Shown: positions 1-64,000 of the stretch, one piece after another | Position numbering within the stretch: the first letter of the stretch is position 1 | Layout of the letters: each line of letters opens with the position of its first letter | Origin: a bacterium | GTDB taxonomy: Bacteria > Hydrothermota > Tepidihabitantia > Tepidihabitantales > Tepidihabitantaceae | Direction: 5' to 3' | DNA length: 64,000 nucleotides | Assembly (NCBI GenBank): GCA_035505375.1 | Contig: DATJQV010000081.1 | Span: forward strand, 151,423 to 215,422 | Notes under the pieces: generated by a model | What the model saw: the letters and a program-made list of their open reading frames with translations, nothing else | Told to the model about the DNA's origin: nothing | Databases searched by the model: none | Program-made: the position numbers and the translations under genes

Positions 1-321
1 GTCGATCTGGCGCTCCAGCTTGCCCGGCAACCAGACGTCGTCCGCGTCCAGGAATGCGAGGTAGTCACCACTTGCCCGCGCTATTCCGAGGTTACGTGTT
101 GCGCTGACACCGAGATTGGCGTGCCGTTCATGGTGTAGTGCGCAGATTCTCTTGTCCGAGTTCGCCAGTCGCTCAATTGTATTCCAGCTGCTGTCGCTGG
201 AGCCGTCATCGATCAGCAGCAACTCCCAATTCTGGTACGTCTGGTCAACGACACTTCTCACCGCCTGTTCGACGTACATCTCGCAGTTGTAGACCGGACA
301 TATGACCGATACGAGAGGCAT
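1..321 (-). CDS. Family 2 glycosyltransferase, N-terminal part only; the gene runs off the window start
   Basis: The reverse complement from an ATG at 319-321 translates to MPLVSVICPVYNCEMYVEQAVRSVVDQTYQNWELLLIDDGSSDSSWNTIERLANSDKRICALHH...DADDVWLPGKLERQID. This is the classic GT2 N-terminus (CPVYN, DDGSxD, DxD motifs). It is absent from the ORF track because it has no stop inside the window. Confidence 0.7.
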   Translation of the reverse strand, partial: MPLVSVICPVYNCEMYVEQAVRSVVDQTYQNWELLLIDDGSSDSSWNTIERLANSDKRICALHHERHANLGVSATRNLGIARASGDYLAFLDADDVWLPGKLERQID

Positions 322-333
322 TAGCGGCACCGC

Positions 334-1842
334 TCATCCCTGGCGAGGCTGTGCCCGCCTCCACCGACGTAGCAGCATCTCCCTGCCCCTGAGCATGCGA
401 GCCCTCAAACCCGGGGCTGGCTGCTGGAGGTCCCGGCCCTTGAACGTCCCCTGCCTGATTCCAAGAGCCTGGTAGTACTTGTGGGGTCTGCCGTAGGACC
501 CCATGTAGTATCCATACACCAAAGCGGCTTCCTTTGGTTTCGGGGCCAGGTCGGAAACAAGCATCTCCGCGAGCTCGGATTGAGACTTCGGGACGTAGTT
601 GCCGCCCAGAGAACGGTAGAATGACATCCCGGCGAGCATCGACGGCTTGCCCCAATACACCGCCTCGATGCCGGCAGTGGAGCCAAAGGAAAGAACCTTG
701 GTGCTGCTGTCCATCAAAGCGTATGTGCTGACCGGAGAATCGGGCTGGATTACCGTCAGGTTATGCTGCGACAACCCGCGTAGTGCCCGGGTGTACGGGT
801 TATCCACGTTGCGAAGATTAGGATGTACCCGGAGATAGAGGTGAACTTCGTTATTGCCAGCAATCCTGGGATCGGCCAGTATGCGCTGAATTGCCTCAAG
901 TTGGTCCGAGTACAGAGGATTTCGCCACTCCTGCCCGGCTGCCTCGAACTCATCCTCCGAGGAACAGAATATCGCCACGTTGCGCTTCGCTCCGTTCCAG
1001 CCTTCGGGCAGCAAGCCCGGCTTCTGCTCGCCGACAAACGAAAACCAGGACTGCTCTTCTCCGCGTCTTCGCTGCGAGTAGAAGGCATCGGCAATGCCTG
1101 CCTTCTTTTCAATGTCGGGTTCGGCTGCCCACCGGCTGCGGATTAGCGACGTTACATACTCCAGGTCGTGGGGCAGCGCGTTCTCGTAAATCGCGTAGTG
1201 CTGTATGTCATGGCCGCGGTCATGGACGAAACACTCGGTCTTGTTCGCCTGGCAGGCCCTCAGGACGGCTCTGGTGTACGCGAATCGTCCATTGAACACG
1301 TAGACTCGGTCAGGATGTGCGCGCCTGATGAAGTCTTGCGTGAACGAATACAGGTCGTCGCACGACCTCAGGTACCTCTGGACAAGCTGAGAGTGCTCCC
1401 GCATGTCGGGTTTGGGGTCCCGGCAGAAGCTGATGACGGACGAGAGTGCGGCTTCACCCGCGTCAAAACCGTCGACGACATAATGTCGAAGCTCGTCCTT
1501 GTCGACGAAACCAGACTGCAGACGGGCTTTCGCCACGCCGGAAGGGGCGGCGATCCTCTCGCGCCGCACGCGCCCCTTCAGCAGCCTCGCGCCGTTGTTC
1601 CTCCTCCTGACACAGGCGTCGCAGCGGTCGCGGTCCGGAAGCAGCGGATCCAGGCCCCGGCGGACGTTGTGGGAGACAATCAGATCGCACGTACTCAAGC
1701 CCCGGTCGCAGACAACATGGGTGACGTGGTCCCCGGCGTCCAGGTGCTCCTGCATGATATCCAACTCCGTCTCATAGTGCGGAGTCCAGAGCACGTGCGT
1801 AGAGAAAACAGCCACTCTCATAGTCTTCGCCGTGCCTCGCAA
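334..1842 (-). CDS. Capsule-polysaccharide-biosynthesis (KpsS/KpsC, Capsule_synth PF05159-like) protein; candidate nonulosonic-acid/Kdo-type transferase
   Basis: 502 aa ORF. The C-terminal region (LYLRVHPNLRN...VLSFGSTAGIEAVYWGKP) resembles the KpsS/KpsC/LpsZ family. It sits in the pse locus. Confidence 0.5.
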   Translation of the reverse strand: MRGTAKTMRVAVFSTHVLWTPHYETELDIMQEHLDAGDHVTHVVCDRGLSTCDLIVSHNVRRGLDPLLPDRDRCDACVRRRNNGARLLKGRVRRERIAAPSGVAKARLQSGFVDKDELRHYVVDGFDAGEAALSSVISFCRDPKPDMREHSQLVQRYLRSCDDLYSFTQDFIRRAHPDRVYVFNGRFAYTRAVLRACQANKTECFVHDRGHDIQHYAIYENALPHDLEYVTSLIRSRWAAEPDIEKKAGIADAFYSQRRRGEEQSWFSFVGEQKPGLLPEGWNGAKRNVAIFCSSEDEFEAAGQEWRNPLYSDQLEAIQRILADPRIAGNNEVHLYLRVHPNLRNVDNPYTRALRGLSQHNLTVIQPDSPVSTYALMDSSTKVLSFGSTAGIEAVYWGKPSMLAGMSFYRSLGGNYVPKSQSELAEMLVSDLAPKPKEAALVYGYYMGSYGRPHKYYQALGIRQGTFKGRDLQQPAPGLRARMLRGREMLLRRWRRAQPRQG

Positions 1843-1896
1843 CGCTGGCCTCGCGGCTCAAACGGTGCCTCGCGAGCCGTCATGCGGCGCACGGAG

Positions 1897-2949
1897 TCAG
1901 GTTCCGCGTCCTCCCTCGATGTCATCCCACGACAGCGGCGTGCCGCGCGCGATGTCTCTGGCTGCTCGACGCCCCAGGACTTCGGGCAGATGCCTGGGCG
2001 CCAGTCCGTGGCTGGGCCGGATTGAGCGAACGTTCTTCCCGGTGAAGGCCTCGCCGGCTTTCACGTCCTCAACCGCGAACAGCGAACGCCGGAGTACGCG
2101 GCTTGCGGCCTCACGCTCTGTCGGTTCGTAGCTGACCACGCCCAGTGCCTTCTCAACAACACGGATGGCGTCGACCATCGTCTTGAACTCCGGCGGTTCC
2201 AAGGAGAAAGCGCTGTCCGGCCCGCCATCAGCGCGCGACAGCGTGAAGTGCTTCTCAATGATGCAGGCTCCCAGCGCGACCGCAGCCACCGGGACCGCGA
2301 TGCCAAGGGTATGGTCGGAAAGCCCCACGGGCACACCGAATGCCTCTGACATATGCGGAATCGTTCGCAGATTCATCTCTTCCGGCGGAGCCGGATACCC
2401 GCTGTTGCACTTGAGCAATGCCAGTTCGGCGCATCCAGCCAGCCGGAGCGTCTGGACGGCTTCCTCAATCTCTGCGAGCGTCGCCATACCGGTTGATAGT
2501 ATAACCGGTTTCCCGGTCGAAGCGACTTTCTCCAGGAGGGCAGTATCCACCAGCTCAAATGAAGCAATCTTGTAGGCGGGCACTCCCATCTTCTCGAGAA
2601 AGTCCACCGCGGTATCGTCAAACGGGCTGGAAAAAAGGTCCGGCCCGAGCCCGGCAGCGACCTCCTTGAGTCTGGGTTGCCATTCCCAGGGAGTGTATGC
2701 CTCGCCATACAAGTCATACAGATTCCTGCCCTCCCAGGCGGTCCCTTTGATGCGGAAGTACTCGTTGTCGCAGTCGATGGTCAACGTATCAGGCGTGTAG
2801 GTCTGGAGTTTGACTGCGTCAGCACCAACCTCCTTTGCGGCCTGGACAATCCGCACTGCCTGCTCAAAGCTCTGGTTGTGGTTGGCCGACATCTCGGCAA
2901 CGATGTAGGTGGGTTTGCCGCGGCCGACTTCCCGGCGTCCGACGATCAC
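1897..2949 (-). CDS. pseI: Pseudaminic acid synthase (NeuB family N-acetylneuraminate-type synthase)
   Basis: 350 aa. TIM-barrel NeuB motifs are present (KPTYIVAEMSANHNQS, KLQTY, LSDHT) and there is a C-terminal SAF/antifreeze-like domain. The Pse rather than Neu assignment comes from the neighbouring pseBCFGH genes. Confidence 0.8.
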   Translation of the reverse strand: MIVGRREVGRGKPTYIVAEMSANHNQSFEQAVRIVQAAKEVGADAVKLQTYTPDTLTIDCDNEYFRIKGTAWEGRNLYDLYGEAYTPWEWQPRLKEVAAGLGPDLFSSPFDDTAVDFLEKMGVPAYKIASFELVDTALLEKVASTGKPVILSTGMATLAEIEEAVQTLRLAGCAELALLKCNSGYPAPPEEMNLRTIPHMSEAFGVPVGLSDHTLGIAVPVAAVALGACIIEKHFTLSRADGGPDSAFSLEPPEFKTMVDAIRVVEKALGVVSYEPTEREAASRVLRRSLFAVEDVKAGEAFTGKNVRSIRPSHGLAPRHLPEVLGRRAARDIARGTPLSWDDIEGGRGT

Positions 2950-4490
2950 ACAAAGTCCTCTCGTCTCGCCATCAGCCGCAGAGCTCGCTGTCCCTTCTGA
3001 ACGGTGGTGCCTGCTTCAGCGTACCCTGCTTTCTGAAACGCCCGCAGGGAACGCGTGTTCCCGGGTTTGACGTAGGCCTGTATGGACTCCACCCGGCTGT
3101 CGGCGAAGCACTGCCGAGAGCCGCGCAATATCAAGGGCGCACCGTAGCCTCGGCCGCGCGCCTCCCTGGCAATGCCAACCGAGACGACCGCCTCGTCGCC
3201 TCTTACCGTGAAACGAACCTGGCCGATGGGCTGGTCACCGCTGTTCAACGCGACGTAGAAGAAATCGGTCGGTGAACTCACGTGGTTCCGGAACCACTGC
3301 TCATGGGTGTGAAGGGGGATCACCTCCGACGAGAACGACGCAGCACGGGCCTGAGAATCGTTTCTCCACTCCCAGACCAGCCGGCTGTCATCGAGACGCG
3401 CGCGACGCAGCGTCAACTCCGCGGCGCGCAAGCCAACGACCACGCGCTCGGCTCCGGCACCATCGACCGTCCGCAATCCAAGCTCTCTCATCGCGCGACG
3501 TCGGCCCTCGTCGGCAAGCAGCGCCGAGATATCCGCAGACAGCCGGGAGACCACCGTCTTCCTGGCGACTCCGGCCCGGTCAAGCGCGTCAGCAACCATG
3601 GTCTGGTTGTCCGCAAGCACGAGCACGAGGCTGGGCACACCCGCGTGCGCCAGTTCCCAGCAGGTACTGCCGCCGGCCGCGACCGCAGTGTCCGCCCAGG
3701 CCATCAACTCGGGCATGTTCAGGGTGTTCCGCACCAGGTGTATCCGGTGGCCGCGTGACTGGAGTCTGGCGCTCCTCACCGCGACCTGCAGGGCCGCTCG
3801 GTGAGGATTGCTCGCCCCGAGCACGATGGTCACCTCCAACCCCTCTACGGGAACCCGTTCCAGCGCACGGATAACCTTGAGCGTCACGTTGTCCGGGTCG
3901 CTTCCGCCCATCGTCACGAGGACCTTGCGGGCCTCTCGCGGTGTCTCTCGCTCCCGGCCTCGCCGCTTCAGGAACTCGGTCCGCAATAGCACGTACCGCG
4001 TACCGAGAAGCAGCCTGGTGTCGCGGTCGCAGTGATAGTGCAGCTTCTCGGCGCCCAGGTTCTGGTTGAGCACGATGTCGGCATGGTACTTCGGCCAGTG
4101 CGCCATGTCGTCGATGGCGAGCATCCGCACCCCGGCGGCGCGCGCTGCCTTCTGGTACTCCGGGTCGAAGTGGTAGCCGTCAATCGCGAGCCAGTCCGGC
4201 TTGAGTGTCTCGATGAGCCGCAACGTCGTGTGCAGATCCGCCGGATTCGGGTGCGCGTCCTTCAGCGACACAAATCGCGCACCTTCAGTGCGGACGCGCC
4301 GACGAAGCGCAGGACTGGGGCAGTGACTGAGAAACGTAGTTCGCATGCCCTGTGCCTGCCACGCCTGAGCAAGTGCGAGGCAGCGCATCAGATGTCCCGT
4401 GCCGATCTCGGTATTCGCGTCTGCGCGGATCAGGAGTGTTTCAACTGTCTTTCGTCGCTCGCCGCGCTGAACGTCGCGTCCCCTCGTCAT
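2946..4490 (-). CDS. pseGH: Fused PseG (UDP-2,4-diacetamido-2,4,6-trideoxy-beta-L-altropyranose hydrolase) and PseH (GNAT N-acetyltransferase)
   Basis: The N-terminal two thirds are an MurG-like GT-B hydrolase fold (LLIRADANTEIGTGHLMRC...VLVTMGGSDPDN). The C-terminal roughly 160 aa form a GNAT domain (QVRFTVRGDEAVVSVGIAREARGRGYG). The start is taken at the Met at 4490, although the ORF is open up to 4586. Confidence 0.7.
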   Translation of the reverse strand: MTRGRDVQRGERRKTVETLLIRADANTEIGTGHLMRCLALAQAWQAQGMRTTFLSHCPSPALRRRVRTEGARFVSLKDAHPNPADLHTTLRLIETLKPDWLAIDGYHFDPEYQKAARAAGVRMLAIDDMAHWPKYHADIVLNQNLGAEKLHYHCDRDTRLLLGTRYVLLRTEFLKRRGRERETPREARKVLVTMGGSDPDNVTLKVIRALERVPVEGLEVTIVLGASNPHRAALQVAVRSARLQSRGHRIHLVRNTLNMPELMAWADTAVAAGGSTCWELAHAGVPSLVLVLADNQTMVADALDRAGVARKTVVSRLSADISALLADEGRRRAMRELGLRTVDGAGAERVVVGLRAAELTLRRARLDDSRLVWEWRNDSQARAASFSSEVIPLHTHEQWFRNHVSSPTDFFYVALNSGDQPIGQVRFTVRGDEAVVSVGIAREARGRGYGAPLILRGSRQCFADSRVESIQAYVKPGNTRSLRAFQKAGYAEAGTTVQKGQRALRLMARREDFV

Positions 4491-4498
4491 CGATTCAT

Positions 4499-5632
4499 CT
4501 AGGTGGGGAAGTCCCTGCCTACCCTGAATCTCGGCTTCCATCTTACCGTGGCCCCGTCCCTTTCGAAGATGCTCTTGTTGACCCACCGGTCGGTGATCGT
4601 CCAGAACTCCGCTTCATCCATGCCGATGTACTCGCAGAACTCACGGATGTAACGTTCGTCACACTTGCCGTCATACCGCTCCACAAGCTCGGCCGCCTCC
4701 TGTCTTGACATTCGTCCTTCTCTTATGAAGTAGCAGACTTCGTCGGTGACGAAACCGAAACCGAACTTGTAGAACTTCAGCATCTGGTTGACGATCTGCA
4801 TGTCGGAGTCGATGGAGCAGTGCGGGCTCAACCGTCCGGTCAGGCTCGGCTCGTGGCCCGGCCTTCCCCGGAGGCCGTGATCGACCGCAAACTGAATATT
4901 GGCGCTGTAGGACCACTCCTTCACATAGTGGCCGATCCAGATGGCTCTGATTCCGGCCCGTCCGAGCTCGGCCGCGTCCGGGAATTGGTAGAACTGCAGG
5001 TCCTTCAGCCCGATACCATCCTGCACCCAGTCACCGGCGTTCCCTCCGCCCAGCGTGTTGTGCTGCCTGATCATCAGGGCGTCGTCGCCCGGGGGGATGC
5101 TCTCAACGACGCCAAGCGTGGCGGCCGGGTTCTCCCCCTGGATGACCAGCGGGATCCCGAACCTCAGGGCGGCCTGGTATGACACGGCAAACAACGAGTA
5201 CTCCGATGGCTTGACCGGATTGCCGTGCTCGATGAACGACCGCCGCGCAAGCGCGCGGATTACGCGGGGATTCGGTCGGTAGGAAATCATGTCGAACCCA
5301 TGTTGAACCAGATTCTCGAGGTTGCTGCGTCCCACGTCCGTGATGCCGTCGGGCGCGCAGTTCACCAGCAGCGCCCGCAGTCCGAGCCGGTCCCTTGTAT
5401 AGAAGGCCTGGACGTGGCTATCCTTACCTCCGCTGACCCCGATAATGCAATCGAAGCCTTGCCTTGCTCTTCCCCTGGCCCAATCGGCAATCTCGCGGAG
5501 CCTCTTATCTCTTTCGGCCCAGTCAATCCGAGCCGTCTCCTCCCAGTAGCGGCAGGCCGCGCATACGCCTTCTTTGTCGAATACGAGACCGGGTCTTGTA
5601 TCGGGCTGGACGCACTTCTTGCAGTACTTCAA
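4499..5632 (-). CDS. pseA: N-acetyl sugar amidotransferase (PP-loop ATPase, PseA/WbuX-like; acetamidino-forming)
   Basis: PP-loop motif SGGKDS. An N-terminal Cys-rich segment KYCKKCVQPDTRPGLVFDKEGVCAAC is typical of LPS-type amidotransferases. The proposed TTG start at 5630-5632 is preceded by AAGGAGG at an 8-nt spacing. The ORF track extends further, to 5737. Confidence 0.7.
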   Translation of the reverse strand: MKYCKKCVQPDTRPGLVFDKEGVCAACRYWEETARIDWAERDKRLREIADWARGRARQGFDCIIGVSGGKDSHVQAFYTRDRLGLRALLVNCAPDGITDVGRSNLENLVQHGFDMISYRPNPRVIRALARRSFIEHGNPVKPSEYSLFAVSYQAALRFGIPLVIQGENPAATLGVVESIPPGDDALMIRQHNTLGGGNAGDWVQDGIGLKDLQFYQFPDAAELGRAGIRAIWIGHYVKEWSYSANIQFAVDHGLRGRPGHEPSLTGRLSPHCSIDSDMQIVNQMLKFYKFGFGFVTDEVCYFIREGRMSRQEAAELVERYDGKCDERYIREFCEYIGMDEAEFWTITDRWVNKSIFERDGATVRWKPRFRVGRDFPT

Positions 5633-5687
5633 CCTGCCGGCCTCCTTATGTGGACCGTGGCGGGGACGCGGGCCAAGAGTGCCTTGC

Positions 5688-6407
5688 TCATAGGTCGCGT
5701 GCGTCAGACGAATCAGGCATCTGGCCGGCGACCGCAAACAGCTTCTCGGCGAATTCCCAGTCTTCAGGAGTATCGATATCCTGGACGAGATAACGAGGTA
5801 TCAAGATGGGCAGGGCGTCACTGGAGAGCAAGCGTTTCTCGCGCTGGTACTTCTCCACGTCGCACCAGTAGAACTGACCGGCATCGTGGAATACGTCAGG
5901 CAGGTCCTGCGACCGTTTGGAGAGATTCTCGGGCCAGACCATCTCGACACGCCCCCGGTCGTTCAGTTTCAGCGAACGGAAGATAGGGTACGGGTACGTC
6001 GCAACCGAGAAAACCGAGGTAGCCTCATGCTCACGCATAACCTCCAACCCTCTGCTGATGTACTCCGGCCGGATGAGTGGGGCGGTCGCGTAGATGCAGC
6101 AGGCGTAACGGGCCGGCTGGTCGTGCTCGGCGAGCCAATTGAGAGCATGGATGATGACGGCATCGGTACCGGTGTGGTCGTCTGCCAGCTCGGCCGGACG
6201 CCGGAAAGGCACCTCGGCTCCGAATCGCTTGGCGACCTCCATAATCGCATCCGAGTCCGTTGAAACGATGATCCGGTCGAAGACACCGCTTTTCTGAGCA
6301 GCTCGGATGGAATGGGCAATCATCGGCAGGCCCGCGAAAATCTTGATGTTCTTGTCGGGTATTCGCTTACTCCCTGCCCGGGCAGGGATGATGGCTACGA
6401 CTCTCAC
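5688..6407 (-). CDS. pseF: Pseudaminic acid cytidylyltransferase (CMP-nonulosonate synthetase family)
   Basis: 239 aa. MRVVAIIPARAGSKRIPDKN is the acylneuraminate cytidylyltransferase signature. Confidence 0.8.
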   Translation of the reverse strand: MRVVAIIPARAGSKRIPDKNIKIFAGLPMIAHSIRAAQKSGVFDRIIVSTDSDAIMEVAKRFGAEVPFRRPAELADDHTGTDAVIIHALNWLAEHDQPARYACCIYATAPLIRPEYISRGLEVMREHEATSVFSVATYPYPIFRSLKLNDRGRVEMVWPENLSKRSQDLPDVFHDAGQFYWCDVEKYQREKRLLSSDALPILIPRYLVQDIDTPEDWEFAEKLFAVAGQMPDSSDARDL

Positions 6408-7594
6408 TTCCGGTACACCCCAATCACCTTGGTCAGAGCAAGGACCACGTCGCTGGCATCACTGTCGCTCATCGCGGGGAAGAGCGGCAGCGTCAGCATT
6501 CGGTCATACGCCTCTTCGGCCACCGGGCAGTCGCCCGGTTTCGTGCCGAAACGTCGCCGGTAGAATGGGTGTAGGTGCACCGGAACGTAGTGGACGTTCA
6601 CGCCGATGTTCTCGGCACGAAGCGCCGCAAAGATGCGGGCGCGGTCCACCTTCAGCCGCTCAAGCTGCAACTGCACCACATAGAGATGATAGGCATGACC
6701 CACTCCGGGCCGGACGCGCAGCGGCCTCACTTCCGGCATGTCGGCGAAAGCGCGGTTGTAGGTCGCGGCAATCTCGCGGCGCCGGGAAACCCACGCCGGC
6801 AGCTTCGCCAACTGGCTTAGACCCAGGGCGCACTGGAAATCGGTCATCCGGTAGTTGTAGCCGAGTTCCGTCATCTCATAGAACCAGGAGCCCCTCTCTT
6901 CGCGCTGACGATGGTCGGTGGTGATGCCATGGTTGCGGAAGATACGCATGCGCCCTGCCCGTTCGGGGTCGTCGGTCGTAATCATGCCGCCCTCGCCGGT
7001 CGTGACGTGTTTCACGGGATGAAATGAGAAGGTGCTCAGGTCTGCCAGCGAGCCGACCGGCCGCTCTCGATAGCTGCCGCCGATGGCGTGGCAGGCGTCC
7101 GCGACCAGTGCGAGCCTGTTCCTGCCCGTGACCTCGCGCAGAACGTCATAGTCGCAGGCTTGCCCGGCGTAGTCAACGGCGATGACCGCCCTGGTGCGGC
7201 GAGTGATGCGGGACTCGACCTGGCCCGGATTCAGCAACAGCGTGTCCGGGTCCACGTCGGCGAAGACCGGCGTGCCGCCCTGGTAGACGACGCAGTTGGC
7301 GCTGGCGGCAAAGGTCATGGCCGGCACAATCACCTCGTCACCTGGGCCGATTTCGAGGGCGAACATCGCGGCGTGAAGGGCAGCGGTACCGCTGCTTACA
7401 GCCACAGCCTCATTCGTGCCCACGGATTTGGCGAAGCCGCGCTCGAACTCCGCGACCCTCGGACCGGTGGTCAGCCAATCCCCTCGCAGAACCTCTACGA
7501 CCGCCCGGATGTCTTCTTCGTCAATGGACTGGTGGCCGTAGGCCAGCAGCTTCGGGCGGACCGGGGCACCGCCGTCAATCGCCAGTGACGTCAT
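6404..7594 (-). CDS. pseC: DegT/DnrJ/EryC1/StrS-family PLP aminotransferase (UDP-4-amino-4,6-dideoxy-N-acetyl-beta-L-altrosamine transaminase)
   Basis: 396 aa. It has the aminotransferase fold with a PLP-lysine region (FSFHPVKHVTTGEGG). It shows ATGA overlap coupling with pseF. Confidence 0.8.
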   Translation of the reverse strand: MTSLAIDGGAPVRPKLLAYGHQSIDEEDIRAVVEVLRGDWLTTGPRVAEFERGFAKSVGTNEAVAVSSGTAALHAAMFALEIGPGDEVIVPAMTFAASANCVVYQGGTPVFADVDPDTLLLNPGQVESRITRRTRAVIAVDYAGQACDYDVLREVTGRNRLALVADACHAIGGSYRERPVGSLADLSTFSFHPVKHVTTGEGGMITTDDPERAGRMRIFRNHGITTDHRQREERGSWFYEMTELGYNYRMTDFQCALGLSQLAKLPAWVSRRREIAATYNRAFADMPEVRPLRVRPGVGHAYHLYVVQLQLERLKVDRARIFAALRAENIGVNVHYVPVHLHPFYRRRFGTKPGDCPVAEEAYDRMLTLPLFPAMSDSDASDVVLALTKVIGVYRK

Positions 7595-7684
7595 TCCATT
7601 CCTCGCAGGGAGCCCGTCCCGGCGCGTTGGTGTTTGGATGGTACATCGGAGTATGTTAGCTTGCGTAACACGAGAGTCAACAGC

Positions 7685-8137
7685 TCATGGCTCACGGCCC
7701 GCAACAAGCGGCTTGCCAAACCTGCCGGCGGCTGTCCGGGGAAGGCGCAACTCCTGCGCGTGTAACCGCTTGGCCGGCTCGCCGATGTCGAACACATCCG
7801 TCCGTATCTTGGCCAGGACCCTAGGATCGCAGCCACGGGCCGCCCGCTTGCCCAGAAGTACCTGAACAGCCATCGCGAAGCTCTCGCCCGAGATGTGCCT
7901 CTGCCGGCTCAGTTTGTAGAGCTGCCGGCCGAAACTGAGGCAAGGGACATGCTGCGAGGTCGAAACCCCGCAGGCGTTTATGACCTCCCTGACATTGGTC
8001 TCCATCGCGCAGAGTTCGGTCATCGCCGCCTCGTAGCGCAGGGCCATTCCCTCGCGATGGTCGTTGAGCGTGTCCTTAACCCGCTCGACCTTGTACTTCG
8101 CCTTCCATCGCGCCGCACTTTTCACCGGGTCAGCCAT
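7685..8137 (-). CDS. Hypothetical small protein (150 aa); a degenerate second copy lies at about 24470-24834
   Basis: ORF with a balanced amino-acid composition. Its 5' end and upstream leader (ttcctccattcgt...) and two internal blocks are repeated almost verbatim near 24480-24790. No family was recognised. Confidence 0.45.
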   Translation of the reverse strand: MADPVKSAARWKAKYKVERVKDTLNDHREGMALRYEAAMTELCAMETNVREVINACGVSTSQHVPCLSFGRQLYKLSRQRHISGESFAMAVQVLLGKRAARGCDPRVLAKIRTDVFDIGEPAKRLHAQELRLPRTAAGRFGKPLVAGREP

Positions 8138-8380
8138 TCTGTTCCTCCATTCGTACTGCCTGTCTCACACCATCGCATTCCTGCATCGGGACCATGAACA
8201 ACTCAGCGTCCGGAAGCCAGAGGCTGGTCTCCAACCAAGAACCGTAGTATTTCAGAGTTCTGAGCCGTTCATTCTGGACTGTTTGTAGTGGAACGTGAAA
8301 TGTGGCAGCTAGATGACGTAAGGCACTCAAATGTAAGACGATAGTCGATGTGACTCATGAATCAGGATAGCACCTACCGG

Positions 8381-8685
8381 GTCACTCCCCGAGCCACTCC
8401 CCCAGTCACTCCCTGAGTGACTCCCCGAGTGAACCGGTAGGTGATCACCCCGTTGAACTGGCGGGTGAACCCCTGGGTCAGTCGGGGGATTAGTTACAGA
8501 CTGAGCTGGGAATTCATCTACCGACTTACTTGCCGGATAACTTAGTGGTTGAGTCGGTAGGTGACCCTAGGGGCGAGTCGTGGGGTGTATTGGTGGGTGA
8601 ACCGCTGGTTGACCTGCCGGATGACCTGCAGACTGACCAGCCGAATGACTTGAGCGGTGACTTGCCTAGTGACCTGCCGAGTCCA
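8381..8685. repeat. 12-nt-periodic tandem array (about 25 units, GTGAC/GTCAC-containing), copy 1
   Basis: Units include cccagtcactcc, ccgagtgactcc, ggtgacttgcct and agtgacctgccg, with a strict 12-nt register. It lies upstream of, and divergent from, the small ORF at 7685-8137. On the plus strand it reads as xDLP tetrapeptides. Confidence 0.8.
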
Positions 8686-8890
8686 ATCGGCAGCGGTTTC
8701 TCGATTCGGGTTCGATACTCTGCGCCGTGCGCTGAATCAAGCGCCGACAATCGCGCTGCTGCTCGTGATGGTTCTGAGAACGATGTGTGGGTCTGCGCAA
8801 TCGCTGAAGAGCGACGCGCTGACCGTTACGCCGGCCGGAGCCTTGGCCGGTGGCTTGCTTCGGGCCTGCGACCGGGCTTTCCGAGAAGTT

Positions 8891-11223
<2,333 letters not shown>

Positions 11224-11265
11224 GGCAACTCAAGGTTGAGGTTAAGGCTAAGGCCGAGCCATAGA

Positions 11266-11610
11266 TCACCGGTTCGACCTTCTGAGCGTTGAGATGACTT
11301 TGTTCAGGTCGGCGTGAATGGCGTCTAGCTTGTCGGCTATCTCACGGGCGACGGTCGCAGTCAGATAGCCCACGCGCTTGCCATACTCCACATGACTCTG
11401 GGTCTCCGTGACCGAGCCACGAGCGACGTGGTAGAACCTGACCTTGTCGGGTGTGTGACTTCTGCCGAAAGCCTCCGCGATATTTGCGGAGATGCTGAGG
11501 GCCGCTCGCCGAATCTGCGATGTAAACCCATAGTCCTCTTTGCGCGGCAGCTTGTCGGTCAAGACGAAGACCTGCTCAGCCACCGCCATGGCCGACTGCC
11601 AGACAGGCAT
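11266..11610 (-). CDS. Four-helix-bundle protein (PF05635 / 23S rRNA intervening-sequence protein family)
   Basis: The core MPVWQSAMAVAEQVFVLTDKLPRKEDYGFTSQIRRAALSISANIAEAFGR...ARGSVTETQSHVEYG matches family hallmarks. The ORF is open up to 11697, through flanking heptamer repeats. Confidence 0.7.
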   Translation of the reverse strand: MPVWQSAMAVAEQVFVLTDKLPRKEDYGFTSQIRRAALSISANIAEAFGRSHTPDKVRFYHVARGSVTETQSHVEYGKRVGYLTATVAREIADKLDAIHADLNKVISTLRRSNR

Positions 11611-11779
11611 GTCCTTGAATGAAAGATAGGCCGGTCTAGGTTGAGGTAGAGATGGAGGATTAGGTTGAGATTCTGGTCGAGGTCGAGATTCAGACATAGA
11701 CCTTCCTGGACCTTAGCCCTGACCTTGGCCTAACCCTTGCTCCTAACTTCGACCTCAACCTTAGCCTTGACCTCATCGC

Positions 11780-12676
11780 CTACACCGTATCCACAAATGT
11801 CCGTTCAGCCCGATTGAACATCACCAGCCCGAGGAACAGGACGAGCAGGGTCATCGCGACCGAGATCAAGGTGTATCGGGGGCTTACCGTCCCGACGCCC
11901 AGGAATGCGTGTTTGAACAGCTCCACCACAGCGGTCATCGGATTAAGCGCGGCGACGATGCGCCACTTCAGGTTGGTGACCATCGACAAGGGGTATACTA
12001 CCGGAGTCGCGTACATCCAGAGCTGGATCAGGAACGCCATGGCGTATACCAAGTCCTGGTACTTCACGGTCAGCGCTGTTACCAGCAGGCCGAAACCCAG
12101 GCTGACGGCCGCGGTCTGGACAACCAGCAACGGCATGAGGAGGAGCTCGACGTTGGGCCTGATGAGCGGCCCGGCGGCGGAGAAGAACTTGAAATAGGTA
12201 AAGAAAGCCAGGAAGGTCAGTAGCTGGATTGCGAAGGCGATCAGGTTGGAAACGACTGCCGACAGCGGCACAACCAGCCGGGGAAAGTAGACTTTGCCGA
12301 AGAGACTGATGTTCGCCGTAAACGTGGTCGAGGTGGCGTTGAGGTTCGCCGCGAAGTAGTTCCACGGCACCAGCGCGCAAAGATAGAAAAGCAGCTTCGG
12401 CATGCCATCCGAGGGGAGCTTGGCGACGTTGCCGAAGATGACCGTGAAGACGACGGTCGTAAGGACCGGCTGGATGACGAACCAGGCCGGCCCCAGGATA
12501 GACTGCTTGTACCTCGACAGGAAATCCCGACGGACAAGGAGCACAAGCAGGTCCCGATACTCTGCCAGACCGCGCCAGTCAACATGGAGCAGGCCCCGGC
12601 TGGGCTGGATGACGATTCTGGGCAGCCGCCTGCCTGATGGAATCGAGCCGCCATCGGCCGCGTCAGGTACACTCAT
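11780..12676 (-). CDS. wzm: ABC-2 type polysaccharide export permease (Wzm/KpsM/TagG)
   Basis: 298 aa with six predicted TM segments. It pairs with wzt on the other side of the four-helix-bundle cassette. Confidence 0.75.
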   Translation of the reverse strand: MSVPDAADGGSIPSGRRLPRIVIQPSRGLLHVDWRGLAEYRDLLVLLVRRDFLSRYKQSILGPAWFVIQPVLTTVVFTVIFGNVAKLPSDGMPKLLFYLCALVPWNYFAANLNATSTTFTANISLFGKVYFPRLVVPLSAVVSNLIAFAIQLLTFLAFFTYFKFFSAAGPLIRPNVELLLMPLLVVQTAAVSLGFGLLVTALTVKYQDLVYAMAFLIQLWMYATPVVYPLSMVTNLKWRIVAALNPMTAVVELFKHAFLGVGTVSPRYTLISVAMTLLVLFLGLVMFNRAERTFVDTV

Positions 12677-12727
12677 GGCTATGACTGCTGGCGGAAGTCG
12701 CGGTAGAGTGGCAGGTCACCCAGCTAT

Positions 12728-13765
12728 CTATCCTTCGTTCCCGGTCGTTCGGACCAGATGTTCGAGTCCCTCCGGGAAGGAAACGCGCTCTTTGAGGCCG
12801 AGTCTGTCCCTCAGAACATTGACCGACGCGAGCGAGTGCTTGACATCACCGGGTCGAGCGACAGCATACTCCGGTTCGACGCGTTTGCCGGCAATCCGGC
12901 AGATCTCGCTCACAAGGAAGTTCAGAGTGTAACGCTCACCGGCAGCGACATTGCACAACAAGAACGGCGGGGTCGTCATCTTGTCCTTTGTCGTCTGGTC
13001 CTTGGTCTGGGACGAAGGACCAAGGGCCAAGGACTGCAGCGGGACAGTACACGCTGCCAGGTTCGCCGCGACGACATTCGCGACCGGCGTGAAGTCGCGC
13101 GACTGCTCTCCGTCGCCGTAGATGACCGGGCGCCGGCCATCGCGGATGGCGGCGATGAACTTGGGTATCACAGCAGCGTACTGGCTGCCGGGGTCCTGGC
13201 GCGGACCGAACACGTTAAAGTAGCGGAGTGCCACGGTCTCGAGGCCGTATAGCCGGCTGAAGACCTGGCAGTAGTGTTCGCCGGCGAGCTTGGCGCAGGC
13301 GTAGGGCGACAGAGGATTCGGTGTCATGCTCTCGTGCTTGGGCAGCTCCGCCGAGTCGCCATAGACAGAAGACGATGAGGCATATACGACCCGCCTGACT
13401 CCGCAATCCCGGGCGGCAATCAACACGTTGAGCGTACCGGTAGCATTGACCTCGTGTGTTGTCACGGGGTCCTTGATTGAGCGCGGGACCGACGGCAGGG
13501 CGGCCTGGTGAAGTACGAAGTCGACCGGGCCGGACGAGGACGCGGTCGAAGTCGGGTGAGCGCACATCGCGGAGCGCAGCACGTCGAGCGAGCGGACATC
13601 GCCCTCGATCAGTTCGACATCCTTCAGGAAAGGGGCCAGGTTCTCGCGCCGGCCGGTTGAGAAATTGTCGATGACCCGGACTGAATGGCCACGTTTGAGC
13701 AGCTCTTCAACGATGTTGGAACCAATGAAGCCTGCTCCCCCTGTAACGAGTACTTTAAGCATCAT
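12728..13765 (-). CDS. NAD-dependent epimerase/dehydratase (extended SDR; UDP-sugar 4-epimerase-like)
   Basis: VTGGAGFIGSNIV Rossmann motif and the catalytic YxxxK (SPYACAK). An unusual low-complexity insert QSLALGPSSQTKDQTTKDKMTTPP lies near 12960-13040. Confidence 0.75.
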   Translation of the reverse strand: MMLKVLVTGGAGFIGSNIVEELLKRGHSVRVIDNFSTGRRENLAPFLKDVELIEGDVRSLDVLRSAMCAHPTSTASSSGPVDFVLHQAALPSVPRSIKDPVTTHEVNATGTLNVLIAARDCGVRRVVYASSSSVYGDSAELPKHESMTPNPLSPYACAKLAGEHYCQVFSRLYGLETVALRYFNVFGPRQDPGSQYAAVIPKFIAAIRDGRRPVIYGDGEQSRDFTPVANVVAANLAACTVPLQSLALGPSSQTKDQTTKDKMTTPPFLLCNVAAGERYTLNFLVSEICRIAGKRVEPEYAVARPGDVKHSLASVNVLRDRLGLKERVSFPEGLEHLVRTTGNEG

Positions 13766-14901
13766 CAGTGGATACTATGCAATGTCCGACTGGAGTCAAG
13801 TGGGGCACGGGAGGAATCGGAGCGCGCCGCGGCAAGGGAATCGTCGAACTTCTGCACCTCGCTCTCGAGCCGGCTGATCTTCTGCTCGACGTTGCTGTCG
13901 GTGACCACATACTCGTTCCGGCTCATGGCGTCCACCATGAATCGGCAGATGGCAGGTGAATAGTGACTGTAGTCCATGTAGTTGTCCAGGTCCATGGTAA
14001 TGTCACCGATGTCCTGAAAGTCGAATATCCGGACGTTGGGCAGCCCGCGGGTCCGCTGGAAGATGTAGCGCTTCAGATCCATCAGGGTCTCCAGCCGGTG
14101 GCCGCTCACGCTCCAGAAGAGGACCGAATACGGTGGGTAGAAGAAGTAGTATTCCACCGCCGGGTGGCGTCCGATCAAAGGCATGACATTGACGTCGAAG
14201 CAGCGCTTCATGGTATCCAGGTCACCGGGACGGACCTGCACCGGCCCGGCATTCTGTCGCAGCGCGTCCCGCCACGTAGCCAATGTCGTCTCACGCGAAA
14301 ACGTGAACCGATCCGCTACGTACTGGCAACTGTCCAGGTTCATCTCCCGGTTGTAGCGAGTCAGGTGGAGCAGATTGGCAGCGAGCGCCCGCCTGCAGTC
14401 CGATACCAGCACATCCAGGTTCAGCAGGTAATGGTAGTCGTTGAACGGGTTATCGTCGTAAAGGTAGAACGGCATGCTCCCGGGCCCGAAGTTGAGTACC
14501 TTGGTGCCGCCGCCGAACTCGTTGAGGTCGAGGCCCCAGATGACGGTCCTGACCTTGCCCGTCCTCAGCGCGGTATTCAGCAGGATGTTCTCCTCGTAGG
14601 GTCTCCCGCCGCCGATGGATGTAAGCAGCACCCGCCGGGACAGCTTCTTGCCCACTTCCGAAGGAGTGAAGCTCTGTACCATCGACGAGCCGGTGATGAT
14701 ACAGTTGTAGTCGTAGTGCTTCGCGAATCCCGGGTTGTAGTAGCGCTGGTTCTCCCACAACGGGCGGTAGAACGTCGCGCGCCGGTAGTGCTGGAGCGGG
14801 TCAATCACGAACACGGTGCCGGCGACGAGGGCCAGACACAACGTCACGTACAAGAGCAGCCGGCGCATCCAGACTTTGTAGCGAAGCTTGCCGCGCATCA
14901 T
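13765..14901 (-). CDS. Membrane-anchored DltD/AlgJ-like accessory protein of an MBOAT O-acyltransferase
   Basis: 378 aa with a single N-terminal TM helix followed by a soluble domain. It lies immediately downstream of the MBOAT gene, the gene order seen in dltBD/algIJ-type systems. The assignment rests on context and architecture only. Confidence 0.45.
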   Translation of the reverse strand: MMRGKLRYKVWMRRLLLYVTLCLALVAGTVFVIDPLQHYRRATFYRPLWENQRYYNPGFAKHYDYNCIITGSSMVQSFTPSEVGKKLSRRVLLTSIGGGRPYEENILLNTALRTGKVRTVIWGLDLNEFGGGTKVLNFGPGSMPFYLYDDNPFNDYHYLLNLDVLVSDCRRALAANLLHLTRYNREMNLDSCQYVADRFTFSRETTLATWRDALRQNAGPVQVRPGDLDTMKRCFDVNVMPLIGRHPAVEYYFFYPPYSVLFWSVSGHRLETLMDLKRYIFQRTRGLPNVRIFDFQDIGDITMDLDNYMDYSHYSPAICRFMVDAMSRNEYVVTDSNVEQKISRLESEVQKFDDSLAAARSDSSRAPLDSSRTLHSIH

Positions 14902-14905
14902 GTGC

Positions 14906-16387
14906 CTAGAAGTTGAAGTAGAGGAAGGTGCTCACCTTGTTCATGCTCAGGAACGAGACGACGAACAGAACCGTCGCCAGAATCAGCGTGCGCGCGTTGG
15001 GCGAGAATCGCGCGGTCATCTCATCGGAGTTCTTCAGCAGGATGCAGACCAGGAGGAAAGCACCTATCATCCCGGCTGCCGGGGCGATCATGATCGGCCC
15101 GGTCCCGCGCCCGCACACATTCTCCACGCAACCGTCGGTGAACTCTACACCGACCCGTGTCAGCAATGACAAATGCCCCGCCAGCAGGCGCGGAAGTTGC
15201 ACTCCGTTCAGGCCGGCCATGCCGCGCAGGACCGACACCGCTCCCGGCAACGTCCTGGCCCTGAAGAACACCCAGCAGACGCTGACGAAACCGAAGGTCA
15301 TGACCCAGGCAAGCGCCCTTCCCAGCCTGAGGTTCGCTCCTTCCCAGATGCGGTGGATGACATTACCCAGCCCGTGCAGGAAGCCCCAGAGCATGAACGT
15401 CCATCCTGCCCCGTGCCAGAACCCACCGATGACGAACGTCAGCAGCACGTTCAGGTGGGTCCTGAGCTTGCCCTTGCGGTTGCCCCCCAGTGGAATGTAG
15501 ACGTAGTCCCTGAGGAATCGGCTCAAGGTCATGTGCCAGCGTTTCCAGAAGTCCTGTACGTTGAGGGCCTTGTAGGGCGAGTTGAAGTTCCTGGGCAAGA
15601 TGATATTGAACATCCGCGCCAGGCCGAGCGCCATGTCGGTGTAGCCGCTGAAGTCGAAGTACAACTGCAGTGTAAACGCGAGCGTCACCGTCCAGGCCTC
15701 GATGAAGTTCAGCGGCGCGTGGGCTGCGAAACCCTTGTCGGCCCATACCGCGAACGCGTCGGCCACTATCACCTTCTTGGCCAGCCCGATTGAGAACTGG
15801 TAGGCCCCCTGTGACAGGTTCTTCCAGTTGAGCAGCTTGTTCCTCAACCGGTCGAACTGAGGCATCATCTCTCGATGGTGAATGATGGGGCCGGCAATCA
15901 GGTGCGGAAAGAAAGTGACGAATAGAATGTAGTTCAGGAAGCTGTACTCGTTCGCCTTTCCCTTGGAACTGTCCACCAGGAACGCAATCTGGGTGAACGT
16001 GAAGAAGCTGATGCCCAGCGGAAGAATGAGCCGGAGTGCTCCGACGTGGGCCGACAGGAAGGAGTTGAAGTTGGCAATGAAGAAGTTTGCGTACTTGTAG
16101 TATCCCAGCACCAGCAGGTTGACCACGACCCCGGCGGCCAGAATCGCCTTCCTTCTGCGGGCACCGGGCGGCAGTCGCAGCAGCGTCGCACCGACCGCAT
16201 AGTTGAAGCAGATGCTGGCGGCCAGCAGCGCTACGAACCTCCAGTTCCAATAGGCATAGAAGACGACGGATGAGAGGGCCAGCCAGGCCTTGCCCGCCGT
16301 GACGAGCCTCTTCCAGTTAAGGAAGAAGTACCCGATCAGCGCAATCGGCAGGAAGAGGAATATGAAGGGATACGAATTGAAGAGCAT
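14906..16387 (-). CDS. MBOAT family membrane-bound O-acyltransferase (AlgI/DltB-like)
   Basis: 493 aa polytopic membrane protein. The conserved FWRRWH-type motif (FWKRWHMTLSRFLRDYVYIPLGG) carries the catalytic His. Confidence 0.85.
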   Translation of the reverse strand: MLFNSYPFIFLFLPIALIGYFFLNWKRLVTAGKAWLALSSVVFYAYWNWRFVALLAASICFNYAVGATLLRLPPGARRRKAILAAGVVVNLLVLGYYKYANFFIANFNSFLSAHVGALRLILPLGISFFTFTQIAFLVDSSKGKANEYSFLNYILFVTFFPHLIAGPIIHHREMMPQFDRLRNKLLNWKNLSQGAYQFSIGLAKKVIVADAFAVWADKGFAAHAPLNFIEAWTVTLAFTLQLYFDFSGYTDMALGLARMFNIILPRNFNSPYKALNVQDFWKRWHMTLSRFLRDYVYIPLGGNRKGKLRTHLNVLLTFVIGGFWHGAGWTFMLWGFLHGLGNVIHRIWEGANLRLGRALAWVMTFGFVSVCWVFFRARTLPGAVSVLRGMAGLNGVQLPRLLAGHLSLLTRVGVEFTDGCVENVCGRGTGPIMIAPAAGMIGAFLLVCILLKNSDEMTARFSPNARTLILATVLFVVSFLSMNKVSTFLYFNF

Positions 16388-17139
16388 CTAGCTGCGGAGG
16401 ATAGGAACTGGGAGGCGGGATGTCAAGCACGGACAAGAGCCGGTCCCGACGCACCACAACCTATGGTATCCCTCTGCCGCGGTCACCACTATTGCCCGAG
16501 GGAGTGGATGAACCGCCCACTGCCCAGGGGGCGGCAGCCAAAGACAGAATCGACCAAAGTGATGAACAGGGCCTGGAAGAACATATGGGCGGGACTTTGA
16601 GAAGACGTTGGAAGCGATCTGCAGAAGAGCCGACCCTCCGGCCTTCCAACCGAGCGACAAGTGAAGCAACCGAAGAAACGGTTTCTCAAGTAGTTGTGCG
16701 TACCGTCCATGAGGCGCTTCTTTGAAGCCCTCAGAGAGTCCGTGAAGGACCTTTCGCGGCAGCTTTCAGGGGAGCTTCCGGACGAGTTTCGAGAGTAGCT
16801 TTCCCGGTCGCTTTCGGTGGCGGAACTCAGGATGAGGCCTGCCCCCGGTTCAGACTCACTATCTTCGACTCCATCCTTCGGGCACGTCTATCTCGAGCGG
16901 GCGTCCCGACTGCCAGGCTGCGCGGAGGTATTTCACCGGTCACAACTGAACCCACGCCAATGAGGGTGCAGTTGCATGTCCGCGACCCTTGAGGGCGTAC
17001 TCCTGCGCCGCGTAGGGCGGATAGAGCAGTCGCTGATGGACGGACGGTCCTGGACAATCGCCGCTCTCTTGAAGCCTTCGACCGAAGACTTGCATAGTAG
17101 AGACGGAAGCGTCGCCGGCCCCTGGTGAATCATCACACT

Positions 17140-18849
17140 CTATTGCCTGCGCCCGAGCGTACCGACCGTGTGCGTAGAACCCCGTCCGTTGCCTGCGGAC
17201 GGCTGGCCCGGAACGGTGCCTGGCGGCGTGCTCGGGTCGGCCGTTGTCTTCGGACGCGGCGACACTCGGTAAACCCAGCCGTCACTCAAGTGAGCCACCT
17301 CCTCGAATTCAGCAACCCGCTCCAATTCATCAAGTGAGTAGATCGACTTGCGCCAGGTCATGTTGAACCACACCAGAACCGACCCGTTGCGGTCAGGCCA
17401 GGAACCCCTGAGAGCGTCCAGTCTGACGTCGCTTCTAAACGGCACAGACCTCGCATTCACGCGGCCCAATTCCCAGAGCGCATCGGGGCCGTCGCTGTAC
17501 ACGTGGACATCGGCCGCGGACAGTGTCCGCCTCGCGTATGCTATGGTCTCGCTCTGCCGCCACTTTGTGGTGTTGTATTCTCCGGCACCTTCATGGAACC
17601 GCGTGGCCGTGTCGGCCAGGACGCTCCGCAATGGAAAGAACAGCCAGATGGCAAGAAGCAGTGCCGGCGCGCTACGTACAAGGCCGGCACGTGCATTCTG
17701 GAGCGGACTCAGCAGGCGGGCAAACAGGTCAAGGAGAATCAGGGTAATCGGAATGTAGACGTAGGAGACATATCGTTCCTCAACGAATCCGTCGCCCCCT
17801 CTCGCGGCAAGAGCCGACGCTAGTACGACCGCGTATGCCATGACCAGTATGATTGACGGCAAATAGATCCGGAAGGTGGTCTTCAAGCTGCCGACAATTC
17901 TGCCTCTCGACCTCGGTAAGAACGCTATCGCAGTTGCCGCAACGACGAGTACCAAGAGCAAAAGAAGCCCGGCGGGTCCGGGAAGATACCACGAGAGCGC
18001 CGTGCGAATGCAGTAGGCGATACCACCAACCCAGGCAGACGAAATCTCCGCCATCGTGCGGGTGGAATTGACGTCGATCGCCGTCCCAACGTGCCTGAGT
18101 CGCTGCAGATGTAACATCCAAAGTGCAATTGGTACCAGCGCAACGGCGGCGAAGCCGCACGCACGTACGATTCGCTTGCCGAACTTCATGCCCGGGGCCA
18201 GAATCATCGTCAGGACCCCGGCCAGCACGAGGGCAAGCCCGAGATACTTGTCAACGCACGCGAACGCCGCCGCCAGGGCCATGACGAAGAGCACCCGTCG
18301 GCGTCGGCTCTGCCAGTAACTGTGAGCCGCAAGCAGGTAGACAAGAACCAAGGTAACAAAGAGCCCGTCGGCTATGGCCATTACGTAGACGGGTATCAAT
18401 GCTCTGGAAAGGAGGACGGCGCACATCCCCAGCACACCATAAGCCATCGTGGGCCGCGAACCGGGTCGAAACAGCATGGCAGACATGAGAATAACCAGCG
18501 CGAAGAGCACGGAGTTGACGACATGTGCGAACAGCATCGGGTCGAGCCGCGTTACAGAACTAATGAGCGCCAGCAGCATCGAATAGAGCGGGGGGTATAT
18601 GGCCATCGGCCTGCCGTCGTGGAAGACGAACCCTTTTCCCGCCACGAGGCTGCGTGCTACGTCGAGGTAGTTAACCGAGTCAGGTGCAATTCCGGCCCCA
18701 TACCTGGCGGTAGAAATCAGCACCAGTGCGGCCCCTGCCAGCGCGAATATCCCGGCAAACACCCACCACCTGCGCCCGGAGCCGACGTTGTCCATCTGGC
18801 CTTGGACAGTCGTCGAATCACGCACATCCGGCGAGCGCAGACGAAGCAT
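17140..18849 (-). CDS. GT39/GT83 (ArnT/PMT-like) polyprenyl-phosphate-sugar-dependent membrane glycosyltransferase
   Basis: 569 aa with more than 10 TM helices. The first periplasmic loop (DSVNYLDVARSL) and the YPPLYSMLLAL segment resemble the ArnT/PMT family. Confidence 0.55.
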   Translation of the reverse strand: MLRLRSPDVRDSTTVQGQMDNVGSGRRWWVFAGIFALAGAALVLISTARYGAGIAPDSVNYLDVARSLVAGKGFVFHDGRPMAIYPPLYSMLLALISSVTRLDPMLFAHVVNSVLFALVILMSAMLFRPGSRPTMAYGVLGMCAVLLSRALIPVYVMAIADGLFVTLVLVYLLAAHSYWQSRRRRVLFVMALAAAFACVDKYLGLALVLAGVLTMILAPGMKFGKRIVRACGFAAVALVPIALWMLHLQRLRHVGTAIDVNSTRTMAEISSAWVGGIAYCIRTALSWYLPGPAGLLLLLVLVVAATAIAFLPRSRGRIVGSLKTTFRIYLPSIILVMAYAVVLASALAARGGDGFVEERYVSYVYIPITLILLDLFARLLSPLQNARAGLVRSAPALLLAIWLFFPLRSVLADTATRFHEGAGEYNTTKWRQSETIAYARRTLSAADVHVYSDGPDALWELGRVNARSVPFRSDVRLDALRGSWPDRNGSVLVWFNMTWRKSIYSLDELERVAEFEEVAHLSDGWVYRVSPRPKTTADPSTPPGTVPGQPSAGNGRGSTHTVGTLGRRQ

Positions 18850-18850
18850 G

Positions 18851-19947
18851 CTAATTGCGGCCCGAGTTCTGGTCGGGGCGAGCGGATTCAGGGACAGAAG
18901 ATGCCGCGAGCACAGCGGAAAGTCTCTGCTCCCAGCACCAGGCAGTCGTCATCATCTCGTCGAGTCCGCGCTCCGGCCGCCAACCGAGGAGCTCCCCTGC
19001 CTTGCGGTTGTCGGAGAAGACTGCCGCAGCGTCGCCGGCGCGGCGGGGCCCTACACGGTATTTCAGCCTGCGGCCGGTGGCCCGTTCAAAGGCCTGAATC
19101 GCCTCCAGCACGGTCGTGCCCGTCCCCGACCCGAGATTGATGGCCGCTACCTTCTCTGTCCCTCGTCCTCCGCGTCCCTTCTTGCGCAGGTAGTCGATTG
19201 CCATGACATGGGCGCGGGCGATGTCGGAGACGTGGACGTAGTCGCGGACGCACGTGCCGTCGCGTGTTTCGTAATCGCTGCCGTGTACGACGAGCTCAGT
19301 CAGTCTGCCGGCCGCAACCCGCGTTATTCGCGGGAAGAGGTTATCCGGTTCGCCGTAAGGGGTCTCCCCGATTTCGCCCGAAGCGTGCGCGCCGACCGGA
19401 TTGAAATAGCGCAGCGAAACGAAACCGGTCTCGCTGGTTCTCGCGGTATCCGTGATGATGTGCTCGCCCATCTGCTTGGTCCGGGCATAGGGACACTCCG
19501 GCTCGCCGAACGGCGTGTCTTCCGCGACGGGAAGCGCTGTGGTGTTACCATAGACCGAGCATGAAGACGAGAAGATGAGGTGCGGAATCCCGTATTTGCC
19601 GGTGCAGGCAAGAACGTTGAGCAGGGAGTTGATATTGTTGTCGTAGTAGAGCAGCGGCTTTGCCACCGACTCGGGCACGGTCTTGTAAGCGGCGAAGTGG
19701 ATGACCGCGACCGAATCGCGGTGCTGATTGAATACGCCCTCGGTACTCGCCGCATCGCGCAGGTCAATCCTGTGGTTGATAACTCTCTTTCCTGTGATCC
19801 GCTCGACGCCGTCCAGGACGCTCTCGCCGGAGCGGGAGTTATCGTCGATCGAAACCGCGTCGAACCCGGCCGACAGCAGCTCGACCAGCGTGTGGCTACC
19901 GATGTAGCCGCAGCCGCCGGTGACTATGACCTTTGACGTCTGGCACC
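18851..19947 (-). CDS. galE: UDP-glucose 4-epimerase GalE
   Basis: KVIVTGGCGYIGSH...YFNPVGAH...YxxxK. The homologous frame continues upstream of the Met at 19678 back to about 19947. No canonical ATG, GTG or TTG sits in frame before the Rossmann motif, so the start is unresolved. Confidence 0.75.
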
Positions 19948-20258
19948 CGCCTCACGCAGTTTGTCATCTGACTGGCGTGGACCTTGTGGTCGCAACGGTC
20001 CGTAAGAGCCTATGCCCATGGCGCCTAACTATTAGCGAAAACACGAGAAGAATCAAGAAAAGCACGGACGTTCATGAAGATAGACTGAGGCGCGGGCCGG
20101 CGGTCGGCGGCTCTCAACCACGCCCGCACCCATGGCACCTTCACTCTGGAACAGCCCTGAAGACGTTGTCGCCGTGGTACCATCACTCCAGCACGGGTTT
20201 GACTTATCCCGCGGGCCGAATATGATTAGCCGGTGCGCCGCATTCGGCGCAATCCGCT

Positions 20259-20334
20259 GGGGTCTTAGTGTAGCCTGGTTTAACACGCTGCCCTGTCACG
20301 GCAGAGATCGCCGGTTCAAATCCGGTAGACCCCG
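20259..20334 (+). tRNA. tRNA-Asp (anticodon GTC)
   Basis: 76 nt cloverleaf read by hand. Acceptor GGGGTCT pairs with AGACCCC. D stem GTGT/ACAC. Anticodon stem CTGCC/GGCAG with loop CTGTCAC. T stem GCCGG/CCGGT with a TTCAAAT loop. Discriminator G. CCA is not encoded. Confidence 0.85.
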
Positions 20335-20384
20335 TTGCGCGAGGAAGTCCGAATGACGATACTCGAATTCCGACTGAACCCCGA

Positions 20385-21266
20385 ATGAGAGGAAACGTCC
20401 AATTCGGACTTCGCGCTTTCCGCGTATTCACTTGTCATTCGGGTTGCGGGCTTCGAGCTTGCCTGCTGCTCCTGGTGACACTCACCGGGGCGGCCTCGGG
20501 CATTTCCCCCGCGGCAAGGCTGAAGTCCAGCTACGAACTCGCTCTCAATGCCGAACGCCTGACCGAGGCCATTGTCGACAACCATCCCCGCGACATCTAC
20601 CGGATGTTCACGCCGGCGTTTGCCGCCGAGAACTCGTTCGCGAGTTTCGAATCCGCCTTTGTCCGGTGGACTGCCGGCCGCCGTATCGTCCGCGCCAGCC
20701 ACAAGGTCGTAGACGTCAAGGGCCCGGCCGGGTACGTTTCGAGCTGGTTCGTATTCCAGGGCCAGCGCGACTGCAACTATGTCTACCAGAACTGGTTGTA
20801 CACCGACAACGGCTGGGAACTCGTCTGGCTGTCCCGGGTCATGGACACGAGCTTCGCGTATGGCCAGACCGACTCGCTCGAACTGATACGGGTGGCCGAG
20901 GCCGGCGTGCGCTACGTGCTCTCGAGGCCGGGACTCGATCGGTTCCGGGCAGGGTTCAAGCGGCCGGACACCGTTGTGATGGTGCGCCTCGGTCTACCGG
21001 GTGAGGGCGAGTTCCATCTTGACAGCCTGCCGATCTTCTGGACCACGGTGGCGGAGATAAGACAGGGTAGCCACCTGCCAGGCACCCAGTTCCTGCTCAG
21101 CCTCGCGCTGGTCAGGCTCATGGGTGACATGGCTCTCGTGACCGTAGACCTGACTCCGACCGGGTACGCTGTTCTCGGCCGAAAGCACCACCCGCGGGGA
21201 ATCGAGGTCTATCTCGAGCGGGCCGGCGCTGACTGGCGGTTCTACGGCGTCGGGAAGACCTGGTAG
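20385..21266 (+). CDS. Hypothetical secreted protein
   Basis: 293 aa with a hydrophobic signal-like stretch LRACLLLLVTLTGAASG. No family recognised. Confidence 0.4.
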   Translation: MRGNVQFGLRAFRVFTCHSGCGLRACLLLLVTLTGAASGISPAARLKSSYELALNAERLTEAIVDNHPRDIYRMFTPAFAAENSFASFESAFVRWTAGRRIVRASHKVVDVKGPAGYVSSWFVFQGQRDCNYVYQNWLYTDNGWELVWLSRVMDTSFAYGQTDSLELIRVAEAGVRYVLSRPGLDRFRAGFKRPDTVVMVRLGLPGEGEFHLDSLPIFWTTVAEIRQGSHLPGTQFLLSLALVRLMGDMALVTVDLTPTGYAVLGRKHHPRGIEVYLERAGADWRFYGVGKTW

Positions 21267-21461
21267 ACACCGGAAGCTGGAAGTCAGAAACCCGACCGCA
21301 GCCGACTGCGGGACGCGGACTCCATCGACGAGCCCGATGCCGGCAGCGAGAAGCTCGTCCTTCCTGGCACGTCTCCCTTCACTCTTCTCTCTTCTGCTCC
21401 CAGCCGGCGGCGTGAATGGCTCCACGACGGGCCGCGAGGACCTCTTCTACAACCGTTGGCC

Positions 21462-21497
21462 GATGAAAACAGAACCGGACCGGGGTCGCCGGTCCGG
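21462..21497 (-). terminator. Rho-independent terminator for the PDZ-lipoprotein gene
   Basis: A perfect 9-bp GC stem (ccggaccgg / ccggtccgg) with a 5-nt loop. On the minus-strand transcript it is followed by UUCUGUUUUCAUC. It lies about 25 nt after the stop at 21520. Confidence 0.55.
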
Positions 21498-21519
21498 CTC
21501 TCAAGACTCGCTTTCCGTC

Positions 21520-22785
21520 CTACAATTCGCCGATCAGGTTCTGGTACAGACCCATTTGGTCGACCTCGATCAACTCAATCTCGTTCACCGCACGGGCCAG
21601 CTTCTGCTGGCTCTCACGCGTCCCGACCTGAACGCCGCTCTGGATGATCCCCTCGAGCTTGCCGATGATCGCCTGGTTCTTGCCCATGATTGCGTTGATC
21701 AGGTCGCACTGGTCGGGAAGCGCCTCGAGCATGTCCTGCAGGTACCCGTTGGCGCTTTCCTTGTTGGCGAGCAGGGTCCAGATGAGTCGGTCGAAGTCCG
21801 CCCGGCCGCTGTCCTGACTCGCCGGGCAGAACGGTATGGTATCCAGGCTGCGAATCCAGATGTCGTACGCGGCAATGCCTGACTGCCAGCCCGTATCGGC
21901 CGACGCCTGGCCCAACTCAAGCGCCTGAGTCAGCACCGTGGTCAGCATGTCGCCCGGGTCGGGTTCGCCGGTGGCGTGATGAGCGACCTCATACGCCTCC
22001 CTGATCGGTCCGCTCAGCGCCACCTCGCCGCCTGAGCCCAGGGCATAGCCGTGCAGCAGCGAGTCGTTCGGGCCGCACCGCGTCGCGATGCCCCAGCTCT
22101 CGCCGTTGCCGCCGGACCAGGCGCCGAACACCAGTACCGGCTTACCCCGGCCCAACCGCGCGCGGATTGTGGCCAGCGCCTCCCGCTGAGATGGGCCCGC
22201 CGTTCGGGCCGAATCCTGGCCCGGGGCAAGGACGGGTCGGAACGACAAGCCGTAGTACTTCGTGATGGTCTGCAGATAGTGCCCGGCCTGCCCGTCCGGC
22301 CATGCGGCGCGGCAACCGTCGCGCCGGGCGGTGAACGCGAACGACTCACCGGTCAGGGCCGCCAGCCAGTCGTAGTCCACGGTCACGCCGTAATAGGCCA
22401 GGATGTCCTTCAGCGCGACCGCCAGCCCGGCCGGATACCGCTCGGCGTCGGGCAGCACGCCCAGCACGCCGGGGTCGGCCGTGAACGTCTTCTCAGCGTC
22501 GCCGCGCAGCACGGTCATCGGGATCTTCCCCTGAGAACCAACCGACCGAAACTGGAGCTGCACCAGTTCGTCGACGGTCTTCACCGGCTCACCGTTGTAG
22601 GACAAGATGACGTCGCCGGGCGCGAGCCCGAGCGTTTCCGCCTGGGTCCGGGGCAGAACGCGCCAGACTGCCGGCCGCGCGACCTGCGCGTAGGTAGCGC
22701 CTAACGACGGACCGGCCTCCTGCTTCCGGCACGCGACGACCAGCACCAGGGCGACCAGGGCAAAAGTGACAAAGTGCCTATTCAT
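21520..22785 (-). CDS. PDZ-domain lipoprotein, hypothetical
   Basis: Lipobox signal MNRHFVTFALVALVLVVAC and a PDZ-like segment GLAPGDVILSYNGEPVKTVDEL. The ORF is open upstream to 22887. Confidence 0.55.
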   Translation of the reverse strand: MNRHFVTFALVALVLVVACRKQEAGPSLGATYAQVARPAVWRVLPRTQAETLGLAPGDVILSYNGEPVKTVDELVQLQFRSVGSQGKIPMTVLRGDAEKTFTADPGVLGVLPDAERYPAGLAVALKDILAYYGVTVDYDWLAALTGESFAFTARRDGCRAAWPDGQAGHYLQTITKYYGLSFRPVLAPGQDSARTAGPSQREALATIRARLGRGKPVLVFGAWSGGNGESWGIATRCGPNDSLLHGYALGSGGEVALSGPIREAYEVAHHATGEPDPGDMLTTVLTQALELGQASADTGWQSGIAAYDIWIRSLDTIPFCPASQDSGRADFDRLIWTLLANKESANGYLQDMLEALPDQCDLINAIMGKNQAIIGKLEGIIQSGVQVGTRESQQKLARAVNEIELIEVDQMGLYQNLIGEL

Positions 22786-23002
22786 AGATGCTCCTTTTGT
22801 AAGCGGGCTGAGGGGGCGTCCACGTCTGCCATTATGAACCGCAGCCAGGCAAAAGCAAGGAAAAGCTCGGGGAAAAGGACCAGGCACAAAGTGCTAAGGA
22901 CAAAACAATGAGGAAAATGGGAGAGGGCAAAAGTGTGATTCAGGACTTACGACCTGCTTTGTCCTTACGACTTTGCAGTTGCGCGGCGCAGCCGCGCCGC
23001 GC

Positions 23003-24034
23003 TTACGCCGGCTTCGTGCCGACCACCGGCTCACCCAGGCCGGCCGGCGCTTCGAGCCGTACCGAAAGGTCGGCGAGCCCGGCGCAGACCGCCTGCGCCT
23101 GCACGTCGGTCAACGCGGAGTCCTTCAGACGCGGCCACAGGCTCCGGGCCAGCGTCACGGCCGACCACGTAATCCTGACGTTGACGAACCCGGCGTCCTC
23201 CAGCGTTTCCTTCATCGCCTCGCTGGTGAAGTGCTCGAGCTCGTAGAAACTCGCGCCGGTGATAGCCGCCTGATTGCGCTCGAGGAACTGCAGCCCGACC
23301 TCCGGATTGGCCGAAGGGTTTGTGCCGATCCGCTCGACCAGGTCGCGGAGCTTCTGGAACTCCTCCTTCATCTCCGGCGTGTTCGCGAACTTCACGAGGT
23401 AGTTCCGCTCCCACGGCGGCCGCGTGTGCTTCAGCGAATAGTGGTAACCGAGCGAATCCGTCGTCTCGGTCAGCATCATGTCCTCGCTCAACTCACGCTC
23501 GCGCCCCTCGCTCGCCTCGAAGAAGACGCGGAACCGGCCGCCCGGCTTCAGCACGCGGAACACCTCGGCAATCGCCTTGTACGGATCCGGGCTCTGCTCG
23601 ATGGAAGTCGCGGCCACGACGCCGTCGAACCGGTTGTCGGGGAAATCGAGCCCGGTAACCGGCACCTTCTTCACCGTGACGTTCTTCAACCCGAGCTTCT
23701 CGGCGCCGGCGGTAATGGCATCCACCCGGCGCTGCGACGGCTCGGCGCCGGTCACGGCCCTGAACAATGGCGCGAGGCGGAGCAACGGCCAGCCGTCGCC
23801 GGGCCCGATGTCCAGAATGTCCTGGGCGCCACCCATGTGCGAGGCGAAGTCACGGATTTGCGCCTCGTCGAGGAAATGCTGCTCCAGCCCGTACTCAATC
23901 GGAACGTCGATGACCGGCAGCTTCCCGCCGCCCTGCCGCTCCATACGGTCAAAAGTCTGCTCTGCGCTGTTGGACTCGACCGGCTTGGCAGTATTGACAA
24001 TCCAAGTCTCAAGAACGGTGTATTTCTTCGCCAT
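23003..24034 (-). CDS. Class I SAM-dependent methyltransferase
   Basis: DILDIGPGDGWP (motif I), the acidic motif II and VLKPGGRF. The start is taken at MAKKYTV. Confidence 0.7.
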   Translation of the reverse strand: MAKKYTVLETWIVNTAKPVESNSAEQTFDRMERQGGGKLPVIDVPIEYGLEQHFLDEAQIRDFASHMGGAQDILDIGPGDGWPLLRLAPLFRAVTGAEPSQRRVDAITAGAEKLGLKNVTVKKVPVTGLDFPDNRFDGVVAATSIEQSPDPYKAIAEVFRVLKPGGRFRVFFEASEGRERELSEDMMLTETTDSLGYHYSLKHTRPPWERNYLVKFANTPEMKEEFQKLRDLVERIGTNPSANPEVGLQFLERNQAAITGASFYELEHFTSEAMKETLEDAGFVNVRITWSAVTLARSLWPRLKDSALTDVQAQAVCAGLADLSVRLEAPAGLGEPVVGTKPA

Positions 24035-24469
24035 GTTCGAGGCAATGATAGCCGCACCGGCAGGTAAGTCAACTCGCACCGACCGCCCTGAATCCGAAAT
24101 AGATGACCACGAAAACACAAGGAAACGGAGATGAGGCAGACATCCACAGATTCCGCAGATTCAGCTCCGGATTCCGGAACATCTGAGTAATCTGCGTAAC
24201 TGCGGATGGTCTCCTCTTTCGTTTCGTGTCTTTCGTGGCTTCAATATCGGCTCTGGAGACCGAGGCTTCGCCTCCTCATGGAACGGCGGGCTGCCGTCAT
24301 CCCGGCTGACCCATTCAACTCGCCTGTAATGTCAGACGAGCCCGTTCAGCTCGCCCCTCCATCACTTCGAGCACTCGCTCCTGCGATGGCCCGGCCATGT
24401 TAGACGAGTCAAGTAATCTCTCTTCGCCCGGGACGCGCCAGCGCCAGACAGCAGACGTCCCTACGACTT

Positions 24470-24834
24470 CGGCCAAGCTAGGTCGAAGACGTCCGTATCT
24501 TGGCCAGGACCTGACGCGCCCACGGCGCGAGTTACCAGTTTCCAGTTGGCAGGTTGCAGGATTCAGACGGCGGGATCGGAAGGCATTGCGTCGAGACCCC
24601 GCAGGCGTTGATGACCGCTTCGCCCTTGGTCTACATGGCGCATACCCGGGGAATGGTTGCTTCGTAGCGCACGGCCAAGTCTTCGCACAGGTCGCCAAGC
24701 GTCTCCCCGACTCGTTTCAGGTTGTACCTAGCCTTCGAGCGGACCGCTCTCTTCTTCTGGTCAGTCATATCGTTCCTCCATTCGTGTCTTGCTTGTTGCA
24801 ACGCCATAGTACCAGAGCGTATTCCATCCATCAA
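24470..24834 (-). pseudogene. Degenerate, internally deleted copy of the small ORF at 7685-8137
   Basis: The first roughly 35 codons are conserved (KARYNLKRVGETLGDLCEDLAVRYEA versus KAKYKVERVKDTLNDHREGMALRYEA). The frame is then lost. Downstream DNA retains the blocks cgtccgtatcttggccaggacc and ccccgcaggcgtt(g/t)atgacc found in copy 1. Confidence 0.55.
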
Positions 24835-24910
24835 CTGGCGCTATCAACAAGCATAAGCTATTGATATTTAAGGTGATAATTGGCATGCAGAGTCACCCGC
24901 GCCAGCACTC

Positions 24911-25222
24911 GGTAAGTCACTCCCCCAGTGATTCCCCCAGTCACTCCCCCAGTGACTCCCCCAGTCACTTACCGAGTGACTTACCGAGTCACTTGCCTGG
25001 TGAGTCACCGAGTGACTGGGCGAGTGACTCGCCTGGTGACTTACCGACTGACATGGTAAGTGACATGCCCAGTTACTTGCCCAGTGAGTTGCCGAGTGAC
25101 TTACCCAGTGACTCGTCTAGTGAGTCGGCAAGTGACTTGCCTAGTGACACGCCGAGTGACTCGCCGAGTGAATTACCTAGTGAATTACCGAGTGGTTTGC
25201 TGAGTGGTTTGCTGAGTAGTTT
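24911..25222. repeat. 12-nt-periodic tandem array (about 26 units), copy 2; possibly the coding part of a Ser-x-x-Pro tetrapeptide-repeat ORF (24885-25250, plus strand)
   Basis: Units cccagtcactcc, ccgagtgactta, cctagtgacacg and others in perfect register. In the plus frame they read SHSP SDSP SDLP SELP. The fourth codon varies ccc/ccg/cct, which is synonymous. AAGGTG lies 9 nt before the ATG at 24885. Confidence 0.75.
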
Positions 25223-25415
25223 GAAGACGGGTATGCAGCGTGTCGGCTGATTGGGCGCTGACCATGGCCTTGATCATTCCAAGGACGGCAGCTTGCGGCG
25301 GTATATAGACACCAGGAATGCAGGAAGCCATCCAGCAAGCTCTTGGACGAACAATCTATGGAGCCTTCTGGCGAGCAGCGGAGCCAGTCCCGACCGGTGC
25401 TGTTGAGGCCGCGCT

Positions 25416-26834
25416 CTAGCGCGTCAGGACCACCTTTCGGACAGCTTGCGCTTGAGCTTCTCGCACGAAGTACACGCCGGGGCTGAGGCGGCTCACGTCA
25501 TTCGCGCCCGCCATCAGGCCCATCACCTTCCGCCCGCTCACGTCCAGCAGGCTTGCGGCTTGTGGCTTGCAGCTTGCGGCTTCCGGAAGGAACAGCGCTC
25601 CGCGAACGACCGTCGTGGCCGGCTTGCGGCTTGAGGCTTGTGGCTTGAGGCTCTCTTCTACCCCTGAGGCGCACAGATAGCTGCCCCAGATCTGCTGGTC
25701 ACTGCTCTGCCATATGCACCAGTGTTCGGTAACACCGACTGTGGTCATGGTCGGGTTGGTCTTCCGCGCGGAGTCGATGCACACCGGAACGTCCTGGCTC
25801 GAGAACATTGTCCGCGAGTAGATATCAGAACCTCCGTTCCGGTTCGACACCCACGCCACCGCAGCCTGATTCCAGGACTCGGTCGTGTACTCGGCCGGAG
25901 TTCCGCAGGGCGTGAAGTTGCTGCCGGCTCCGCTTGAGTCGCACCACCGTCGTCCGACCGAGAACGTGTCCATCGCTGTGCCGTAGACAGCCGTGTCGCC
26001 GTCGCGCGTCGATTCCCATGTAATCCATGGTCCCAAAGCGACCGGCGTCGGGCCGTAGCTTATCACATCGGGATTGCGGTCCAGCGCCGCCGAGTGCGCG
26101 ACCTCCTGCGGCGTCAGCCAGGACCCACTTACGTACTCGCTGTAGAAGATGTCGCCGTGTGTCTCCCAGACGAGCAGCGGGCAACCATAGTAGAGCCCGT
26201 GGTAGCCGCGGCCGAGCCGCGCGTGGCGAATCGTGTCGACCTGGACCACCGCAGCCCGCTGCGTCGTCCACGAATCACCGCCGTTGAACGAATAGTCGAT
26301 GTGCCAGCCGTCCGTATCCTGACAGGTCCAAGTCACCCAGGCCGTGTCGTACGGGCTGCCGTGTCTGATGGCCATCACCTGCGGCCACGTCGAATCGACG
26401 CCGGCAGTTTTGCCGGAACCGACCAGAACCCGTGAACTCCACGCCTGTCCGGCCGTGTCGAATTGCGCGTAGATATCAGCCGTACCGGCGGGGTGCTCCC
26501 AGACGCAGCAGAAAACAGGCCTGCCCGAAGACGCGTCATTAACGCAGGCGACGGCAGGGTTGACTGCAGCCAGGTTTCCGGAGATTAGTGTAGCAGGCCC
26601 CCACCCGTTGCCGTCAGTGAATGAACAGAGCTGACCGAACACTTCCCAGCGGACGCCACTGGCGAAGGACTGCCAGACCATGCACGTCGTGTCACCGAAC
26701 ACCCATTCCTTGCAGGCCGACGGCTTGATGCCGCCGATGCTGTCGCCCAAGAGGAACGGCCCGGTCCAGCCCTGCGCTGCCGCGTGGGGTGGGACTAAAG
26801 CGCAGAGAATCAAAACTATGATGCAGAACCTCAA
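25416..26834 (-). CDS. BNR/Asp-box repeat secreted protein with a C-terminal T9SS/FlgD-Ig-like sorting domain
   Basis: Signal peptide, Trp-rich repeats with S-x-D-x-G-x-T-W boxes (SFNGGDSWT) and a CTD ending ANDVSRLSPGVYFVREAQ...VVLTR. Confidence 0.65.
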   Translation of the reverse strand: MRFCIIVLILCALVPPHAAAQGWTGPFLLGDSIGGIKPSACKEWVFGDTTCMVWQSFASGVRWEVFGQLCSFTDGNGWGPATLISGNLAAVNPAVACVNDASSGRPVFCCVWEHPAGTADIYAQFDTAGQAWSSRVLVGSGKTAGVDSTWPQVMAIRHGSPYDTAWVTWTCQDTDGWHIDYSFNGGDSWTTQRAAVVQVDTIRHARLGRGYHGLYYGCPLLVWETHGDIFYSEYVSGSWLTPQEVAHSAALDRNPDVISYGPTPVALGPWITWESTRDGDTAVYGTAMDTFSVGRRWCDSSGAGSNFTPCGTPAEYTTESWNQAAVAWVSNRNGGSDIYSRTMFSSQDVPVCIDSARKTNPTMTTVGVTEHWCIWQSSDQQIWGSYLCASGVEESLKPQASSRKPATTVVRGALFLPEAASCKPQAASLLDVSGRKVMGLMAGANDVSRLSPGVYFVREAQAQAVRKVVLTR

Positions 26835-26843
26835 GACTCCTCC

Positions 26844-28148
26844 TTACTTTACGACGACAATCCTCCTAACGTCTTCTTGCTCACTACTCATCTCTCCCCG
26901 CTCCCTCACGAAATACACGCCGGGCGCAAGTCGCGACACATCATTCGCGCCGGAGTGCAACTCCGCGACCTTGCGCCCCGCCGCATCCAGGAGGACAGCG
27001 CGGAAAATGGGGACTGTACCGCGCCGAGTCGGACGCAGCCGCTCCGAGGGACTGTCCCCGTTTTCAGCTCGCGGCACAAACAGCACGTTCCTGACGACTG
27101 AGGGCGTTCGCGGCAAGCTGCGGACTCCCAGTTCCCGCGGCGCATCGCTCAATCCCAAAATGCCCATACCGTGAGCTATCCAAATGGCTCCGTGGTCGGA
27201 GTAAGCAATCACGGGTTCATTAAACGTGTCAGTTGTGATATCGCACCTGCCCGGACTTACCGAATCTCGGACGACCGACGTCTCTCCCCCCAGCATTGCG
27301 AACTTGATGCGGCCTGCCCGAGCCCACACGCACTGGACGCCGGCGGGGTTGTTCATGCAGGCCGCGCCGATGGAAGTGACACTGTCCAGCCGCACCCCAT
27401 CGCAGACAAGTTTATCATTCACAGGGTCCATCGCCGACCAGAATGTGTGAATGTAGTCGGAGCCGTCGGCCGCCAACGCGGCAAGGACGCCGCCACCGCC
27501 ATGGATCCCGCCTGCCTCTGTATCTGACGTCCAAACCCCACTGTCTCGCGTGTAGAGACTGACATTGTAAAAGTCAAAGAAACCACCCATGACCCCGTCG
27601 TCACTCTCCATGAACGCGCAATTGCCGTTCCAGCACCAGGTCGGACGGGTGAACGTAATCCACCAGTCCGAGTAGTTGGAGTCGGGAGGGATGACCAAGC
27701 TGGTGTCCCAACCCGAGTCAGTTCTCTGACCGAGGCACACGTTGCCAAGGCTATCCTTGAACATAAGCGATGGCCGACCGGCAAGGTCATAGCTGAAAGC
27801 CACGCCACTCATGGGCATGGGTAGTTGCTCAGATGACCAGACGGAGTCTCTGCGTTCGGCGAGTCGTCCCGATCCCACTACGCCAATCACGTCTCCAGGG
27901 CCGATGTCGAATGAGAACGGGGGTCGAACAAACGCAGTGTCTAAGTCTTCGTACTCCCACACTGTATCCTTGTGGGCAAGCCTGATGGCGGAGTCACGGG
28001 TGAGGTACGCGAGCCAGATCGTCCCGTCACTCGTCTTGTCAATGGCCACGTACGACCCAATGCTCCCGCTATCGACCTGCTCGAATTCCCAGTAGCCGGC
28101 GAGACAGACAGATGCGGTCACGGCAACGACGACGACCAGCGCTCTCAT
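26844..28148 (-). CDS. Secreted T9SS-CTD protein, paralog 1 of 3 in tandem
   Basis: N-terminal signal MRALVVVVAVTASVCLAGYWEFEQVDSGSIGSYVAIDKTSDGTIWLAY. The C-terminal tail is GANDVSRLAPGVYFVRE. Confidence 0.6.
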   Translation of the reverse strand: MRALVVVVAVTASVCLAGYWEFEQVDSGSIGSYVAIDKTSDGTIWLAYLTRDSAIRLAHKDTVWEYEDLDTAFVRPPFSFDIGPGDVIGVVGSGRLAERRDSVWSSEQLPMPMSGVAFSYDLAGRPSLMFKDSLGNVCLGQRTDSGWDTSLVIPPDSNYSDWWITFTRPTWCWNGNCAFMESDDGVMGGFFDFYNVSLYTRDSGVWTSDTEAGGIHGGGGVLAALAADGSDYIHTFWSAMDPVNDKLVCDGVRLDSVTSIGAACMNNPAGVQCVWARAGRIKFAMLGGETSVVRDSVSPGRCDITTDTFNEPVIAYSDHGAIWIAHGMGILGLSDAPRELGVRSLPRTPSVVRNVLFVPRAENGDSPSERLRPTRRGTVPIFRAVLLDAAGRKVAELHSGANDVSRLAPGVYFVRERGEMSSEQEDVRRIVVVK

Positions 28149-28157
28149 TGCATCTCC

Positions 28158-29441
28158 TTACCTGACCACCACGACCCTCCTGACTCCCGCGCGCTCGTGG
28201 CCTACTCCTTCATCTCCCACAAAGTACACGCCCGGCGCAAGTCGCGACACATCGTTTGCGCCTATATGCAGCTCCGCCACTCTGCGCCCCGCCACATCCA
28301 GCAGGGCTGCGGCTTGGAGCTTGTGGTCTGAGGCCTGCGGCAGGAACAGCACGTTCCTGACAATTGAAGGAGCTCGTGCCATACTGCGGACTATCGACTC
28401 CCGCGGCTCATCGGTCAATCCAACGATGCCCACGCCGTGTGCGACCCAGATGGAGCCGTCGCTTCGGCAGAAGGCTATGACCGGCTCAGCCAACTTGTCA
28501 GTCGTGATGTCGCACCAGACGACCCGATCCGCGCCTCCGACGACTTGTGTCGGCTCCCCGAGCAGGACGAACTTGAGGAGGCTGTCACGGGCCCACCATG
28601 CACACTGCACGCGACCGGAGTCGTCCAGGCAGGCCGCGCCGATGCTGGTGCAGGCGTCCAAGACAACGCCGTCGCAGACCAATTCGTCCGCCACGTAGTT
28701 GTCGGCAGCCGACCAGAACGTGTGAATGCTGTCGGAACTGTCAACCAACGCGGCAAGCCCGATTCCTTCGCCGTCGAGCCCGCCCGTTCCGCCGAAGTCT
28801 GTCCAGACGCCGCTATCTCTTCGCTTGAAAGAGACTTCGTAACCGTCTTGCAGGCCCATGCTCCACCAGTCGGCCACAATGAGTGCGCAGTTGCCATTCC
28901 GGCGCCAAGCCGGAGCGGTAATAGTAGCCCACGTCGAGTTTTGTGGGACATAAAAGACATTCGTGTCCCAGGATGGGCCTGTCTTCAGGCCGACGCAGCC
29001 GCGCCCCAAGCTGTCCTTGAAAGTGAGCGACGGCCGGCCTGCCGGGTCATAGCTCATGGACAGACCGTACATGACCATTGGCAGTCGCTCGGACGCCCAG
29101 ACGGAATCTCTGCGTTGGGCGAGCCGACCCAGTCCGACCACGCCGATGGCGCCGTCCGTGCTCACGTCGAAGGAGAACGGGAGGTTGTCACGAAGGAAAT
29201 TCGAAGGGAATATGGGACGAACCAAGGCGGTATCCAGGTCTTGGTACTCCCACACTGAATCCCGGTGGGCGAGCCTGATCGCGGAGTCACGGGTAATGTA
29301 CGCGAGCCAGATGGTCCCGTCGCTCGTCTTGTCAATCGCGACGTACGACCCAATGCTACCGCTGTCTACCTGTTCGAATTCCCAGTAGCCGGCGAGACAG
29401 ACAGATGCGGTCATGGCAACGACGACAACCAACGCTTTCAT
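28158..29441 (-). CDS. Secreted T9SS-CTD protein, paralog 2 of 3
   Basis: Over 60% identical to paralog 1 in the N-terminal 120 aa (MKALVVVVAMTASVCLAGYWEFEQVDSGSIGSYVAIDKTSDGTIWLAYITRDSAIRLAH). Confidence 0.6.
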   Translation of the reverse strand: MKALVVVVAMTASVCLAGYWEFEQVDSGSIGSYVAIDKTSDGTIWLAYITRDSAIRLAHRDSVWEYQDLDTALVRPIFPSNFLRDNLPFSFDVSTDGAIGVVGLGRLAQRRDSVWASERLPMVMYGLSMSYDPAGRPSLTFKDSLGRGCVGLKTGPSWDTNVFYVPQNSTWATITAPAWRRNGNCALIVADWWSMGLQDGYEVSFKRRDSGVWTDFGGTGGLDGEGIGLAALVDSSDSIHTFWSAADNYVADELVCDGVVLDACTSIGAACLDDSGRVQCAWWARDSLLKFVLLGEPTQVVGGADRVVWCDITTDKLAEPVIAFCRSDGSIWVAHGVGIVGLTDEPRESIVRSMARAPSIVRNVLFLPQASDHKLQAAALLDVAGRRVAELHIGANDVSRLAPGVYFVGDEGVGHERAGVRRVVVVR

Positions 29442-29450
29442 TGCATCTCC

Positions 29451-30725
29451 TTACCTGACCACCACGACCCTCCTGACTCCCGCGCGCTCGTGGCCTACTC
29501 CTCCATCTCCCACAAAGTACACGCCCGGCGCAAATCGCGACACATCGTTTGCGCCTATATGCAGCTCCGCCACTCTGCGCCCCGCCGCATCCAGCAGGCT
29601 TGCGGCTTGTGGCTTGCGGCCTGAGGACTGCCGCAGCAACAGGACGTTCCTGACGACTGAGGGAATTCTCGACAGGCTGCTGACTGCCGACTGCTGCGGC
29701 GCATCGCTCAGTGCGGCAACGCCCACCCCGTGGGCGACGTGAATGGAACCGTCGCTCAAGCGGTATGCGATCACGGGCTGTGAAAGTGAATCGGTCGTTA
29801 TGTCACAGCAGGTGATACTGACGCCGCTCAAGACCACCTGTATCGGCTCATGGAGCAAGTCGAACTCCAGCGCATTGTTGCCTACCCATACGCACTGCAC
29901 GCGGCCGGAGCCGTCCAGGCAGGCCGCGCCGATGGAAGTGTAACCGTCCAGTCGCACCCCATCGCAGACAAGTTCATCAGTCCCGTAAGGGTCGCCTGCC
30001 GACCAGAGTGTGTGAATGCTGTCGGAGCTGTCAGCCAACGCCGCAAACCCGCAACCGCCGCCGTCGAGTCCGCCCGCTCCGCCGAAGTCTGTCCAGACAC
30101 CGTTGTCTCGTCGTTTGAGAGAGACGTCGTAACCGTCAATCAAGCCACCCTCGGTCCACACGTCGGCCTCAATGAGTGCGCAGTTGCCGTTCCGGCGCCA
30201 ACCCGGGCGGGTAAGGGAATACGTGTTGCTATCCGTCATGTAGACAACATTCGTATCCCAGGAGGAATCAGTCTTCAGGCCAAGACACCCGCGCCAGAGG
30301 CTGTCCTTGAACGTAAGCGATGGCCGACCGGCCGGGTCATAGCTTAAGGCCGCATCTCTCATGGGCATCGGTAGTTGCTCAGATGACCAGACGGAGTCTC
30401 TGCGTTCGGCGAGTCGTCCCGATCCCACTACGCCCATCACATCTCCAGGCCCGATGTCAAACGAGAAAGGCGGCCGGACGAGCGACGTATCCAAGTCTTC
30501 GTACCACCACCCCGCGTCCGCGTGCGCAAGCCGGATGACGGAATCGCGGTTCTCGTAGGCGAGCCAGATGGTCCCGTCACTCGTCTTGTCAATGGTCACG
30601 TACGACCCAATGCTCCCATTGTCCACCAGTGCGAAGGTCCAATAGCCTGCACGGCAGATGGTCGCGACCGTGGCAATGGCGACCACGGATATTTGAAGAC
30701 GCCGGCAGAAGTCAAACGTTGCCAT
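29451..30725 (-). CDS. Secreted T9SS-CTD protein, paralog 3 of 3
   Basis: The start is taken at MATFDFCRRLQISVVAIATVATICRAGYWTFALVDNGSIGSYVTIDKTSDGTIWLAY. The ORF is open upstream to 30989, probably without meaning. Confidence 0.55.
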   Translation of the reverse strand: MATFDFCRRLQISVVAIATVATICRAGYWTFALVDNGSIGSYVTIDKTSDGTIWLAYENRDSVIRLAHADAGWWYEDLDTSLVRPPFSFDIGPGDVMGVVGSGRLAERRDSVWSSEQLPMPMRDAALSYDPAGRPSLTFKDSLWRGCLGLKTDSSWDTNVVYMTDSNTYSLTRPGWRRNGNCALIEADVWTEGGLIDGYDVSLKRRDNGVWTDFGGAGGLDGGGCGFAALADSSDSIHTLWSAGDPYGTDELVCDGVRLDGYTSIGAACLDGSGRVQCVWVGNNALEFDLLHEPIQVVLSGVSITCCDITTDSLSQPVIAYRLSDGSIHVAHGVGVAALSDAPQQSAVSSLSRIPSVVRNVLLLRQSSGRKPQAASLLDAAGRRVAELHIGANDVSRFAPGVYFVGDGGVGHERAGVRRVVVVR

Positions 30726-30726
30726 C

Positions 30727-31275
30727 CTATTCAAGGTCTTCCTCCTTTGCGGAACGGCGGAGCATCTCAAGCTCTGCGATTTCGGCCTTGAGGAGTTCGT
30801 AGACGTTGTAGACAATCGGGCAGTACGGCAGGTTCCAGAGCGCCATGACGGAATGGGTGGCGAAATCCGGCCTGTACAGGAAGGGAAAGTCGACGCAGGA
30901 CTCGGGCCGGCTGTGGTAGTAGCGGCAGAGTTTGTCCTGAAGAAACGGGCAGGGCTTCTGAGTGGGCACGAACTTCCCCTTCTCCTCAACCTCCTTCAGG
31001 TACGTGTGCGCGAGTACGTCCGGCGTGACACCCACGGCCTGCGCCAGCCGCGCAATATCTCTCCGGCTTAGCGCCGGATACAACTCTCGGCAGCAGTTGG
31101 CACACGTGCGGCAGTCGATTTTCGAGGAGACTATGCCCGACAGACGGTGGACGATGCCGTCGATCTCTTCCGGAGTGATAGAGCAACGTCTGATGTGGAC
31201 ACGAAACGCCTGGTTCTCGGCTTCCTTCTCTTTGGCCAGTTCCAGTATGCGGGCAAGGTCGGTCTCGAGTTTCAT
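30727..31275 (-). CDS. YkgJ-family (UPF0153) Cys-cluster protein
   Basis: CxxCxxCC motif (CRTCANCC) plus additional conserved Cys residues. 182 aa. Confidence 0.65.
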   Translation of the reverse strand: MKLETDLARILELAKEKEAENQAFRVHIRRCSITPEEIDGIVHRLSGIVSSKIDCRTCANCCRELYPALSRRDIARLAQAVGVTPDVLAHTYLKEVEEKGKFVPTQKPCPFLQDKLCRYYHSRPESCVDFPFLYRPDFATHSVMALWNLPYCPIVYNVYELLKAEIAELEMLRRSAKEEDLE

Positions 31276-31504
31276 GGTTCAGCTAGCCGGCGAGTCTTGC
31301 CGACTCGGCCACATTCTCCCCTGCGGCTTGACGAAGCCGACATCCGCTACGTACAGCGCTTTCATTGCCGCCACCATCTCCATCATACGCCACACAGCCA
31401 ATAGGTCAAGGCAGAGGGAAGTGCACCTGTGGTCAAGTGGACCAGTGGTCGAGTCCCGGCGCGCGGTTCTTGACTCGGCTGGCGTGTGCTGGCACGATTG
31501 AGGC

Positions 31505-32431
31505 ATGGCGCGCGTCGTTACCATCGTGAATCCGGTCGCGGGCAAGGCCCGAGGGGCGAAGCTGCGCGCCGGGGCAGTCGAGGAGCTGAGGCGGCTCTTT
31601 CCGGATATGGCCATCATGGAGACGAACGCGCCCGGCCACGCGACCGCGCTCGCGCAGGCGGCGAGTGACTCGGAGCTGGTAATCGCGGTCGGCGGGGACG
31701 GAACCGCGCGCGAAGTCGCCTCCGGCCTCCTGCCCTCCACTAGAATGCTCGAATCCTCGACCCCTCGACCCCTTCTCGCTGTCATCCCCGTCGGTTCGTG
31801 CAACGACCTCCCGAAGAACGTCGGCATTCCTGCAGACGTGACTGAAGCCTGCCGGGTTGCCAAGGAGGGCAGGGAGCGTCCAATCGACGTCATCCGAGTT
31901 GAGATGTCGAACGATGCCTCTTCGGCAGTAACGTACTTCGTCAACGCGGCCGGTTTCGGATTCGACGCCACCGTCACGGCCGAGGCGCAGAAGTCAAGGC
32001 ACTTGAGCGGATTGCCGCTGTACCTGGTTGCGGTCATCAGAGCGCTGAGTAACCTGCAATGCCCACTCGTGCGGATTCGTGCGGGCGAGTTTGAGACCGA
32101 GCAGCGCGTCCTGATGATTGCCGCGGCCAACGGTCGGTACTACGGAGGCGGGATGAAAGTAGCGCCCGAGGCAAGACCCGACGACGGGCTTATCGAGGTC
32201 TGCATCGGCTTCAGCATGGGCCGAATCTCGGCTCTGACGAAGCTGCCGCGCTTCGTCGCCGGCACCCACGTGACTCTCAAGGAAGTCAGGATGCTCCGCG
32301 CACCTGAGCTGGACCTCGATTTCCTCGAGCCGGTGAAGATCGAGCTCGACGGCGACGTGCTCTCGCCTCAACCCTACAGGCGTTTCCGCCTGACCGCCCT
32401 GCCCAAGGCCATCAGCATCCGTGTTGCCTGA
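31505..32431 (+). CDS. Diacylglycerol-kinase-family lipid kinase (YegS/DgkA-catalytic domain)
   Basis: IVNPVAGKARG...VIAVGGDGT, the DAGK_cat signature. Confidence 0.75.
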   Translation: MARVVTIVNPVAGKARGAKLRAGAVEELRRLFPDMAIMETNAPGHATALAQAASDSELVIAVGGDGTAREVASGLLPSTRMLESSTPRPLLAVIPVGSCNDLPKNVGIPADVTEACRVAKEGRERPIDVIRVEMSNDASSAVTYFVNAAGFGFDATVTAEAQKSRHLSGLPLYLVAVIRALSNLQCPLVRIRAGEFETEQRVLMIAAANGRYYGGGMKVAPEARPDDGLIEVCIGFSMGRISALTKLPRFVAGTHVTLKEVRMLRAPELDLDFLEPVKIELDGDVLSPQPYRRFRLTALPKAISIRVA

Positions 32432-32472
32432 CGCTTGCGGCCCGGCGTCGGGCGCCGAGAGATAAGGCCATC

Positions 32473-32504
32473 GTGTTTGACAGCGGAGGCGGGTCGACTA
32501 TGAT
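32473..32504 (+). promoter_or_regulatory. Putative sigma70-type promoter for the lipoprotein pair
   Basis: TTGACA, a 16-nt spacer, then TATGAT, directly upstream of the GTG start at 32511. Confidence 0.4.
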
Positions 32505-32510
32505 AGCACC

Positions 32511-32867
32511 GTGAGACTATTCGTGGTCGCTGCAGCCATGGCGGCGCTGCTTGCTGCGTCCGGTTGCCACAACACCGGACCGAACACCCATTCGATGGTT
32601 TTCAATGTCTCAATGTCCTCGTTCAGCGTGAATGGCCGCAAGATCGAGGTCGGGTATAGCTGGGGAGTCCAGACGCCGAACGGCGCGACCGATACCTTCG
32701 ACATCACGCGGGGCGCCGTGGTCGGCCGGCTGGTCGTCACTTCACTGGTCCCGGCGAGCGACCCAAATGACTACGACGCGGCGATCAACGTCCACGAGGA
32801 TACGTCAGGAGTGCTTTACTGCCGCGAGTACAGCCCTTACATTGATGCGGCAATAATCGCGCCATGA
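32511..32867 (+). CDS. Small lipoprotein, hypothetical
   Basis: Lipobox LLAASGC. 118 aa. Confidence 0.45.
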   Translation: MRLFVVAAAMAALLAASGCHNTGPNTHSMVFNVSMSSFSVNGRKIEVGYSWGVQTPNGATDTFDITRGAVVGRLVVTSLVPASDPNDYDAAINVHEDTSGVLYCREYSPYIDAAIIAP

Positions 32868-33232
32868 GGTACGCTCTGTTGGCCGCAGTCACGCTGGCTG
32901 CAATCCTACCGTCGGGCTGCGACCGCAAATCCCAGCAACCGGACACGACACCGCCGGTCCTCAGTTGGGTCTACCCGCACGACGGCGACACCGTCGCCGC
33001 CGGCGTCTACGAACTGACGGTGCTGGCGACGGACGACCAGCAAATGAAGGATGTCGCGTTCTTCAACGGGCCCGACTTGCTCGGCCTGATTGACACTCCG
33101 CAGGGCGACACGTACCGCGTCGCGGTTGACTGCCGGGCCGACACGGGACATGTTTACCAGCTCCGCGCCTACGCCCGAGATATGGCGTTGCATCAGGTCG
33201 AATCCGACGTGACGGTGTACATCCGGCGCTGA
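32864..33232 (+). CDS. Small lipoprotein, hypothetical (Ig-like)
   Basis: Lipobox ILPSGC. ATGA overlap with the upstream gene. Confidence 0.45.
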   Translation: MRYALLAAVTLAAILPSGCDRKSQQPDTTPPVLSWVYPHDGDTVAAGVYELTVLATDDQQMKDVAFFNGPDLLGLIDTPQGDTYRVAVDCRADTGHVYQLRAYARDMALHQVESDVTVYIRR

Positions 33233-33275
33233 GCCCTGAGCCCGGGGAAACTGCACTTGTCGGGGCTGGCGGCGC

Positions 33276-33827
33276 TCAGGCCGTGAATCGGTCGTAGTAG
33301 TCGACCCGACCGATGCCGAAGGGGAAGGTAGCAACGAGTTTGTGTTCCTCGTCCGGCTCGATTCTGAGCAAGGTGACAGCATCAATTACGCCGAGTGAAC
33401 GGCCGATACGATTGGCCTCGGCCAAGGCGTAGGCGCGCTGGCGGGGATCGGTCACGCGGCCGAGCCAGACTTGGGGCTCGTAGACCGGCGCACCGCCGAG
33501 TAGAGACAGCGGTTCGGCGCCGGTCATGGCAACATGAAGCTGAATGAGTTCGTCACGGCCATCCTGGATTTCGAAGAAAAGCGACTCGCCGTGTTCGGTG
33601 CAGTGGGTGAAGGAAACGGCGAGCGGATGGAGGTCGCGACGGACTCGACCGACGTGCTCGGAAACGTTCTGGATTTCGTCGAGGGTGGCAGGCGTGAACG
33701 GCAGCACCATCGGGATATACGGCCTGACCCGGTAGTACCAGGTCGGAAACTGCTCTCTGAGGTCCTGGATCTGCGCCTCGCTGTCCAGTTTCGGGAAAGC
33801 GACGACGCAATGCTGGGCCGCCTTCAC
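33276..33827 (-). CDS. Hypothetical protein (possibly a 2H-phosphoesterase-like fold)
   Basis: 183 aa ORF. It has one H-x-T-x motif (HCTE); a second such motif is not convincing. Confidence 0.35.
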   Translation of the reverse strand: MKAAQHCVVAFPKLDSEAQIQDLREQFPTWYYRVRPYIPMVLPFTPATLDEIQNVSEHVGRVRRDLHPLAVSFTHCTEHGESLFFEIQDGRDELIQLHVAMTGAEPLSLLGGAPVYEPQVWLGRVTDPRQRAYALAEANRIGRSLGVIDAVTLLRIEPDEEHKLVATFPFGIGRVDYYDRFTA

Positions 33828-34049
33828 GCTGTAATTGTAGCAATATCATATGGTTCTGGCAATAGGTGAATCAACGGAAGCCCGGGCCGGCAGCTACAAA
33901 CGGGCTCGAAACCGGCGACTGCACCGTGCCCGGGTGAAAGCATGCTGTCAGCCGCGGAATGGTACCGGTTCCGGCCGTCCTTGGCGAATCCGCGCCGCCG
34001 GACCTTCACTGATTGACAGACAAGAACGTTACCGCATAATCATTCTCGG

Positions 34050-34838
34050 ATGAAGAGCCTTAGCTTTCCTATCGCCTTGGCACTGTCGCTCGTCGCCTGC
34101 GCGGTCCATACCGAACCCACGCCGCCGGTTTCCATCGCGCCGGTTGGACGTCTGGTAGTCGCTCAGGACAGCAGCACCAGGTTCCTCACAATCACGGCCG
34201 CGCTCGACTCGGCCCGGGATGGCGACACCGTTTTCGTGATGCCGGGTGAATACCACGAACCCGTGAAGGTCGAAAAGACGCGACACATCACGTTGCTTGG
34301 AGCCGATCCGGCCACAACCATCGTTGATGCCAGCGACCAGTATGCGGCGATCGAGTTGCGCACCGACAGCAACCGGGTTTCCGGTTTCACATTGCGTGGC
34401 GCTGACTCGCACGGAATATGGGTGAGAGAAGGGCAGCAGTTCATCGACCACTGCCTGATTATCGACAATGGCGACCGGGGAATCTACCTGAGCTCATTTG
34501 CAGGACGTTCCTACGCGAAGATCACTCACTGTACGATTGCCGACAATGGCGAGGTCGGAATTCACGCTGCCCGGGACGATTCCAACACGGTAATAACCGA
34601 CTGTATCATCGCGCTCAACCCGCGCGGAGTAGTGACAGACCAACCTGAAGGCAAGCTCGTGGTACGACGGAATTGTCTGTTTGGCAATGGGCTCGACTTC
34701 GACCGCGTTGCTCCGGGCGACAGCAACATCGTTCGAGACCCGATGTTCTTCGACAACGCAGAGGGTGATTTTCGACTCAAGAATGACTCACCCTGCATCG
34801 GCGCAGGGATTGGTGGAACCAACCTCGGAGCATTCTAA
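34050..34838 (+). CDS. Right-handed parallel beta-helix repeat lipoprotein (NosD/pectate-lyase-like)
   Basis: Lipobox LVAC. Repeated blocks with the pattern (hydrophobic)xxNxI(R/T)G are typical of PbH1 repeats. Confidence 0.6.
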   Translation: MKSLSFPIALALSLVACAVHTEPTPPVSIAPVGRLVVAQDSSTRFLTITAALDSARDGDTVFVMPGEYHEPVKVEKTRHITLLGADPATTIVDASDQYAAIELRTDSNRVSGFTLRGADSHGIWVREGQQFIDHCLIIDNGDRGIYLSSFAGRSYAKITHCTIADNGEVGIHAARDDSNTVITDCIIALNPRGVVTDQPEGKLVVRRNCLFGNGLDFDRVAPGDSNIVRDPMFFDNAEGDFRLKNDSPCIGAGIGGTNLGAF

Positions 34839-35034
34839 GCCACTGTTCATCAAGGTCTTAGGCTGATTCGCCGCACTTCCGGACTGCCGCCTCATAGGAG
34901 CAGTGGCGTGGAGGGGGTTACCGTTTCTAACCATCGGCATTTCAACAGCCTATCTGCATCGCCCAATTCCGGCCGGATGCTCCCATCATTGTAGTAGTTG
35001 TGTAAGTCACTGATTATCAATGGTTAGTGATTGC

Positions 35035-35063
35035 GGTCAGGTTCGCTTGACAAGACCCGCTGG
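35035..35063 (+). promoter_or_regulatory. Putative sigma70-type promoter
   Basis: TTGACA, a 17-nt spacer, then TATCCT. Confidence 0.4.
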
Positions 35064-35262
35064 GGGGCTTATCCTGATTCGGCAGCATCGGTGGTCTGAC
35101 ACCGACACTGCGCTGCCGACAGCAAGTCAGAATCGAAACCGGCCGACTGATGGATCCCGACCGGTTGAGATGCACGACATTCACGCGGCATACGCGAGGA
35201 ACCATCGCCCTCCTTTGGAAGCGCCCCGGCATCCGAGCCGGGGCGCTGGTTTCCAGACAGAG
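35064..35262 (+). ncRNA. Candidate structured RNA or 5' leader (unclassified)
   Basis: Nested hairpins (cggcagc...gctgccg and aaccgg...ccggtt) end in a 10-bp GC stem agcgccccgg / ccggggcgct followed by GGUUUCC. The region is 530 bp and gene-free. Confidence 0.3.
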
Positions 35263-35396
35263 TATGGCGCGAGGGAAACGGTGGTGTCGACGGGACGCGG
35301 ACGTGCGATGACCTGCGCGAAGTGGTTCCCGCGCGGGCCCGTCCTGCGCGACCGTGCGCGGCTTGACCGGTGCGCCCCACCTCGTATACTGACTCC

Positions 35397-36041
35397 ATGA
35401 AGGGCATCAGGCTCGAACCGGCCCGCAGCCTCCTCGACAACTTCACCCACGCAGAGCTGGCGCGTCTCGTCAGACGGAGCCGGCTCAAGGTTTCCGTCCC
35501 CCGCAGCCGTGCCGCCCTGGCCGACCTGATTACGAAGCATCTGGATCTCGACGGCGTAGTAGAAGAGACCCGCCAGCTTTTCCACACCCGGCGTTCAGCG
35601 CCACGCCGTGCAGCGCACGCGACCCGGCTCGACCAGCTTCCCCCGCTTCACGGAAGCGCCACGGTTCAGGCATACTCGCGTTCCCGGCCACAGCTCGGCC
35701 GGGCACTGCTCGGACGCAGCGACGACTGCATGGCGCTCGGCTTCAATAGTGTGCCGCTTTTCCTTGAGAACCGCTGGCCGGTCGTCGTGCGCGATGTCGG
35801 CCTTGTGCCGCGCTCGCGGCTCTATGCAGCTTTCGTCCGGCCCGGCCGCGTTCACCCTTCGGCTGAGGCCGCGCCGCCCCGGACCAAACCCTATTTGCTG
35901 GACGAAGGCGAGTACCAGCTCCGAAACGGCCGACTCCGGTTCGAGCTGGCACACGCCGGCCCGATTTCCTTCCAAGTGACATTCCTGCGCAAGCGACCGC
36001 CCGCCGGCCGGGCAGAGTATCTTTTCGAACCCATCGTCTAG
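35397..36041 (+). CDS. Hypothetical protein
   Basis: ORF only. The start is taken at MKGIRLEPARS. Confidence 0.35.
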   Translation: MKGIRLEPARSLLDNFTHAELARLVRRSRLKVSVPRSRAALADLITKHLDLDGVVEETRQLFHTRRSAPRRAAHATRLDQLPPLHGSATVQAYSRSRPQLGRALLGRSDDCMALGFNSVPLFLENRWPVVVRDVGLVPRSRLYAAFVRPGRVHPSAEAAPPRTKPYLLDEGEYQLRNGRLRFELAHAGPISFQVTFLRKRPPAGRAEYLFEPIV

Positions 36042-36129
36042 TCATTTTCGATTTCCGCTTGTCGATTTCCGATTGTCCGCCCAGACTTCTGAATTCTGCC
36101 TTCTGGTTTCTGAATTCTGAATCGTCCTG

Positions 36130-36915
36130 ATGGTCGGACTACTCGTCCTCGCCATCGCCCCGGCCGTCGCCCTGTTCCTCTTCTTCTACCTCCGCGACAA
36201 GTACCGAAGAGAACCCATCGGTGTCCTGCTGGTAACGTTCGCGCTGGGCGCCGCCTCACTGGTTCCCGCGGCAATCACGTCGCTCTCGCTTCAGAAGCTC
36301 ACCGGCTGGCGCTCAAGCACCCCCAGCCTGCTCCATGCCTTCCTCGGCGCGATGATTATCGTCGGCCTGGTCGAAGAGGGCGCGAAGTTCATTGTCGTCC
36401 GGTTCTACGCCTACCACCGGCCCGAGTTCGACGAACCCTATGACGGGATAATGTACTCGGTCATGGCCGCGCTCGGCTTTGCCACCCTAGAAAACATCAT
36501 CTACATCTTCTCAAACGGCGCCGGAACCGGCGTGATGCGCGCGCTGCTGGCGATGCCGAGCCACGCCTTCGACGGCGTGCTGATGGGCTACTTCCTCGGC
36601 GAGGCCAAGTTCGCGCGCAACGACCGTGTCGGCAACTGGCTTTCCGCTCTTGGTTTCGGATTGGCAGTCATCGCCCACGGGCTATACGACTTCATTGTTT
36701 TCTCGCTCGACAAGAGGCCGCTGATGGTGCTAAGCCTGCTCACGATGGCGGTTCTATTCTGGGTTATTTTCTTCAAGGCCACTCGGAAACTGTCGGAACA
36801 GTCGCCCTACAAACACCCGCAGCTAGTCGCACTTCGCCGCGACTCGGCCGAAGAGGCGAAGACCGAAGAACATACGGACAACCTACAAGACACAAAGCCA
36901 CCGCAGAAGGGATGA
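36130..36915 (+). CDS. prsW: PrsW-family intramembrane metalloprotease
   Basis: EEGAKF, FATLEN and HGLYD motifs in a multi-pass membrane protein. Confidence 0.75.
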   Translation: MVGLLVLAIAPAVALFLFFYLRDKYRREPIGVLLVTFALGAASLVPAAITSLSLQKLTGWRSSTPSLLHAFLGAMIIVGLVEEGAKFIVVRFYAYHRPEFDEPYDGIMYSVMAALGFATLENIIYIFSNGAGTGVMRALLAMPSHAFDGVLMGYFLGEAKFARNDRVGNWLSALGFGLAVIAHGLYDFIVFSLDKRPLMVLSLLTMAVLFWVIFFKATRKLSEQSPYKHPQLVALRRDSAEEAKTEEHTDNLQDTKPPQKG

Positions 36916-37021
36916 AGGCGGAGGGATGAAGGATGAATTCCGGTTCCGGCCTCCCGGTTCAGCCTTTCCGGTTTCATCGCTTCCTCTTTGTGTCTTGGTG
37001 TCTTTGTGGTGAATCCCGAAA

Positions 37022-37654
37022 CTACTGACCCGCCCGCGAAAACTCCTCGATAGCCGCATCCGACAGTGGGTGATTGCCGAGACTGAGCAGTATGTCCAGC
37101 GGTAGCGTCAGATGATTCGCCCCGGCCACTACGGCCTGCGTGGCCTCATCGGCCGACTTGATACTCGCGGCCAGTATCTCAACACATCTGTCGGACGTCC
37201 TGAGCACCGCCGCCATCTCGGCCACCAGCTTGTTCCCGTCACCAAGTAACCGCGTAGCCCGGTTCACATAGGGAATCACGTAGCGAGCGCCCGCTTCGCA
37301 GGCGACGAGAGTCTGAGCTCCGCTGTAGACAGCGGTAGCGGCACACGGAGTGTCCCGTGAGAGCTTCGCCATCAAAGCCAGGTTCTCGGTTGTGGCAGGT
37401 ATCTTCAGCACGACCTTCTCGCGGCAGATGTCGAAGAACTCCCTGCCCTCGCGCTCCCGCTCTTCCGGCGTCTTTGCCGTCACCTGATAGAACACCGGCC
37501 CAGGCGCAAGTGCGCAGATCTGCCGAATGATGTCTTTCGGCTGCCCCTTCACCTTCGCCATGATGGTCGGGTTCGTGGTCACGCCCGAAAGAAACCCGAG
37601 CTCGACCGCCCGCCTTACTTCCTCAATCTTCGCGCTATCCAGGAATAGTCCCAC
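37022..37654 (-). CDS. fsa: Transaldolase / fructose-6-phosphate aldolase family (short TalC/Fsa type)
   Basis: 210 aa. GVTTNP and a VLKIPAT Schiff-base lysine region. Confidence 0.8.
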   Translation of the reverse strand: MGLFLDSAKIEEVRRAVELGFLSGVTTNPTIMAKVKGQPKDIIRQICALAPGPVFYQVTAKTPEEREREGREFFDICREKVVLKIPATTENLALMAKLSRDTPCAATAVYSGAQTLVACEAGARYVIPYVNRATRLLGDGNKLVAEMAAVLRTSDRCVEILAASIKSADEATQAVVAGANHLTLPLDILLSLGNHPLSDAAIEEFSRAGQ

Positions 37655-37657
37655 TGC

Positions 37658-38815
37658 TCACTCCTTTTCGGTTCGGGTCAAGAAACGTTCGACATGATCC
37701 CGCCTTGGCATGGATGGTTCAGCGCCCATGATGGTGCAGGCGAGAGCGCCGCAGGCGTTGGCGAATCGCACAGCTTCATCAAGGCTGGCACCCTCGGCAA
37801 TTCTCACCGCCAATCCGGCGCGGAACGCATCCCCAGCGCCGGTCGTGTCCACGACGTTCACCTTGTGCGCCGGGAACCGGGTCAGCGCGGCGCGGTCAAC
37901 TGCCAGCGCGCCTTCTTCGCCGAGTGAGATAACCACGCCCTGCCGCGTCTCGGGCAGAAGCACAGCCGCCGCTTCCTCCGGCGTCATCCTGCCGGTCAGC
38001 ATGTGGGCTTCGATTTCGTTGGGCACAAGGTAGTCAAAGTAGAAGTCGTCCAGTGGTCTCGTGGTCGAGTGTTCCGGCATCTCCGTTCTGGAACTCTGGC
38101 TTCTGCCCCCTTCTGTCTGACTTGGTGCCTTTGCGTCTTGGTGGTGAAATCCGTCTCCGCAATTCTGGTTTCTAGTTTCTGGTTTCTGGTCTCTGGTTTC
38201 TCCGTCCGCCTTTGTGTCTTCGTGTCTTTGTGGTGAATCCCCGCAATTCTGGACCCTGGACTCTGGATTCTGGATTCTGGATTCTTCCTGTCCTCCATGC
38301 CTCACCGGCGCAGGGTCGAGCAGCACCAGTGTTCCGTGCTTCCGGGCAATCTCGGCGGCACGCCGCGACGCTGCCAACGGTATCTCGAACTGGAGCATCA
38401 GGATGTCGGCGAGGGCAATCTGCTCCTCTACCGCGAGCACATCCTCGGGCGTCACGCGCATGTTGGCCCGCGGCGCGGCGATGATGCTGTTCTGCCCGTT
38501 CTCGTCCACGACCGGCGTGGCAATCGCGGTTCCCGCCTCAGGGTCGCGGGTCACGCCACTCAGGCAGATTCCTTCCTGCTCCAGCTTGGCGACGAACATG
38601 TCACCGAACGGGTCGCGGCCGACCCGACCGACGATGCACACGTCAGCGCCCAGTCGCCTCGCTCCGACCGCCTGGTTGAACCCCTTGCCGCCGAGGAACA
38701 TACCGAAGTCTTCGGCCAGCATCGTCTCGCCCGGTCCGGGCCGGTGCTTCACTCTAAACATGAGGTCGGTCACGAAGCTCCCGACAACCAGAACGCGAGG
38801 CCGGTCGCCTTTCAT
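37658..38815 (-). CDS. PfkB/ribokinase-family sugar kinase carrying an in-frame insertion of about 75 aa
   Basis: N-terminal GGKGFNQA and C-terminal DTTGAGDAF motifs. Between LDPAPV and DDFYFDYLVPNE, where E. coli RbsK has about 8 residues, lies about 75 aa of low-complexity sequence. It is encoded by heptamer and 35-nt repeats at 38090-38300. Confidence 0.7.
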   Translation of the reverse strand: MKGDRPRVLVVGSFVTDLMFRVKHRPGPGETMLAEDFGMFLGGKGFNQAVGARRLGADVCIVGRVGRDPFGDMFVAKLEQEGICLSGVTRDPEAGTAIATPVVDENGQNSIIAAPRANMRVTPEDVLAVEEQIALADILMLQFEIPLAASRRAAEIARKHGTLVLLDPAPVRHGGQEESRIQNPESRVQNCGDSPQRHEDTKADGETRDQKPETRNQNCGDGFHHQDAKAPSQTEGGRSQSSRTEMPEHSTTRPLDDFYFDYLVPNEIEAHMLTGRMTPEEAAAVLLPETRQGVVISLGEEGALAVDRAALTRFPAHKVNVVDTTGAGDAFRAGLAVRIAEGASLDEAVRFANACGALACTIMGAEPSMPRRDHVERFLTRTEKE

Positions 38816-38830
38816 CTCGTCGCCAGCAGG
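38785..38830. repeat. Direct repeat A (ribokinase start region), partner of 40699-40745
   Basis: caaccagaacgcgaggccggtcgcctttcatctcgtcgcc versus caagcagaacgcgcggccggtcgcctttcatgctgtcgag. Confidence 0.7.
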
Positions 38831-38831
38831 A

Positions 38832-40604
38832 CTATAGCGGCAGCTTCTCCCACTGGAATCTCCGTCGAGCAACGTTCATGCACCTGTCAAACATGGCATT
38901 AGTCCGCAAGAAACTATAGCTCTCTTGGGCGAGCCTCGTCTGATCGTCATTGTTGTTCACAGCTTCAGCGACGATGAATCTCACGCGGGTTGAAGCGACT
39001 TGCTTGAGCCGATCGAGGTAGTTCCCCCGAACGACTAGGTCGTTGCCGTAGCTGTTAGTTAGGTCGTCAAGGTCGTCCGCGTTGAGCACGCCCTGCACCA
39101 CGAGCGCCCAAATGAGATTGCGTGCTCGACCCATGTAGTCGTACTTGTTCTCGCCTCGTTTCACGATTTCCTGCACGACGCTATTCAGTTTCAACTGCAC
39201 CTTGTATAGCAGAATGATCTTCCTGCTGTCCGCCTCTAGGTAGCACTTGCGGAAACAGTCCGAATACTGTTTCTCCTCGCCAAAGACATCCCTGAGCCGA
39301 GACATCCGGTCGGTCTGCCCCTGTATGGCAAGAAACGTCTGCGCCAGCTTCTTGATATCAACGGCCCTGCCAACAGTGACGTCGTACCCCTGGTCCTCGA
39401 GCTCGGAATCCGACAGACTCTCGAATGACTCCTCCTGTCTTTCGTAGAAGAGACGGAGGTCGTCCCTGAGCTTCTCTTGTATGGCGAGCTGAATGTCGTC
39501 GTTTGCCCTGAGATGCCACGGCTCAACCGGGTTCTGCTGGTTGTTTCTGACAGTCACGTTCACCACAAAGTCACGCGAGGCAGCCGATATGAACTTCGCG
39601 ATGACGTGTACGTCCTCAAGGCGGCTGCGGTTACTAACAAGCGCCGCATTGTCTTTGTTGTCATCAACGAACTTCGCCAAGCTCGTGATAGTCTGCGCAC
39701 CATTCAGAAGGCGGGGCTCCACAATGGTCGCCCGACGATCGGCGACCTCGAGAGCCTCGACCGCCAGGGCGACACCGTTGTGGTTGAACGCAAAGACGCT
39801 GGGCTCGTCCCTCTCGGCAAGGACAATGTCCCGAAACGCTGCTCTAAGGGCACGATTTGGGCGCGATTCCGGTGACAGACCCGCTCGAATGTTCCTCTCG
39901 AAGAACCTAAACCCCATCTCACGATACATGCGATAGAGATCCATCAGTCTGACTGTGCCCACATGAAGGCGCTCTCCCGCGGGGCCGACGCATTCTCCAT
40001 GCCAGGGCATGTCGACATCGTACCTGTGGAGTTTTTGGACAGGCGGGGTCCACTTCTTCTTGGTCTGGTTCGAAGCGAACTGGGTGAAGAATTCCACCTC
40101 TCTCCCAAAGAATCCGTTCACGACGTGCCGTTTGTCTTCAAGTTCCTCACGTAAGGCGGTAAGCGTAGGGCTGTTCTCAGCAGCCCTCGCGTCCCCGTTG
40201 AAGACGAACTGAACGATGACGCGATCCACAATAGCCTTGTTCTCGATAATGGCCGACTTGAGTTGTCCGACAAGAGGATTCTGTCTCTCGTCCTGAAGCG
40301 GGTCACCGAATATGCGTTGAATGCCTGCTGAGATCAGACGCCTGAACGATTCTCTGAACAGAGTGTGATTCTCCGACCACTTGAATTGGAACAGATAGAG
40401 ATTCCGTCTTGTCATGTCGAGATGAAACGCGTCGAAGCCGTAGTCATCGCCACCGAATGCCACCTGACAGGCTACCTCCTCGACCGATTGGTAACCATAC
40501 TCCCTCATCAGGTAGAGAACTGCGAAGTAGTCCTCTTTCACGCCACCATAGTGAACTGAGTGTTCTTTGAAGGTTTGGTCGAGTTCTCTCTGCGTGACAA
40601 TCAT
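38832..40604 (-). CDS. Putative abortive-infection / phage-defence protein (AIPR-like), on a lower-GC island
   Basis: 590 aa. The N-terminal GGDDYGFDAF block resembles the G-DDGGIDA motif of AIPR (PF10592) proteins. Hand-counted GC in 60-nt stretches is about 47-55% inside the gene versus 62-68% in its neighbours. The family call rests on memory of that motif and is not verified. Confidence 0.4.
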   Translation of the reverse strand: MIVTQRELDQTFKEHSVHYGGVKEDYFAVLYLMREYGYQSVEEVACQVAFGGDDYGFDAFHLDMTRRNLYLFQFKWSENHTLFRESFRRLISAGIQRIFGDPLQDERQNPLVGQLKSAIIENKAIVDRVIVQFVFNGDARAAENSPTLTALREELEDKRHVVNGFFGREVEFFTQFASNQTKKKWTPPVQKLHRYDVDMPWHGECVGPAGERLHVGTVRLMDLYRMYREMGFRFFERNIRAGLSPESRPNRALRAAFRDIVLAERDEPSVFAFNHNGVALAVEALEVADRRATIVEPRLLNGAQTITSLAKFVDDNKDNAALVSNRSRLEDVHVIAKFISAASRDFVVNVTVRNNQQNPVEPWHLRANDDIQLAIQEKLRDDLRLFYERQEESFESLSDSELEDQGYDVTVGRAVDIKKLAQTFLAIQGQTDRMSRLRDVFGEEKQYSDCFRKCYLEADSRKIILLYKVQLKLNSVVQEIVKRGENKYDYMGRARNLIWALVVQGVLNADDLDDLTNSYGNDLVVRGNYLDRLKQVASTRVRFIVAEAVNNNDDQTRLAQESYSFLRTNAMFDRCMNVARRRFQWEKLPL

Positions 40605-40659
40605 GCGTCCTCCACCTGCGGCCAGTTTCTAGTCTTGTGGATCCATCGTTGCGGCGACC

Positions 40660-40738
40660 TAGGCCGGCGCGGGATCCGCGACAGGACGTCTGTTGTAAAT
40701 CGCCTGACAAGCAGAACGCGCGGCCGGTCGCCTTTCAT
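40660..40738 (-). pseudogene. Duplicated remnant of the ribokinase 5' end
   Basis: The reverse complement reads ATGAAAGGCGACCGGCCGCGCGTTCTGCTTGTC..., giving MKGDRPRVLLVRRFTTDVLSRIPRRP*. The intact gene reads MKGDRPRVLVVGSFVTDLMFRV. The remnant stops after 26 codons. Confidence 0.6.
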
Positions 40739-40784
40739 GCTGTCGAGAGAATACCCGGAATCAGACGACTATCAACCGGCTGAG

Positions 40785-41153
40785 CTACTTGTCCTTATCT
40801 CTGAACAACGCCGACATGATCATGGTGGCGATGCTGACGATGAGCGCGCCAAAGAACGCGGCCCAGAACCCGCGCACGTAGAAGCCGACGTGAAACCAGT
40901 GGACGGCGATGGACGACGACAACCACAGCGTCAGGGCATTGATGACGAGCGTGAACAAACCAAGCGTCAGAATGATGAGCCCGCAGGATAGCAACTTGAG
41001 GACCGGCCTGACGAGCGCGTTGACCAGACCCAGAATGACGGCCATCACCGCATAGATCCACCACGCGTTGGCCGCGACCTTGATGCCCGGCACGATCCAG
41101 GCGGCAAGGAACAAGGCAAGCGCCGCAATCAGCCATCGGATGAGAAGCTTCAC
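40785..41153 (-). CDS. DUF360 / phage-holin-family-4-like small membrane protein
   Basis: 122 aa with 3-4 TM helices and a YvlD/DUF360-like pattern. Confidence 0.55.
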   Translation of the reverse strand: MKLLIRWLIAALALFLAAWIVPGIKVAANAWWIYAVMAVILGLVNALVRPVLKLLSCGLIILTLGLFTLVINALTLWLSSSIAVHWFHVGFYVRGFWAAFFGALIVSIATMIMSALFRDKDK

Positions 41154-41616
41154 GGTTCCTCCCTTGGTAAGCGCCGGCCAGCGCGGTGGCTCAAGTCAGG
41201 CTGCCAGCCGCGCACGCTCGGCGCAAGTCATCTTGGATTGCCACAAGAATACCGACAATCCGCCGGCCATCAAGACGCAGCCACCAGCCTGAATCCGACA
41301 TAGAGACTCACCACAAAGGCACAAAGACACAAAGAGGGTGAGGACGGAAATCGGCTCTGTCTGCTTGGTGTTCTTGGTGTCTTGGTGGTTCAATATCGGG
41401 TTTGGGGCACAAGCTTATGAGAGGCTCGTCTTCGGGCGCAGGGCTAGGCCCCTGATTCCCTCGGACGCACGGAGCATTTGGAAGCCGGTTTTGAGGCAGC
41501 CCGAACCATCCCAGTTTCTTATAAGTCCCCAAGGATTCCGACCCGGAAATCTCCTAACTTATCTCTTTTCAATTCACTATTCACTCTTTCCGTTTCTCCC
41601 CTATCCCATCCCCCCG

Positions 41617-41908
41617 GCTATTCTGTAGGTTATTCTCCAGCTTACCCGGAGAGCAATTCCGAGGATTGCTCCGCAGGCAATCCGGTGAGGAATCCGGAGA
41701 GCTACCTGGTCTGCTCTTCGGTCAGTTGCTCGGCGGGCTATTCGGAGAGGAACTCGGCGAGCTATCCGGAAAGCTGCCGGGAGGGTAATTGGAAGAGCTC
41801 CTCCTCAGATTGCCCGGAGAATAGCCGGGCAAGTAACTCGGAAAGCAACCTCCCGAGCAACTGTGCGGACAATCCGGAGAACTACCGGGCGGGCTATTCG
41901 GAAAGTAG
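41617..41908. repeat. 12-nt (24-nt super-period) tandem array, a different motif family (xGCTATYCGGAR); possibly part of a tetra/octapeptide-repeat ORF (41478-41993, plus strand)
   Basis: About 24 units, for example ggctattcggag aggaactcggcg agctatccggaa agctgccgggag. Differences between units at positions 3, 6 and 12 are almost all transitions (c/t, a/g), as expected for synonymous third-codon sites in the plus frame. Confidence 0.7.
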
Positions 41909-42023
41909 CATGCCCAAACCTCAGCCCAGCAGCCTGGTCAGTTCCAGCCGACTACCTCGGTCAGAACGACCTTGCGGATGGCTTGCGGCTTGAGGCTTGG
42001 AGCTTGGGGCAGAGTGGCCTCGG

Positions 42024-42776
42024 CTACTTCTGTTGTTTGGGTGCGTTTGGCGTCGGGTTCACCTGTCCTGGACCATGGCGAGGTCTTGCCTCGGCAGGAT
42101 TGTACTCATCGATGTATCCCTTCGGGCCTCTTCTTTCAACAGTCCCGAACTGGCCCAGCCCGACGGGGAGGGAAAAGAACCACTCCTCCGTCTGTTGGCC
42201 GATCTGGACTCTCACACAGGCGTCGTAATCGTCGCCACTAATCACGTACTTGGCCCTCGTGGCTCCGAGAAAGGTGACCTCGGTGGAAGGACCTTGCTCG
42301 CCGTAGATTGCCGCGATGATGAAGGCCTCTGCCAGCTCGATGATGTTCTTGTTGGTTACGTTCATGCCGTTGTCTATGAGCAGCCGGTTGAAGCCATATG
42401 GCATCGAGTAGCCCTTCCCCTCATCAATTGCCATGAGATAGGGGTGCCGGGGGGGCGAAGTGAAGTCGTGGCCCAGGTAGAAGTGGGCCGCTGGAAAGAC
42501 GCGTGCCAGCGTCGGCTCGGAAACTTCGACGAATCCGAACGTGCCGGCCATGTACTCCGCATCATTCCTCCTGGCGGCCAAGAAGCTTGGCACCAGCTCC
42601 GGGAACTTCTGAAGGATGTCCATAGCCTCGCTCGTCGAGATGTGCCGCAGGGAAACTGCGGACTGCACCTCCTTCGCCGGCTTCCTTCCCGACCCTGCTG
42701 CCACAGAAATGGCAGCGACCACGAGCAGCCCGACAAGGGCCATTCTGACGCTTCTACTATGATGGGGCAGGCTCAT
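42024..42776 (-). CDS. Hypothetical secreted protein
   Basis: Signal peptide MSLPHHSRSVRMALVGLLVVAAISVAAG. Amino-acid composition is balanced. The overlapping plus-strand ORF 41997-42953 is Arg/His-rich, as antisense ORFs in this GC range usually are. Confidence 0.5.
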   Translation of the reverse strand: MSLPHHSRSVRMALVGLLVVAAISVAAGSGRKPAKEVQSAVSLRHISTSEAMDILQKFPELVPSFLAARRNDAEYMAGTFGFVEVSEPTLARVFPAAHFYLGHDFTSPPRHPYLMAIDEGKGYSMPYGFNRLLIDNGMNVTNKNIIELAEAFIIAAIYGEQGPSTEVTFLGATRAKYVISGDDYDACVRVQIGQQTEEWFFSLPVGLGQFGTVERRGPKGYIDEYNPAEARPRHGPGQVNPTPNAPKQQK

Positions 42777-42886
42777 CGGCTCTCCTGTCATCAGTCTATG
42801 ACAGTCACAGTCGCAGTCAAGCGAGCCACGCCGCGCGGCCGCCCAAGGCGGCCTTTGGGTGATGGCGGCGTGTGGTGTCGTGCCGA

Positions 42887-43729
42887 CTACTCGCGGCGAC
42901 CGAGCAGTCGTTTGAGCCAGGCAACGACACCGTCTGCGAATGGTTCAAAGTAGGCTGCGCCGGGATAGCGGTCGGCAGACGCGAGGTTCACGCTGACTGC
43001 TGCCGCTTGCGGTTCAAGCTCGGGACTGGCGTCGCGAGCCAGTGATGCCAGTATGTAGCGATCATCAGTTGCCGCTTTTGCCATGGACTCGTGCAGTCGG
43101 TTCAGCGCCAGGTACGTCGTTGTCCAGTTGATCCATTCTGTCCGGTCTCGGGCCTCGGCCACGGCAGCCGGTATCGCGTCCGGCACAAGCGAATATCCGC
43201 CGGGCGTACGTCGGACAATACCGGCGGTGCTCCATCGTTCAAGCACGTTGTAGACTCGCTTCTGGTCCACGTACAGCGCCCGCGCGATTGAGGACGAGTT
43301 GCCGCTCTTGTTGAACAGCAGATAGCCGAAGACGTCGGCACGAGCGTCCATGCCGAGCAGAGCCCGAAGTTGGAGCTGCAGCAGCACGGGCTGAGTGACG
43401 ACCGGCCTCACGACCCTGGTCCGGCTGCGAGCTAACGCGTCCGGCACCAGCGCCTCCGAGTCCATCTCGGTGTCGAACGCAGAACTGATGCGTCTCAGCC
43501 GTGGTGTGCTCACCCATTCTTGGTTCACCGCCAGCCACTCACCTGCCAGTCTCAGCAACCTTGCATCCGCCCGTCCAAGCCGTGAGACCGAAACAGCCAA
43601 GGCCTCAAGGTCCACCACCCAATGGCTCTCGGGCTCAACCTGTCCGGCGACGCCCAGCGCGCACCACTGCCGCCAGTGCAGTTCCAGCATCAGCTCGCGG
43701 AGTTCGGCTCTAAATCTCTTCGGCGACAT
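42887..43729 (-). CDS. Hypothetical protein with a possible winged-helix segment
   Basis: 280 aa. IARALYVDQKRVYNVLERWSTAGIV resembles a MarR/wHTH recognition helix. No secure family. Confidence 0.35.
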   Translation of the reverse strand: MSPKRFRAELRELMLELHWRQWCALGVAGQVEPESHWVVDLEALAVSVSRLGRADARLLRLAGEWLAVNQEWVSTPRLRRISSAFDTEMDSEALVPDALARSRTRVVRPVVTQPVLLQLQLRALLGMDARADVFGYLLFNKSGNSSSIARALYVDQKRVYNVLERWSTAGIVRRTPGGYSLVPDAIPAAVAEARDRTEWINWTTTYLALNRLHESMAKAATDDRYILASLARDASPELEPQAAAVSVNLASADRYPGAAYFEPFADGVVAWLKRLLGRRE

Positions 43730-43937
43730 AAGGGGCGGTCTTCAGTGTCGAATCTCATCTGCTAGTAGTTTAACTACTAATAGCTAGTCTGTAAAAGACT
43801 GCGTTCGGTTCCCAGTCTCACTGTGAATTGCAGAGCACACGGAGATGACTCGGTCAGGGATGACACCGGCTTTCACTCGACTCTGTGTCCGCGTCCTCCG
43901 TGGTGAATTCCGCCCGCTTCCCGAGTCCCTTCGTCTG

Positions 43938-43966
43938 TTTGACTTCGCCTCTGACACGGATATAGT
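43938..43966 (+). promoter_or_regulatory. Putative lysS promoter
   Basis: TTGACT, a 17-nt spacer, then TATAGT, ending about 9 nt before the lysS ATG. Confidence 0.4.
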
Positions 43967-43974
43967 CTTGCCCG

Positions 43975-45546
43975 ATGAGCGACAACCCTAGTCAAGCCGA
44001 CAGCCGACAGCCGACGACTGACGGCCCAATCCAGACCAGCGGTCATGACCGCGAAATCAGGCTGGCCAAACTCGCCAAGCTGCGCGAGGCCGGAGTCAAT
44101 CCGTATGCCTACAAGTGGGACCGGACCCACACGAACGCGAAGGCGATTGCAGAATTCGAGAGAGTCCAGAGTTCAGAGCCTTCGGGTGCCGGCTTGGGAC
44201 ACGATCCCAATTCCCCGAGCGGAATTGGGTCATGTCCCGCGCTTGAGGTTCGCGTCGCCGGACGGTTGATGTCGCGGCGGGAGCACGGCAAGACCCAGTT
44301 CGCCCACATTCAGGACGAGACCGGTAAGCTCCAGCTATACCTGCGCAAGGATACGCTGGGCGAGCAGGCGTTCGCGAACCTGAGCCTGCTCGACCTCGGG
44401 GACTTCGTGGGAGCACGGGGCGAGATGTTCCGCACCAAGACCGGCGAGGTCACGGTCAACGTGAAGGAACTTGTGCTGCTCACTAAGTCCCTCCACCCGT
44501 TGCCGGAGAAGTTCCACGGCCTGACCGACGTGGAGATGCGCTATCGGCAACGCTACGTTGACCTGATTGTCAATCAGGAGTCGCGACAGGTTCTGCTGAA
44601 TCGGATTAGGGTGACCGGTCTAGTGCGTCGGTTCCTTTCCGAGCGCGGGTTTGACGAGGTAGAGACGCCGATTCTGCAGCCGATATATGGCGGGGCCGCG
44701 GCTCAGCCGTTCGAGACGTTCTACAACGTACTCGAACAGAAGATGTTCATGCGGATTTCCGACGAGCTGTACCTGAAGCGGCTGATTGTCGGCGGGCTGG
44801 AAAAGGTCTTCGAAATCGGCAAGGACTTCCGCAATGAGGGTCTGGACCGGACGCACAATCCCGAGTTCACGCAGATGGAGCTCTACTGGGCCTATGCCGA
44901 CTACAATGACGTGCTGGCCCTGGTCGAGGAGCTGTTCAAGTTCCTCGCCACCGAGGCCTGCGGCAAGACTGAGATTCCGTTCGGCGACCATATTGTGGAC
45001 TTGGGGCGGCCATGGCAGCGGATGAAGTTCGTGGATACGCTGGCAGCGCGGATTGAGGCGGACCCGATGAAGCTCTCGATGCCGATGCTCAAGAAGGTCG
45101 CGGCGCGGTTCAACGTCCAGACCACCGAGGACATTTCGCGCGCCAAGCTGCTGGACAAGCTCTTCAGCGAGTTGATCCAGGACCACATCATTGACCCGAC
45201 GTTCGTGATGGACCATCCGAAGGTGACGACGCCGCTGGCCAAGAGCCACCGCGATAACCCGGAGTTGGTTGAGCGGTTCGAGCCGGTGGTGTGCGGCATG
45301 GAACTGGGCAATGCGTTCTCCGAGCTGAATGACCCGGCCGAGCAGCGGCAGCGGTTTGAGGAAGGCGTGGCTCTGAACGAGGAGTTCGCGACGGTTGACG
45401 AGGACTATTGCACAGCGCTCGAGTTCGGCATGCCGCCGACCGGCGGGCTCGGGCTGGGCATCGACCGTATCGCCATGCTGCTCACGAACTCGCAGACCAT
45501 ACGGGACGTCATACTATTCCCTCAACTTCGCCCGCAGAAAGAGTGA
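43975..45546 (+). CDS. lysS: Lysine--tRNA ligase (class II)
   Basis: 523 aa. An OB anticodon-binding domain and the class II motifs (FRNEG, GGLGLGIDR). The N-terminal Asp-rich extension is typical. Confidence 0.9.
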   Translation: MSDNPSQADSRQPTTDGPIQTSGHDREIRLAKLAKLREAGVNPYAYKWDRTHTNAKAIAEFERVQSSEPSGAGLGHDPNSPSGIGSCPALEVRVAGRLMSRREHGKTQFAHIQDETGKLQLYLRKDTLGEQAFANLSLLDLGDFVGARGEMFRTKTGEVTVNVKELVLLTKSLHPLPEKFHGLTDVEMRYRQRYVDLIVNQESRQVLLNRIRVTGLVRRFLSERGFDEVETPILQPIYGGAAAQPFETFYNVLEQKMFMRISDELYLKRLIVGGLEKVFEIGKDFRNEGLDRTHNPEFTQMELYWAYADYNDVLALVEELFKFLATEACGKTEIPFGDHIVDLGRPWQRMKFVDTLAARIEADPMKLSMPMLKKVAARFNVQTTEDISRAKLLDKLFSELIQDHIIDPTFVMDHPKVTTPLAKSHRDNPELVERFEPVVCGMELGNAFSELNDPAEQRQRFEEGVALNEEFATVDEDYCTALEFGMPPTGGLGLGIDRIAMLLTNSQTIRDVILFPQLRPQKE

Positions 45547-45615
45547 CAGGGGATTCGGATAATCCAGAATCCAGAGTCCAGAGCTCAGAATCCAGAATCG
45601 ACGGACGGGACGAGG

Positions 45616-45975
45616 ATGAGGGACTTCCGATCGGACCTGAGCGAACGGCTGCTAGACTTCGCGGTCAGCGTCGTTGCGCTCGCCCCGCGTCTGCAGCGCT
45701 CGGCAACCGGTCGTTTCATGGTGGGGCAACTGGTGCGTTCTGCTTCCTCAGCAGGTGCGAACTTCCATGAAGCTTGTGGTGCCGAAAGCAGAGCCGACTT
45801 CGCACATAAGATGCAGGTGGTCCTCAAGGAATTGCGCGAGACCGAGTACTGGTTGAAGCTGGTCACGCGGGCAAAACTGCTTCCGACCGATCTGCTGTCG
45901 GAACCATTGGCTGAGGCGGACGAGTTGATCAGAATCGTGGTGAAGTCCGTTGTCACTGCCAAGTCGAGACCCTGA
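45616..45975 (+). CDS. Four-helix-bundle protein (PF05635 family), copy 2
   Basis: FAVSVVALAPRL...VRSASSAGANFHEACGAESRADFAHKMQVVLKELRETEYWL. Confidence 0.7.
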   Translation: MRDFRSDLSERLLDFAVSVVALAPRLQRSATGRFMVGQLVRSASSAGANFHEACGAESRADFAHKMQVVLKELRETEYWLKLVTRAKLLPTDLLSEPLAEADELIRIVVKSVVTAKSRP

Positions 45976-46041
45976 TGTCGGGTTTGTCAATTCTGGGTTC
46001 TAGTCTCTGGATTCTGAATTCTGGACTATCCGGAGTCCGCC

Positions 46042-47259
46042 ATGCGCTTTGAATTGTTCATGGCAAGACGCTACCTGCGCGGACGGGGTCGGCGCCTCAT
46101 CTCCGGAATAACCGCGATTGCCATCGGCGGAGTGTTCGTCGGCGTTGCGGCTATCATCATCGTGCTCTCAGTCGAGAATGGATTCCACCAGGAACTTACC
46201 AACCGGATTCTCGGTGCTACGCCGCACGTAACCGTAGCCAAGTATTCGTATGAGCCGATTCCCACCTGGATCGGCGATTCGTTGCAGCGTGAGATTGCCC
46301 GGGTGCCGGACGTTGTTTCGGTCGCACCGTTCATCTACGCGAAGACACTGGTCCGCTCAGAAAACGGAGTCGAGGGAGTTGTGATTCGCGGCGTCGATCC
46401 GAAGCACGAGAAGGAGATTACCGGCATATCGGGGAATATCGTGCAGGGACACTTCGCCTTCGACTCCAGCGGCGTGGTCATCGGCGTCGAACTGGCGCGT
46501 GAGCTCGGACTCTCGATCGGCGACAGCCTGAATCTCGCCTCACCGTTCGGCGGAACAATGACTGCCTTCGGTTTCATCCCTCGCACGCGGTACTTCCGGG
46601 TGAACGGTATCTTCGACTCCGGGATGTACGAGTATAACTCGAGCTTCGTATTCCTGTCGCTTGGGGCAATCCAGCGATTCCTGGACATGGAGAACATGGT
46701 CACTGGTTTCGAGGTCCAGGTGAAGGACGTCTACGCCGCCGACCGCACGGCGCACATCATCACGCGGCAGCTCGGCTATCCGTACCGCGCCTCGGACTGG
46801 ATCCTCCAGAACCGCAATCTCTTTTCCGCCTTGCGGCTGGAGAAGGTCGTGACCTTCATCGTGCTGGTGCTGATTGTGCTGGTTGCCGCCTTCAACATCA
46901 TCGGCATGCTGATGATGATGGTTATCCGCAAGACCCGCGAGATCGGCATCCTGAAGGCGATGGGCGCCAGGCCCGCCACGGTGACACGCATCTTCGTTTG
47001 GGCCGGCGGGTTAATCGGAGTCATCGGCACCGTGACCGGCGCGGGCTTCGGCCTGCTCGCCTGCTGGCTGCTGAACAAGTACCGGTTCGTATCGCTGCCC
47101 GGCGACGTCTATTTCATCAAGAATCTGCCGGTGCAGGTGCTGGCGCAGGACTTCGTCGTTGTCTGCATCGCGGCCATCGTCATCACGTTCGCGGCCACGG
47201 TCTACCCGGCTTTGAAGGCGGCGAGGCTCGTGCCGCTGGAAGCAATCAGATATGAGTGA
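46042..47259 (+). CDS. lolE: Lipoprotein-release ABC transporter permease (LolC/LolE, FtsX/MacB-like)
   Basis: 405 aa. N-terminal TM, a large periplasmic domain and a C-terminal three-TM FtsX domain. Confidence 0.8.
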   Translation: MRFELFMARRYLRGRGRRLISGITAIAIGGVFVGVAAIIIVLSVENGFHQELTNRILGATPHVTVAKYSYEPIPTWIGDSLQREIARVPDVVSVAPFIYAKTLVRSENGVEGVVIRGVDPKHEKEITGISGNIVQGHFAFDSSGVVIGVELARELGLSIGDSLNLASPFGGTMTAFGFIPRTRYFRVNGIFDSGMYEYNSSFVFLSLGAIQRFLDMENMVTGFEVQVKDVYAADRTAHIITRQLGYPYRASDWILQNRNLFSALRLEKVVTFIVLVLIVLVAAFNIIGMLMMMVIRKTREIGILKAMGARPATVTRIFVWAGGLIGVIGTVTGAGFGLLACWLLNKYRFVSLPGDVYFIKNLPVQVLAQDFVVVCIAAIVITFAATVYPALKAARLVPLEAIRYE

Positions 47260-48013
47260 AGCGACCAGGGATGAGGGACTAGGGGCTAGGGGTCAGGTTT
47301 CGGACCCTGACCCCCAACCCCTGACCCCTGACCCCTCGGTCGTGCTCCGCGCGACCGACGTATGGCGCGTGTTCGAGACCGGGGCTGAGCGTCTGGAAAT
47401 CCTCCGCGGCGTGAACCTGGAGGTCAGCCGAGGCGAGCTGGTGGCGATTCTCGGCCCTTCGGGAACCGGCAAATCTACCCTCCTGCACGTGCTCGGAGCG
47501 CTGGATCGCCCCACAAGAGGCCGAGTGTTCCTTGATTCAGCTGACGTTTTCAGCTACCCTGAGTCCAAGCTCCACGAACTGAGAAATCGGAAGCTCGGGT
47601 TCGTGTTCCAGTTTCACCACTTGCTGTCCGAGTTCACGGTTCTGGAGAACGTGGCAATGCCGCTGCTTGTTGCGGGCGTGGCTCGGCCCGAGGCGATGGA
47701 CCGTGCGCACCGCGTGCTCGAGGACGTCGGATTCCTGACCCGGCTCACCCACCGGCCGTCCGAGCTATCGGGCGGAGAAAAGGCGCGGGCGGCAGTGGGA
47801 CGCGCGCTGGTGAATAACCCGGCGGTGATTCTCGCCGACGAGCCGACCGGCAACCTCGACACGACCTCGGCGGCGGCGCTGGTTGACCTGATGGTGCGAC
47901 TGAGCAGCGAAAGGAAAATGACGATTCTGGTAGTGACTCACAATCAGTCCGTCGCCGACCGAGCGACACGCCGGCTCCATCTAGCCGAAGGAAGACTCAC
48001 GGAGGAGAGGTGA
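47252..48013 (+). CDS. lolD: Lipoprotein-release ABC transporter ATP-binding protein LolD
   Basis: Walker A GPSGTGKST, LSGGE signature and ILADEPTGNLD. ATGA overlap with lolE. The first 30 codons run through a GGGGYTA/GGGGTCA heptamer element. An alternative GTG start lies at 47342. Confidence 0.8.
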   Translation: MSEATRDEGLGARGQVSDPDPQPLTPDPSVVLRATDVWRVFETGAERLEILRGVNLEVSRGELVAILGPSGTGKSTLLHVLGALDRPTRGRVFLDSADVFSYPESKLHELRNRKLGFVFQFHHLLSEFTVLENVAMPLLVAGVARPEAMDRAHRVLEDVGFLTRLTHRPSELSGGEKARAAVGRALVNNPAVILADEPTGNLDTTSAAALVDLMVRLSSERKMTILVVTHNQSVADRATRRLHLAEGRLTEER

Positions 48014-48116
48014 CAAAGCAGAAATCAGGATTCAGATACCAGAATGCAGAACTGCCGGACTTTCTGACTTCTGGTCTCTGTTCTCTGAATTCTGAATTAT
48101 CCGGAGTGTCCGGGCT

Positions 48117-48605
48117 ATGAAACTCTGTGACCTTTGCGGCAAGGGCGAGGCGACGATGAAGGTGAGCCAGCTCGACAAGAACGGCAAGGTCACCGAGGTC
48201 TCGGTTTGCGCCGAGTGCGCGCGCCAGCGGGGGTTCGCCGAGGTCGAGCAGCTCAAGGCGGGCGCGGCGGAGATAATCGCCGAGTTGAAGACGCGCGTCG
48301 ACGAGGCCGATGCGAAACTGGTCTGCCCGAGCTGCGGCCTGACGTATGCGGAATTCAAGCGACAGGGCCGGCTGGGCTGTGCCGATTGCTACGTTTCCTT
48401 CCACGACCAACTATTGCCGGTGATACGCCGAATCCACGACGCGGTTCAACACGTGGGCCGGACCGCGAGCGGCGGCCGCAAACATGCGCAGGTCCAGATG
48501 AACATCCAGAAGCTGCGCCAGGCCCTGTCCGGTGCAATCCAGGACGAGGACTACGAGAAAGCCGCCGCCCTGCGCGACCAGCTCAAGCACGCGGAAGCAG
48601 AATGA
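48117..48605 (+). CDS. mcsA: McsA-like activator (Zn-finger plus UVR domain)
   Basis: CDLC...CAEC and CPSC...CADC zinc-ribbon pairs. A C-terminal UvrB/UvrC motif (YEKAAALRDQLK). Confidence 0.7.
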   Translation: MKLCDLCGKGEATMKVSQLDKNGKVTEVSVCAECARQRGFAEVEQLKAGAAEIIAELKTRVDEADAKLVCPSCGLTYAEFKRQGRLGCADCYVSFHDQLLPVIRRIHDAVQHVGRTASGGRKHAQVQMNIQKLRQALSGAIQDEDYEKAAALRDQLKHAEAE

Positions 48606-48699
48606 GTGCCAGAGGAATCAGAGATTCAAGGATTCAAGGGGGCCAATGCGGTGTCACTCGAATCCTGGAATCCTCGACCCCTGGATTCCTTCAGTTCCC

Positions 48700-49743
48700 A
48701 TGAACTCCACCGGCACTGTTGGCAAGTGGCTTGCGGCCGCCGGGCCGGAGAGCGATGTCGTGCTCTCGACCCGCGTTCGGCTGGCCCGAAACCTTGCCGA
48801 GGTGCCGTTCACTCACCGGTCAAAAGCGGACGCCCAGGAGCGAACCGTTGAGGCCGTTCGCCTGGCGCTCACCGATTCCGGCTACATAGCCGCCGGCGAG
48901 TTCATCGACAACGAGCGGCTTTCCGAACAGTACGGCCAATACCTGGTCGAGCGGCACCTGGCGTCGCCCGACTTCACTGCATCCAAAGCCAAGCGCGGGC
49001 TGTACTTCAGCGAAGATGAAGCTACGAGCCTCATGGTCAACGAAGAGGACCATCTCCGATTCCAGGTTCTGGCCTCGGGCCTTGATTTCCCGGAGGCGTT
49101 CACTGCGGCAGCAACGCTCGACGAGAAGCTGGAAGGACAACTTCAGTACGCGTTCTCGCCCGAGTTCGGATTCCTGACCGCGTGTCCGACCAATCTCGGA
49201 ACCGGTATGCGGGCCTCGGTTCTCGTGCACCTGCCCGCGCTCGTCATCACCCGCGAAATTGAGAAGGTGCTGCGCGGGGCGTTGCAGATCGGCCTCGCGG
49301 TGCGCGGCCTGTACGGCGAGGGCACCGAAACCAAAGGGAACTTCTTCCAGATTTCCAACCAGAAGACGGTCGGCCAGACCGAGTGGGAAATCATCGAGAC
49401 GATTGCCGACATCAGCCGGCAGATAATCCAGTACGAACGGAAGGCCCGTGGGTACCTTATGAACAAGCTCCGGGTCGAGATCGAGGACAAGGTCTTCCGT
49501 TCGCTCGGGCTGCTACGGGGGGCGCGCATCCTCACATCGGACGAGGCTATCAACCTGATTGCGAACCTCAGACTCGGGATCGCGCTCGGCATCGTAAACG
49601 AACTTAACCTGGAGCAGGTCACGCGGCTCATGGTGCTCGTCCGGCCCGCGAACCTGCAGGCAATGCTGGGCGAGAACCTGACCGCGTCGGAGCGCGACGA
49701 ACGGCGCGCCACCTTCGTCAGAGAGACGCTGGTGCATCAGTGA
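48700..49743 (+). CDS. mcsB: Protein-arginine kinase McsB (ATP:guanido phosphotransferase)
   Basis: Phosphagen-kinase C-terminal domain motifs (CPTNLGTGMRASV). The start is taken at MNSTG. Confidence 0.85.
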   Translation: MNSTGTVGKWLAAAGPESDVVLSTRVRLARNLAEVPFTHRSKADAQERTVEAVRLALTDSGYIAAGEFIDNERLSEQYGQYLVERHLASPDFTASKAKRGLYFSEDEATSLMVNEEDHLRFQVLASGLDFPEAFTAAATLDEKLEGQLQYAFSPEFGFLTACPTNLGTGMRASVLVHLPALVITREIEKVLRGALQIGLAVRGLYGEGTETKGNFFQISNQKTVGQTEWEIIETIADISRQIIQYERKARGYLMNKLRVEIEDKVFRSLGLLRGARILTSDEAINLIANLRLGIALGIVNELNLEQVTRLMVLVRPANLQAMLGENLTASERDERRATFVRETLVHQ

Positions 49744-51260
49744 GGCAGAAGGGGTCAGGGGTCAGGGGTCAGGGGTCAGAAGCTGGAAGTCAGAATAAGC
49801 AGACCGGACTGCGCGGACTTCCGTCGGTGGACAAACTTCTCAGTGACGAGACGCTCGCGCCCGTGCTCGCGCAAGTCCACCGCCGCATGGCGGTGCGGGC
49901 AATCCGAGCCTATCTCGACGAGCTACGGGAGAACCTGAAAGAGCCGCAACACGCAGACGGCAAGCCCCAAGCGTTCTCAATGGCGGAGTTGCTGCGCCGA
50001 CTCGAACGAGAGCGCAAGCCGACGCTGGCGCGCGCCATCAATGGCCTTGGCGTCATTCTGCACACTGGGCTGGGGCGCGCGCCGCTGTCCAAGGCTGCAC
50101 AGGAAGCGCTTACTGACGTGAGCGAGCACTTCTCCAGCCTTGAAATCGACATCGAGACCGGACGGCGCGGCAGCCGCTACCGGCACATCGAACCGCTGCT
50201 GTGCGAACTGACGGGCGCTGAGGCGGCGATGGTCGTCAACAACAACTGCGCGGCTACCTTGCTAATCCTGTCCGGGCTGGCCAAAGGCAAAGAGGCGATT
50301 GTCTCGCGCGGCCAGCTTGTCGAAATCGGCGGCGCGTTCCGAATCCCCGACGTGATGATGCAAAGCGGATGCAAGATGGTCGAGGTCGGCACGACCAATC
50401 GCACTCACCTGCGCGACTACAATAATGCCATCACTCCGGAGACGGCGCTCCTGCTCCGGGTTCACACCTCCAACTACAAGATTACCGGGTTCACCAAGGA
50501 AGTAAGCCTCGAAGAGATGGTAGCTCTCGCCCAAGAGGTCAATCGCTCGCCCCTCGCCCCTCGCCCCTCGCCCCTCCTCGTCGTGGACGACCTCGGTTCA
50601 GGGGCGCTCGTCGACCTTTCGAAGTACGGCCTGCCCAAGGAACCGCTGGTACAGGAATCGGTCAAGGCCGGAGCGGACGTCATCTGCTTCTCCGGGGACA
50701 AACTCATTTCCGCGTCGCAAGCCGGCATCATCGTCGGCAAGAAGAAGCACATCGACCTGCTGAAGAAGCATCCGCTCACCCGGGCCATGCGCTGCGGCAA
50801 GCTCACCTACGCCGTGCTCGAACGGACACTGGAGCTGTTCCTTGACGAGGAACGCGCAGTCAAGGAACATGCGCTCTTCCAGTTACTGCTGAAGACCACG
50901 GACCAGATGCAGGGCGAAGCCGATGAACTCGTGCGCCGGGTTCAGTCTCTTCTCCCTCTCCCTCTCCCTCCGGGAGAGGGTTGGGGTGAGGGCGACAACG
51001 TCGTGGCCAAGTTCACCGTCAGACCTGCTCTTTCCGAAATCGGCGGCGGCTCACTCGCGACCGAGAGCCTCGAATCGCGGGTAGTTGCCATCACGCCGAA
51101 GACGATGCATGTCGACGAGCTGGCCCGTCGCATGCGTCTCAATCGGCCCCCGGTGTTCGGCCGGGTCGAAAAGGGCGAATACCTGCTCGACTTCCGTACC
51201 CTCCGCCGCGACGAAATCCCCATTATCTCTTCCGCGCTCCTCTCCGCTTTCCAGCAGTAG
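49740..51260 (+). CDS. selA: L-seryl-tRNA(Sec) selenium transferase SelA
   Basis: PLP fold with the lysine in FSGDKL. A GTGA overlap with the mcsB stop. The N-terminus and two internal sites contain heptamer or palindromic insertions. Confidence 0.75.
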   Translation: MRQKGSGVRGQGSEAGSQNKQTGLRGLPSVDKLLSDETLAPVLAQVHRRMAVRAIRAYLDELRENLKEPQHADGKPQAFSMAELLRRLERERKPTLARAINGLGVILHTGLGRAPLSKAAQEALTDVSEHFSSLEIDIETGRRGSRYRHIEPLLCELTGAEAAMVVNNNCAATLLILSGLAKGKEAIVSRGQLVEIGGAFRIPDVMMQSGCKMVEVGTTNRTHLRDYNNAITPETALLLRVHTSNYKITGFTKEVSLEEMVALAQEVNRSPLAPRPSPLLVVDDLGSGALVDLSKYGLPKEPLVQESVKAGADVICFSGDKLISASQAGIIVGKKKHIDLLKKHPLTRAMRCGKLTYAVLERTLELFLDEERAVKEHALFQLLLKTTDQMQGEADELVRRVQSLLPLPLPPGEGWGEGDNVVAKFTVRPALSEIGGGSLATESLESRVVAITPKTMHVDELARRMRLNRPPVFGRVEKGEYLLDFRTLRRDEIPIISSALLSAFQQ

Positions 51261-51329
51261 CGCAGGTTTGGGCGCCACGTTGACTGAGGAGAGTGGCGCG
51301 GTACCGTATCCTACCATGAAAGGACAACG

Positions 51330-52499
51330 ATGAAATTCATTGTGATAGGCGCCGGAATGCAGGCGCGGGCAGTGGCCTACGACCTTGTGCGACAGGAAGA
51401 CGTCGACGAGGTGAGAATCTGCGACGTGGATGCGGAGCGGCTGCAGGACCTGAAACGCCGCCTGCGTAGCGCGAAGGTCAAGACGTTCGAAGCCGATGCC
51501 GGTGACAGGCGGCGCATGACGGAATTGATGAGGCCCTGCGATGTGGCGGTGAGTTGCGTCCCGTATTTCTCTAATCTTAACCTGGCGCACGCTGCCATTG
51601 CATCGCGCACGCACTTCTGCGACCTCGGCGGGAACAACGACGTGGTGCATGCGGAGCTTGCGCTGAGCGGGCAGGCGAAGAAGGCCGGCTTGACCGTGGT
51701 GCCCGACTGCGGACTGGCACCGGGTATGGTGAGCATCCTCGCTGCGGACGGGTTCTCGCGCCTGGAACGCACGGATGCCATCCACATCCGAGTGGGCGGG
51801 CTGCCGCGCCATCCCAGGCCTCCGCTCAACTACGCGTTGGTCTTCTCAGCCAATGGGCTAATTAACGAGTACGTCGAGCCGTGCCTGGTTCTGCGGGAAG
51901 GCAGGCTGACGTGGCGCGAGCCGCTGGCTGAAGTCGAGGAACTGGAATTCCCGAAGCCGTTCGGCAAGCTGGAGGCGTTCAATACCTCGGGCGGGACGTC
52001 GACGCTGCCCTACACCTACCGCGGTCGAGTGAAGACGCTCAATTACAAGACGATCAGGTATCCGGGCCACTGCGCCAAGTTCCGGTTGCTCTTCGACCTT
52101 GGTCTCACCGACATGAAGCCGACTAGCGTGGACGGCAAACTCATCGTCCCGCGTCACCTGCTGATTCACCGCCTCGAGGCAGTGCTGCCGTGGGAGAAGG
52201 ATGATGTGGTGCTGCTGAGGGTGGAAGTGAACGGGAAGGGATCAAGGGATCGAGGGATCAAGAGACCGAGTGGCGGAAGGACGATAAGTTACGAACTGAT
52301 TGACTACGCGGATCGGAAGAGCGGACTGACCGCGATGGAGCGAACGACCGGTTTCTCGGCGGCGATTGTCGCGCTGATGCTGGGCCGCGGCCAAGTCGGA
52401 TGCGCCGGGGCGTTCACCGGCGAGAATTGCGTGCCGTCTGCCGCGTACATCAAGGAACTGCGCCGGCGCGGTCTGCGTCTGCGCGTTAGCTTGGACTGA
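51330..52499 (+). CDS. Saccharopine-dehydrogenase-family NAD(P)-binding protein
   Basis: MKFIVIGAGMQARAVAYDL Rossmann N-terminus and a Sacchrp_dh C-terminal domain. An in-frame GGGATCA x3 insert encodes KGSRDRGIK. Confidence 0.7.
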   Translation: MKFIVIGAGMQARAVAYDLVRQEDVDEVRICDVDAERLQDLKRRLRSAKVKTFEADAGDRRRMTELMRPCDVAVSCVPYFSNLNLAHAAIASRTHFCDLGGNNDVVHAELALSGQAKKAGLTVVPDCGLAPGMVSILAADGFSRLERTDAIHIRVGGLPRHPRPPLNYALVFSANGLINEYVEPCLVLREGRLTWREPLAEVEELEFPKPFGKLEAFNTSGGTSTLPYTYRGRVKTLNYKTIRYPGHCAKFRLLFDLGLTDMKPTSVDGKLIVPRHLLIHRLEAVLPWEKDDVVLLRVEVNGKGSRDRGIKRPSGGRTISYELIDYADRKSGLTAMERTTGFSAAIVALMLGRGQVGCAGAFTGENCVPSAAYIKELRRRGLRLRVSLD

Positions 52500-52626
52500 C
52501 CGGGCGGCTCCTCACCCCATCCCTCTCCTCCGAGAGGAGAGGGAGAGCGAAGCGAGGGTGAGGAGGTCACAGAATCGGTTCGGCGGGTTTGACTGCCGTC
52601 GGAATCGGGTGTATACTGCTGACTCC

Positions 52627-52875
52627 GTGGCACTCAAAGCAATCTACAAGCCCGAAAACGAGTTGATGGCGAACTCGGTCCGCGACCTGTTCGAAGAGAA
52701 CGGGATTCCGGCGATGATTCGTTCGTTCCAGATGCCGGCCTACGACGGCCTCGCGCGGGTGATGCGTCCGGTCTGGGGCGAGGTGCTGGTAGAGGAGGAG
52801 GACATGGCGCGCGCCAGGGAAATCCTCGACGCTTTTCTTTCCACGGATGCCGGCGATGCCGGCAAGCAGGAGTAG
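52627..52875 (+). CDS. DUF2007-domain small protein
   Basis: About 83 aa. The pattern EANMIRSLLEENGIPA-like motif (ANSVRDLFEENGIP) matches. The start is inferred at GTG 52627. Confidence 0.45.
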   Translation: MALKAIYKPENELMANSVRDLFEENGIPAMIRSFQMPAYDGLARVMRPVWGEVLVEEEDMARAREILDAFLSTDAGDAGKQE

Positions 52876-52958
52876 CCCACCGTTGCGGCACCGGCGCCGC
52901 ACTGACGGATTTACGACTAGCTATTGATGTTTGATTAGTTGAACCGTAGAACGGAGCT

Positions 52959-55694
52959 TTGCACATGAAGTCGGTTTATCGCTTCGGCGGCGGCCGGGCT
53001 GAGGGCTCGGCGCAGATGAAGGACGCGCTCGGCGGCAAGGGCGCAAACCTGGCAGAGATGGTCAATCTCGGACTACCGGTTCCGGCCGGGTTCACGATTT
53101 CCACCGCGGTCTGCGTCCATTACATGAAGAACGGCGACTACCCGACCGACTTCGCCGGCGAGGTCAAGTCAAGCCTTGAGTACATCGAGCAGCAGGCGGG
53201 GCGGAAGTTCGGCGACCCCAAGGCCCCGCTGTTGCTGTCGTGCCGTTCGGGCGCGCGGGCGTCGATGCCCGGGATGATGGAAACCGTGCTGAACATCGGG
53301 TTGTGCGAGCGCACCCTGCCCGGTCTGGCGGCGATGACCGGCGACGAGCGGTTCGCCTATGATGCCTATCGCCGGTTGCTGACGATGTACGCCGACGTCG
53401 TGATGGAGAAGGCCGAGGGCATCGAGCCTAAAGACGGCAAGGGCATCCGGGCCCAGCTTGAGGGGTTGATGCACGCGCTCAAAGAGCGAACCGGGCGGAA
53501 GGGCGACGCTGACTTGACCGCCGAGGACCTGAAGGAGTTGTGCGCCTCATACAAGACGCGCATTGCCGAAACGTTCGGCAGGCCCTTTCCGGAGGATCCT
53601 GCGGAACAACTGTGGGGCAGCATCCAGGCCGTGTTCCGGAGCTGGAACGGCAAGCGCGCCGTGGCCTACCGCCGCATCGAGAACCTGCCCGACGACTGGG
53701 GCACGGCGGTGAACGTGCAGGCGATGGTGTTCGGCAATCTGGGAAATCTGTCCGCGACCGGCGTGGCGTTCACGCGCAACCCGGCGACCGGCGACGCCCG
53801 GTTCTACGGCGAGTGGCTGCGCAACGCACAGGGCGAGGACGTGGTGGCCGGCATCCGCACGCCGAACCCGCTGAATGCAGCCAGTCGCAACGTCCAGAAT
53901 GAGACAATGGAGAGCCTCGAGGAAGCGATGCCCGGGCTCTACACGGAGCTGAAAGAGTACCGCGACCGGATGGAGAAGCACTTCCGCGACATGCAGGACA
54001 TTGAGTTCACCATCGAGAACGGCAAGCTCTACATGTTGCAGACCCGCACCGGCAAGCGCACCGGCGTCGCCGCCATCAACATCGCGATGGAAATGCTGGA
54101 CGAAGGGCTGATCGAAGAGCGAACCGCGCTGTTGCGCGTCCAGCCCGTTCAGTTGGAAGAACTGCTGCATCCGATACTCGACCCGGCCGCCGAGAAGGAC
54201 GCAACGCTGCTAGGCGAAGGCCTGCCGGCGGGTCCGGGCGGCGCAACCGGTCGCATAGTATTCACTGCGGCCGATGCGATAGCCAGGTCACGGGGCGAGG
54301 GTGCGGCCCCGGTCATACTCGTGCGTGAGGAGACCTCGCCCGAGGACATCGACGGCATGCGGTCCGCGGCCGGCATCCTGACCGCGCGCGGGGGGATGAC
54401 TTCGCACGCGGCGCTGGTGGCGCGCGGGTGGGGCAAGTGCTGCATCGTCGGCGCAAAGGATACCACGGTCGATGCGGTGGCAAAGGAGCTTACGATCCGT
54501 GGCCGCGTATTCTCCGAAGGCGATTGGCTGACATTGAACGGGACCAGGGGACGCGTGTACGCGGGCAAGGTGGCGACGATGGACGCGACCGAGCAGCCGC
54601 GGTTCCAGCAGTTCATGGAGCTGGCCGACAAGTACCGCAAGATGGTCGTCCGCACGAACGCCGAGACGCCGGCCGACGCGGCGCTGGCGCGACGGTTGGG
54701 GGCCGGCGGCATCGGGCTGTTCCGTACCGAGCACATGTTCTACGGCAAGGGCAGCGACGTGCCGCTGTTCCTGCTGCGCAAGATGATTCTGTCGAAGACG
54801 ACCGAGGAGCGGCGGGCCGCACTCAACGAGCTGTTCGTCCACGTCAAGGCCGCGGTGAAGGGAACGCTCGAAGCGATGGACGGCTTGCCCGTGACCATTC
54901 GGCTGCTCGACCCACCCCTGCACGAGTTCGTGCCCAAGGCGGAAGACAAACAGGCGGCACTGGCCAAGTCGCTGGGCGTGACCGTTGATGACGTGCGCAA
55001 GCGCGGCGAGGACCTGCACGAGTCGAACCCGATGATGGGACACCGCGGCGTGCGCCTCGGGATTACCTACCCCGAGGTTACCGAGATGCAGGCGCGGGCG
55101 ATATTCGAGGCGACCGCCGAACTGCTGGCCGAGAAGAAACAGCCCGAGCCTGAGATAATGGTGCCGGTGACCTGTGAGGCAAAGGAGCTCGAGGACCAGA
55201 ACGCAATCATCGCGCGCGTGCACGACGGAGTCTGCCGTAAGCTGGGCAGAGAACGGATACCGCACATGGTCGGCACGATGATCGAGATACCCCGCGCGGC
55301 CCTGCTGGCCGACGAGATGGCGCACGCGGCCGAGTTCTTCTCGTTCGGAACCAACGACCTGACCCAGATGACCTTCGGTTTCAGCCGCGACGACGTCGCC
55401 TCGTTTCTGCCGCTGTACCTCGAGAGACGGCTGCTCAAGGAAGACCCGTTCCAGACCATCGACCAGGCGTCGGTCGGCGCGCTCATCCAAATCGGCGTCA
55501 AGAAAGGCCGCGCGGCCCGGCCCGGCCTGAAGGTCGGCATCTGCGGCGAGCACGGCGGCGACCCCGAGTCAGTGAAGTTCTGCTATCGCGTCGGGATGGA
55601 CTACGTGAGTTGCTCGCCGTTCCGCGTGCCGATCGCGCGGCTGGCAGCGGCCCAGGCCGCGATTGAAGGGGAGGCTGCGACGGGCAGCAAGTAA
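52959..55694 (+). CDS. ppdK: Pyruvate, phosphate dikinase
   Basis: 911 aa. ATP-grasp N-terminus, the phospho-His domain (GGMTSHAALVARGWG) and the PEP-utilising TIM barrel. Confidence 0.9.
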   Translation: MHMKSVYRFGGGRAEGSAQMKDALGGKGANLAEMVNLGLPVPAGFTISTAVCVHYMKNGDYPTDFAGEVKSSLEYIEQQAGRKFGDPKAPLLLSCRSGARASMPGMMETVLNIGLCERTLPGLAAMTGDERFAYDAYRRLLTMYADVVMEKAEGIEPKDGKGIRAQLEGLMHALKERTGRKGDADLTAEDLKELCASYKTRIAETFGRPFPEDPAEQLWGSIQAVFRSWNGKRAVAYRRIENLPDDWGTAVNVQAMVFGNLGNLSATGVAFTRNPATGDARFYGEWLRNAQGEDVVAGIRTPNPLNAASRNVQNETMESLEEAMPGLYTELKEYRDRMEKHFRDMQDIEFTIENGKLYMLQTRTGKRTGVAAINIAMEMLDEGLIEERTALLRVQPVQLEELLHPILDPAAEKDATLLGEGLPAGPGGATGRIVFTAADAIARSRGEGAAPVILVREETSPEDIDGMRSAAGILTARGGMTSHAALVARGWGKCCIVGAKDTTVDAVAKELTIRGRVFSEGDWLTLNGTRGRVYAGKVATMDATEQPRFQQFMELADKYRKMVVRTNAETPADAALARRLGAGGIGLFRTEHMFYGKGSDVPLFLLRKMILSKTTEERRAALNELFVHVKAAVKGTLEAMDGLPVTIRLLDPPLHEFVPKAEDKQAALAKSLGVTVDDVRKRGEDLHESNPMMGHRGVRLGITYPEVTEMQARAIFEATAELLAEKKQPEPEIMVPVTCEAKELEDQNAIIARVHDGVCRKLGRERIPHMVGTMIEIPRAALLADEMAHAAEFFSFGTNDLTQMTFGFSRDDVASFLPLYLERRLLKEDPFQTIDQASVGALIQIGVKKGRAARPGLKVGICGEHGGDPESVKFCYRVGMDYVSCSPFRVPIARLAAAQAAIEGEAATGSK

Positions 55695-55706
55695 CGGAGG
55701 CGAGAC

Positions 55707-57362
55707 ATGGACGGCGAACTGCAGAAGCAGCTTGATGGGGTTCTAGACCGGCATCCTGAAGTCAAGGTCAACCCGGACCGCCGGACGATGATCGCGGAGG
55801 TGGTGGCGCGGCGCGAGGCGATGGTCGCGGCGTGCGGCTGTCTTGCGACCTGGACCCCGCCCGAATCGACCGGGCGCAGCCCGCAGGACACCGTCATCGT
55901 GCGCCGGTCTGAGTCTGAGAGGAACATCGACTGGGACGCGCCGAACAACCTGCCTATTGCCCCGGACACGTTCGACATGGTCATAGCGGACGCGCTGGCC
56001 GTGCTCGCGAAGAAGCCGCGGCTGTACGTTGCGGACAGGTCGCTCGGGGCCGACCCGAGCCACGCGCTGCCGGTCAGGGTCGTTTCCGACCGGGCGCTGA
56101 CGGTCCTCTTCGCTGACAACATGTTCCGGCCGGTGCCGGCCGACATCGGCAAGTCGTGCTTTGCCTCACGCCCCTACACGCTCATCGTGCTCCCATACGA
56201 AAAGCTCGACCCGGCCCGCTACAGCGGTCGGCTGCGGAAGATGCCGAAGACCGCTAAGACGTCAGACATGGTCATCGCGATGGACATGGACCGGCGCATC
56301 GGAGTTGTCTACGGTTCGGCCTACTGCGGCAGCGTCAAGAAGCACATGTTCACCGTGATGAACTACCTGCTGCCGCTCGACGGTATCCTGTCGCTCCACT
56401 GCTCGGCCAATGAAGGGAAGAACGGTGACGTGGCCCTGCTGCTCGGGCTGTCCGGCACGGGGAAGACCACGCTCTCGGCCGACCCGCGCCGTGCCCTGCT
56501 CGGCGACGATGAGCACTCATGGGGCGATTCGGGTGTTGCCAACTTCGAGAACGGCTGCTATGCCAAGCTCATTAACCTGAGCCCGGTCAAGGAGCCGGAT
56601 ATCTACAAGGCCTGCTTCCACGAAGCGCCTTACCTTGAGCACGGGGCGATTGTCGAGAACGCGATGACCTACCCGGACGGAAGGTTCGACCTCGACGATG
56701 AGCGTCTTACGCCAAACTCACGCGGCTCGTATCCGCTGACATTCCTCTCCAACATCAAGACACCGCCGGTCGCAGGGCACCCAAAGACGATTCTCTTCCT
56801 GACCGCGGACGCGAACGGCGTGCTGCCGCCGGTTGCGCGCCTGAGTCGCAACCAGGCCATGCTCTGGTTCCTGATGGGCTACACCTCCAAGCTTGCCGGC
56901 ACTGAGACCGGCATCGTTGACCCGAAGAGCACGTTCTCGCGCTTCTTCGGCGCACCGTTCATGCCCTTGAACCCGGGTGTGTACGCCCGGATGCTCGGTG
57001 AGAAGCTGGACAAGCACGGCACCAAGGTGTACCTCGTCAACACCGGCTGGAGCGGCGGAGCGTACGGCGTGGGAAAACGGATGGATATCAGCCTGACTCG
57101 GGAAATCGTCGAGTCGGCGCTCAACGGTTCACTTGCCAGTGTCGAGTGCTTCACCGACCCCATTTTTCACCTCGACATTCCGAAGAGCTGCCCGGGCGTG
57201 CCCGACCCGGCCGTGCTCAACCCGCGCAACACCTGGCAGGACAAAGCCGCCTACGACGTGCGAGCGAAGAAGCTCGCGGCAGAGTTCTGTTCCCAGTTCG
57301 ATAAAGCGTATGGTGGAAAGGGAATCGAGGCCGAAGTCGTGCGGCAGTGCCCGGGGAAGTAG
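55707..57362 (+). CDS. pckA: Phosphoenolpyruvate carboxykinase (ATP)
   Basis: 551 aa. GLSGTGKTTLS kinase-1a motif and the PEPCK-ATP signature region. Confidence 0.9.
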   Translation: MDGELQKQLDGVLDRHPEVKVNPDRRTMIAEVVARREAMVAACGCLATWTPPESTGRSPQDTVIVRRSESERNIDWDAPNNLPIAPDTFDMVIADALAVLAKKPRLYVADRSLGADPSHALPVRVVSDRALTVLFADNMFRPVPADIGKSCFASRPYTLIVLPYEKLDPARYSGRLRKMPKTAKTSDMVIAMDMDRRIGVVYGSAYCGSVKKHMFTVMNYLLPLDGILSLHCSANEGKNGDVALLLGLSGTGKTTLSADPRRALLGDDEHSWGDSGVANFENGCYAKLINLSPVKEPDIYKACFHEAPYLEHGAIVENAMTYPDGRFDLDDERLTPNSRGSYPLTFLSNIKTPPVAGHPKTILFLTADANGVLPPVARLSRNQAMLWFLMGYTSKLAGTETGIVDPKSTFSRFFGAPFMPLNPGVYARMLGEKLDKHGTKVYLVNTGWSGGAYGVGKRMDISLTREIVESALNGSLASVECFTDPIFHLDIPKSCPGVPDPAVLNPRNTWQDKAAYDVRAKKLAAEFCSQFDKAYGGKGIEAEVVRQCPGK

Positions 57363-57410
57363 GATTGGGGCTAGGGGTTAGGGAATAGGGGTTAGAGAGG
57401 ACACGGGAGG

Positions 57411-57791
57411 ATGAAGGGTCCCATTCGGAGCTACAAGGACCTCGTGGTCTGGCAAGAGGCTATCACCTTGGTCGAGCTGACATATGGACTCGCGCGGGAA
57501 TTGCCTGCAAGTGAGAGGTTCGGACTAATATCCCAGATGACGAGAGCCGCCGTATCGGTGCAGGCTAACATTGCCGAAGGCCATGGTTCCCGACACCGGG
57601 CCGTCTATCTGAATCACCTGTCCATCAGCAAGGGTTCGTTGGTCGAACTAGAGACGTACATTATCCTGGTCGTGAAGCTGGGTTTCGTGAAGCCGGACCG
57701 CACCGCAAAGATCCAGGGCAAGATTGATGATGTCGGGAGGCTGTTGAGCGCTCTTGTGCGAGCGCTCCGCGTCTCCGTCGACCGTTCCTGA
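57411..57791 (+). CDS. Four-helix-bundle protein (PF05635 family), copy 3
   Basis: YKDLVVWQEAITLVELTYGLAR...QMTRAAVSVQANIAEGHGS...LSISKGSLVELETY. Confidence 0.7.
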   Translation: MKGPIRSYKDLVVWQEAITLVELTYGLARELPASERFGLISQMTRAAVSVQANIAEGHGSRHRAVYLNHLSISKGSLVELETYIILVVKLGFVKPDRTAKIQGKIDDVGRLLSALVRALRVSVDRS

Positions 57792-57800
57792 CCCTAGTCC

Positions 57801-58625
57801 CTAACCCCTAATCCCTAGTCCCTTACCCGCTCGCCTCTTGGGCGAGAAGAGCAGGCACAGCCCGAACAACGCGCTCGACGTTACTATGATGACCGCGCCC
57901 GCCGGGGCGTCAGTCAACCACGAGACGAGTAGTCCAATCAGGCACGACAGAATCCCAAACAACGCCGAAAGCAAGTACATGGTCCTCAGCCGATAGGTCA
58001 ACTGGTACGCTGCTGACGGTGGGTTGACGATGAGGCTGAAGATGAGGAGCCCGCCGATGGTGCTCAAGTTGGCGGTTACCGACAGGCCGCACAAGACCAG
58101 CATTGCGAAGAAGAGCGCTCGCTCGGGTATCCCGACCGCGCGGGCGATTTCCCGGTTGTAGAGCACGGCCTGGATTTCCTTGTAGAACAGCCAGAGAAAC
58201 AGCAGCACCACTACTGCCGCGCCGGCCATCACCGCGAGGTCGCGCCCGGCCACGAGCAGGATGCTGCCCCATATCAGGCCGAGAGCGTTGGCGCGTGAGC
58301 CGCGCATCAGGCCGATGGCAAGAAAGGCGAGGCCGAGCACGAGCGAGAAGATGATGCCAAGCGAGACATTGGGTTCGATGTCAGCGCGCTCGGCAACCGG
58401 GCCGACGAGGAACGACGCGGCGATGCAGAAGACCGCGGCGGTAATGAGCGGGTTTACTCCGAGCAGCAGTCCGGTTACCGCACCGGCAAAGGCCGCGTGC
58501 GACATCGCCACCCCGACAAATGGTATGTTCATCATCACGACCCAGACCCCGACGATGCCGCAGACCAGCCCTCCGAGAACTGCGGCAGCAAGCGGCCGCC
58601 AGAGTATGGCGAGTTCAGGCGGCAT
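57801..58625 (-). CDS. znuB: ABC-3 family metal (Zn/Mn/Ni) transporter permease
   Basis: 274 aa with 8-9 TM helices. Confidence 0.75.
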   Translation of the reverse strand: MPPELAILWRPLAAAVLGGLVCGIVGVWVVMMNIPFVGVAMSHAAFAGAVTGLLLGVNPLITAAVFCIAASFLVGPVAERADIEPNVSLGIIFSLVLGLAFLAIGLMRGSRANALGLIWGSILLVAGRDLAVMAGAAVVVLLFLWLFYKEIQAVLYNREIARAVGIPERALFFAMLVLCGLSVTANLSTIGGLLIFSLIVNPPSAAYQLTYRLRTMYLLSALFGILSCLIGLLVSWLTDAPAGAVIIVTSSALFGLCLLFSPKRRAGKGLGIRG

Positions 58626-59349
58626 CGGCGAAGAGTTCGGCTATCAGGAGCTTGTCGTCGAGCGCGGCGCGGCCCCCAGAGCAGGTGACGCGGCCGTTCT
58701 TGACCATGACGATTCGGTTCGCGACTGGCGGCAGATGGTCAAGTTGGTGCGTCACCATCACCACGGTCAGGTGGAAGCGTTGAAAGGCGTCGACCACCAG
58801 CTCGCCGAATTCACTTACTGCCCGCGGGTCGAGGTTCGACGTCGGCTCATCGAGCAGCAGCAGTTCCGGCTCCTGCACCAGGGCGCGGGCGAGTGATATC
58901 TTGCGCGCCTCTCCACCCGAGACCCGACCAACCGGGCGCTCGGCCAAGTGTGCCGTCCGCGTTAGTTCCATCATCGCCAATGCGCGCTCTCGGTCGGCCG
59001 GCGTCAACCGGTGTAAGAGGCCGGCGCGACCACAACGGCCAACCAACACGGCATCAAGGCAGGAGATTGGCGCACGCGGGTCCACCCGTTCCTGCTGCGC
59101 CACGTAACCGATGCGACGGCGCAGCCGGCCGAAGTTCGCGCGGGTGGCGAGTTCGCCAAGGATGCTGACCGAGCCCGAGTGAATTCGAGCAAGGCCGTTG
59201 ATGACGGTGAGAAGAGTCGTCTTGCCGGCACCGTTTGGGCCGATGATGCCGCAGAAGTCGCCGCGCCCGATGTCGAGCGAAACGTCACGCAGAGCGACGT
59301 GCTCGCGATAGCCGACCGTGACCGAGCGGAGCGAAACCGCCTCAGTCAC
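58615..59349 (-). CDS. znuC: Metal ABC transporter ATP-binding protein
   Basis: GPNGAGKTT, LSGGE and LLLDEPTSNLD. Confidence 0.8.
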   Translation of the reverse strand: MTEAVSLRSVTVGYREHVALRDVSLDIGRGDFCGIIGPNGAGKTTLLTVINGLARIHSGSVSILGELATRANFGRLRRRIGYVAQQERVDPRAPISCLDAVLVGRCGRAGLLHRLTPADRERALAMMELTRTAHLAERPVGRVSGGEARKISLARALVQEPELLLLDEPTSNLDPRAVSEFGELVVDAFQRFHLTVVMVTHQLDHLPPVANRIVMVKNGRVTCSGGRAALDDKLLIAELFADAA

Positions 59350-59375
59350 TCGTTCCTCGCCCTGACCCCTGGCCC

Positions 59376-60188
59376 CTAGTCCCCGGCCCCTGTCCCAACT
59401 GCCTGCGCCAGCGCCGATGCGTTGTCGAGCAGCGCCTGGCGGTAGGACCCGTGCAGCGGGAAGTTGGTCAGGGTGACGTGCTTTGCCTTGAGCGCCTCGG
59501 CGAGCGGCCTGCCCGCGTCCGGGCCGGATTGCAGATTATCGACGACGAGGCTTGCGCCGGAGTCGAGCGCGACGCGAGCCAGGCGGGTGAGTCCCTGAGC
59601 GGTGAAGTCCTCGGCCCGACCAAAGGTCGCCACCACCCGGAATCCGAGTGACGCGACGAACGGCGCCTGCTGGTCAGCCGCGATTACCGCCGGCAGTTGC
59701 TTTCCTGCGAGCAGCGTCCGTGCGGCAACCGCGGCCGAGTCGACATCGGCCCCGTAGCGCAACCCTGCCAGCCGATATGTGTCGGCGTGCCCCGGGTCGA
59801 GTCCCTGCAACAAGGTGGTAATTTCAGCGGCTGCCTGCTTCTGTAGTTCGGGAATCATCCAGTTTCCCTGTGTCGCAAGCGTCACTCTCCTCGGGCCGGG
59901 CGGGATGATCGCCTTCTCCAGCGCCGGGTACCAGGCTTCCCAGCCGTGGTTCAGGATGAGCCGGGCGTTGTTCGCCGCAGTCACATCCGACGGCTTCAGG
60001 TCGAACTGCCCCGGACACAGCCCGGCCGGGGCAATGGTAGTGACTGCGAATCGGTCACCGCCAATCGTTTGTACAATCGTGCTGATGAGCGTGGTAGAGG
60101 CGACCACACGGATTCGGCCTGACGGCCGGGCGCAACCGAAGATCGTAACCCCGACGAGGAACAATCGCATCAAGAGCTTCTTTGCCAT
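59376..60188 (-). CDS. znuA: TroA/ZnuA-family metal-binding periplasmic lipoprotein
   Basis: Lipobox IFGC and the ZnuA/TroA fold pattern. The start is taken at MAKKLL. Confidence 0.7.
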   Translation of the reverse strand: MAKKLLMRLFLVGVTIFGCARPSGRIRVVASTTLISTIVQTIGGDRFAVTTIAPAGLCPGQFDLKPSDVTAANNARLILNHGWEAWYPALEKAIIPPGPRRVTLATQGNWMIPELQKQAAAEITTLLQGLDPGHADTYRLAGLRYGADVDSAAVAARTLLAGKQLPAVIAADQQAPFVASLGFRVVATFGRAEDFTAQGLTRLARVALDSGASLVVDNLQSGPDAGRPLAEALKAKHVTLTNFPLHGSYRQALLDNASALAQAVGTGAGD

Positions 60189-60189
60189 G

Positions 60190-60666
60190 TCAGGAACTCC
60201 TCGCATGGTGTGCCTCGTGTTGGTGTGCTCGGGCGAGCGGACAGCGCGCCGGGGTCAGGGTCAGGCTGCCTTGTCGTACGCCCTTGAGCGCGAGCAGGCG
60301 GTTGGCGAGTTCCCGCAGGTCGGCCGCCGGGCCGCGGAGAATCAGCACTTCGAGGCACTCGTGCCGGTCGAGATGGACATGAGTCGAGGAAACGACCTCG
60401 GCAAAGGCATCGTGCTGCACCTGCATCAGGCGCCGCGCCAACTCCGGCTGGTCGTGCCCGTAGACGTATGACAGCACGCCCACTGCTGAGCCGGACTCAA
60501 GTTCTGATTCGGCCAGCCGGCTTCGCACCAGGTCGCGGATTGCCTTGGAACGGGACCAGCCTGTCTTCCGGAGAAGGGCCTCAAACCCGGTCAGCAGCTC
60601 CGGCTCCATCGAGACGCTGAACCGCACCGCCCCGGCTTCTTCGTCATGGTTCTCGGTGTTACGCAT
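60190..60666 (-). CDS. nikR: Nickel-responsive regulator NikR-like (ribbon-helix-helix plus C-terminal metal-binding domain)
   Basis: VRFSVSMEPELLTGFEALLRKTGWSRSKAIRDLVRSRL is the RHH domain. The C-terminal domain carries His/Cys metal ligands (HVHLDRHEC...). It is embedded in a longer, meaningless ORF (60190-61593). Confidence 0.65.
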   Translation of the reverse strand: MRNTENHDEEAGAVRFSVSMEPELLTGFEALLRKTGWSRSKAIRDLVRSRLAESELESGSAVGVLSYVYGHDQPELARRLMQVQHDAFAEVVSSTHVHLDRHECLEVLILRGPAADLRELANRLLALKGVRQGSLTLTPARCPLARAHQHEAHHARSS

Positions 60667-60756
60667 CCCCAAATCGTAATACCGACGGGGTCTCCGGTCA
60701 AGCCGGGTGAGGCGAAGATTGACACGCGTGCCGACGGGAATATGCTCAGGGCGACC

Positions 60757-62232
60757 ATGAGACCTATAGGACGGATTGGACCTATATGTCTTACCTTGTT
60801 CTGCGCGTTCGCAACGGCGCACGCCGCTACCGTCACCTGGGACACAATCACCAGGCTCACCGCCAACTCCGCGAACCAGGTAACGGGCCGCTCCGGTCAA
60901 CACGGCCTCGCGGTCGATGCATCGGGCGATGTCCACGTCGTCTGGCTGGACCAGCGTACCGTCCCGTATCAGGTCTGGTATCGGCGATACGACGCGGGCA
61001 CGAGCACGTGGCTGGCCGAGACTACGCTGACCACGCAGCAGGCCAATTGTTCTCAACCGGGAATGGCCTGTGACAGCGCGGGCAACATACATGTCGCCTG
61101 GCAGGTCATGAACTGGAACCCCCTTGGGGTCGGCACCTGGGCCAAACGTTACAACGTTTCGACGCATCACTGGCGGGTCGACACCTTGATTGACAGCACC
61201 GGCACGAGCCAGCCACAGCAGTATCCCTCGGTTGCCTGTGTGCCCGGCACCGGCGATTTGGAAGTAGCCCTGTACAAACTGCCTGACACCGGTATGTACA
61301 CCCAGGTTTTCCTCAAAGAGTGGCATCCGGCAACCGGATGGGACTCCGTGGTGCAAGTCTCGTCTGCGGCAGTCAACCATGACCAGGTGTCGGTCGCGGC
61401 GGGTCTGAACGGCGATGTCGCGGTTATCTGGGTCGGCAAGGACCTCGGCGATGCTTACAGCCAGGTCTACTGCCGCCGCCGCGTCGGCGGAACATGGCAG
61501 GGAGTCGAACTTGTCTCCGCCCCTGCCGGGCTGAGCCAGTATTCGCCCTGCGCCGCGTTCGACCGGGAAGGCGCCGTCCACGTCGTCTGGCACGGCTTGG
61601 CGGGCTCATACCAGCAGGTCTTTCACCGAGAATGCGATGCCGGAACCTGGTCCGGCGTCGACGACGTAAGCGGACAGCAGTCATACCAGCAGGAGTTTCC
61701 CTCAATAGCGTGCGATGCGGCCGGACGATGCCACGTGGTCTGGTGCAGCCAGGCCGGCGGCACCAACTATCAACTTGCCTATGCCCAGCGCGATACCGAC
61801 GGGGTCTGGAGTTCGCCAACCACACTCACCGCGCTCGACTCCGGAAGCGTCAACTACCCTTCAATTGCCTGCGACGCCGTCTCAGGCATCCACATCGTCT
61901 GGTACGACAATCACACCGGCAACCAGGACGTCTACTACCTCCACGGCGTCCCTGCGGGCACGGGCGTCCTCGAAACCCGTCCCTCGTCCGTCGTCCCTCG
62001 TCCCTACACTGCCGCGACACTAGTCCGTGGCGTGCTCTTCTTGAGAGGAAGCCGAAGAGCAAGCTCAAGCCCAGGCCCAGGCTGCGTGCTCGACATCAGC
62101 GGCAGGAAGGTCCTCGATCTACTGCCGGGCGCAAATGACGTGCGGGGGTTGGCTCCAGGGGTGTACTTCGTGAGGGAGGCTCAGACGCAGGTTCAAGCAC
62201 AAGCTGTCTCGAAGATCGCGATTACGAGGTAA
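60757..62232 (+). CDS. BNR-like Trp-rich repeat secreted protein with a T9SS/FlgD-Ig CTD
   Basis: Signal MRPIGRIGPICLTLFCAFATAHA. Repeats resemble those of 25416-26834. The CTD is ANDVRGLAPGVYFVREAQ. Confidence 0.6.
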   Translation: MRPIGRIGPICLTLFCAFATAHAATVTWDTITRLTANSANQVTGRSGQHGLAVDASGDVHVVWLDQRTVPYQVWYRRYDAGTSTWLAETTLTTQQANCSQPGMACDSAGNIHVAWQVMNWNPLGVGTWAKRYNVSTHHWRVDTLIDSTGTSQPQQYPSVACVPGTGDLEVALYKLPDTGMYTQVFLKEWHPATGWDSVVQVSSAAVNHDQVSVAAGLNGDVAVIWVGKDLGDAYSQVYCRRRVGGTWQGVELVSAPAGLSQYSPCAAFDREGAVHVVWHGLAGSYQQVFHRECDAGTWSGVDDVSGQQSYQQEFPSIACDAAGRCHVVWCSQAGGTNYQLAYAQRDTDGVWSSPTTLTALDSGSVNYPSIACDAVSGIHIVWYDNHTGNQDVYYLHGVPAGTGVLETRPSSVVPRPYTAATLVRGVLFLRGSRRASSSPGPGCVLDISGRKVLDLLPGANDVRGLAPGVYFVREAQTQVQAQAVSKIAITR

Positions 62233-62241
62233 GGAGACGCT

Positions 62242-64000
62242 ATGAGGACATCGAGCGTACTGCTGGCCGTCTGCTGCTGCCTGTCGGCGGCCAGCGGACA
62301 GACCTTGGAGACCACCATCTATCTGCCCGACTCGCTCGGCGGGCTGTCTCAACCGCAGTGTCTGGCGTATGACTCGGCCAGCAACACTGTCTACGTCGCC
62401 GGCACGTACGGCAACTACGTGCTGGCCATTGATGGCGCGGCCAACCAGAAGCTGGCCAGAATCCCGATCGGGTCGCTCGGAAGCGCCCTCTGCTACAACC
62501 CGACCAAAAACAAGGTCTACTGCGCAAATCTCTACAGCGACAAGGTAACCGTCGTGGATGGCGTAACCAACGGAGTTATCGCCACCGTGACTGTAGGTAG
62601 CAATCCTTTGGCTCTCTGTTACAACCCGACGAACAGCAAGGTCTATTGCGCGAACGAACACAGTGGTAGTGTGACCGTGATTGATGGCGCGACTGACAGC
62701 GCCATCGCTACCGTGGCTACAGGTAGCTATCCTCGTGCCTTCTGTTACAACCCGACCAATAACAGGGTCTACTGTGCGAACTACAGCAGCGCCAACGTGA
62801 CCGTGATTGACGGTGCCGCCGACAGCGTCATCGCCACCGTGACAGCAGGTAGCCACCCTTATGCCCTCTGCTACAACGCGACCAGCAACAAAGTCTACTG
62901 TGCGAATGAGGGCAGCGACAACGTTACGGTGATAGACGGCGCGACTGACAGCGTCATCGCCACCGTGACTGCGGGTGTCCACCCGTGGGCCCTGAGCTAC
63001 AACCCGACGAACAATAGGGTCTACTGCGCGAACGAGGCAGACACGACCGTGACCGTGATTGACGGCGCGAATGACCGTGTCATCGCCACCGTGGCTGCAG
63101 TCCTCCACCCCGATGCGCTTTGCTACAATCGCGCTAATGACAAGGTCTTCTGCGCGGACGCGGGCGGCGATGTGACGGTAATTGACGGCGCCACCGACAG
63201 CGTCATCGCCACAGTGGCCGCAGGAAGCTACCCCTGTGCCATTTGCTACAACTTGGCCAACAACAAGGTCTGCTGTGCCAATCAAAACAGCGGCAACGTG
63301 ACCGTGATAGACGGCGAGAGCAACGAGGTCATCGCCACCGTGGGCACAGGCACGTGGCCGTACGCTCTCTGCTACAACCTGACCAAAAACAAGGTCTACT
63401 GTGCGAACAATAGCAGTTGCAGCGTGACCGTGATAGACGGCGGGAGTAACGAGGTCATCGCCACGGTCGCCACAGGTGAAATGCCCGAGGCCCTCTGCTA
63501 CAGCATGACCAACGACAAGGTCTACTGCGCGAATTGGATGGTCGGAGACGTGACCGTGATAGATGGTGTGACCGACGGCGTCATCGCTACAGTAGCTACC
63601 GGTGGGAGTCCTAGCGCTCTCTGCCACGACTCGGCCAATGATAAAGTCTACTGCGCGAGCTTTGACGGCGGCGTGACCGTGATTGACGGCGCAACTGACA
63701 GTGTCATCGCCACCGTTGCCACTGGCAGCGGCCCGAGTGCCCTCTGCTACAACACGGCCCGCAACAAGGTCTACTGTGCGAACTCCTACAGCGACAACGT
63801 GACCGTGATAGACGGTGTCGCCGACAGCGTCATCGCCACCGTGACTACGGGCAGTGAACCCTATGCCCTCTGCTACAACCCGACGAACGATAGGGTGTAC
63901 TGCGCGAATCGGGGTAGCGACAGCGTGACCGTCATGGACGGCGCAACTGACAGTGTCATCGCCACCGTTGCCACTGGCAGCGGCCCGAGTGCCCTCTGCT
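62242..64000 (+). CDS. YVTN-family beta-propeller repeat protein, N-terminal part; the gene runs off the window end
   Basis: AAGGAG lies 5 nt upstream of the ATG. Signal peptide MRTSSVLLAVCCCLSAASGQT. At least 13 tandem repeats of about 42 aa (126 nt) with the consensus KVYCAN..S..VTVIDGATDSVIATV.TGS.P.ALCYNPTNN. It is absent from the ORF track because it has no stop inside the window. Confidence 0.7.
   Translation, partial: MRTSSVLLAVCCCLSAASGQTLETTIYLPDSLGGLSQPQCLAYDSASNTVYVAGTYGNYVLAIDGAANQKLARIPIGSLGSALCYNPTKNKVYCANLYSDKVTVVDGVTNGVIATVTVGSNPLALCYNPTNSKVYCANEHSGSVTVIDGATDSAIATVATGSYPRAFCYNPTNNRVYCANYSSANVTVIDGAADSVIATVTAGSHPYALCYNATSNKVYCANEGSDNVTVIDGATDSVIATVTAGVHPWALSYNPTNNRVYCANEADTTVTVIDGANDRVIATVAAVLHPDALCYNRANDKVFCADAGGDVTVIDGATDSVIATVAAGSYPCAICYNLANNKVCCANQNSGNVTVIDGESNEVIATVGTGTWPYALCYNLTKNKVYCANNSSCSVTVIDGGSNEVIATVATGEMPEALCYSMTNDKVYCANWMVGDVTVIDGVTDGVIATVATGGSPSALCHDSANDKVYCASFDGGVTVIDGATDSVIATVATGSGPSALCYNTARNKVYCANSYSDNVTVIDGVADSVIATVTTGSEPYALCYNPTNDRVYCANRGSDSVTVMDGATDSVIATVATGSGPSALC

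Follow-up and report, generated by a model that had tools for sequence, protein, structure and literature searches.

A predicted AIPR/AbiU-family defence gene inserted within the first codons of a ribokinase gene in an uncultured WOR-3 bacterium

The window, by which we mean the whole 64-kb stretch of DNA that was analysed, contains a ribokinase gene whose start is present twice, with a single long gene of the AIPR/AbiU family between the two copies. The features of this locus, in order of rising coordinate, are as follows.

37022..37654, minus strand: gene for transaldolase / fructose-6-phosphate aldolase, the operon partner on the downstream side (Pfam TAL_FSA, 120.6 bits)
37658..38815, minus strand: ribokinase (PfkB) gene, intact, 385 aa (Pfam PfkB, 205.9 bits; NCBIfam TIGR02152, 276 bits)
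38781..38815, minus strand: proximal part of copy A, the working ribokinase start (right junction, attR-like); the alignment to the nearest relative, L136, resumes at 38814
38816..38831, minus strand: 16-nt spacer from the AIPR stop to the rebuilt ribokinase ATG, unrelated to the native upstream sequence
38832..40604, minus strand: AIPR/AbiU-family gene (590 aa, ATG start, 1,773-nt ORF)
40601..40738, minus strand: 45-codon leader ORF that opens at the old ribokinase ATG and ends in a TGA overlapping the AIPR ATG (ATGA)
40608..40616, minus strand: GGTGGAGGA, a Shine-Dalgarno-like sequence that precedes the AIPR ATG by 3 nt (by direct inspection)
40655..40703, minus strand: distal part of copy B, a degenerate ribokinase-like sequence, nt 36-84 (codons 12-28); 27/49 matches to copy A
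40704..40738, minus strand: proximal part of copy B, covering nt 1-35 from the original ribokinase ATG (attL-like left junction); 32/35 matches to copy A
40748..40775, minus strand: TTGATA-16-TATTCT, the promoter-like site native to ribokinase, whose end lies 9 nt upstream of the copy-B ATG
40785..41153, minus strand: DUF360/Phage_holin_4_2 membrane protein gene, the conserved upstream flank (Pfam PF04020, 104.6 bits)

The earlier note had correctly placed a 590-aa ORF between an intact ribokinase and a second copy of the ribokinase start. The neighbouring genes encode the DUF360/Phage_holin_4_2 protein, a 255-aa protein without a family, a TrmB-like protein, the transaldolase and PrsW, and the position of transaldolase downstream of ribokinase is conserved in relatives. 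Comparison with relatives also shows that the ribokinase carries an in-frame, repeat-derived insert of ~85 aa.

In a Pfam profile search, the 590-aa protein scores 83.5 bits against PF10592 (AIPR; cut-off 25), with residues 235-481 aligned to profile positions 1-249 of 308, and it partially matches the PADLOC AbiU model PDLC02357 (E = 3.7e-18, 64 bits; residues 213-485 against profile positions 219-456 of 537). These two matches uphold its earlier designation as an AIPR-like defence candidate. The AlphaFold model places a FokI-like PD-(D/E)xK nuclease domain at the N-terminus, for a predicted domain order of N-terminal FokI-like PD-(D/E)xK, central AIPR and helical C-terminal domain. The GGDDYGFDAF block that had been taken for the AIPR resemblance is not its source, as it sits in the N-terminal nuclease-like domain, outside the Pfam AIPR residues. 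Catalytic residues of this PD-(D/E)xK nuclease-like domain are conserved, with the signature D...QxK instead of D...ExK and an invariant Q73; Pfam searches of the isolated N- and C-terminal segments gave no matches. The protein has the family and fold of AIPR/AbiU proteins and is predicted to be an anti-phage nuclease, most likely a single-polypeptide abortive-infection or restriction-like effector in which the N-terminal domain would cut nucleic acid under the control of the AIPR and helical domains. A role in phage resistance or abortive infection is suggested by association, as homologues adjoin BREX PglZ/BrxL together with a reverse transcriptase, PDDEXK_4, Nmad3 and HerA/Ymh.

AbiU1 is reportedly ~589 aa long, close to the 590 aa found here, and the likeness to AbiU1 (AbiUi)/AIPR extends to an AIPR domain above the gathering threshold, the PADLOC AbiU match and the defence-island neighbourhoods of homologues. 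The predicted N-terminal FokI-like nuclease fold has likewise been reported for AbiUi, a single-component system described as resembling a FokI-type nuclease (PMC13064643), and AbiU-1 has been assigned to the PD-(D/E)XK superfamily (PMC13099982). However, lactococcal AbiU is very distant, with only the central 270 residues matching the PADLOC model, and no AbiU2-like partner gene accompanies the present locus. MzaE, the AIPR-family component of MZA (NF041935), is similar in its 593-position profile and shared AIPR core, but the protein scores 17 bits against that profile's cut-off of 1,050 and no Mza partner genes are found. To our knowledge, the AIPR/AbiU family is known yet mechanistically unsolved, and the AlphaFold model lends support to a FokI-like nuclease effector for it.

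The position of this gene within the ribokinase 5' end had been interpreted as an insertion, and comparison with related genomes bears this out. In 27 of the 29 related WOR-3 loci with both flanks, DUF360 (84-94% identical in relatives, adjoining ribokinase on the upstream side) is followed directly by ribokinase, while the two occupied loci contain a secreted TPR-like protein of non-defence type (L059) and a second DUF360 paralogue (L069). For L136, the nearest relative, the alignment covers 41190-40706 and 38814-38304 with a 32-nt overlap; it is unbroken from DUF360 to 40706 and colinear across the site. Given the 27 empty sites and the unbroken L136 alignment, the AIPR segment is, on comparative evidence, a true insertion with a 1,923-nt period in the first dozen ribokinase codons. 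The suggestion that it marks a defence-gene hotspot in the lineage is rejected, as no differing defence cargos occupy the site among the 29 related loci. The arrangement is 100% identical in three independent assemblies and is therefore not an assembly artefact. Neither an empty-site allele nor a circular form of the same strain was found, and every contig with the strain's exact DUF360 or ribokinase protein is occupied. For dating, no closer relative exceeds 89% DNA identity (93% amino-acid identity in the N-terminal half of ribokinase), and four-fold-site identity to the nearest relative is 66-70%. This is the single known instance of such an insertion.

A repeat search detected the duplicated start as a direct repeat of 84 nt (38739-38822 and 40662-40745) with 71% identity and a spacing of 1,923 nt. 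When both copies are numbered from the ATG (copy A at 38815, copy B at 38815 + 1,923 = 40738), they match at 32 of 35 positions over nt 1-35, with mismatches at nt 18, 28 and 34, at 27 of 49 positions in fixed register over nt 36-84, and at 19% over nt 85-100. The step from 91% to 55% identity is abrupt, and the longest perfectly identical run is 17 nt. The best ungapped flank-to-flank match scores 27, compared to a shuffle maximum of 11, and random 49-mers from the window averaged 13 matches and never exceeded 25 in ~9,100 trials. The duplicated gene start previously described is thus real, with the downstream copy keeping ribokinase intact, although its reported extent of about 40 of 45 nt becomes 37 of 45 without gaps. 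The divergent sequence and stop that were said to follow the second copy are also present, with the low identity of nt 36-84 and a frame that ends after 45 codons. No further duplicated-start signatures were detected in the window.

The two copies differ in which of their parts resemble relatives. Just upstream of copy B, 45 nt share 73-96% identity with the ribokinase upstream regions of most relatives, compared to ~30% for the 45 nt upstream of copy A, and copy B lies 46 nt after the DUF360 stop, where the corresponding gap in relatives is 33-55 nt. Conversely, most relatives match the distal part of copy A at 76-90% identity (61-90% across all 28), while that of copy B is 47-59% identical to every relative, about equally far from all, with no particular relative nearer as a clue to a donor. 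At mismatches nt 18 and 28, copy A has the state of L136. Judged by these comparisons, both copies are hybrid in nature. Assuming an insertion after the L136 split and a neutrally evolving arm, neutral decay of a once-perfect duplicate predicts an identity of at least 70-75%, for which 27 of 49 matches has P = 0.019 to 0.002; as the observed value falls below this expectation, the distal arm probably arrived already diverged.

The operon geometry is clear from the coordinates above, with co-transcription and translational coupling as its probable consequences. TTGATA-16-TATTCT is the only sigma-70-like match in 38600-41300, by a consensus of the E. coli type that may not be that of WOR-3. By a rough estimate, an open 45-codon frame ending in ATGA has a ~5-10% likelihood of arising by accident. 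The leader contains a GGCGACC...GGTCGCC stem, and its overall fold is not significant (z = -1.27).

The AIPR ORF has a GC content of 54.4%, compared to 61.3% for the window, 62.3% for ribokinase and 59.1% for DUF360, and the lowest 2-kb GC windows of the whole 64 kb (55.4-56.1%) are those centred on it. The contrast noted previously is therefore real, but smaller than the hand count of 47-55% versus 62-68%; 300-nt windows within the ORF range over 50-60% GC. The deficit lies mostly at codon positions 1 and 2 (GC2 0.349) and is due to amino-acid composition, while GC3 (0.685) is at the low end of host genes and synonymous codon usage is ordinary (z = -0.25, leave-one-out, 40 ORFs). Low GC as proof of foreign origin is rejected, since the synonymous codons are host-typical and the deficit falls at the first two codon positions.

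The claim that no integrase, transposase or tRNA lies beside the insert is supported. No integrase or transposase family was detected among the flanking genes and the 38 larger ORFs of the window, and the insert itself contains the AIPR ORF only. No tRNA lies within 20.3 kb of the insert, and a tRNA or structured-RNA target, with no candidate close by, is rejected. No inverted repeat joins the two insert ends and no local inverted repeat reaches 14 nt. A transposon, IS or MITE does not fit an insert without terminal inverted repeats or transposase, flanked by a duplication of 32-84 nt with graded similarity. An integron attC or hairpin is likewise rejected, as only 16 nt follow the stop and the junction of the reconstructed circle folds no better than shuffles (z = -0.59, -0.25). 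Searches for a phage or plasmid vehicle yielded no tblastn match to the AIPR protein in INPHARED and PLSDB and one match, at 45% identity, among the 2.9 million contigs of IMG/VR, and such a vehicle is rejected on these results. Nor is the duplicated start a general property of the AIPR clade, since seven homologue loci, in varying contexts, have no flanking direct repeats and so offer no evidence of a recurrent cassette.

In our preferred reading, which is drawn from one case and which we hold with roughly even confidence, a small DNA bearing a mimic of the ribokinase start was integrated by Campbell-type recombination, that is, conservative recombination at a single site. The cargo of ~1.9 kb, essentially one AIPR/AbiU-family gene with ~100 nt before it and 16 nt after it, would have entered the ribokinase coding sequence within its first 17-35 nt. 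The incoming DNA would have borne a ribokinase-start-like attachment site, made up of a near-identical core (ATGAAAGGCGACCGGCC...) and, behind it, a diverged ribokinase-like arm, and such a site would account for both junctions lying inside the same 35-nt segment. The upstream hybrid would then consist of the native promoter, the native ATG and the element-borne diverged arm, and the downstream hybrid of the element-borne 5' spacer, the core and the native ribokinase, which would stay intact after integration. The AIPR gene would head the ribokinase-transaldolase operon as its first long cistron, with the host promoter driving it. Translation from the old ribokinase ATG would traverse the 45-codon leader and end in the ATGA overlap with the AIPR start, which would additionally be served by its strong Shine-Dalgarno sequence. 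The recombinase would have worked in trans or since been lost, and the cassette would now be fixed in the sampled population. Several points count against this reading: a recombinase is absent from the insert, its flanks and the 38 larger ORFs, the case is single, neither an empty site nor a circle was seen for this strain, and seven homologue loci have no flanking repeats. The distal similarity of copy B, moreover, falls on the side that contributes nothing to restoring the gene, where a pure 5'-replacement attP would not need it. The assumptions of the decay estimate, the E. coli-type promoter consensus and the likelihood of an accidental leader frame also count against it.

Insertions of a comparable style are known from much larger elements. 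SXT/R391, of ~100 kb, integrates in prfC, and dusA islands are ~10 kb. The present locus shares with both an insertion in the first codons of a conserved housekeeping gene, a remnant of the old 5' end, a gene rebuilt beside the island and flanks of imperfect direct repeats; dusA islands replace the 5' end of the gene and leave a remnant 5' end with imperfect direct repeats (PMC4482086). Of the hallmarks of 5'-end-targeting islands, empty sites, attL/attR-like repeats and rebuilt and remnant 5' ends are all found here, and an adjoining integrase is not. Those elements encode their own tyrosine integrase beside att, whereas the present insert is one gene of 1.9 kb without a recombinase, and here the rebuilt gene gains no new promoter and sits behind the cargo gene. 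Like an integron cassette, the insert is a compact, apparently promoterless single ORF under an outside promoter, and its excised form would be a small circle, but it lacks an attC-like structure, and neither intI nor attI accompanies it. Integrase-free defence hotspots between core genes, such as the core defence hotspots of Pseudomonas aeruginosa and the hotspots of E. coli, also hold defence cargo between conserved genes without a mobility gene. In contrast to the present site, which is empty in 27 of 29 loci and has no recognisable defence gene in the other two, those hotspots hold different cargos per strain, and here the cargo lies within a coding sequence and is accompanied by a duplication.

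The locus is a single example of a known island-insertion style in an uncultured WOR-3 bacterium with both genes intact, and a well-documented lone instance from an uncultured phylum. Hardly any class of genes moves between genomes as quickly as defence genes, and for many chromosomal ones no means of transport is visible; here, both junctions are legible base by base around one defence gene, which sits within a gene start between att-like hybrid repeats and has no recombinase. We consider it improbable that the 1,923-nt unit is a complete, recombinase-less mobile defence cassette with a start-mimicking attachment site, "start-codon-hijacking" and mobilised in trans. Such a cassette, inserted in frame, would take the host promoter and start codon through the coupled leader ORF and give the host gene a rebuilt start back. 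Further examples, if they emerge, would establish a minimal type of cassette using the promoter and start codon of a host gene, with a searchable signature, a duplicated gene start flanking one ORF.

A larger integrase-bearing island targeting the 5' end in the dusA or SXT/prfC style would leave the same junction signature as Campbell-type integration of a small DNA, and an internal deletion could have reduced it to the AIPR gene and its att-like junctions. That one AIPR homologue (L137) directly adjoins a Phage_integrase gene is in keeping with this origin, as is the remnant 5' end left by dusA islands (PMC4482086). We nevertheless regard it as unlikely, since the deletion would have had to trim exactly to one intact gene on each side. 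The insert is very compact (1,773-nt ORF in a 1,923-nt period, with margins of 16 nt and ~100 nt) and shows no visible pseudogene fragments, all ORFs listed in its other frames or on its other strand overlapping the AIPR ORF.

Somewhat harder to accept is an old, in-situ illegitimate or microhomology-mediated event that duplicated at least 84 nt, after which the upstream distal part decayed while the first 35 nt stayed similar, either under selection for translation initiation or by gene conversion with copy A as donor. Those 35 nt do hold the start signals now driving the leader and the AIPR gene, the fully host-like codon usage of the latter fits a long residence, and the age is poorly bounded as DNA divergence from the nearest sampled relatives is 11% or more. 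However, the 55% identity of the distal part is below the neutral-decay prediction since the L136 split (P = 0.002-0.02), the step from the proximal part is abrupt, and, as all 27 relatives are empty, an older insertion would have to have been lost precisely many times over.

Cargo exchange at integrase-free defence hotspots is believed to proceed through flanking homology, and a similar import could have brought in the whole DUF360-[pseudo-start]-AIPR-ribokinase segment from a different WOR-3 lineage, where the island was already old, with the conserved flanks as sites of homologous recombination. The best match for the 5' half of ribokinase is L136 (89%), which is among the worst for the 3' part (78.6%), and ribokinase occurs in both insert and no-insert allele classes; this shifting ranking and the two allele classes indicate recombination in the history of the locus, and the host-like codon usage would fit a related donor. 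We still think allelic replacement a poor prospect, as no relative has AIPR or any defence cargo at the site. Moreover, copy A is native-like from the ATG on and copy B is native-like to ~nt 17-35, which places both crossovers in the same 35 nt, the signature of a single site and not of a two-flank replacement. Finally, an assembly chimera or mis-join at a short repeat, for which nothing speaks beyond the source being a metagenome-assembled genome, is barely conceivable, as the longest identical run between the copies is shorter than assembly k-mers and both junctions are identical in the 353.5-kb NCBI contig, an ENA MEGAHIT contig and two Logan contigs from different runs.

Comparison with relatives proves, at the level of sequence, that the AIPR gene was inserted into the start of the ribokinase gene, as the earlier note had proposed. 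Relatives found through the ribokinase protein carry the label candidate division WOR-3. Ribokinase begins 33-55 nt after DUF360, with an empty interval, in 7 species-representative genomes, in 19 metagenome contigs and in the nearest relative (locus L136). In the window, the ATG of the upstream, old ribokinase start (copy B) lies 46 nt past the DUF360 stop, which is the expected position of a ribokinase start. L136, with 89% DNA identity to the window in the 5' half of ribokinase, is colinear with it, aligning unbroken to 41190-40706 and 38814-38304, and its bases 2798-2829 are aligned twice, an overlap of 32 nt. The gene order between 41.2 and 37.0 kb is as follows.

41153-40785, minus strand: DUF360/Phage_holin_4_2 gene, first in the order, followed by a short intergenic region
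ATG at 40738, minus strand: 45-codon ORF between DUF360 and the AIPR ORF
40604-38832, minus strand: AIPR ORF, 590 aa
AIPR stop to ribokinase ATG, minus strand: spacer of 16 nt
38815-37658, minus strand: ribokinase gene
37654-37022, minus strand: transaldolase-family gene, last in the order

The occupied arrangement is 100% identical across four independent assemblies, and no empty-site contig carrying the strain's exact DUF360 or ribokinase protein was found. L003, an independent short-read contig of the same strain, ends at 40726, 12 nt into copy B, which could reflect low coverage or a heterogeneous population at this junction. Same-strain contigs are also broken at dispersed repeats (L002 ends at 41335 and 37407, L003 starts at 36984), and these breaks fit multi-copy elements.

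The duplicated ribokinase start is real, and its degraded part reaches beyond the extent first described. A repeat search paired 38739-38822 with 40662-40745 (84 nt, 71% identity, 1,923 nt apart). Counted from the ATG, copy B and the downstream working start (copy A, ATG at 38815) share 32 of 35 nt over positions 1-35, with the core sequence ATGAAAGGCGACCGGCC, and 27 of 49 over positions 36-84, past which similarity is gone (19%). The best flank-to-flank match scored 27, compared with at most 11 in shuffles, and random 49-mers of the window, held in the same fixed register, gave a mean of 13 and a maximum of 25 matches in about 9,100 trials. The window contains no second duplicated-start pair.

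In most relatives the region ahead of ribokinase matches the 45 nt before copy B at 73-96% identity; four relatives with different upstream sequence match at 22-36%. Upstream of copy B stands a conserved TTGATA-16-TATTCT, ending 9 nt before the ATG, which is the sole promoter-like match within 38.6-41.3 kb. The 45 nt upstream of copy A, made up of the AIPR 3' end and the spacer, are unrelated to the relatives (about 30%). Past nt 35, identity to copy A is 76-90% in most relatives and 61% in the most distant (L053), and copy B is 47-59% identical to every relative, with none closer. Within nt 1-35 both copies have lineage-specific states in common, such as GAC at codon 4, and where they differ at nt 18 and 28 it is copy A that has the L136 state. 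Copy B is thus native up to a point within nt 17-35, continuing as a diverged ribokinase-like arm, and copy A is native only from the ATG region onward. Both junctions lie within one segment of at most 35 nt, the signature of single-site (Campbell-type) recombination and not of two flank crossovers.

Our preferred mechanism, to which we give an even chance, is a small DNA carrying a mimic of the ribokinase start, which would have integrated by Campbell-type recombination with a recombinase supplied in trans or since lost. The closest precedent is a class of islands that enter a gene at its 5' end and bring a substitute for the part displaced, among them SXT in prfC. The dusA islands, also of this class, have 21-bp semiconserved attL/attR sites and leave a remnant 5' end (PMC4482086). 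The junction logic of such islands is alike, but the present insert is one gene long and without an integrase, and here the host gene is put behind the cargo instead of being given a new promoter; that the insert is the trimmed remnant of a larger island seems unlikely. The absence of an integrase, transposase or tRNA beside the insert, noted earlier, held up, with no match to an integrase or transposase family in the flanking genes or the 38 larger ORFs of the window and no tRNA within 18 kb. Terminal inverted repeats are absent, as are an attC-like fold at the reconstructed circle junction and flanking repeats at seven AIPR homologue loci.

An old duplication in situ, followed by decay, is less likely still. 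At four-fold degenerate sites the window and L136 are 70% identical in ribokinase and 66% in DUF360, and a perfect duplicate made after the L136 split and left to drift would be expected to remain at least 70-75% identical to copy A. The 27 of 49 matches of the distal arm (copy B from nt 36 on) are fewer than such neutral drift would leave (P = 0.019 at 70%, P = 0.002 at 75%). This shortfall and the sudden fall in identity from 91% to 55% favour an arm that came in with the incoming DNA in an already diverged state. On the other side, no sampled relative is less than 11% diverged, the arm may not evolve neutrally, and an older origin could be masked if recombination between the repeats caused precise losses. 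Import through flanking homology is the least probable of these readings, as two flank crossovers sit poorly with both junctions inside the same short segment. This ranking of mechanisms rests on one instance, without closer relatives.

The family assignment made earlier was borne out by profile searches, with Pfam AIPR matching residues 235-481 at 83.5 bits (cut-off 25) and the PADLOC AbiU model scoring 64 bits. A protein search yielded 1,268 homologues, the best just 55% identical; among the matches listed, nearly all are 583-625 aa long, and sources include Sorangium, Planctomycetota, Nitrososphaerota and many unnamed metagenomic contigs. The GGDDYGFDAF block, which had suggested AIPR, is N-terminal as described, but it sits in a nuclease-like domain and not in the Pfam AIPR region. 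Residues D54, G56, D58 and Q73-F74-K75 are invariant, so that the nuclease signature takes the variant form D...QxK. The N-terminal nuclease reading agrees with the literature, in which AbiUi resembles FokI and on its own gives modest resistance and delays phage transcription (PMC13064643), AbiU-1 is grouped in the PD-(D/E)XK superfamily (PMC13099982), and AbiU1/AIPR is tied to restriction-modification systems and DndB (PMC3506569). The protein joins a known defence family as a new member, and its predicted nuclease fold is supported. Homologues lie between BREX PglZ/BrxL and a reverse transcriptase, next to PDDEXK_4, next to Nmad3, next to HerA/Ymh plus an integrase, or alone. Searches with tblastn gave no match to the clade in PLSDB or INPHARED, and IMG/VR has a single occurrence.

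The description of the gene as a lower-GC island was right as to GC (54.4% compared with 61.3% for the window, in its lowest 2-kb trough). Because the deficit lies at codon positions 1 and 2 (GC2 0.349; GC3 0.685) and synonymous codon usage is mid-range among 40 window ORFs (leave-one-out z = -0.25), the low GC reflects protein make-up and no foreign codon dialect, and is weak evidence of recent arrival.

After such an insertion the native promoter would face the old ribokinase ATG, and the mRNA would be nearly leaderless, provided that the -10 assignment is right. Translation from this ATG gives MKGDRPRVLLV and then 34 unrelated residues; the leader TGA overlaps the AIPR ATG (ATGA), with a Shine-Dalgarno sequence, GGTGGAGGA, 3 nt before that ATG. 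Since an open frame of 45 codons that ends in the right register has, by our own estimate, a chance of about 5-10% of arising by accident, translational coupling of leader and AIPR is suggestive only. The rebuilt ribokinase ATG follows the AIPR stop by 16 nt, with no convincing terminator between the two genes, and the simplest reading would be a single leader-AIPR-ribokinase-transaldolase transcript. The leader (40652-40732, minus strand) could also form a long imperfect hairpin, GGCGACCGGCCGCGCG pairing with CGCGCCGGCCTAGGTCGCC, between the ribokinase-start core and the end of the diverged arm; the whole-leader fold is not significant against shuffles (z = -1.27), and the hairpin may be a by-product of GC richness.

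The suggestion of a defence-gene hotspot fails, because only two related loci, L059 and L069, are occupied, neither with a recognisable defence gene. L069 has a second DUF360 paralogue at the site. In L059, a 1.44-kb insertion (340-1775) between DUF360 and ribokinase takes the place of the conserved promoter region without duplicating the start, and encodes, on the opposite strand, a 407-aa signal-peptide protein with a weak TPR signal.

Synteny also breaks upstream of DUF360, from 41154 to about 43970. A gene of about 1 kb, directly upstream of DUF360 in all relatives, is missing from the entire 64-kb window, which has here a dispersed-repeat copy, a family-less 255-aa protein and a TrmB-like 280-aa protein, the two proteins not being found at the relatives' loci. 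The ribokinase-transaldolase gap is a second variable spot of the operon, not defence-related. Many relatives have one or two extra genes there (L004 2457-3665, L006 8990-11541, L007 1179-2423, L009 6950-8182, L010 3135-4307, L011 6580-7824) for secreted products of 390-415 aa with a weak beta-propeller signal; these are missing from the window, L005 and L008.

The ribokinase itself carries an in-frame insert of about 85 aa (38036-38305, minus strand), made of a dispersed repeat present twice in tandem; the repeat combines a TTCTGGT/ATTCTGG heptad array with a CTTTGTGTCTTCGTGTCTTTGTGGTGAATCCC core. Related copies lie at 36986-37017 and 41307-41334, and heptad arrays also at 36087, 45991 and 48062. 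At the same codon, relatives have one of two classes of allele, either insert-free (L008, L054, L136) or with an insert of about 25 aa containing one ESRxQNxExRxQNC unit (L004-6, L057, L060, L061, L065, L073), and the insert looks like a repeat element in frame within an enzyme loop.

Elsewhere in the window, 25419-30995 (minus strand) holds four tandem paralogous genes with products of about 430-515 aa, 62-91% identical over long stretches and with GGCTTGCGGCTTG-type repeats between them; the two tested (25419-26843 and 26847-28157) matched no Pfam family. Finally, a 126-nt (42-aa) unit is present in at least 9 arrayed copies at 62418-63971, within a long minus-strand ORF that runs past the window end.

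Follow-up and report, generated by a model that had tools for sequence, protein, structure and literature searches.

Tandem arrays whose units are not triplets are usually thought to be incompatible with the interior of a coding sequence. In some eukaryotes, Plasmodium for example, hydrophilic, disordered and fast-evolving low-complexity inserts occur in loops of conserved housekeeping proteins as part of a genome-wide repeat propensity; the genomes concerned are AT-rich and most of the repeats are of codons (triplets). In bacteria, Rickettsia palindromic elements (RPEs) are selfish repeats situated in-frame within protein-coding genes (PMC10969869). Heptanucleotide repeats have also been described, TAACTGA in Beggiatoaceae, Cyanobacteria and Bacteroidetes, located ahead of start codons in the first two (PMC4679880), and the G-rich GGGAATC and GGGGA(C/T)T in Xanthomonas and Nostoc (PMC4692102); these intergenic repeats are described as rare within coding regions (PMC4679880, PMC4692102). 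Our literature search, which was incomplete and is not proof of novelty, found no account of 7- or 8-nt arrays lying in-frame within enzymes of WOR-3.

The window analysed here (the whole stretch of 64,000 nucleotides) encodes a PfkB ribokinase that carries repeat material of this kind within its reading frame (Table 1). Compared with the Plasmodium-type inserts, the units are 7-8 nt long, the host is a bacterium of 61% GC, and the modules are found between genes too. The first-pass annotation had drawn a parallel with RPEs, and the likeness of outcome stands: both involve dispersed repeats that occur between genes and in-frame inside unrelated metabolic enzymes, at fold-compatible surface positions and in host genes still under selection. 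The type of element differs, however, as RPEs are palindromic units of ~100-150 bp encoding a family-specific peptide, whereas the insert consists of direct 7-/8-nt arrays of variable unit sequence in a WOR-3 lineage. The predicted sense RNA of the insert (38155-38300) folded at -16.8 kcal/mol and was less structured than shuffles (z = +1.92), and that of 38075-38160 gave z = +0.40, so no palindrome or hairpin was found where the definition of RPEs asks for one. We consequently regard the insert as an analogue of RPEs and not a member, and by lineage and composition sequence homology to any RPE family is unlikely. The window resembles the heptanucleotide repeat systems in that arrays of 3-6 heptamers fill short spacers (36087, 45561, 45990, 48062, 49750 and 57367), often a few nucleotides from start codons, with indels in 7-nt steps and over-representation in specific lineages; the runs stop 8-20 nt upstream of the ATGs at 36130, 45616, 46042 and 48117. 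By the definition of a heptanucleotide tandem array (at least 3 units, over-represented), the window contains such arrays, but here there are many unit sequences, octamers as well as heptamers, and in-frame arrays amid conserved enzyme domains.

Table 1. Positions of the kinase gene, the parts of its insert and related repeat arrays in the window.
Feature	Position	Strand	Description	Basis
PfkB ribokinase gene	37658..38815	minus	385 aa, start MKGDRPRV	Pfam, PDB, Foldseek
Whole insert	38060..38293	minus	residues 175-252, 234 nt, 78 aa, relative to insert-free orthologues	orthologue and PDB alignment
Heptamer run H1	38243..38287	minus	GAATCCA x ~6, ending CAGAATTGC, translated EESRIQNPESRVQNC; older cassette, common to orthologues	
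Nested unit 1	38159..38242	minus	84 nt: octamer-run motif GGGGATTCACCACAAAGACACGAAGACACAAAG, linker, GAAACCA heptamer run ending CAGAATTGC	
Nested unit 2	38081..38158	minus	78 nt: degenerate copy of unit 1, motif GGATTTCACCACCAAGACGCAAAGGCACCAAG, decayed heptamer run	
Octamer run	38042..38080	minus	GACCACTN x4, translated MPEHSTTRPLDDF; conserved tail of older cassette	
NXXE motif	38009..38023	minus	PNEIE, residues 265-269, intact, just downstream of insert	invariant columns in alignment A1
Catalytic and anion-hole motif	37823..37849	minus	DTTGAGDAF, residues 323-331, intact	invariant columns in alignment A1
Heptamer-linker-octamer composite unit	36931..37020	plus	intergenic, between PrsW and transaldolase	
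Two further octamer-run motif copies	41305..41394		inverted orientation, intergenic; folding z = -2.0	
Array in DAGK/YegS-type lipid kinase	31743-31773		in-frame, inside Pfam domain	
Array in SelA	50546-50576		in-frame, inside Pfam domain	
Array in saccharopine dehydrogenase	52236-52270		in-frame, inside Pfam domain	
Array in epimerase	12975-13034		in-frame, inside Pfam domain	

Pfam, PDB and Foldseek searches agree that the host protein has a PfkB domain and a ribokinase fold. The match to PF00294 (1.2e-60) is broken into two stretches, and ribokinases of known structure align with residues 8-172 and 261-379 (best 6znx and 8cqx, 4e-57). The GG dipeptide motif (GGKG, residues 42-45) is intact, and its columns, too, do not vary in alignment A1. 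Together with a transaldolase (37022-37654) the gene makes up an operon-like row, and by homology ribose is assumed to be the substrate. An AlphaFold model built with a 35-sequence alignment gave a confident ribokinase fold, for which E. coli ribokinase 1rka was the best Foldseek match (TM 0.89, target-normalised). Residues 171-252, where pLDDT drops under 50, fall between a strand (163-167) and a helix (254-257) of the model, placing the insert between the LLDPAP strand and the short helix ahead of NXXE, a helix whose place is taken by the octamer-encoded tail MPEHSTTRPLDDF. The same site is a 13-residue loop in solved ribokinases and in about half of the orthologues, and in the PDB alignment 6znx has 10 residues opposite 88 of the query. 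The first-pass annotation had suggested modelling as a check on whether the insertion maps to a loop; it does, and the model supports a disordered surface loop on an otherwise ribokinase-like fold.

An in-frame repeat element of 210 nt at 38090-38300, adding about 75 residues, had been noted in the first pass. The insert is real and is built of the window's dispersed repeat material, though alignment with insert-free orthologues and solved ribokinases set its limits slightly wider, as in Table 1. Both copies of the motif read at that stage were recovered, since TTTGYGTCTTSGTGKTGAATCC, with at most 3 mismatches allowed, lies at 38130 and 38219, with a third copy in a spacer at 36995 and zero matches in 100 dinucleotide-preserving shuffles. 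Each of the two copies in the gene is followed, as had been described, by GCAATTCTGG and a heptamer run, TTCTGGT x5.6 at 38163-38201 and ATTCTGG x5.7 at 38246-38285. Alignment of orthologue DNA resolved the insert into two layers: an older cassette, comprising H1 and the GACCACTN octamer run, and a 162-nt block (38081-38242, 78 + 84 nt) that is a clean addition between CAGAATTGC and ATGCCGG in this genome only. Unit 1 of the block was missing from four orthologous loci in the same alignment (L031, L034, L040 and L001), and it aligns full length with the spacer at 36931-37020, bearing out the earlier reading that the insert is the same material as fills intergenic spacers. Units 1 and 2 repeat each other in direct orientation. 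MITEs are marked by terminal inverted repeats and a target-site duplication; the insert lacks the former. Unit 1 is flanked on both sides by CCAGAATTGCGG, and these flanks could mark a duplication or recombination junction.

The composition of the insert bears on how its open frame is to be read. A sense strand with 20 T in 234 nt leaves two of its three frames free of stops, so the openness noted in the first-pass annotation says little in itself, although the frame is indeed kept; the informative point is that the length is a multiple of 3. Because the purine-rich, T-poor strand is the sense strand, the encoded residues are hydrophilic (Q, E, S, G, R, T and D) with almost no stops; read from the other strand, the DNA would yield hydrophobic residues and stops. 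An intein is not indicated. Inteins have a HINT domain of at least ~130 aa, with an N-terminal Cys or Ser and a C-terminal His-Asn followed by Cys, Ser or Thr. Here, the 78 aa are of low complexity, Pfam matched only PfkB and Phos_pyr_kin, and no folded domain appeared in the model. We infer that translation runs through the insert, which would yield tryptic peptides such as VQNCGDSPQR, NQNCGDGFHHQDAK and APSQTEGGR and one that passes from TEMPEHSTTRPLDDF to kinase sequence. An antisense ORF at 38297-38902, starting just past the heptamer run, was considered and rejected because the ATG that opens it is complementary to a His codon, which other orthologues spell CAC.

We gathered orthologous loci at the DNA level with peptide patterns lying upstream of the insert, so that broken genes would also be caught; all contigs are metagenome consensus sequences, in which minority frameshifted variants are invisible. 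The distance from DPAP to PNE was divisible by 3 in all 21 insert-bearing loci. It takes nine different values when the window is counted in: 111, 114, 126, 132, 135, 141, 147, 174 and, for the window itself, 294 nt. Length differences inside one cassette type amount to three repeat units: locus L040 is short by exactly three heptamers (21 nt), and two proteins (P0009 and P0021) are shorter by 8 aa, or three octamers. Median dN/dS of the flanking kinase sequence was 0.157 between insert-free genes, 0.149 between insert-bearing genes and 0.145 where only one gene of the pair has the insert, and by this measure the kinase is under ordinary purifying selection in either state. With its motifs intact, dN/dS near 0.15, frames kept and a confident predicted fold, the kinase looks functional rather than dead. 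Of the two outcomes that the first-pass annotation had allowed, the tolerated loop is thus supported by the substitution rates, the motifs and the 21 in-frame loci, and the inactivated gene is not.

A check of orthologues for the insert had also been proposed, and the site proved polymorphic, with the canonical 13-residue loop VEHGFERFAAPID in 61 of 120 close homologues and a cassette in 59. The cassettes fall into several types, namely ESRIQNPESRIQNC (repeat unit GAATCCA), EVRSQNADTRSQN (GAAGTCA), RSLDPSIPSS (octamer unit GATCCCTC) and EVRSQSTEARVQSS, every one of which is followed by an octamer-encoded tail, xxDHSTTRPLDHF. At the main site P0096 carries three tandem 57-nt units with the octamer motif. 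Since a neighbour-joining tree of 115 kinases was star-like and poorly resolved, we relied on pairwise and sliding-window statistics. Mean core identity was 0.81 among insert-free sequences, 0.80 among insert-bearing sequences and 0.80 across the classes, and in sliding windows differentiation between the classes was ~0 along the gene, with the exception of 0.16 directly 3' of the cassette. Cassette and backbone similarity were uncorrelated (r = -0.11). Within a type, cassette DNA reaches 82-92% identity against 50-66% at third positions of the backbone, and in the pair L003 and L004 the cassettes are 92-93% identical and the backbone 65%. On these comparisons, insert state is decoupled from the gene phylogeny.

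The closest pair shows the swap directly. P0040, with a 27-aa insert, and the insert-free P0091 are 99.7% identical outside the loop, and their contigs (L084 and L085) share gene order and ~99.8% identity over 14 kb. What sets them apart is a 135-nt patch (L084 6175-6310) that has been replaced, with seven substitutions in the 27 nt downstream, and such clustered flanking substitutions are what a short recombination tract leaves when the donor is diverged; a chimeric assembly path for this pair is unlikely. The case for recombination draws on this one very close pair together with population-level statistics, from which it appears that alleles with and without a cassette have been exchanged, or held as long-lived polymorphism, within and between species of the clade. 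When the cassette k-mers of each orthologue were checked for enrichment in the flanks of its own locus, the k-mers also occurred in loci of insert-free genomes, and the flanks were short. We found no silent insert-free donor copy within the 64-kb window. The same search of the window turned up a 26-codon relic of the 5' end of the kinase gene at 40661-40738.

The repeat material is widespread beyond this gene. Copies of the octamer-run family occur at 36983, 38121, 38210, 41305 and 41356, both intergenic and in-gene, as is characteristic of a dispersed family. In 0.95 Mb of collected loci, period 7 was the commonest class found by TRF (167 of 775 arrays), and period-7 and period-8 arrays together were the commonest repeat class. 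Their density was 2-6 per 10 kb in WOR-3 relatives of 60-65% GC (4.5 per 10 kb in the window) and near 0 in loci of other WOR-3, Marinimicrobia and Chloroflexi, including those of similar GC. Four other enzymes of the window have in-frame arrays inside a Pfam domain (Table 1). The octamer run of the lipid kinase occurs at the same site in three genomes with differing units, and is missing from locus L058 and from PDB 4wrr; in SelA, heptamer runs occur at the window's site in 4 of 121 orthologues with three distinct units. Within the kinase family itself, in-frame heptamer modules follow EAHML in P0114 and P0105, a further loop (AVDR/RFPA) is occupied in P0107, and there the module is an inverted heptamer pair predicted to fold into a hairpin, an arrangement seen in only one related kinase (locus L093). 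A protein search with the 68-aa insert peptide gave zero scorable matches, so the protein families that carry such modules could not be counted by peptide search. No RNA family was found at the repeats by Rfam, either across the whole window at the gathering threshold or at 35900-41600 by E-value. A tRNA at 20259 was the sole Rfam match in the window.

Taken together with the predicted disorder, the sequence comparisons make it probable that the cassette is neutral or slightly deleterious repeat DNA tolerated in a surface loop, with the frame kept by selection and the alleles exchanged by recombination. The older cassette (heptamer run and GACCACTN octamer run) would have settled in the loop between LLDPAP and the NXXE helix in many species, and in this genome two heptamer-linker-octamer units, 162 nt in all, would have been added exactly after the terminal CAGAATTGC of H1. 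Ectopic recombination or template switching between repeat copies is the likely entry route, and the modules would arise and vary by replication slippage. An insertion would survive only where it falls in a loop, reads its T-poor strand as sense and adds a multiple of 3 nt. Other lengths would be purged by purifying selection on the kinase, which may explain why slippage is seen solely in three-unit steps (21 or 24 nt). Cassettes, present or absent and of different types, would then pass between strains and species by short-tract homologous recombination, and the loop probably plays no part in catalysis.

Selection on the cassette is the main rival, although we consider it unlikely; it draws support from the close agreement of cassettes of one type, from the shared tail and from the ~50% frequency of cassettes. 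Under that explanation the disordered loop would serve in regulation, interaction or localisation of the kinase, or the DNA or RNA would carry a signal, with the alleles under balancing selection. Cassettes of one type are better conserved than synonymous sites, which is odd for neutral filler unless they spread recently or are constrained at the DNA or RNA level. The tail HSTTRPLDHF is constant across cassette types, and part of the insert may be structurally needed. A cassette in about half of the orthologues, with both states in one population, is a high frequency for slightly deleterious DNA. The insert mRNA is also unusually unstructured (z = +1.9), as would suit a single-strand binding platform, and elsewhere in the window heptamer runs lie close upstream of the four start codons named above. 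Against this, insert-free alleles are equally constrained in an essentially identical background, the units are wholly different between types (GAATCCA, GAAGTCA and GATCCCTC), like material lies in unrelated enzymes at arbitrary loops, and a scan of the window with Rfam gave zero matches for the cassette.

The remaining explanations have little support. As in phase-variable contingency loci, non-triplet tandem repeats (4-6 copies) lie within a reading frame, slippage is the mutational process and copy number has changed during evolution, so that gain or loss of one or two 7- or 8-nt units might toggle the kinase. This is quite improbable, however, because all 21 loci collected at the DNA level are in frame, changes preserve the frame, the three assemblies of the genome are identical, imperfect units such as these slip less often, and the host gene encodes a housekeeping sugar kinase, shares an operon with transaldolase and is neither a surface nor a restriction-modification gene. 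Still less credence can be given to a pseudogene, or to two separately translated halves with a restart at the ATG of MPEH. That ATG lies at the 3' end of the nested block with GGAG ahead of it, and 78 aa near the NXXE motif are potentially disruptive, but the GGAG abuts the ATG with zero spacing and the Met is missing from most cassette types (ALDH, TLDH or SGH instead); moreover, the frame is kept in all loci, dN/dS is 0.15 and all catalytic motifs are intact. The first-pass annotation had named an assembly or sequencing error, for example a chimeric join at a repeat, among the things that would overturn it. Repeats of this family do break assemblies, as in a Logan contig that stops at 41335 inside an octamer-run copy. 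The same 385-aa protein is nonetheless encoded by 100% identical DNA in contigs of 353 kb (from a MAG), 5.6 kb (ENA/JGI) and 3.9 kb (the same Logan contig), which makes such a join very unlikely, and orthologues from many samples have cassettes at the same site, with the block an exact multiple of 3 with clean junctions.

Returning to the reading of tolerated repeat DNA, it implies that non-triplet repeats can live stably in essential-type enzymes, given a suitable strand and total length. Near-identical genomes that differ by a loop cassette offer a natural experiment on how well a disordered insert is tolerated beside the NXXE motif of an alpha/beta kinase, and the decoupling of cassette from gene tree opens a way to study short-tract recombination and how repeat DNA behaves in populations of a phylum without cultured members. 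More tentatively, the 7-/8-nt modules with defined ends such as CAGAATTGC might be a class of transposase-free selfish DNA that colonises loops of housekeeping enzymes in frame and then moves from one WOR-3 strain or species to another in the form of short cassettes that recombine, though we think this somewhat doubtful. If so, multi-allelic presence/absence polymorphisms would be expected at fixed sites in many genes (kinase, SelA and lipid kinase among them), and protein loops would be evolving by a mechanism distinct from both Rickettsia palindromic elements and codon-repeat expansion. For annotation, genes of this kind appear overlong or split-domain, and repeat spacers upstream inflate predicted N-termini. 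Among viral contigs, GAATCCA runs occurred in 71, mostly from one unrelated sample at ~53% GC and thus uninformative, and the octamer motif occurred in 5 of varied GC, often as inverted pairs.

In-frame tandem runs of 7- or 8-nt units also lay inside Pfam domains encoded elsewhere in the window (see table below). At the run sites in the lipid kinase and SelA, repeat units differed between genomes and the majority of orthologues had no run. In a second SelA loop, following RRVQAKLAGK in an alignment of orthologues P0121-P0134, a single site was occupied by several low-complexity cassettes unrelated to one another (LPPGEGWGEGDNVV, GTVPRAERSGGLSQIF and AGTVPDCGASSAGDRPPPATSDRVPSSV), a multi-allelic pattern similar to that of the kinase loop. 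Some secreted proteins, encoded by tandem duplicates, ended in tails resembling C-terminal sorting domains (…VRGALFLP…LLDVSGRKV…), and runs of GGCTTGC and CGTCCCT heptamers directly preceded these tails. Longer repeats comprised about 22 copies of the 12-nt unit AGTGACTTGCCG, four paralogous genes in tandem (repeat families D3-D18), and a 126-nt coding repeat of at least 12 copies that continued past the window end. At a distance of 16.5 kb from the 12-nt repeats lay a second array, partly complementary to them.

Repeat-associated and neighbouring features, by window position
Feature	Position	Location or strand
In-frame 7-/8-nt run	12975-13034	inside Pfam domain of NAD-dependent epimerase
In-frame 7-/8-nt run	31743-31773	inside Pfam domain of DAGK/YegS-type lipid kinase
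In-frame 7-/8-nt run	50546-50576	inside Pfam domain of SelA
In-frame 7-/8-nt run	52236-52270	inside Pfam domain of saccharopine dehydrogenase
GGCTTGC + CGTCCCT runs	25550-25652, 29597-29620, 61978-62005	in frame
12-nt unit and partly complementary array	24915-25223 and 8377-8442	
Tandem paralogous genes	25416-30989	
126-nt coding repeat	62485-64000	
G-/C-rich heptamer runs	49750-49779, 57367-57395, 47305-47336, 57792-57823, 59360-59396	short spacers
Inverted heptamer-run pair	48018-48098	intergenic spacer
Octamer-run motif	41305-41394	between divergent genes
23S_rRNA_IVP gene	45616-45975	
Inverted runs bordering it	45561-45599, 45990-46025	
AIPR gene	38832-40604	(-)
Kinase 5'-end relic	40661-40738	

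Heptamer runs rich in G (AGGGGTC, GGGGTTA), together with their C-rich complements, occupied very short intergenic spacers. Four successive G-tracts could form G-quadruplexes, as has been reported for heptamer repeats of Xanthomonas and Nostoc (PMC4692102). The inverted heptamer-run pair in the window folded into a long hairpin (-31.6 kcal/mol, z = -3.3), as did a pair at positions 975-1075 of L093, the locus of a related kinase (-44.1 kcal/mol, z = -2.9), where the pair constituted a 38-aa in-frame insert at a third loop. The octamer-run motif TTCACCACAAAGACACRAAGACAC, an inverted pair in the window, was present in five IMG/VR contigs (L096-L100) of 53-69% GC, often again as inverted pairs, and on this occurrence may be a repeat common to organisms well outside this clade.

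A 119-aa four-helix-bundle gene (Pfam 23S_rRNA_IVP) was bordered by inverted heptamer runs that were 84% complementary, an arrangement like a small cassette; no further copy was found among the collected loci. Beside the kinase, an AIPR (abortive-infection type) gene separated the intact kinase from a relic of 26 codons that matches the 5' end of the kinase (62% amino acid identity). Since the kinase directly follows a holin-like gene in orthologous loci and the relic lies on the other side of the AIPR gene, this defence gene looks like an insertion that duplicated the kinase start or brought it along. The near-identical contigs L084 and L085, between which the kinase-loop patch is swapped, also differed by a second substitution cluster close to the contig end (L084 241-322), which may be another recombination patch, and by a 1-nt indel at L084 4571 that leaves a 538-aa gene in two pieces in this contig.

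What the first reader, a model, noticed from the sequence alone, without database searches (positions are those of the whole stretch)
47262..47340. Empty heptamer hairpin (GGGGCTA/GGGGTCA inverted arms) at the lolE-lolD junction, translated as the first 30 codons of lolD
The sequence gggactaggggctaggggtcagg ttt cggaccctgacccccaacccctgacccctgacccc is an inverted pair of the same 7-mer arms that flank the four-helix-bundle gene at 57.4 kb, but without cargo. It begins 3 nt after the ATGA lolE/lolD overlap. If the ATG at 47252 is used, LolD therefore gains an N-terminal extension MSEATRDEGLGARGQVSDPDPQPLTPDPS. If the GTG at 47342 is used, the coupled start is lost. Either way the element has landed at a translational-coupling junction of an essential operon.
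Basis: seen in the sequence. Interest (0 to 1): 0.6.

Follow-up and report, generated by a model that had tools for sequence, protein, structure and literature searches.

The report
Repeat hairpin translated into LolD tail
A 75-base palindrome made of seven-letter repeats lies just inside the start of the lolD transporter gene, is read through as a floppy and fast-changing protein tail, and belongs to a widespread family of repeat hairpins whose full-length members carry a small four-helix-bundle gene.

Summary
Window 47267-47336 is an imperfect palindrome with four heptamer units per arm around a TTTCGGAC centre. It folds far better than shuffles.

It lies inside lolD, not between genes. lolD starts at ATG 47252, which overlaps the lolE stop by 8 nt (ATGAGTGA). 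The hairpin is translated into a roughly 25-aa Gly/Pro/Ser-rich tail that AlphaFold predicts as disordered.

Evidence comes from 17 distinct orthologous junctions in WOR-3 metagenomes:
- All carry a hairpin at this spot, built from different 7- or 8-nt units.
- The nine ATG-to-core lengths are all multiples of 3.
- Stop triplets number 0 in frame, against 12 and 19 out of frame.
- 13 of 17 have no alternative start after the hairpin.
- In the window, the two heptamers that would put TGA in frame are the two that are mutated.

The hairpin is one copy of a dispersed family. These elements sit at gene boundaries in this clade and swap between sites. The long form carries a PF05635 four-helix-bundle gene between the arms: 3 of 3 such genes in the window. 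I found the same architecture in cyanobacterial and Gemmatimonadota plasmids.

Most likely it is tolerated selfish DNA. A role in lolE-lolD translational coupling is not excluded.

The parts
46042..47259 (+). lolE-like permease gene (MacB_PCD + FtsX). Stop TGA at 47257-47259.
   Evidence: ORF list, Pfam, called gene on an identical contig.
47238..47242 (+). Shine-Dalgarno-like GGAAG, 9 nt upstream of the lolD ATG. It is GGAGG in 14 of 17 orthologues.
   Evidence: Sequence; upstream 22-mers of 17 junctions.
47252..48013 (+). lolD ABC ATPase gene, start ATG 47252-47254. It overlaps lolE by 8 nt (ATGAGTGA).
   Evidence: Start assignment from comparative frame, stop and alternative-start analysis.
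47267..47297 (+). Left (G-rich) arm: AGGGATG AGGGACT AGGGGCT AGGGGTC AGG. Translated as R-D-E-G-L-G-A-R-G-Q.
   Evidence: the repeat finder I1, TRF, fold.
47298..47305 (+). Centre or loop TTTCGGAC. It carries the YCGGA motif shared by most hairpins of the family.
47306..47336 (+). Right (C-rich) arm. Read as heptamers from 47305: CCCTGAC CCCCAAC CCCTGAC CCCTGAC CCCTCGG. The two units whose positions 4-6 fall in frame (47315-17 and 47336-38) read CAA and TCG instead of TGA.
47336..47358 (+). Small second hairpin TCGGTCGTGC-TCC-GCGCGACCGA over codons S-V-V-L-R-A-T-D. A hairpin of different sequence lies here in all orthologues, including those without the repeat hairpin.
   Evidence: the repeat finder I9; folds of orthologous junctions.
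47342..47344 (+). Here it is interpreted as internal Val codon 31.
   Evidence: No SD upstream. 13 of 17 orthologues have no in-frame start codon after the hairpin.
45556..46032 (+). Cargo-bearing family member between lysS and lolE. Layout: (AATCCAG)x5, then TCGACGGAC, then PF05635 gene 45616-45975, then (ATTCTGG)x5. ACTATCCGGAG follows, supplying a GGAG before the lolE ATG.
48019..48097 (+). Empty hairpin of the CAGAAT family between lolD and mcsA, with centre CTGCCGGAC.
48610..48692 (+). Empty hairpin of 8-nt units (RAGGATTC / GAATCCTS) between mcsA and mcsB.
49750..49779 (+). (GGGGTCA)x4 half-element just after the GTGA overlap start of selA. It lies in the selA ORF as GSGVRGQGS.
57365..57828 (+). 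Cargo-bearing family member: (GGGGYTA)x4, then PF05635 gene 57411-57791, then (CCCTAAY)x5.
11237..11775 (-). Third cargo-bearing member: PF05635 gene 11266-11697 between inverted AAGGCTA/TTAGCCT arms.

Best explanation
The feature is a cargo-less copy of a dispersed 'tandem-repeat palindrome' family.

**Family layout.** Two inverted arms, each made of tandem 7- or 8-nt units, with the purine-rich arm 5'. They surround a centre that usually contains CCGGA. Full-length members carry a PF05635 four-helix-bundle gene between the arms.

**Where these elements live.** In this WOR-3 clade they sit at gene boundaries. Where neighbouring genes overlap, a copy downstream of the upstream stop falls inside the next gene, and only in-frame, stop-free copies survive.

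**What happens at lolD.**
- Shown by comparison: translation starts at ATG 47252, inside the 8-nt overlap with lolE, with a GGAAG 9 nt upstream. The ribosome reads through the palindrome. LolD therefore carries a hypervariable N-terminal tail of about 25 residues. The ABC fold starts at V30.
- Inferred: the element is tolerated selfish or neutral DNA, and selection acts mainly to keep the frame open.
- Inferred: the mRNA hairpin starts at +16 from the ATG, the leading edge of an initiating ribosome. It probably makes lolD expression depend on ribosomes arriving from lolE. I regard that as a side effect, not the reason the element is there.
- Shown as a pattern, mechanism unknown: the hairpin type at this site is exchanged among a shared pool of types.
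For: **Real and structured.**

**Translated.**
- 17 distinct orthologous junctions, fetched with a DNA anchor independent of gene calls, all have the overlap start followed by a hairpin of a different unit type.
- ATG-to-core distances are 105, 108, 111, 114, 123, 126, 135, 141 and 147 nt, all multiples of 3.
- Stop triplets inside the inserts: 0 in the lolD frame, 12 and 19 in the other two frames. Naive Poisson P is about 2e-7, not corrected for relatedness.
- In the window and in L151, the phase-0 heptamers are the ones that lost TGA.
- 13 of 17 have no in-frame ATG/GTG/TTG after the hairpin.
- GGAGG or GGAAG lies 9 nt before the ATG in all 17.

**Not a domain.**
- The Pfam ABC_tran match starts at residue 51 and nothing matches upstream.
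- The tail differs completely between relatives about 85% identical to each other.
- AF2 gives pLDDT 47-55 and no secondary structure for residues 1-29; the fold starts at residue 30.

**Family membership.**
- More than 20 arrays of 7-, 8- or 12-nt units in 64 kb.
- Hairpins at lysS-lolE, lolD-mcsA and mcsA-mcsB.
- 0.167 hairpins per kb in WOR-3 relatives against 0.005 per kb in 408 kb of other phyla.
- CCGGA centre motif in 15 of 33 hairpins against 8.4% of background windows.
- 3 of 3 PF05635 genes in the window lie between such arms.

**Dispensable and mobile-like.**
- The hairpin is partly deleted in P0040 and absent in outgroups.
- It is present or absent at lolD-mcsA.
- Hairpin type is unrelated to flank genealogy: flank identity is 0.848 for same-type pairs and 0.851 for different-type pairs.
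- Whole hairpins recur at other sites.
- Arrays are also tolerated in frame inside PfkB and SelA.
Against: - There are no expression data of any kind. Translation is inferred from comparison only.
- Every sampled member of the clade keeps a hairpin at this exact site despite complete sequence turnover. That is also the signature expected of a selected RNA structure.
- One locus (L136) has a broken frame. It could be an assembly error or a decaying gene.
- No transposase or other mobilising enzyme was identified, and no classical target-site duplication is seen at this site. 'Mobile' therefore rests on distribution patterns.
- The stop-avoidance statistic ignores phylogenetic non-independence.
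- Several unit types contain no stop triplet in any frame, so they are informative only through length.
Confidence: 0.72

Rival explanations
1. The hairpin is a selected cis-acting mRNA structure. Placed right after the lolD start, it would block independent 30S loading, so LolD is made only by ribosomes that have just finished lolE. Alternatively it could serve as an RNase III or exonuclease-blocking site that sets the lolE:lolD ratio. Being translated would be incidental.
For: - Position is conserved in all 17 junctions while the sequence turns over completely, and each copy keeps about 28-39 paired bases.
- In several orthologues the stem begins only 7-9 nt after the ATG, inside the footprint of an initiating ribosome.
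- Hairpins also lie at the other junctions of the same gene cluster.
- A second small hairpin over the V-L-x-A-x-D codons is present even in lineages without the repeat hairpin.
Against: - Sense and antisense strands fold about equally well, with no consistent G-U bias toward the mRNA strand.
- Outgroup WOR-3 lineages keep the same 8-nt overlap with no hairpin (L096, L124, L120).
- One in-clade protein has lost the right arm (P0040).
- The same elements occur inside PfkB, at convergent gene ends (57.4 kb) and as half-arrays, where coupling makes no sense.
- In the window the stem starts at +16, so it need not be melted for initiation.
- There is no U-tract terminator and no Rfam family.
Confidence: 0.17
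2. lolD starts at GTG 47342. The hairpin would then be an untranslated 82-nt intercistronic spacer, and the long ORF would be an accident of G/C-rich repeats.
For: GTG 47342 is in frame and would give a LolD of typical length. The Pfam domain would then start at residue 21.
Against: - There is no SD-like sequence upstream of the GTG.
- 13 of 17 orthologues have no in-frame start codon after the hairpin.
- All nine length classes are multiples of 3, and in-frame stops are specifically avoided.
- The conserved M-S/N-E/R start inside the overlap is also the start in lineages without a hairpin.
Confidence: 0.03
3. The different hairpin 'types' arise in place by concerted evolution. A mutated unit would spread through both arms by slippage and intra-hairpin correction. 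There would be no movement or copying between loci.
For: - Several unit types differ by a single base or indel: GGGGTCA, GGGGTTCA, GGGGTCAA, GGGGCTA.
- The CCGG-containing centre is retained across types at this site.
- The polyphyletic type B could simply be the ancestral state.
- With cargo present, the arm family stays the same across seven genomes.
Against: - Whole hairpins including the loop match at about 85% over 59-80 nt between different sites and genomes. Examples: the L118 lolD site against the L152 mcsA-mcsB site, and the L084 lolD site against the L084 mcsB-selA site.
- Flank genealogy and hairpin type are completely uncorrelated.
- Insertions at lolD-mcsA are present or absent with different types.
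Confidence: 0.2

Closest known systems
Rickettsia palindromic elements (RPEs) and other intragenic MITEs
   Same: Short palindromic repeats that sit in frame inside unrelated protein-coding genes and are translated as extra peptide without destroying the host protein (review PMC10969869, read).
   Different: RPEs are families of about 100-150 bp with a conserved sequence, and they are restricted to Rickettsia. Here the arms are tandem 7- or 8-nt units, and the peptide is low-complexity and hypervariable. A long form with a PF05635 gene exists. The host is candidate division WOR-3.
Cyanobacterial STRR (short tandemly repeated repetitive) heptamer arrays (Mazel et al. 1990, cited from my own knowledge; paper not held)
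   Same: Tandem heptanucleotide arrays, several unit families per genome, mostly at gene boundaries. I found cyanobacterial PF05635 genes flanked by inverted heptamer arrays just as in this window.
   Different: STRRs were described as arrays, not as paired inverted arms around a defined centre or a cargo gene. The units differ, and the phylum differs.
REP / BIME / REPIN elements
   Same: Dispersed hairpin-forming repeats at gene boundaries within operons. They are non-autonomous and depend on a factor encoded elsewhere (PMC3116915).
   Different: REPs have a fixed consensus of about 20-35 nt, are extragenic and are tied to RAYT transposases. No RAYT was seen here, the arms are tandem short units, and this copy is translated.
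23S rRNA intervening sequences encoding PF05635 ('S23p', IVS protein)
   Same: A PF05635 four-helix-bundle ORF carried in the loop of a long stem formed by inverted flanks and embedded in a host transcript. That is the architecture of the three cargo copies in the window.
   Different: IVSs sit in rRNA helices and are excised by RNase III. Here the host is mRNA or intergenic DNA, the flanks are tandem repeats, and the lolD copy has no ORF.
Structure-dependent translational coupling (for example phage MS2 and some operon junctions; own knowledge)
   Same: A stable stem next to a downstream start, located at a stop/start overlap.
   Different: In known cases the stem sequesters the RBS or start codon. 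Here the SD and the ATG are outside the stem, and the stem itself is coding.

Membership tests
WOR-3 tandem-repeat palindrome family (defined here) | Two inverted arms, each with at least 3 tandem 7- or 8-nt units, purine-rich arm 5' | tested here: met
   Arms 47267-47297 and 47306-47336, four heptamers each, G-rich arm first.
WOR-3 tandem-repeat palindrome family (defined here) | Centre containing CCGG or YCGGA | tested here: met
   The centre is TTTCGGAC. CGGA/TCCG occurs in 21 of 33 family centres against 23% of background windows.
WOR-3 tandem-repeat palindrome family (defined here) | Related copies elsewhere in the genome and in relatives, at gene boundaries | tested here: met
   Shares a 12-mer with the 57.4-kb arms, and its right arm matches the 49750 array at 93% over 30 nt. 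Hairpins occur at neighbouring junctions and at 0.167 per kb in relatives.
WOR-3 tandem-repeat palindrome family (defined here) | PF05635 gene between the arms (full-length form) | tested here: not met
   Only 8 nt lie between the arms, so this is the cargo-less form. None of the 17 orthologous lolD hairpins carries cargo.
Rickettsia palindromic elements | Palindromic repeat inserted in frame in a protein-coding gene and translated | tested here: met
   Comparative evidence from frame, stops and start codons. No proteomic proof.
Rickettsia palindromic elements | Membership of an RPE sequence family, Rickettsia host | tested here: not met
   The host is candidate division WOR-3. The arms are heptamer arrays with no conserved ~100-150-nt consensus.
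Cyanobacterial STRR | Tandem heptanucleotide arrays of a few genome-wide unit families | tested here: met
   TRF and period-7 scans.
Cyanobacterial STRR | Cyanobacterial host and the published STRR units | tested here: not met
   WOR-3 host. The units are GGGGTCA, CAGAAT and others. The published STRR units are recalled from memory only.
REP / REPIN | Associated RAYT (Y1 transposase) gene in the genome | not tested
   Only 18 window ORFs were scanned against Pfam and none was a Y1 transposase. The rest of the genome is unavailable.
REP / REPIN | Extragenic location and a fixed REP consensus | tested here: not met
   This copy lies inside the lolD ORF, and its sequence differs completely between orthologous sites.
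Intrinsic transcription terminator | GC-rich stem followed by a U tract | tested here: not met
   No terminator-like site at 47262-47345; the stem is followed by CGGTCGTGCTCC.
Any Rfam RNA family | Match at the family's gathering score | tested here: not met
   Only a tRNA passes in the window. At the hairpin there are only sub-threshold microRNA-precursor look-alikes, 23-33 bits against cut-offs of 78-97.
Conserved N-terminal protein domain of LolD | Peptide conserved across orthologues and predicted to fold | tested here: not met
   The peptide is hypervariable, has no Pfam match before residue 51, and has pLDDT 47-55 with no secondary structure.

The most novel reading that the evidence does not exclude
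The hairpin could be the non-autonomous form of an unrecognised, cross-phylum class of genetic element. The autonomous form would be a PF05635 (Avd / rRNA-IVS-protein-like) four-helix-bundle gene nested between inverted arrays of 7- or 8-nt repeats.

Under this reading the protein recognises its own cognate repeat arms and promotes their copying, replacement or maintenance at gene-boundary sites. Cyanobacterial STRR arrays and rRNA intervening sequences would be manifestations of the same system.

The evidence does not exclude this. Cargo and arm family travel together. The architecture recurs in WOR-3, Cyanobacteria and Gemmatimonadota. Empty hairpins swap between sites.
Probability: 0.25. 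Interest if true: 0.85.

Novelty: new variant of a known kind. Interest (0 to 1): 0.6.

Why it matters
**For annotation.** The finding fixes the lolD start. It also warns that in this clade low-complexity Gly/Pro/Ser tails and insertions, seen in LolD, SelA and PfkB, are translated repeat DNA and not domains.

**For biology.**
- An essential ABC ATPase tolerates a very stable mRNA hairpin (-54 to -60 kcal/mol) in codons 6-29. The hairpin is swapped for unrelated ones between relatives about 85% identical to each other.
- Three things usually treated separately now appear linked: heptamer tandem arrays (the long-unexplained cyanobacterial STRRs), the abundant 'four helix bundle / 23S rRNA IVS protein' genes of unknown role, and in-frame palindromic insertions.
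- That link gives a concrete, testable hypothesis for what PF05635 proteins do outside diversity-generating retroelements.

Tried and rejected
- **Genome-contig scan with the LolD core.** Generic ABC-ATPase motifs swamped it and it returned no WOR-3 locus. The 80 loci were reused only as an out-of-phylum control.
- **Two contig look-ups.** They returned gene tables but no DNA.
- **Rfam and the terminator scan.** Nothing relevant.
- **Sense versus antisense folding energy as a test for mRNA-level selection.** No consistent bias, so it is uninformative.
- **NJ tree of LolD proteins.** Too poorly resolved to use. I replaced it with DNA flank trees, nearest-neighbour analysis and bootstrap.
- **Literature searches** for a link between PF05635 or 'four helix bundle protein' and heptamer/STRR repeats, and for WOR-3 repeats. 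Nothing found. Elhai et al. 2008 on small cyanobacterial repeats is not held.
- **G-quadruplex reading of (GGGGTCA)n.** Rejected as a general explanation because most unit families (CAGAAT, CACAAAG, AGTGGTCC) have no G-tracts.
- **'Orientation relative to transcription' of empty hairpins.** Rejected as meaningless, because a palindrome reads the same on both strands. The real regularity is that the purine-rich arm is always 5'.
Full report
**1. The observation**

The repeat finder reports arms 47267-47297 and 47306-47336, 31 nt each, 77% complementary and 8 nt apart.

- Left arm: AGGGATG AGGGACT AGGGGCT AGGGGTC AGG.
- Right arm, read from 47305: CCCTGAC CCCCAAC CCCTGAC CCCTGAC CCCTCGG.
- As RNA the + strand folds to -59.9 kcal/mol (z = -4.9; 0 of 200 shuffles as good). 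The - strand folds to -70.7 kcal/mol (z = -6.2).
- GGGGTCAGGGG with up to 1 mismatch occurs 11 times in the window against 1.8 expected.

The stretch is identical on a second contig (7,218 of 7,218 nt), so it is not an assembly artefact.

One correction. lolE (46042-47259) ends with TGA at 47257-47259, and the lolD ORF starts with ATG at 47252-47254. The overlap is therefore the 8-nt ATGAGTGA, not ATGA.

**2. Organism and context**

LolD homologues identify the source as candidate division WOR-3, from metagenomes. The gene order lysS - lolE - lolD - mcsA - mcsB - selA is conserved in all relatives recovered.

**3. Is the hairpin translated?**

The Pfam ABC_tran match begins at residue 51 of the 253-aa ORF, so about 30 residues are extra.

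Among 120 homologues, close relatives (80-89% identity) nearly all have an N-terminal extension of 25-43 residues, but the peptide differs. Examples are GSGVRGQGSG...PDPRTPVPDP, GTKGQRDRGTEG...LDPLIPRSLDPS, WSSGPVDQ...LDHLTTRPLDHS and IQGVQDSRG...SNPGILDPS. Many more distant WOR-3 proteins start MNEPVLIAEG or MSDIPVVLEA with no extension.

I fetched junction DNA independently of gene calls. I used a 20-nt anchor in the conserved WRVFETG codons plus contig look-ups. Seventeen distinct junctions carry the same 8-nt overlap start followed by a strong hairpin, each built from its own repeat unit.

- ATG-to-anchor distances are 105, 108, 111, 114, 123, 126, 135, 141 and 147 nt. All nine are multiples of 3.
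- Inside the inserts, stop triplets number 0 in the lolD frame against 12 and 19 in the other frames. The naive Poisson P is about 2e-7.
- In the window, a heptamer containing TGA cycles through all three frames. The three out-of-frame units keep CCCTGAC. The two units whose positions 4-6 are in frame (47315-17 and 47336-38) read CAA and TCG. The nearest relative, L151, shows the same pattern.
- Thirteen of 17 junctions have no in-frame ATG/GTG/TTG between the hairpin and the conserved core.
- GGAGG, or GGAAG in the window at 47238-42, lies 9 nt upstream of the ATG in all 17. Nothing SD-like precedes GTG 47342.
- AlphaFold2 on a 35-sequence alignment gives pLDDT 47-55 and no secondary structure for residues 1-29. 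The fold starts at residue 30 with pLDDT of at least 90.

One locus (L136) has a broken frame.

Conclusion: lolD starts at 47252, and the palindrome is translated into a disordered tail rich in P, G, S and V.

**4. What kind of thing is it?**

The window holds more than 20 arrays of 7-, 8- or 12-nt units. Repeat-unit hairpins also lie between lolD and mcsA (48019-48097, CAGAAT family) and between mcsA and mcsB (48610-48692, 8-mers). A half-element, (GGGGTCA)x4, follows the GTGA overlap start of selA.

All three PF05635 ('23S rRNA intervening sequence protein', four-helix bundle) genes in the window lie between inverted arrays:

| PF05635 gene | Strand | Arm units |
|---|---|---|
| 45616-45975 | + | AATCCAG / ATTCTGG |
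| 57411-57791 | + | GGGGYTA / CCCTAAY |
| 11266-11697 | - | AAGGCTA / TTAGCCT |

The lolD hairpin shares the 12-mer GGGGCTAGGGGT with the 57.4-kb left arm.

At the lysS-lolE site, seven genomes carry an orthologous PF05635 gene, always with CAGAAT-family arms. Three others have empty hairpins of other unit families there. In cargo copies, TTGCCGGAC follows the left arm, and ACTATCCGGAG follows the right arm and supplies a GGAG for the downstream host gene. In empty copies the CCGGA motif is the centre. CCGGA/TCCGG occurs in 15 of 33 centres against 8.4% of background windows (P about 2e-8).

A strict detector finds 0.167 such hairpins per kb in WOR-3 relatives and 0.005 per kb in 408 kb of LolD loci from other phyla.

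There is no Rfam family and no terminator signature.

**5. Dynamics**

Hairpin type at the lolD site is unrelated to the genealogy of the flanks.

- Mean flank identity is 0.848 for same-type pairs and 0.851 for different-type pairs.
- The nearest neighbour has a different type in 16 of 17 loci, with bootstrap of at least 0.84 in 15 of them.
- Whole hairpins including the centre recur at other sites. The L118 and L119 lolD hairpins match the mcsA-mcsB hairpins of L152 and L146 at 85-87% over 63-80 nt. The L084 lolD hairpin matches L084's own mcsB-selA hairpin.

At lolD-mcsA the ancestral state is a gene overlap of about 15 nt. Filled alleles have the overlap segment duplicated, so both genes stay intact, and they carry different hairpin types.

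The hairpin can be lost. P0040 keeps only the left arm, and L152 keeps only a right arm at lolD-mcsA.

Arrays are also tolerated in frame in the middle of a PfkB kinase and inside SelA.

These patterns fit a dispersed, copy-and-replace element whose survival depends on not breaking host genes. They fit a junction-specific regulator less well. In-place concerted evolution probably contributes too, because several units differ by a single base.

**6. Mechanism**

Shown by comparison: the start is at the overlap, translation runs through the stem, and the tail is disordered and hypervariable.

Inferred: ribosomes terminating at lolE re-initiate 5 nt upstream. The stem begins at +16 in the window and at +7 to +9 in some relatives. 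That is at or inside the leading edge of an initiating ribosome, so it may disfavour independent initiation and tie LolD synthesis to lolE translation.

Whether that is selected is unknown. Sense and antisense strands fold equally well, and outgroups manage with the same overlap and no hairpin.

**7. Beyond WOR-3**

A tblastn search of a window PF05635 protein against plasmids hit mainly Nostocales, plus Gemmatirosa.

In at least 8 of 12 loci inspected, the gene lies between inverted tandem 7- or 8-nt arrays with the purine-rich arm upstream. In 7 of those 8 the best 24-nt inverted match exceeds every one of 100 shuffles. Gemmatirosa is counted from the repeat finder, because its left arm lies outside the 110-nt flank that one search scanned. 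Examples:

| Organism | Upstream array | Downstream array |
|---|---|---|
| Nostoc edaphicum | (AGTAGGG)n | (CCCTACT)n, 24 of 24 complementary |
| N. punctiforme and Calothrix | (GGGTGTR)n | (CACCCTA)n |
| Gemmatirosa | (GAGGGCAG)n | (CTCCTGCC)n |

The gene often sits between genes of an operon, for example cas6-cas4, cas10-cmr3 and the ribonucleotide reductase subunits.

Cargo and arm family co-vary. The three window proteins are at most 32% identical and each has its own unit. The Nostoc and Calothrix proteins are 77-89% identical and share theirs.

I found no paper linking PF05635 genes to such arrays. A 2024 review of prokaryotic MITEs contains no match to 'tandem repeat' or 'heptam'.

**8. 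Verdict**

The lolD feature is a translated, cargo-less member of a repeat-palindrome family. In behaviour it is closest to Rickettsia palindromic elements, and in sequence style to cyanobacterial STRRs.

I rate it a new variant of a known kind, with interest 0.6. The broader link between PF05635 genes and repeat hairpins is the most novel lead.

Noticed in passing
window 37658-38815 (- strand), arrays at 38163-38285: A PfkB-family kinase gene carries an in-frame low-complexity insertion of about 65-80 aa (…ESRIQNPESRVQN…HEDTKADGETRDQKPETRNQ…). It is encoded by (AATCCAG)x5, (CACAAAGA)x3 and (AAACCAG)x5 on the coding strand, and it splits the Pfam PfkB match in two.
   Followed up: partly
window 49740-49830 and 50546-50576; L152 8458-8553; L084 8494-8585: selA starts at a GTGA overlap with mcsB, followed at once by (GGGGTCA)x4 read as GSGVRGQGS. 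In L152 and L084 a complete 8-mer hairpin sits in frame at the same place. A second array, (CTCGCCC)x4, lies in frame inside selA (SPLAPRPSPL).
   Followed up: partly
window 11237-11775, 45556-46032, 57365-57828: All three PF05635 four-helix-bundle genes in the window are nested between inverted tandem heptamer arrays. The three proteins are at most 32% identical, and each has its own arm unit.
   Followed up: yes
L153 (Nostoc punctiforme pNPUN01), L155 (Gemmatirosa plasmid), L156, L157, L158, L160, L161, L164: PF05635 genes on cyanobacterial and Gemmatimonadota plasmids show the same architecture: a purine-rich 7- or 8-mer array upstream and its complement downstream. They are often wedged between genes of an operon (cas6-cas4, cas10-cmr3, ribonucleotide reductase subunits). 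This may tie cyanobacterial STRR arrays to these genes.
   Followed up: partly
window 47336-47358 and the equivalent position in all orthologues: A small hairpin over the V-L-x-A-x-D codons at the start of the LolD fold is present with different sequences in every lineage. This includes lineages without the repeat hairpin (for example GTCCTCGTCGCCGAGGAC in L124).
   Followed up: no
window 48010-48117 compared with L083 6740-6780 and others: At lolD-mcsA the ancestral state is a gene overlap of about 15 nt. Alleles with a hairpin have that overlap segment duplicated. A degenerate copy ends lolD (…GRLTEER*) and an intact copy starts mcsA. This resembles a target-site duplication.
   Followed up: partly
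window 57792-57828 and 59360-59396: The right arm of the 57.4-kb element overlaps the 3' end of the convergent ABC-3 permease gene (57801-58625, -). A (CCCTGGC)x5 array spans the ZnuA stop and the intergenic space before the ABC ATPase gene. Arrays therefore also appear to be translated at C-termini.
   Followed up: no
L119 lysS-lolE spacer; L142 and L146 same site: The left-arm module, together with its TTGCCGGA motif, is triplicated in L119. Arm modules are duplicated in L142 and L146 around the same orthologous PF05635 gene.
   Followed up: no
window 8371-8443, 8610-8680, 24906-25223: Long arrays of 12-nt units (AGTGACTCCCCC, AGTGACTTGCCG, TGACCTGCCGAA), some forming hairpins. The one at 24.9-25.2 kb has about 22 copies. 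Their relation to the 7- and 8-mer family was not examined.
   Followed up: no
window 36840-37020: Nested hairpins. GGATGAA-type arms sit inside CACAAAG/CTTTGTG-type arms, as if one element had inserted into the centre of another.
   Followed up: no
window 62485-64000: A large coding tandem repeat (periods 126, 252 and 375 nt) lies inside a long ORF with no Pfam hit on record. It is unrelated to the hairpin family.
   Followed up: no
L136 (Ga0124853_1363953) lolE-lolD junction: The only junction of 18 distinct hairpin-bearing ones where the hairpin is out of frame with the LolD core. Downstream genes on this contig are also unusually divergent (47-61% identity). It may be a decaying copy or a poor assembly.
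   Followed up: partly
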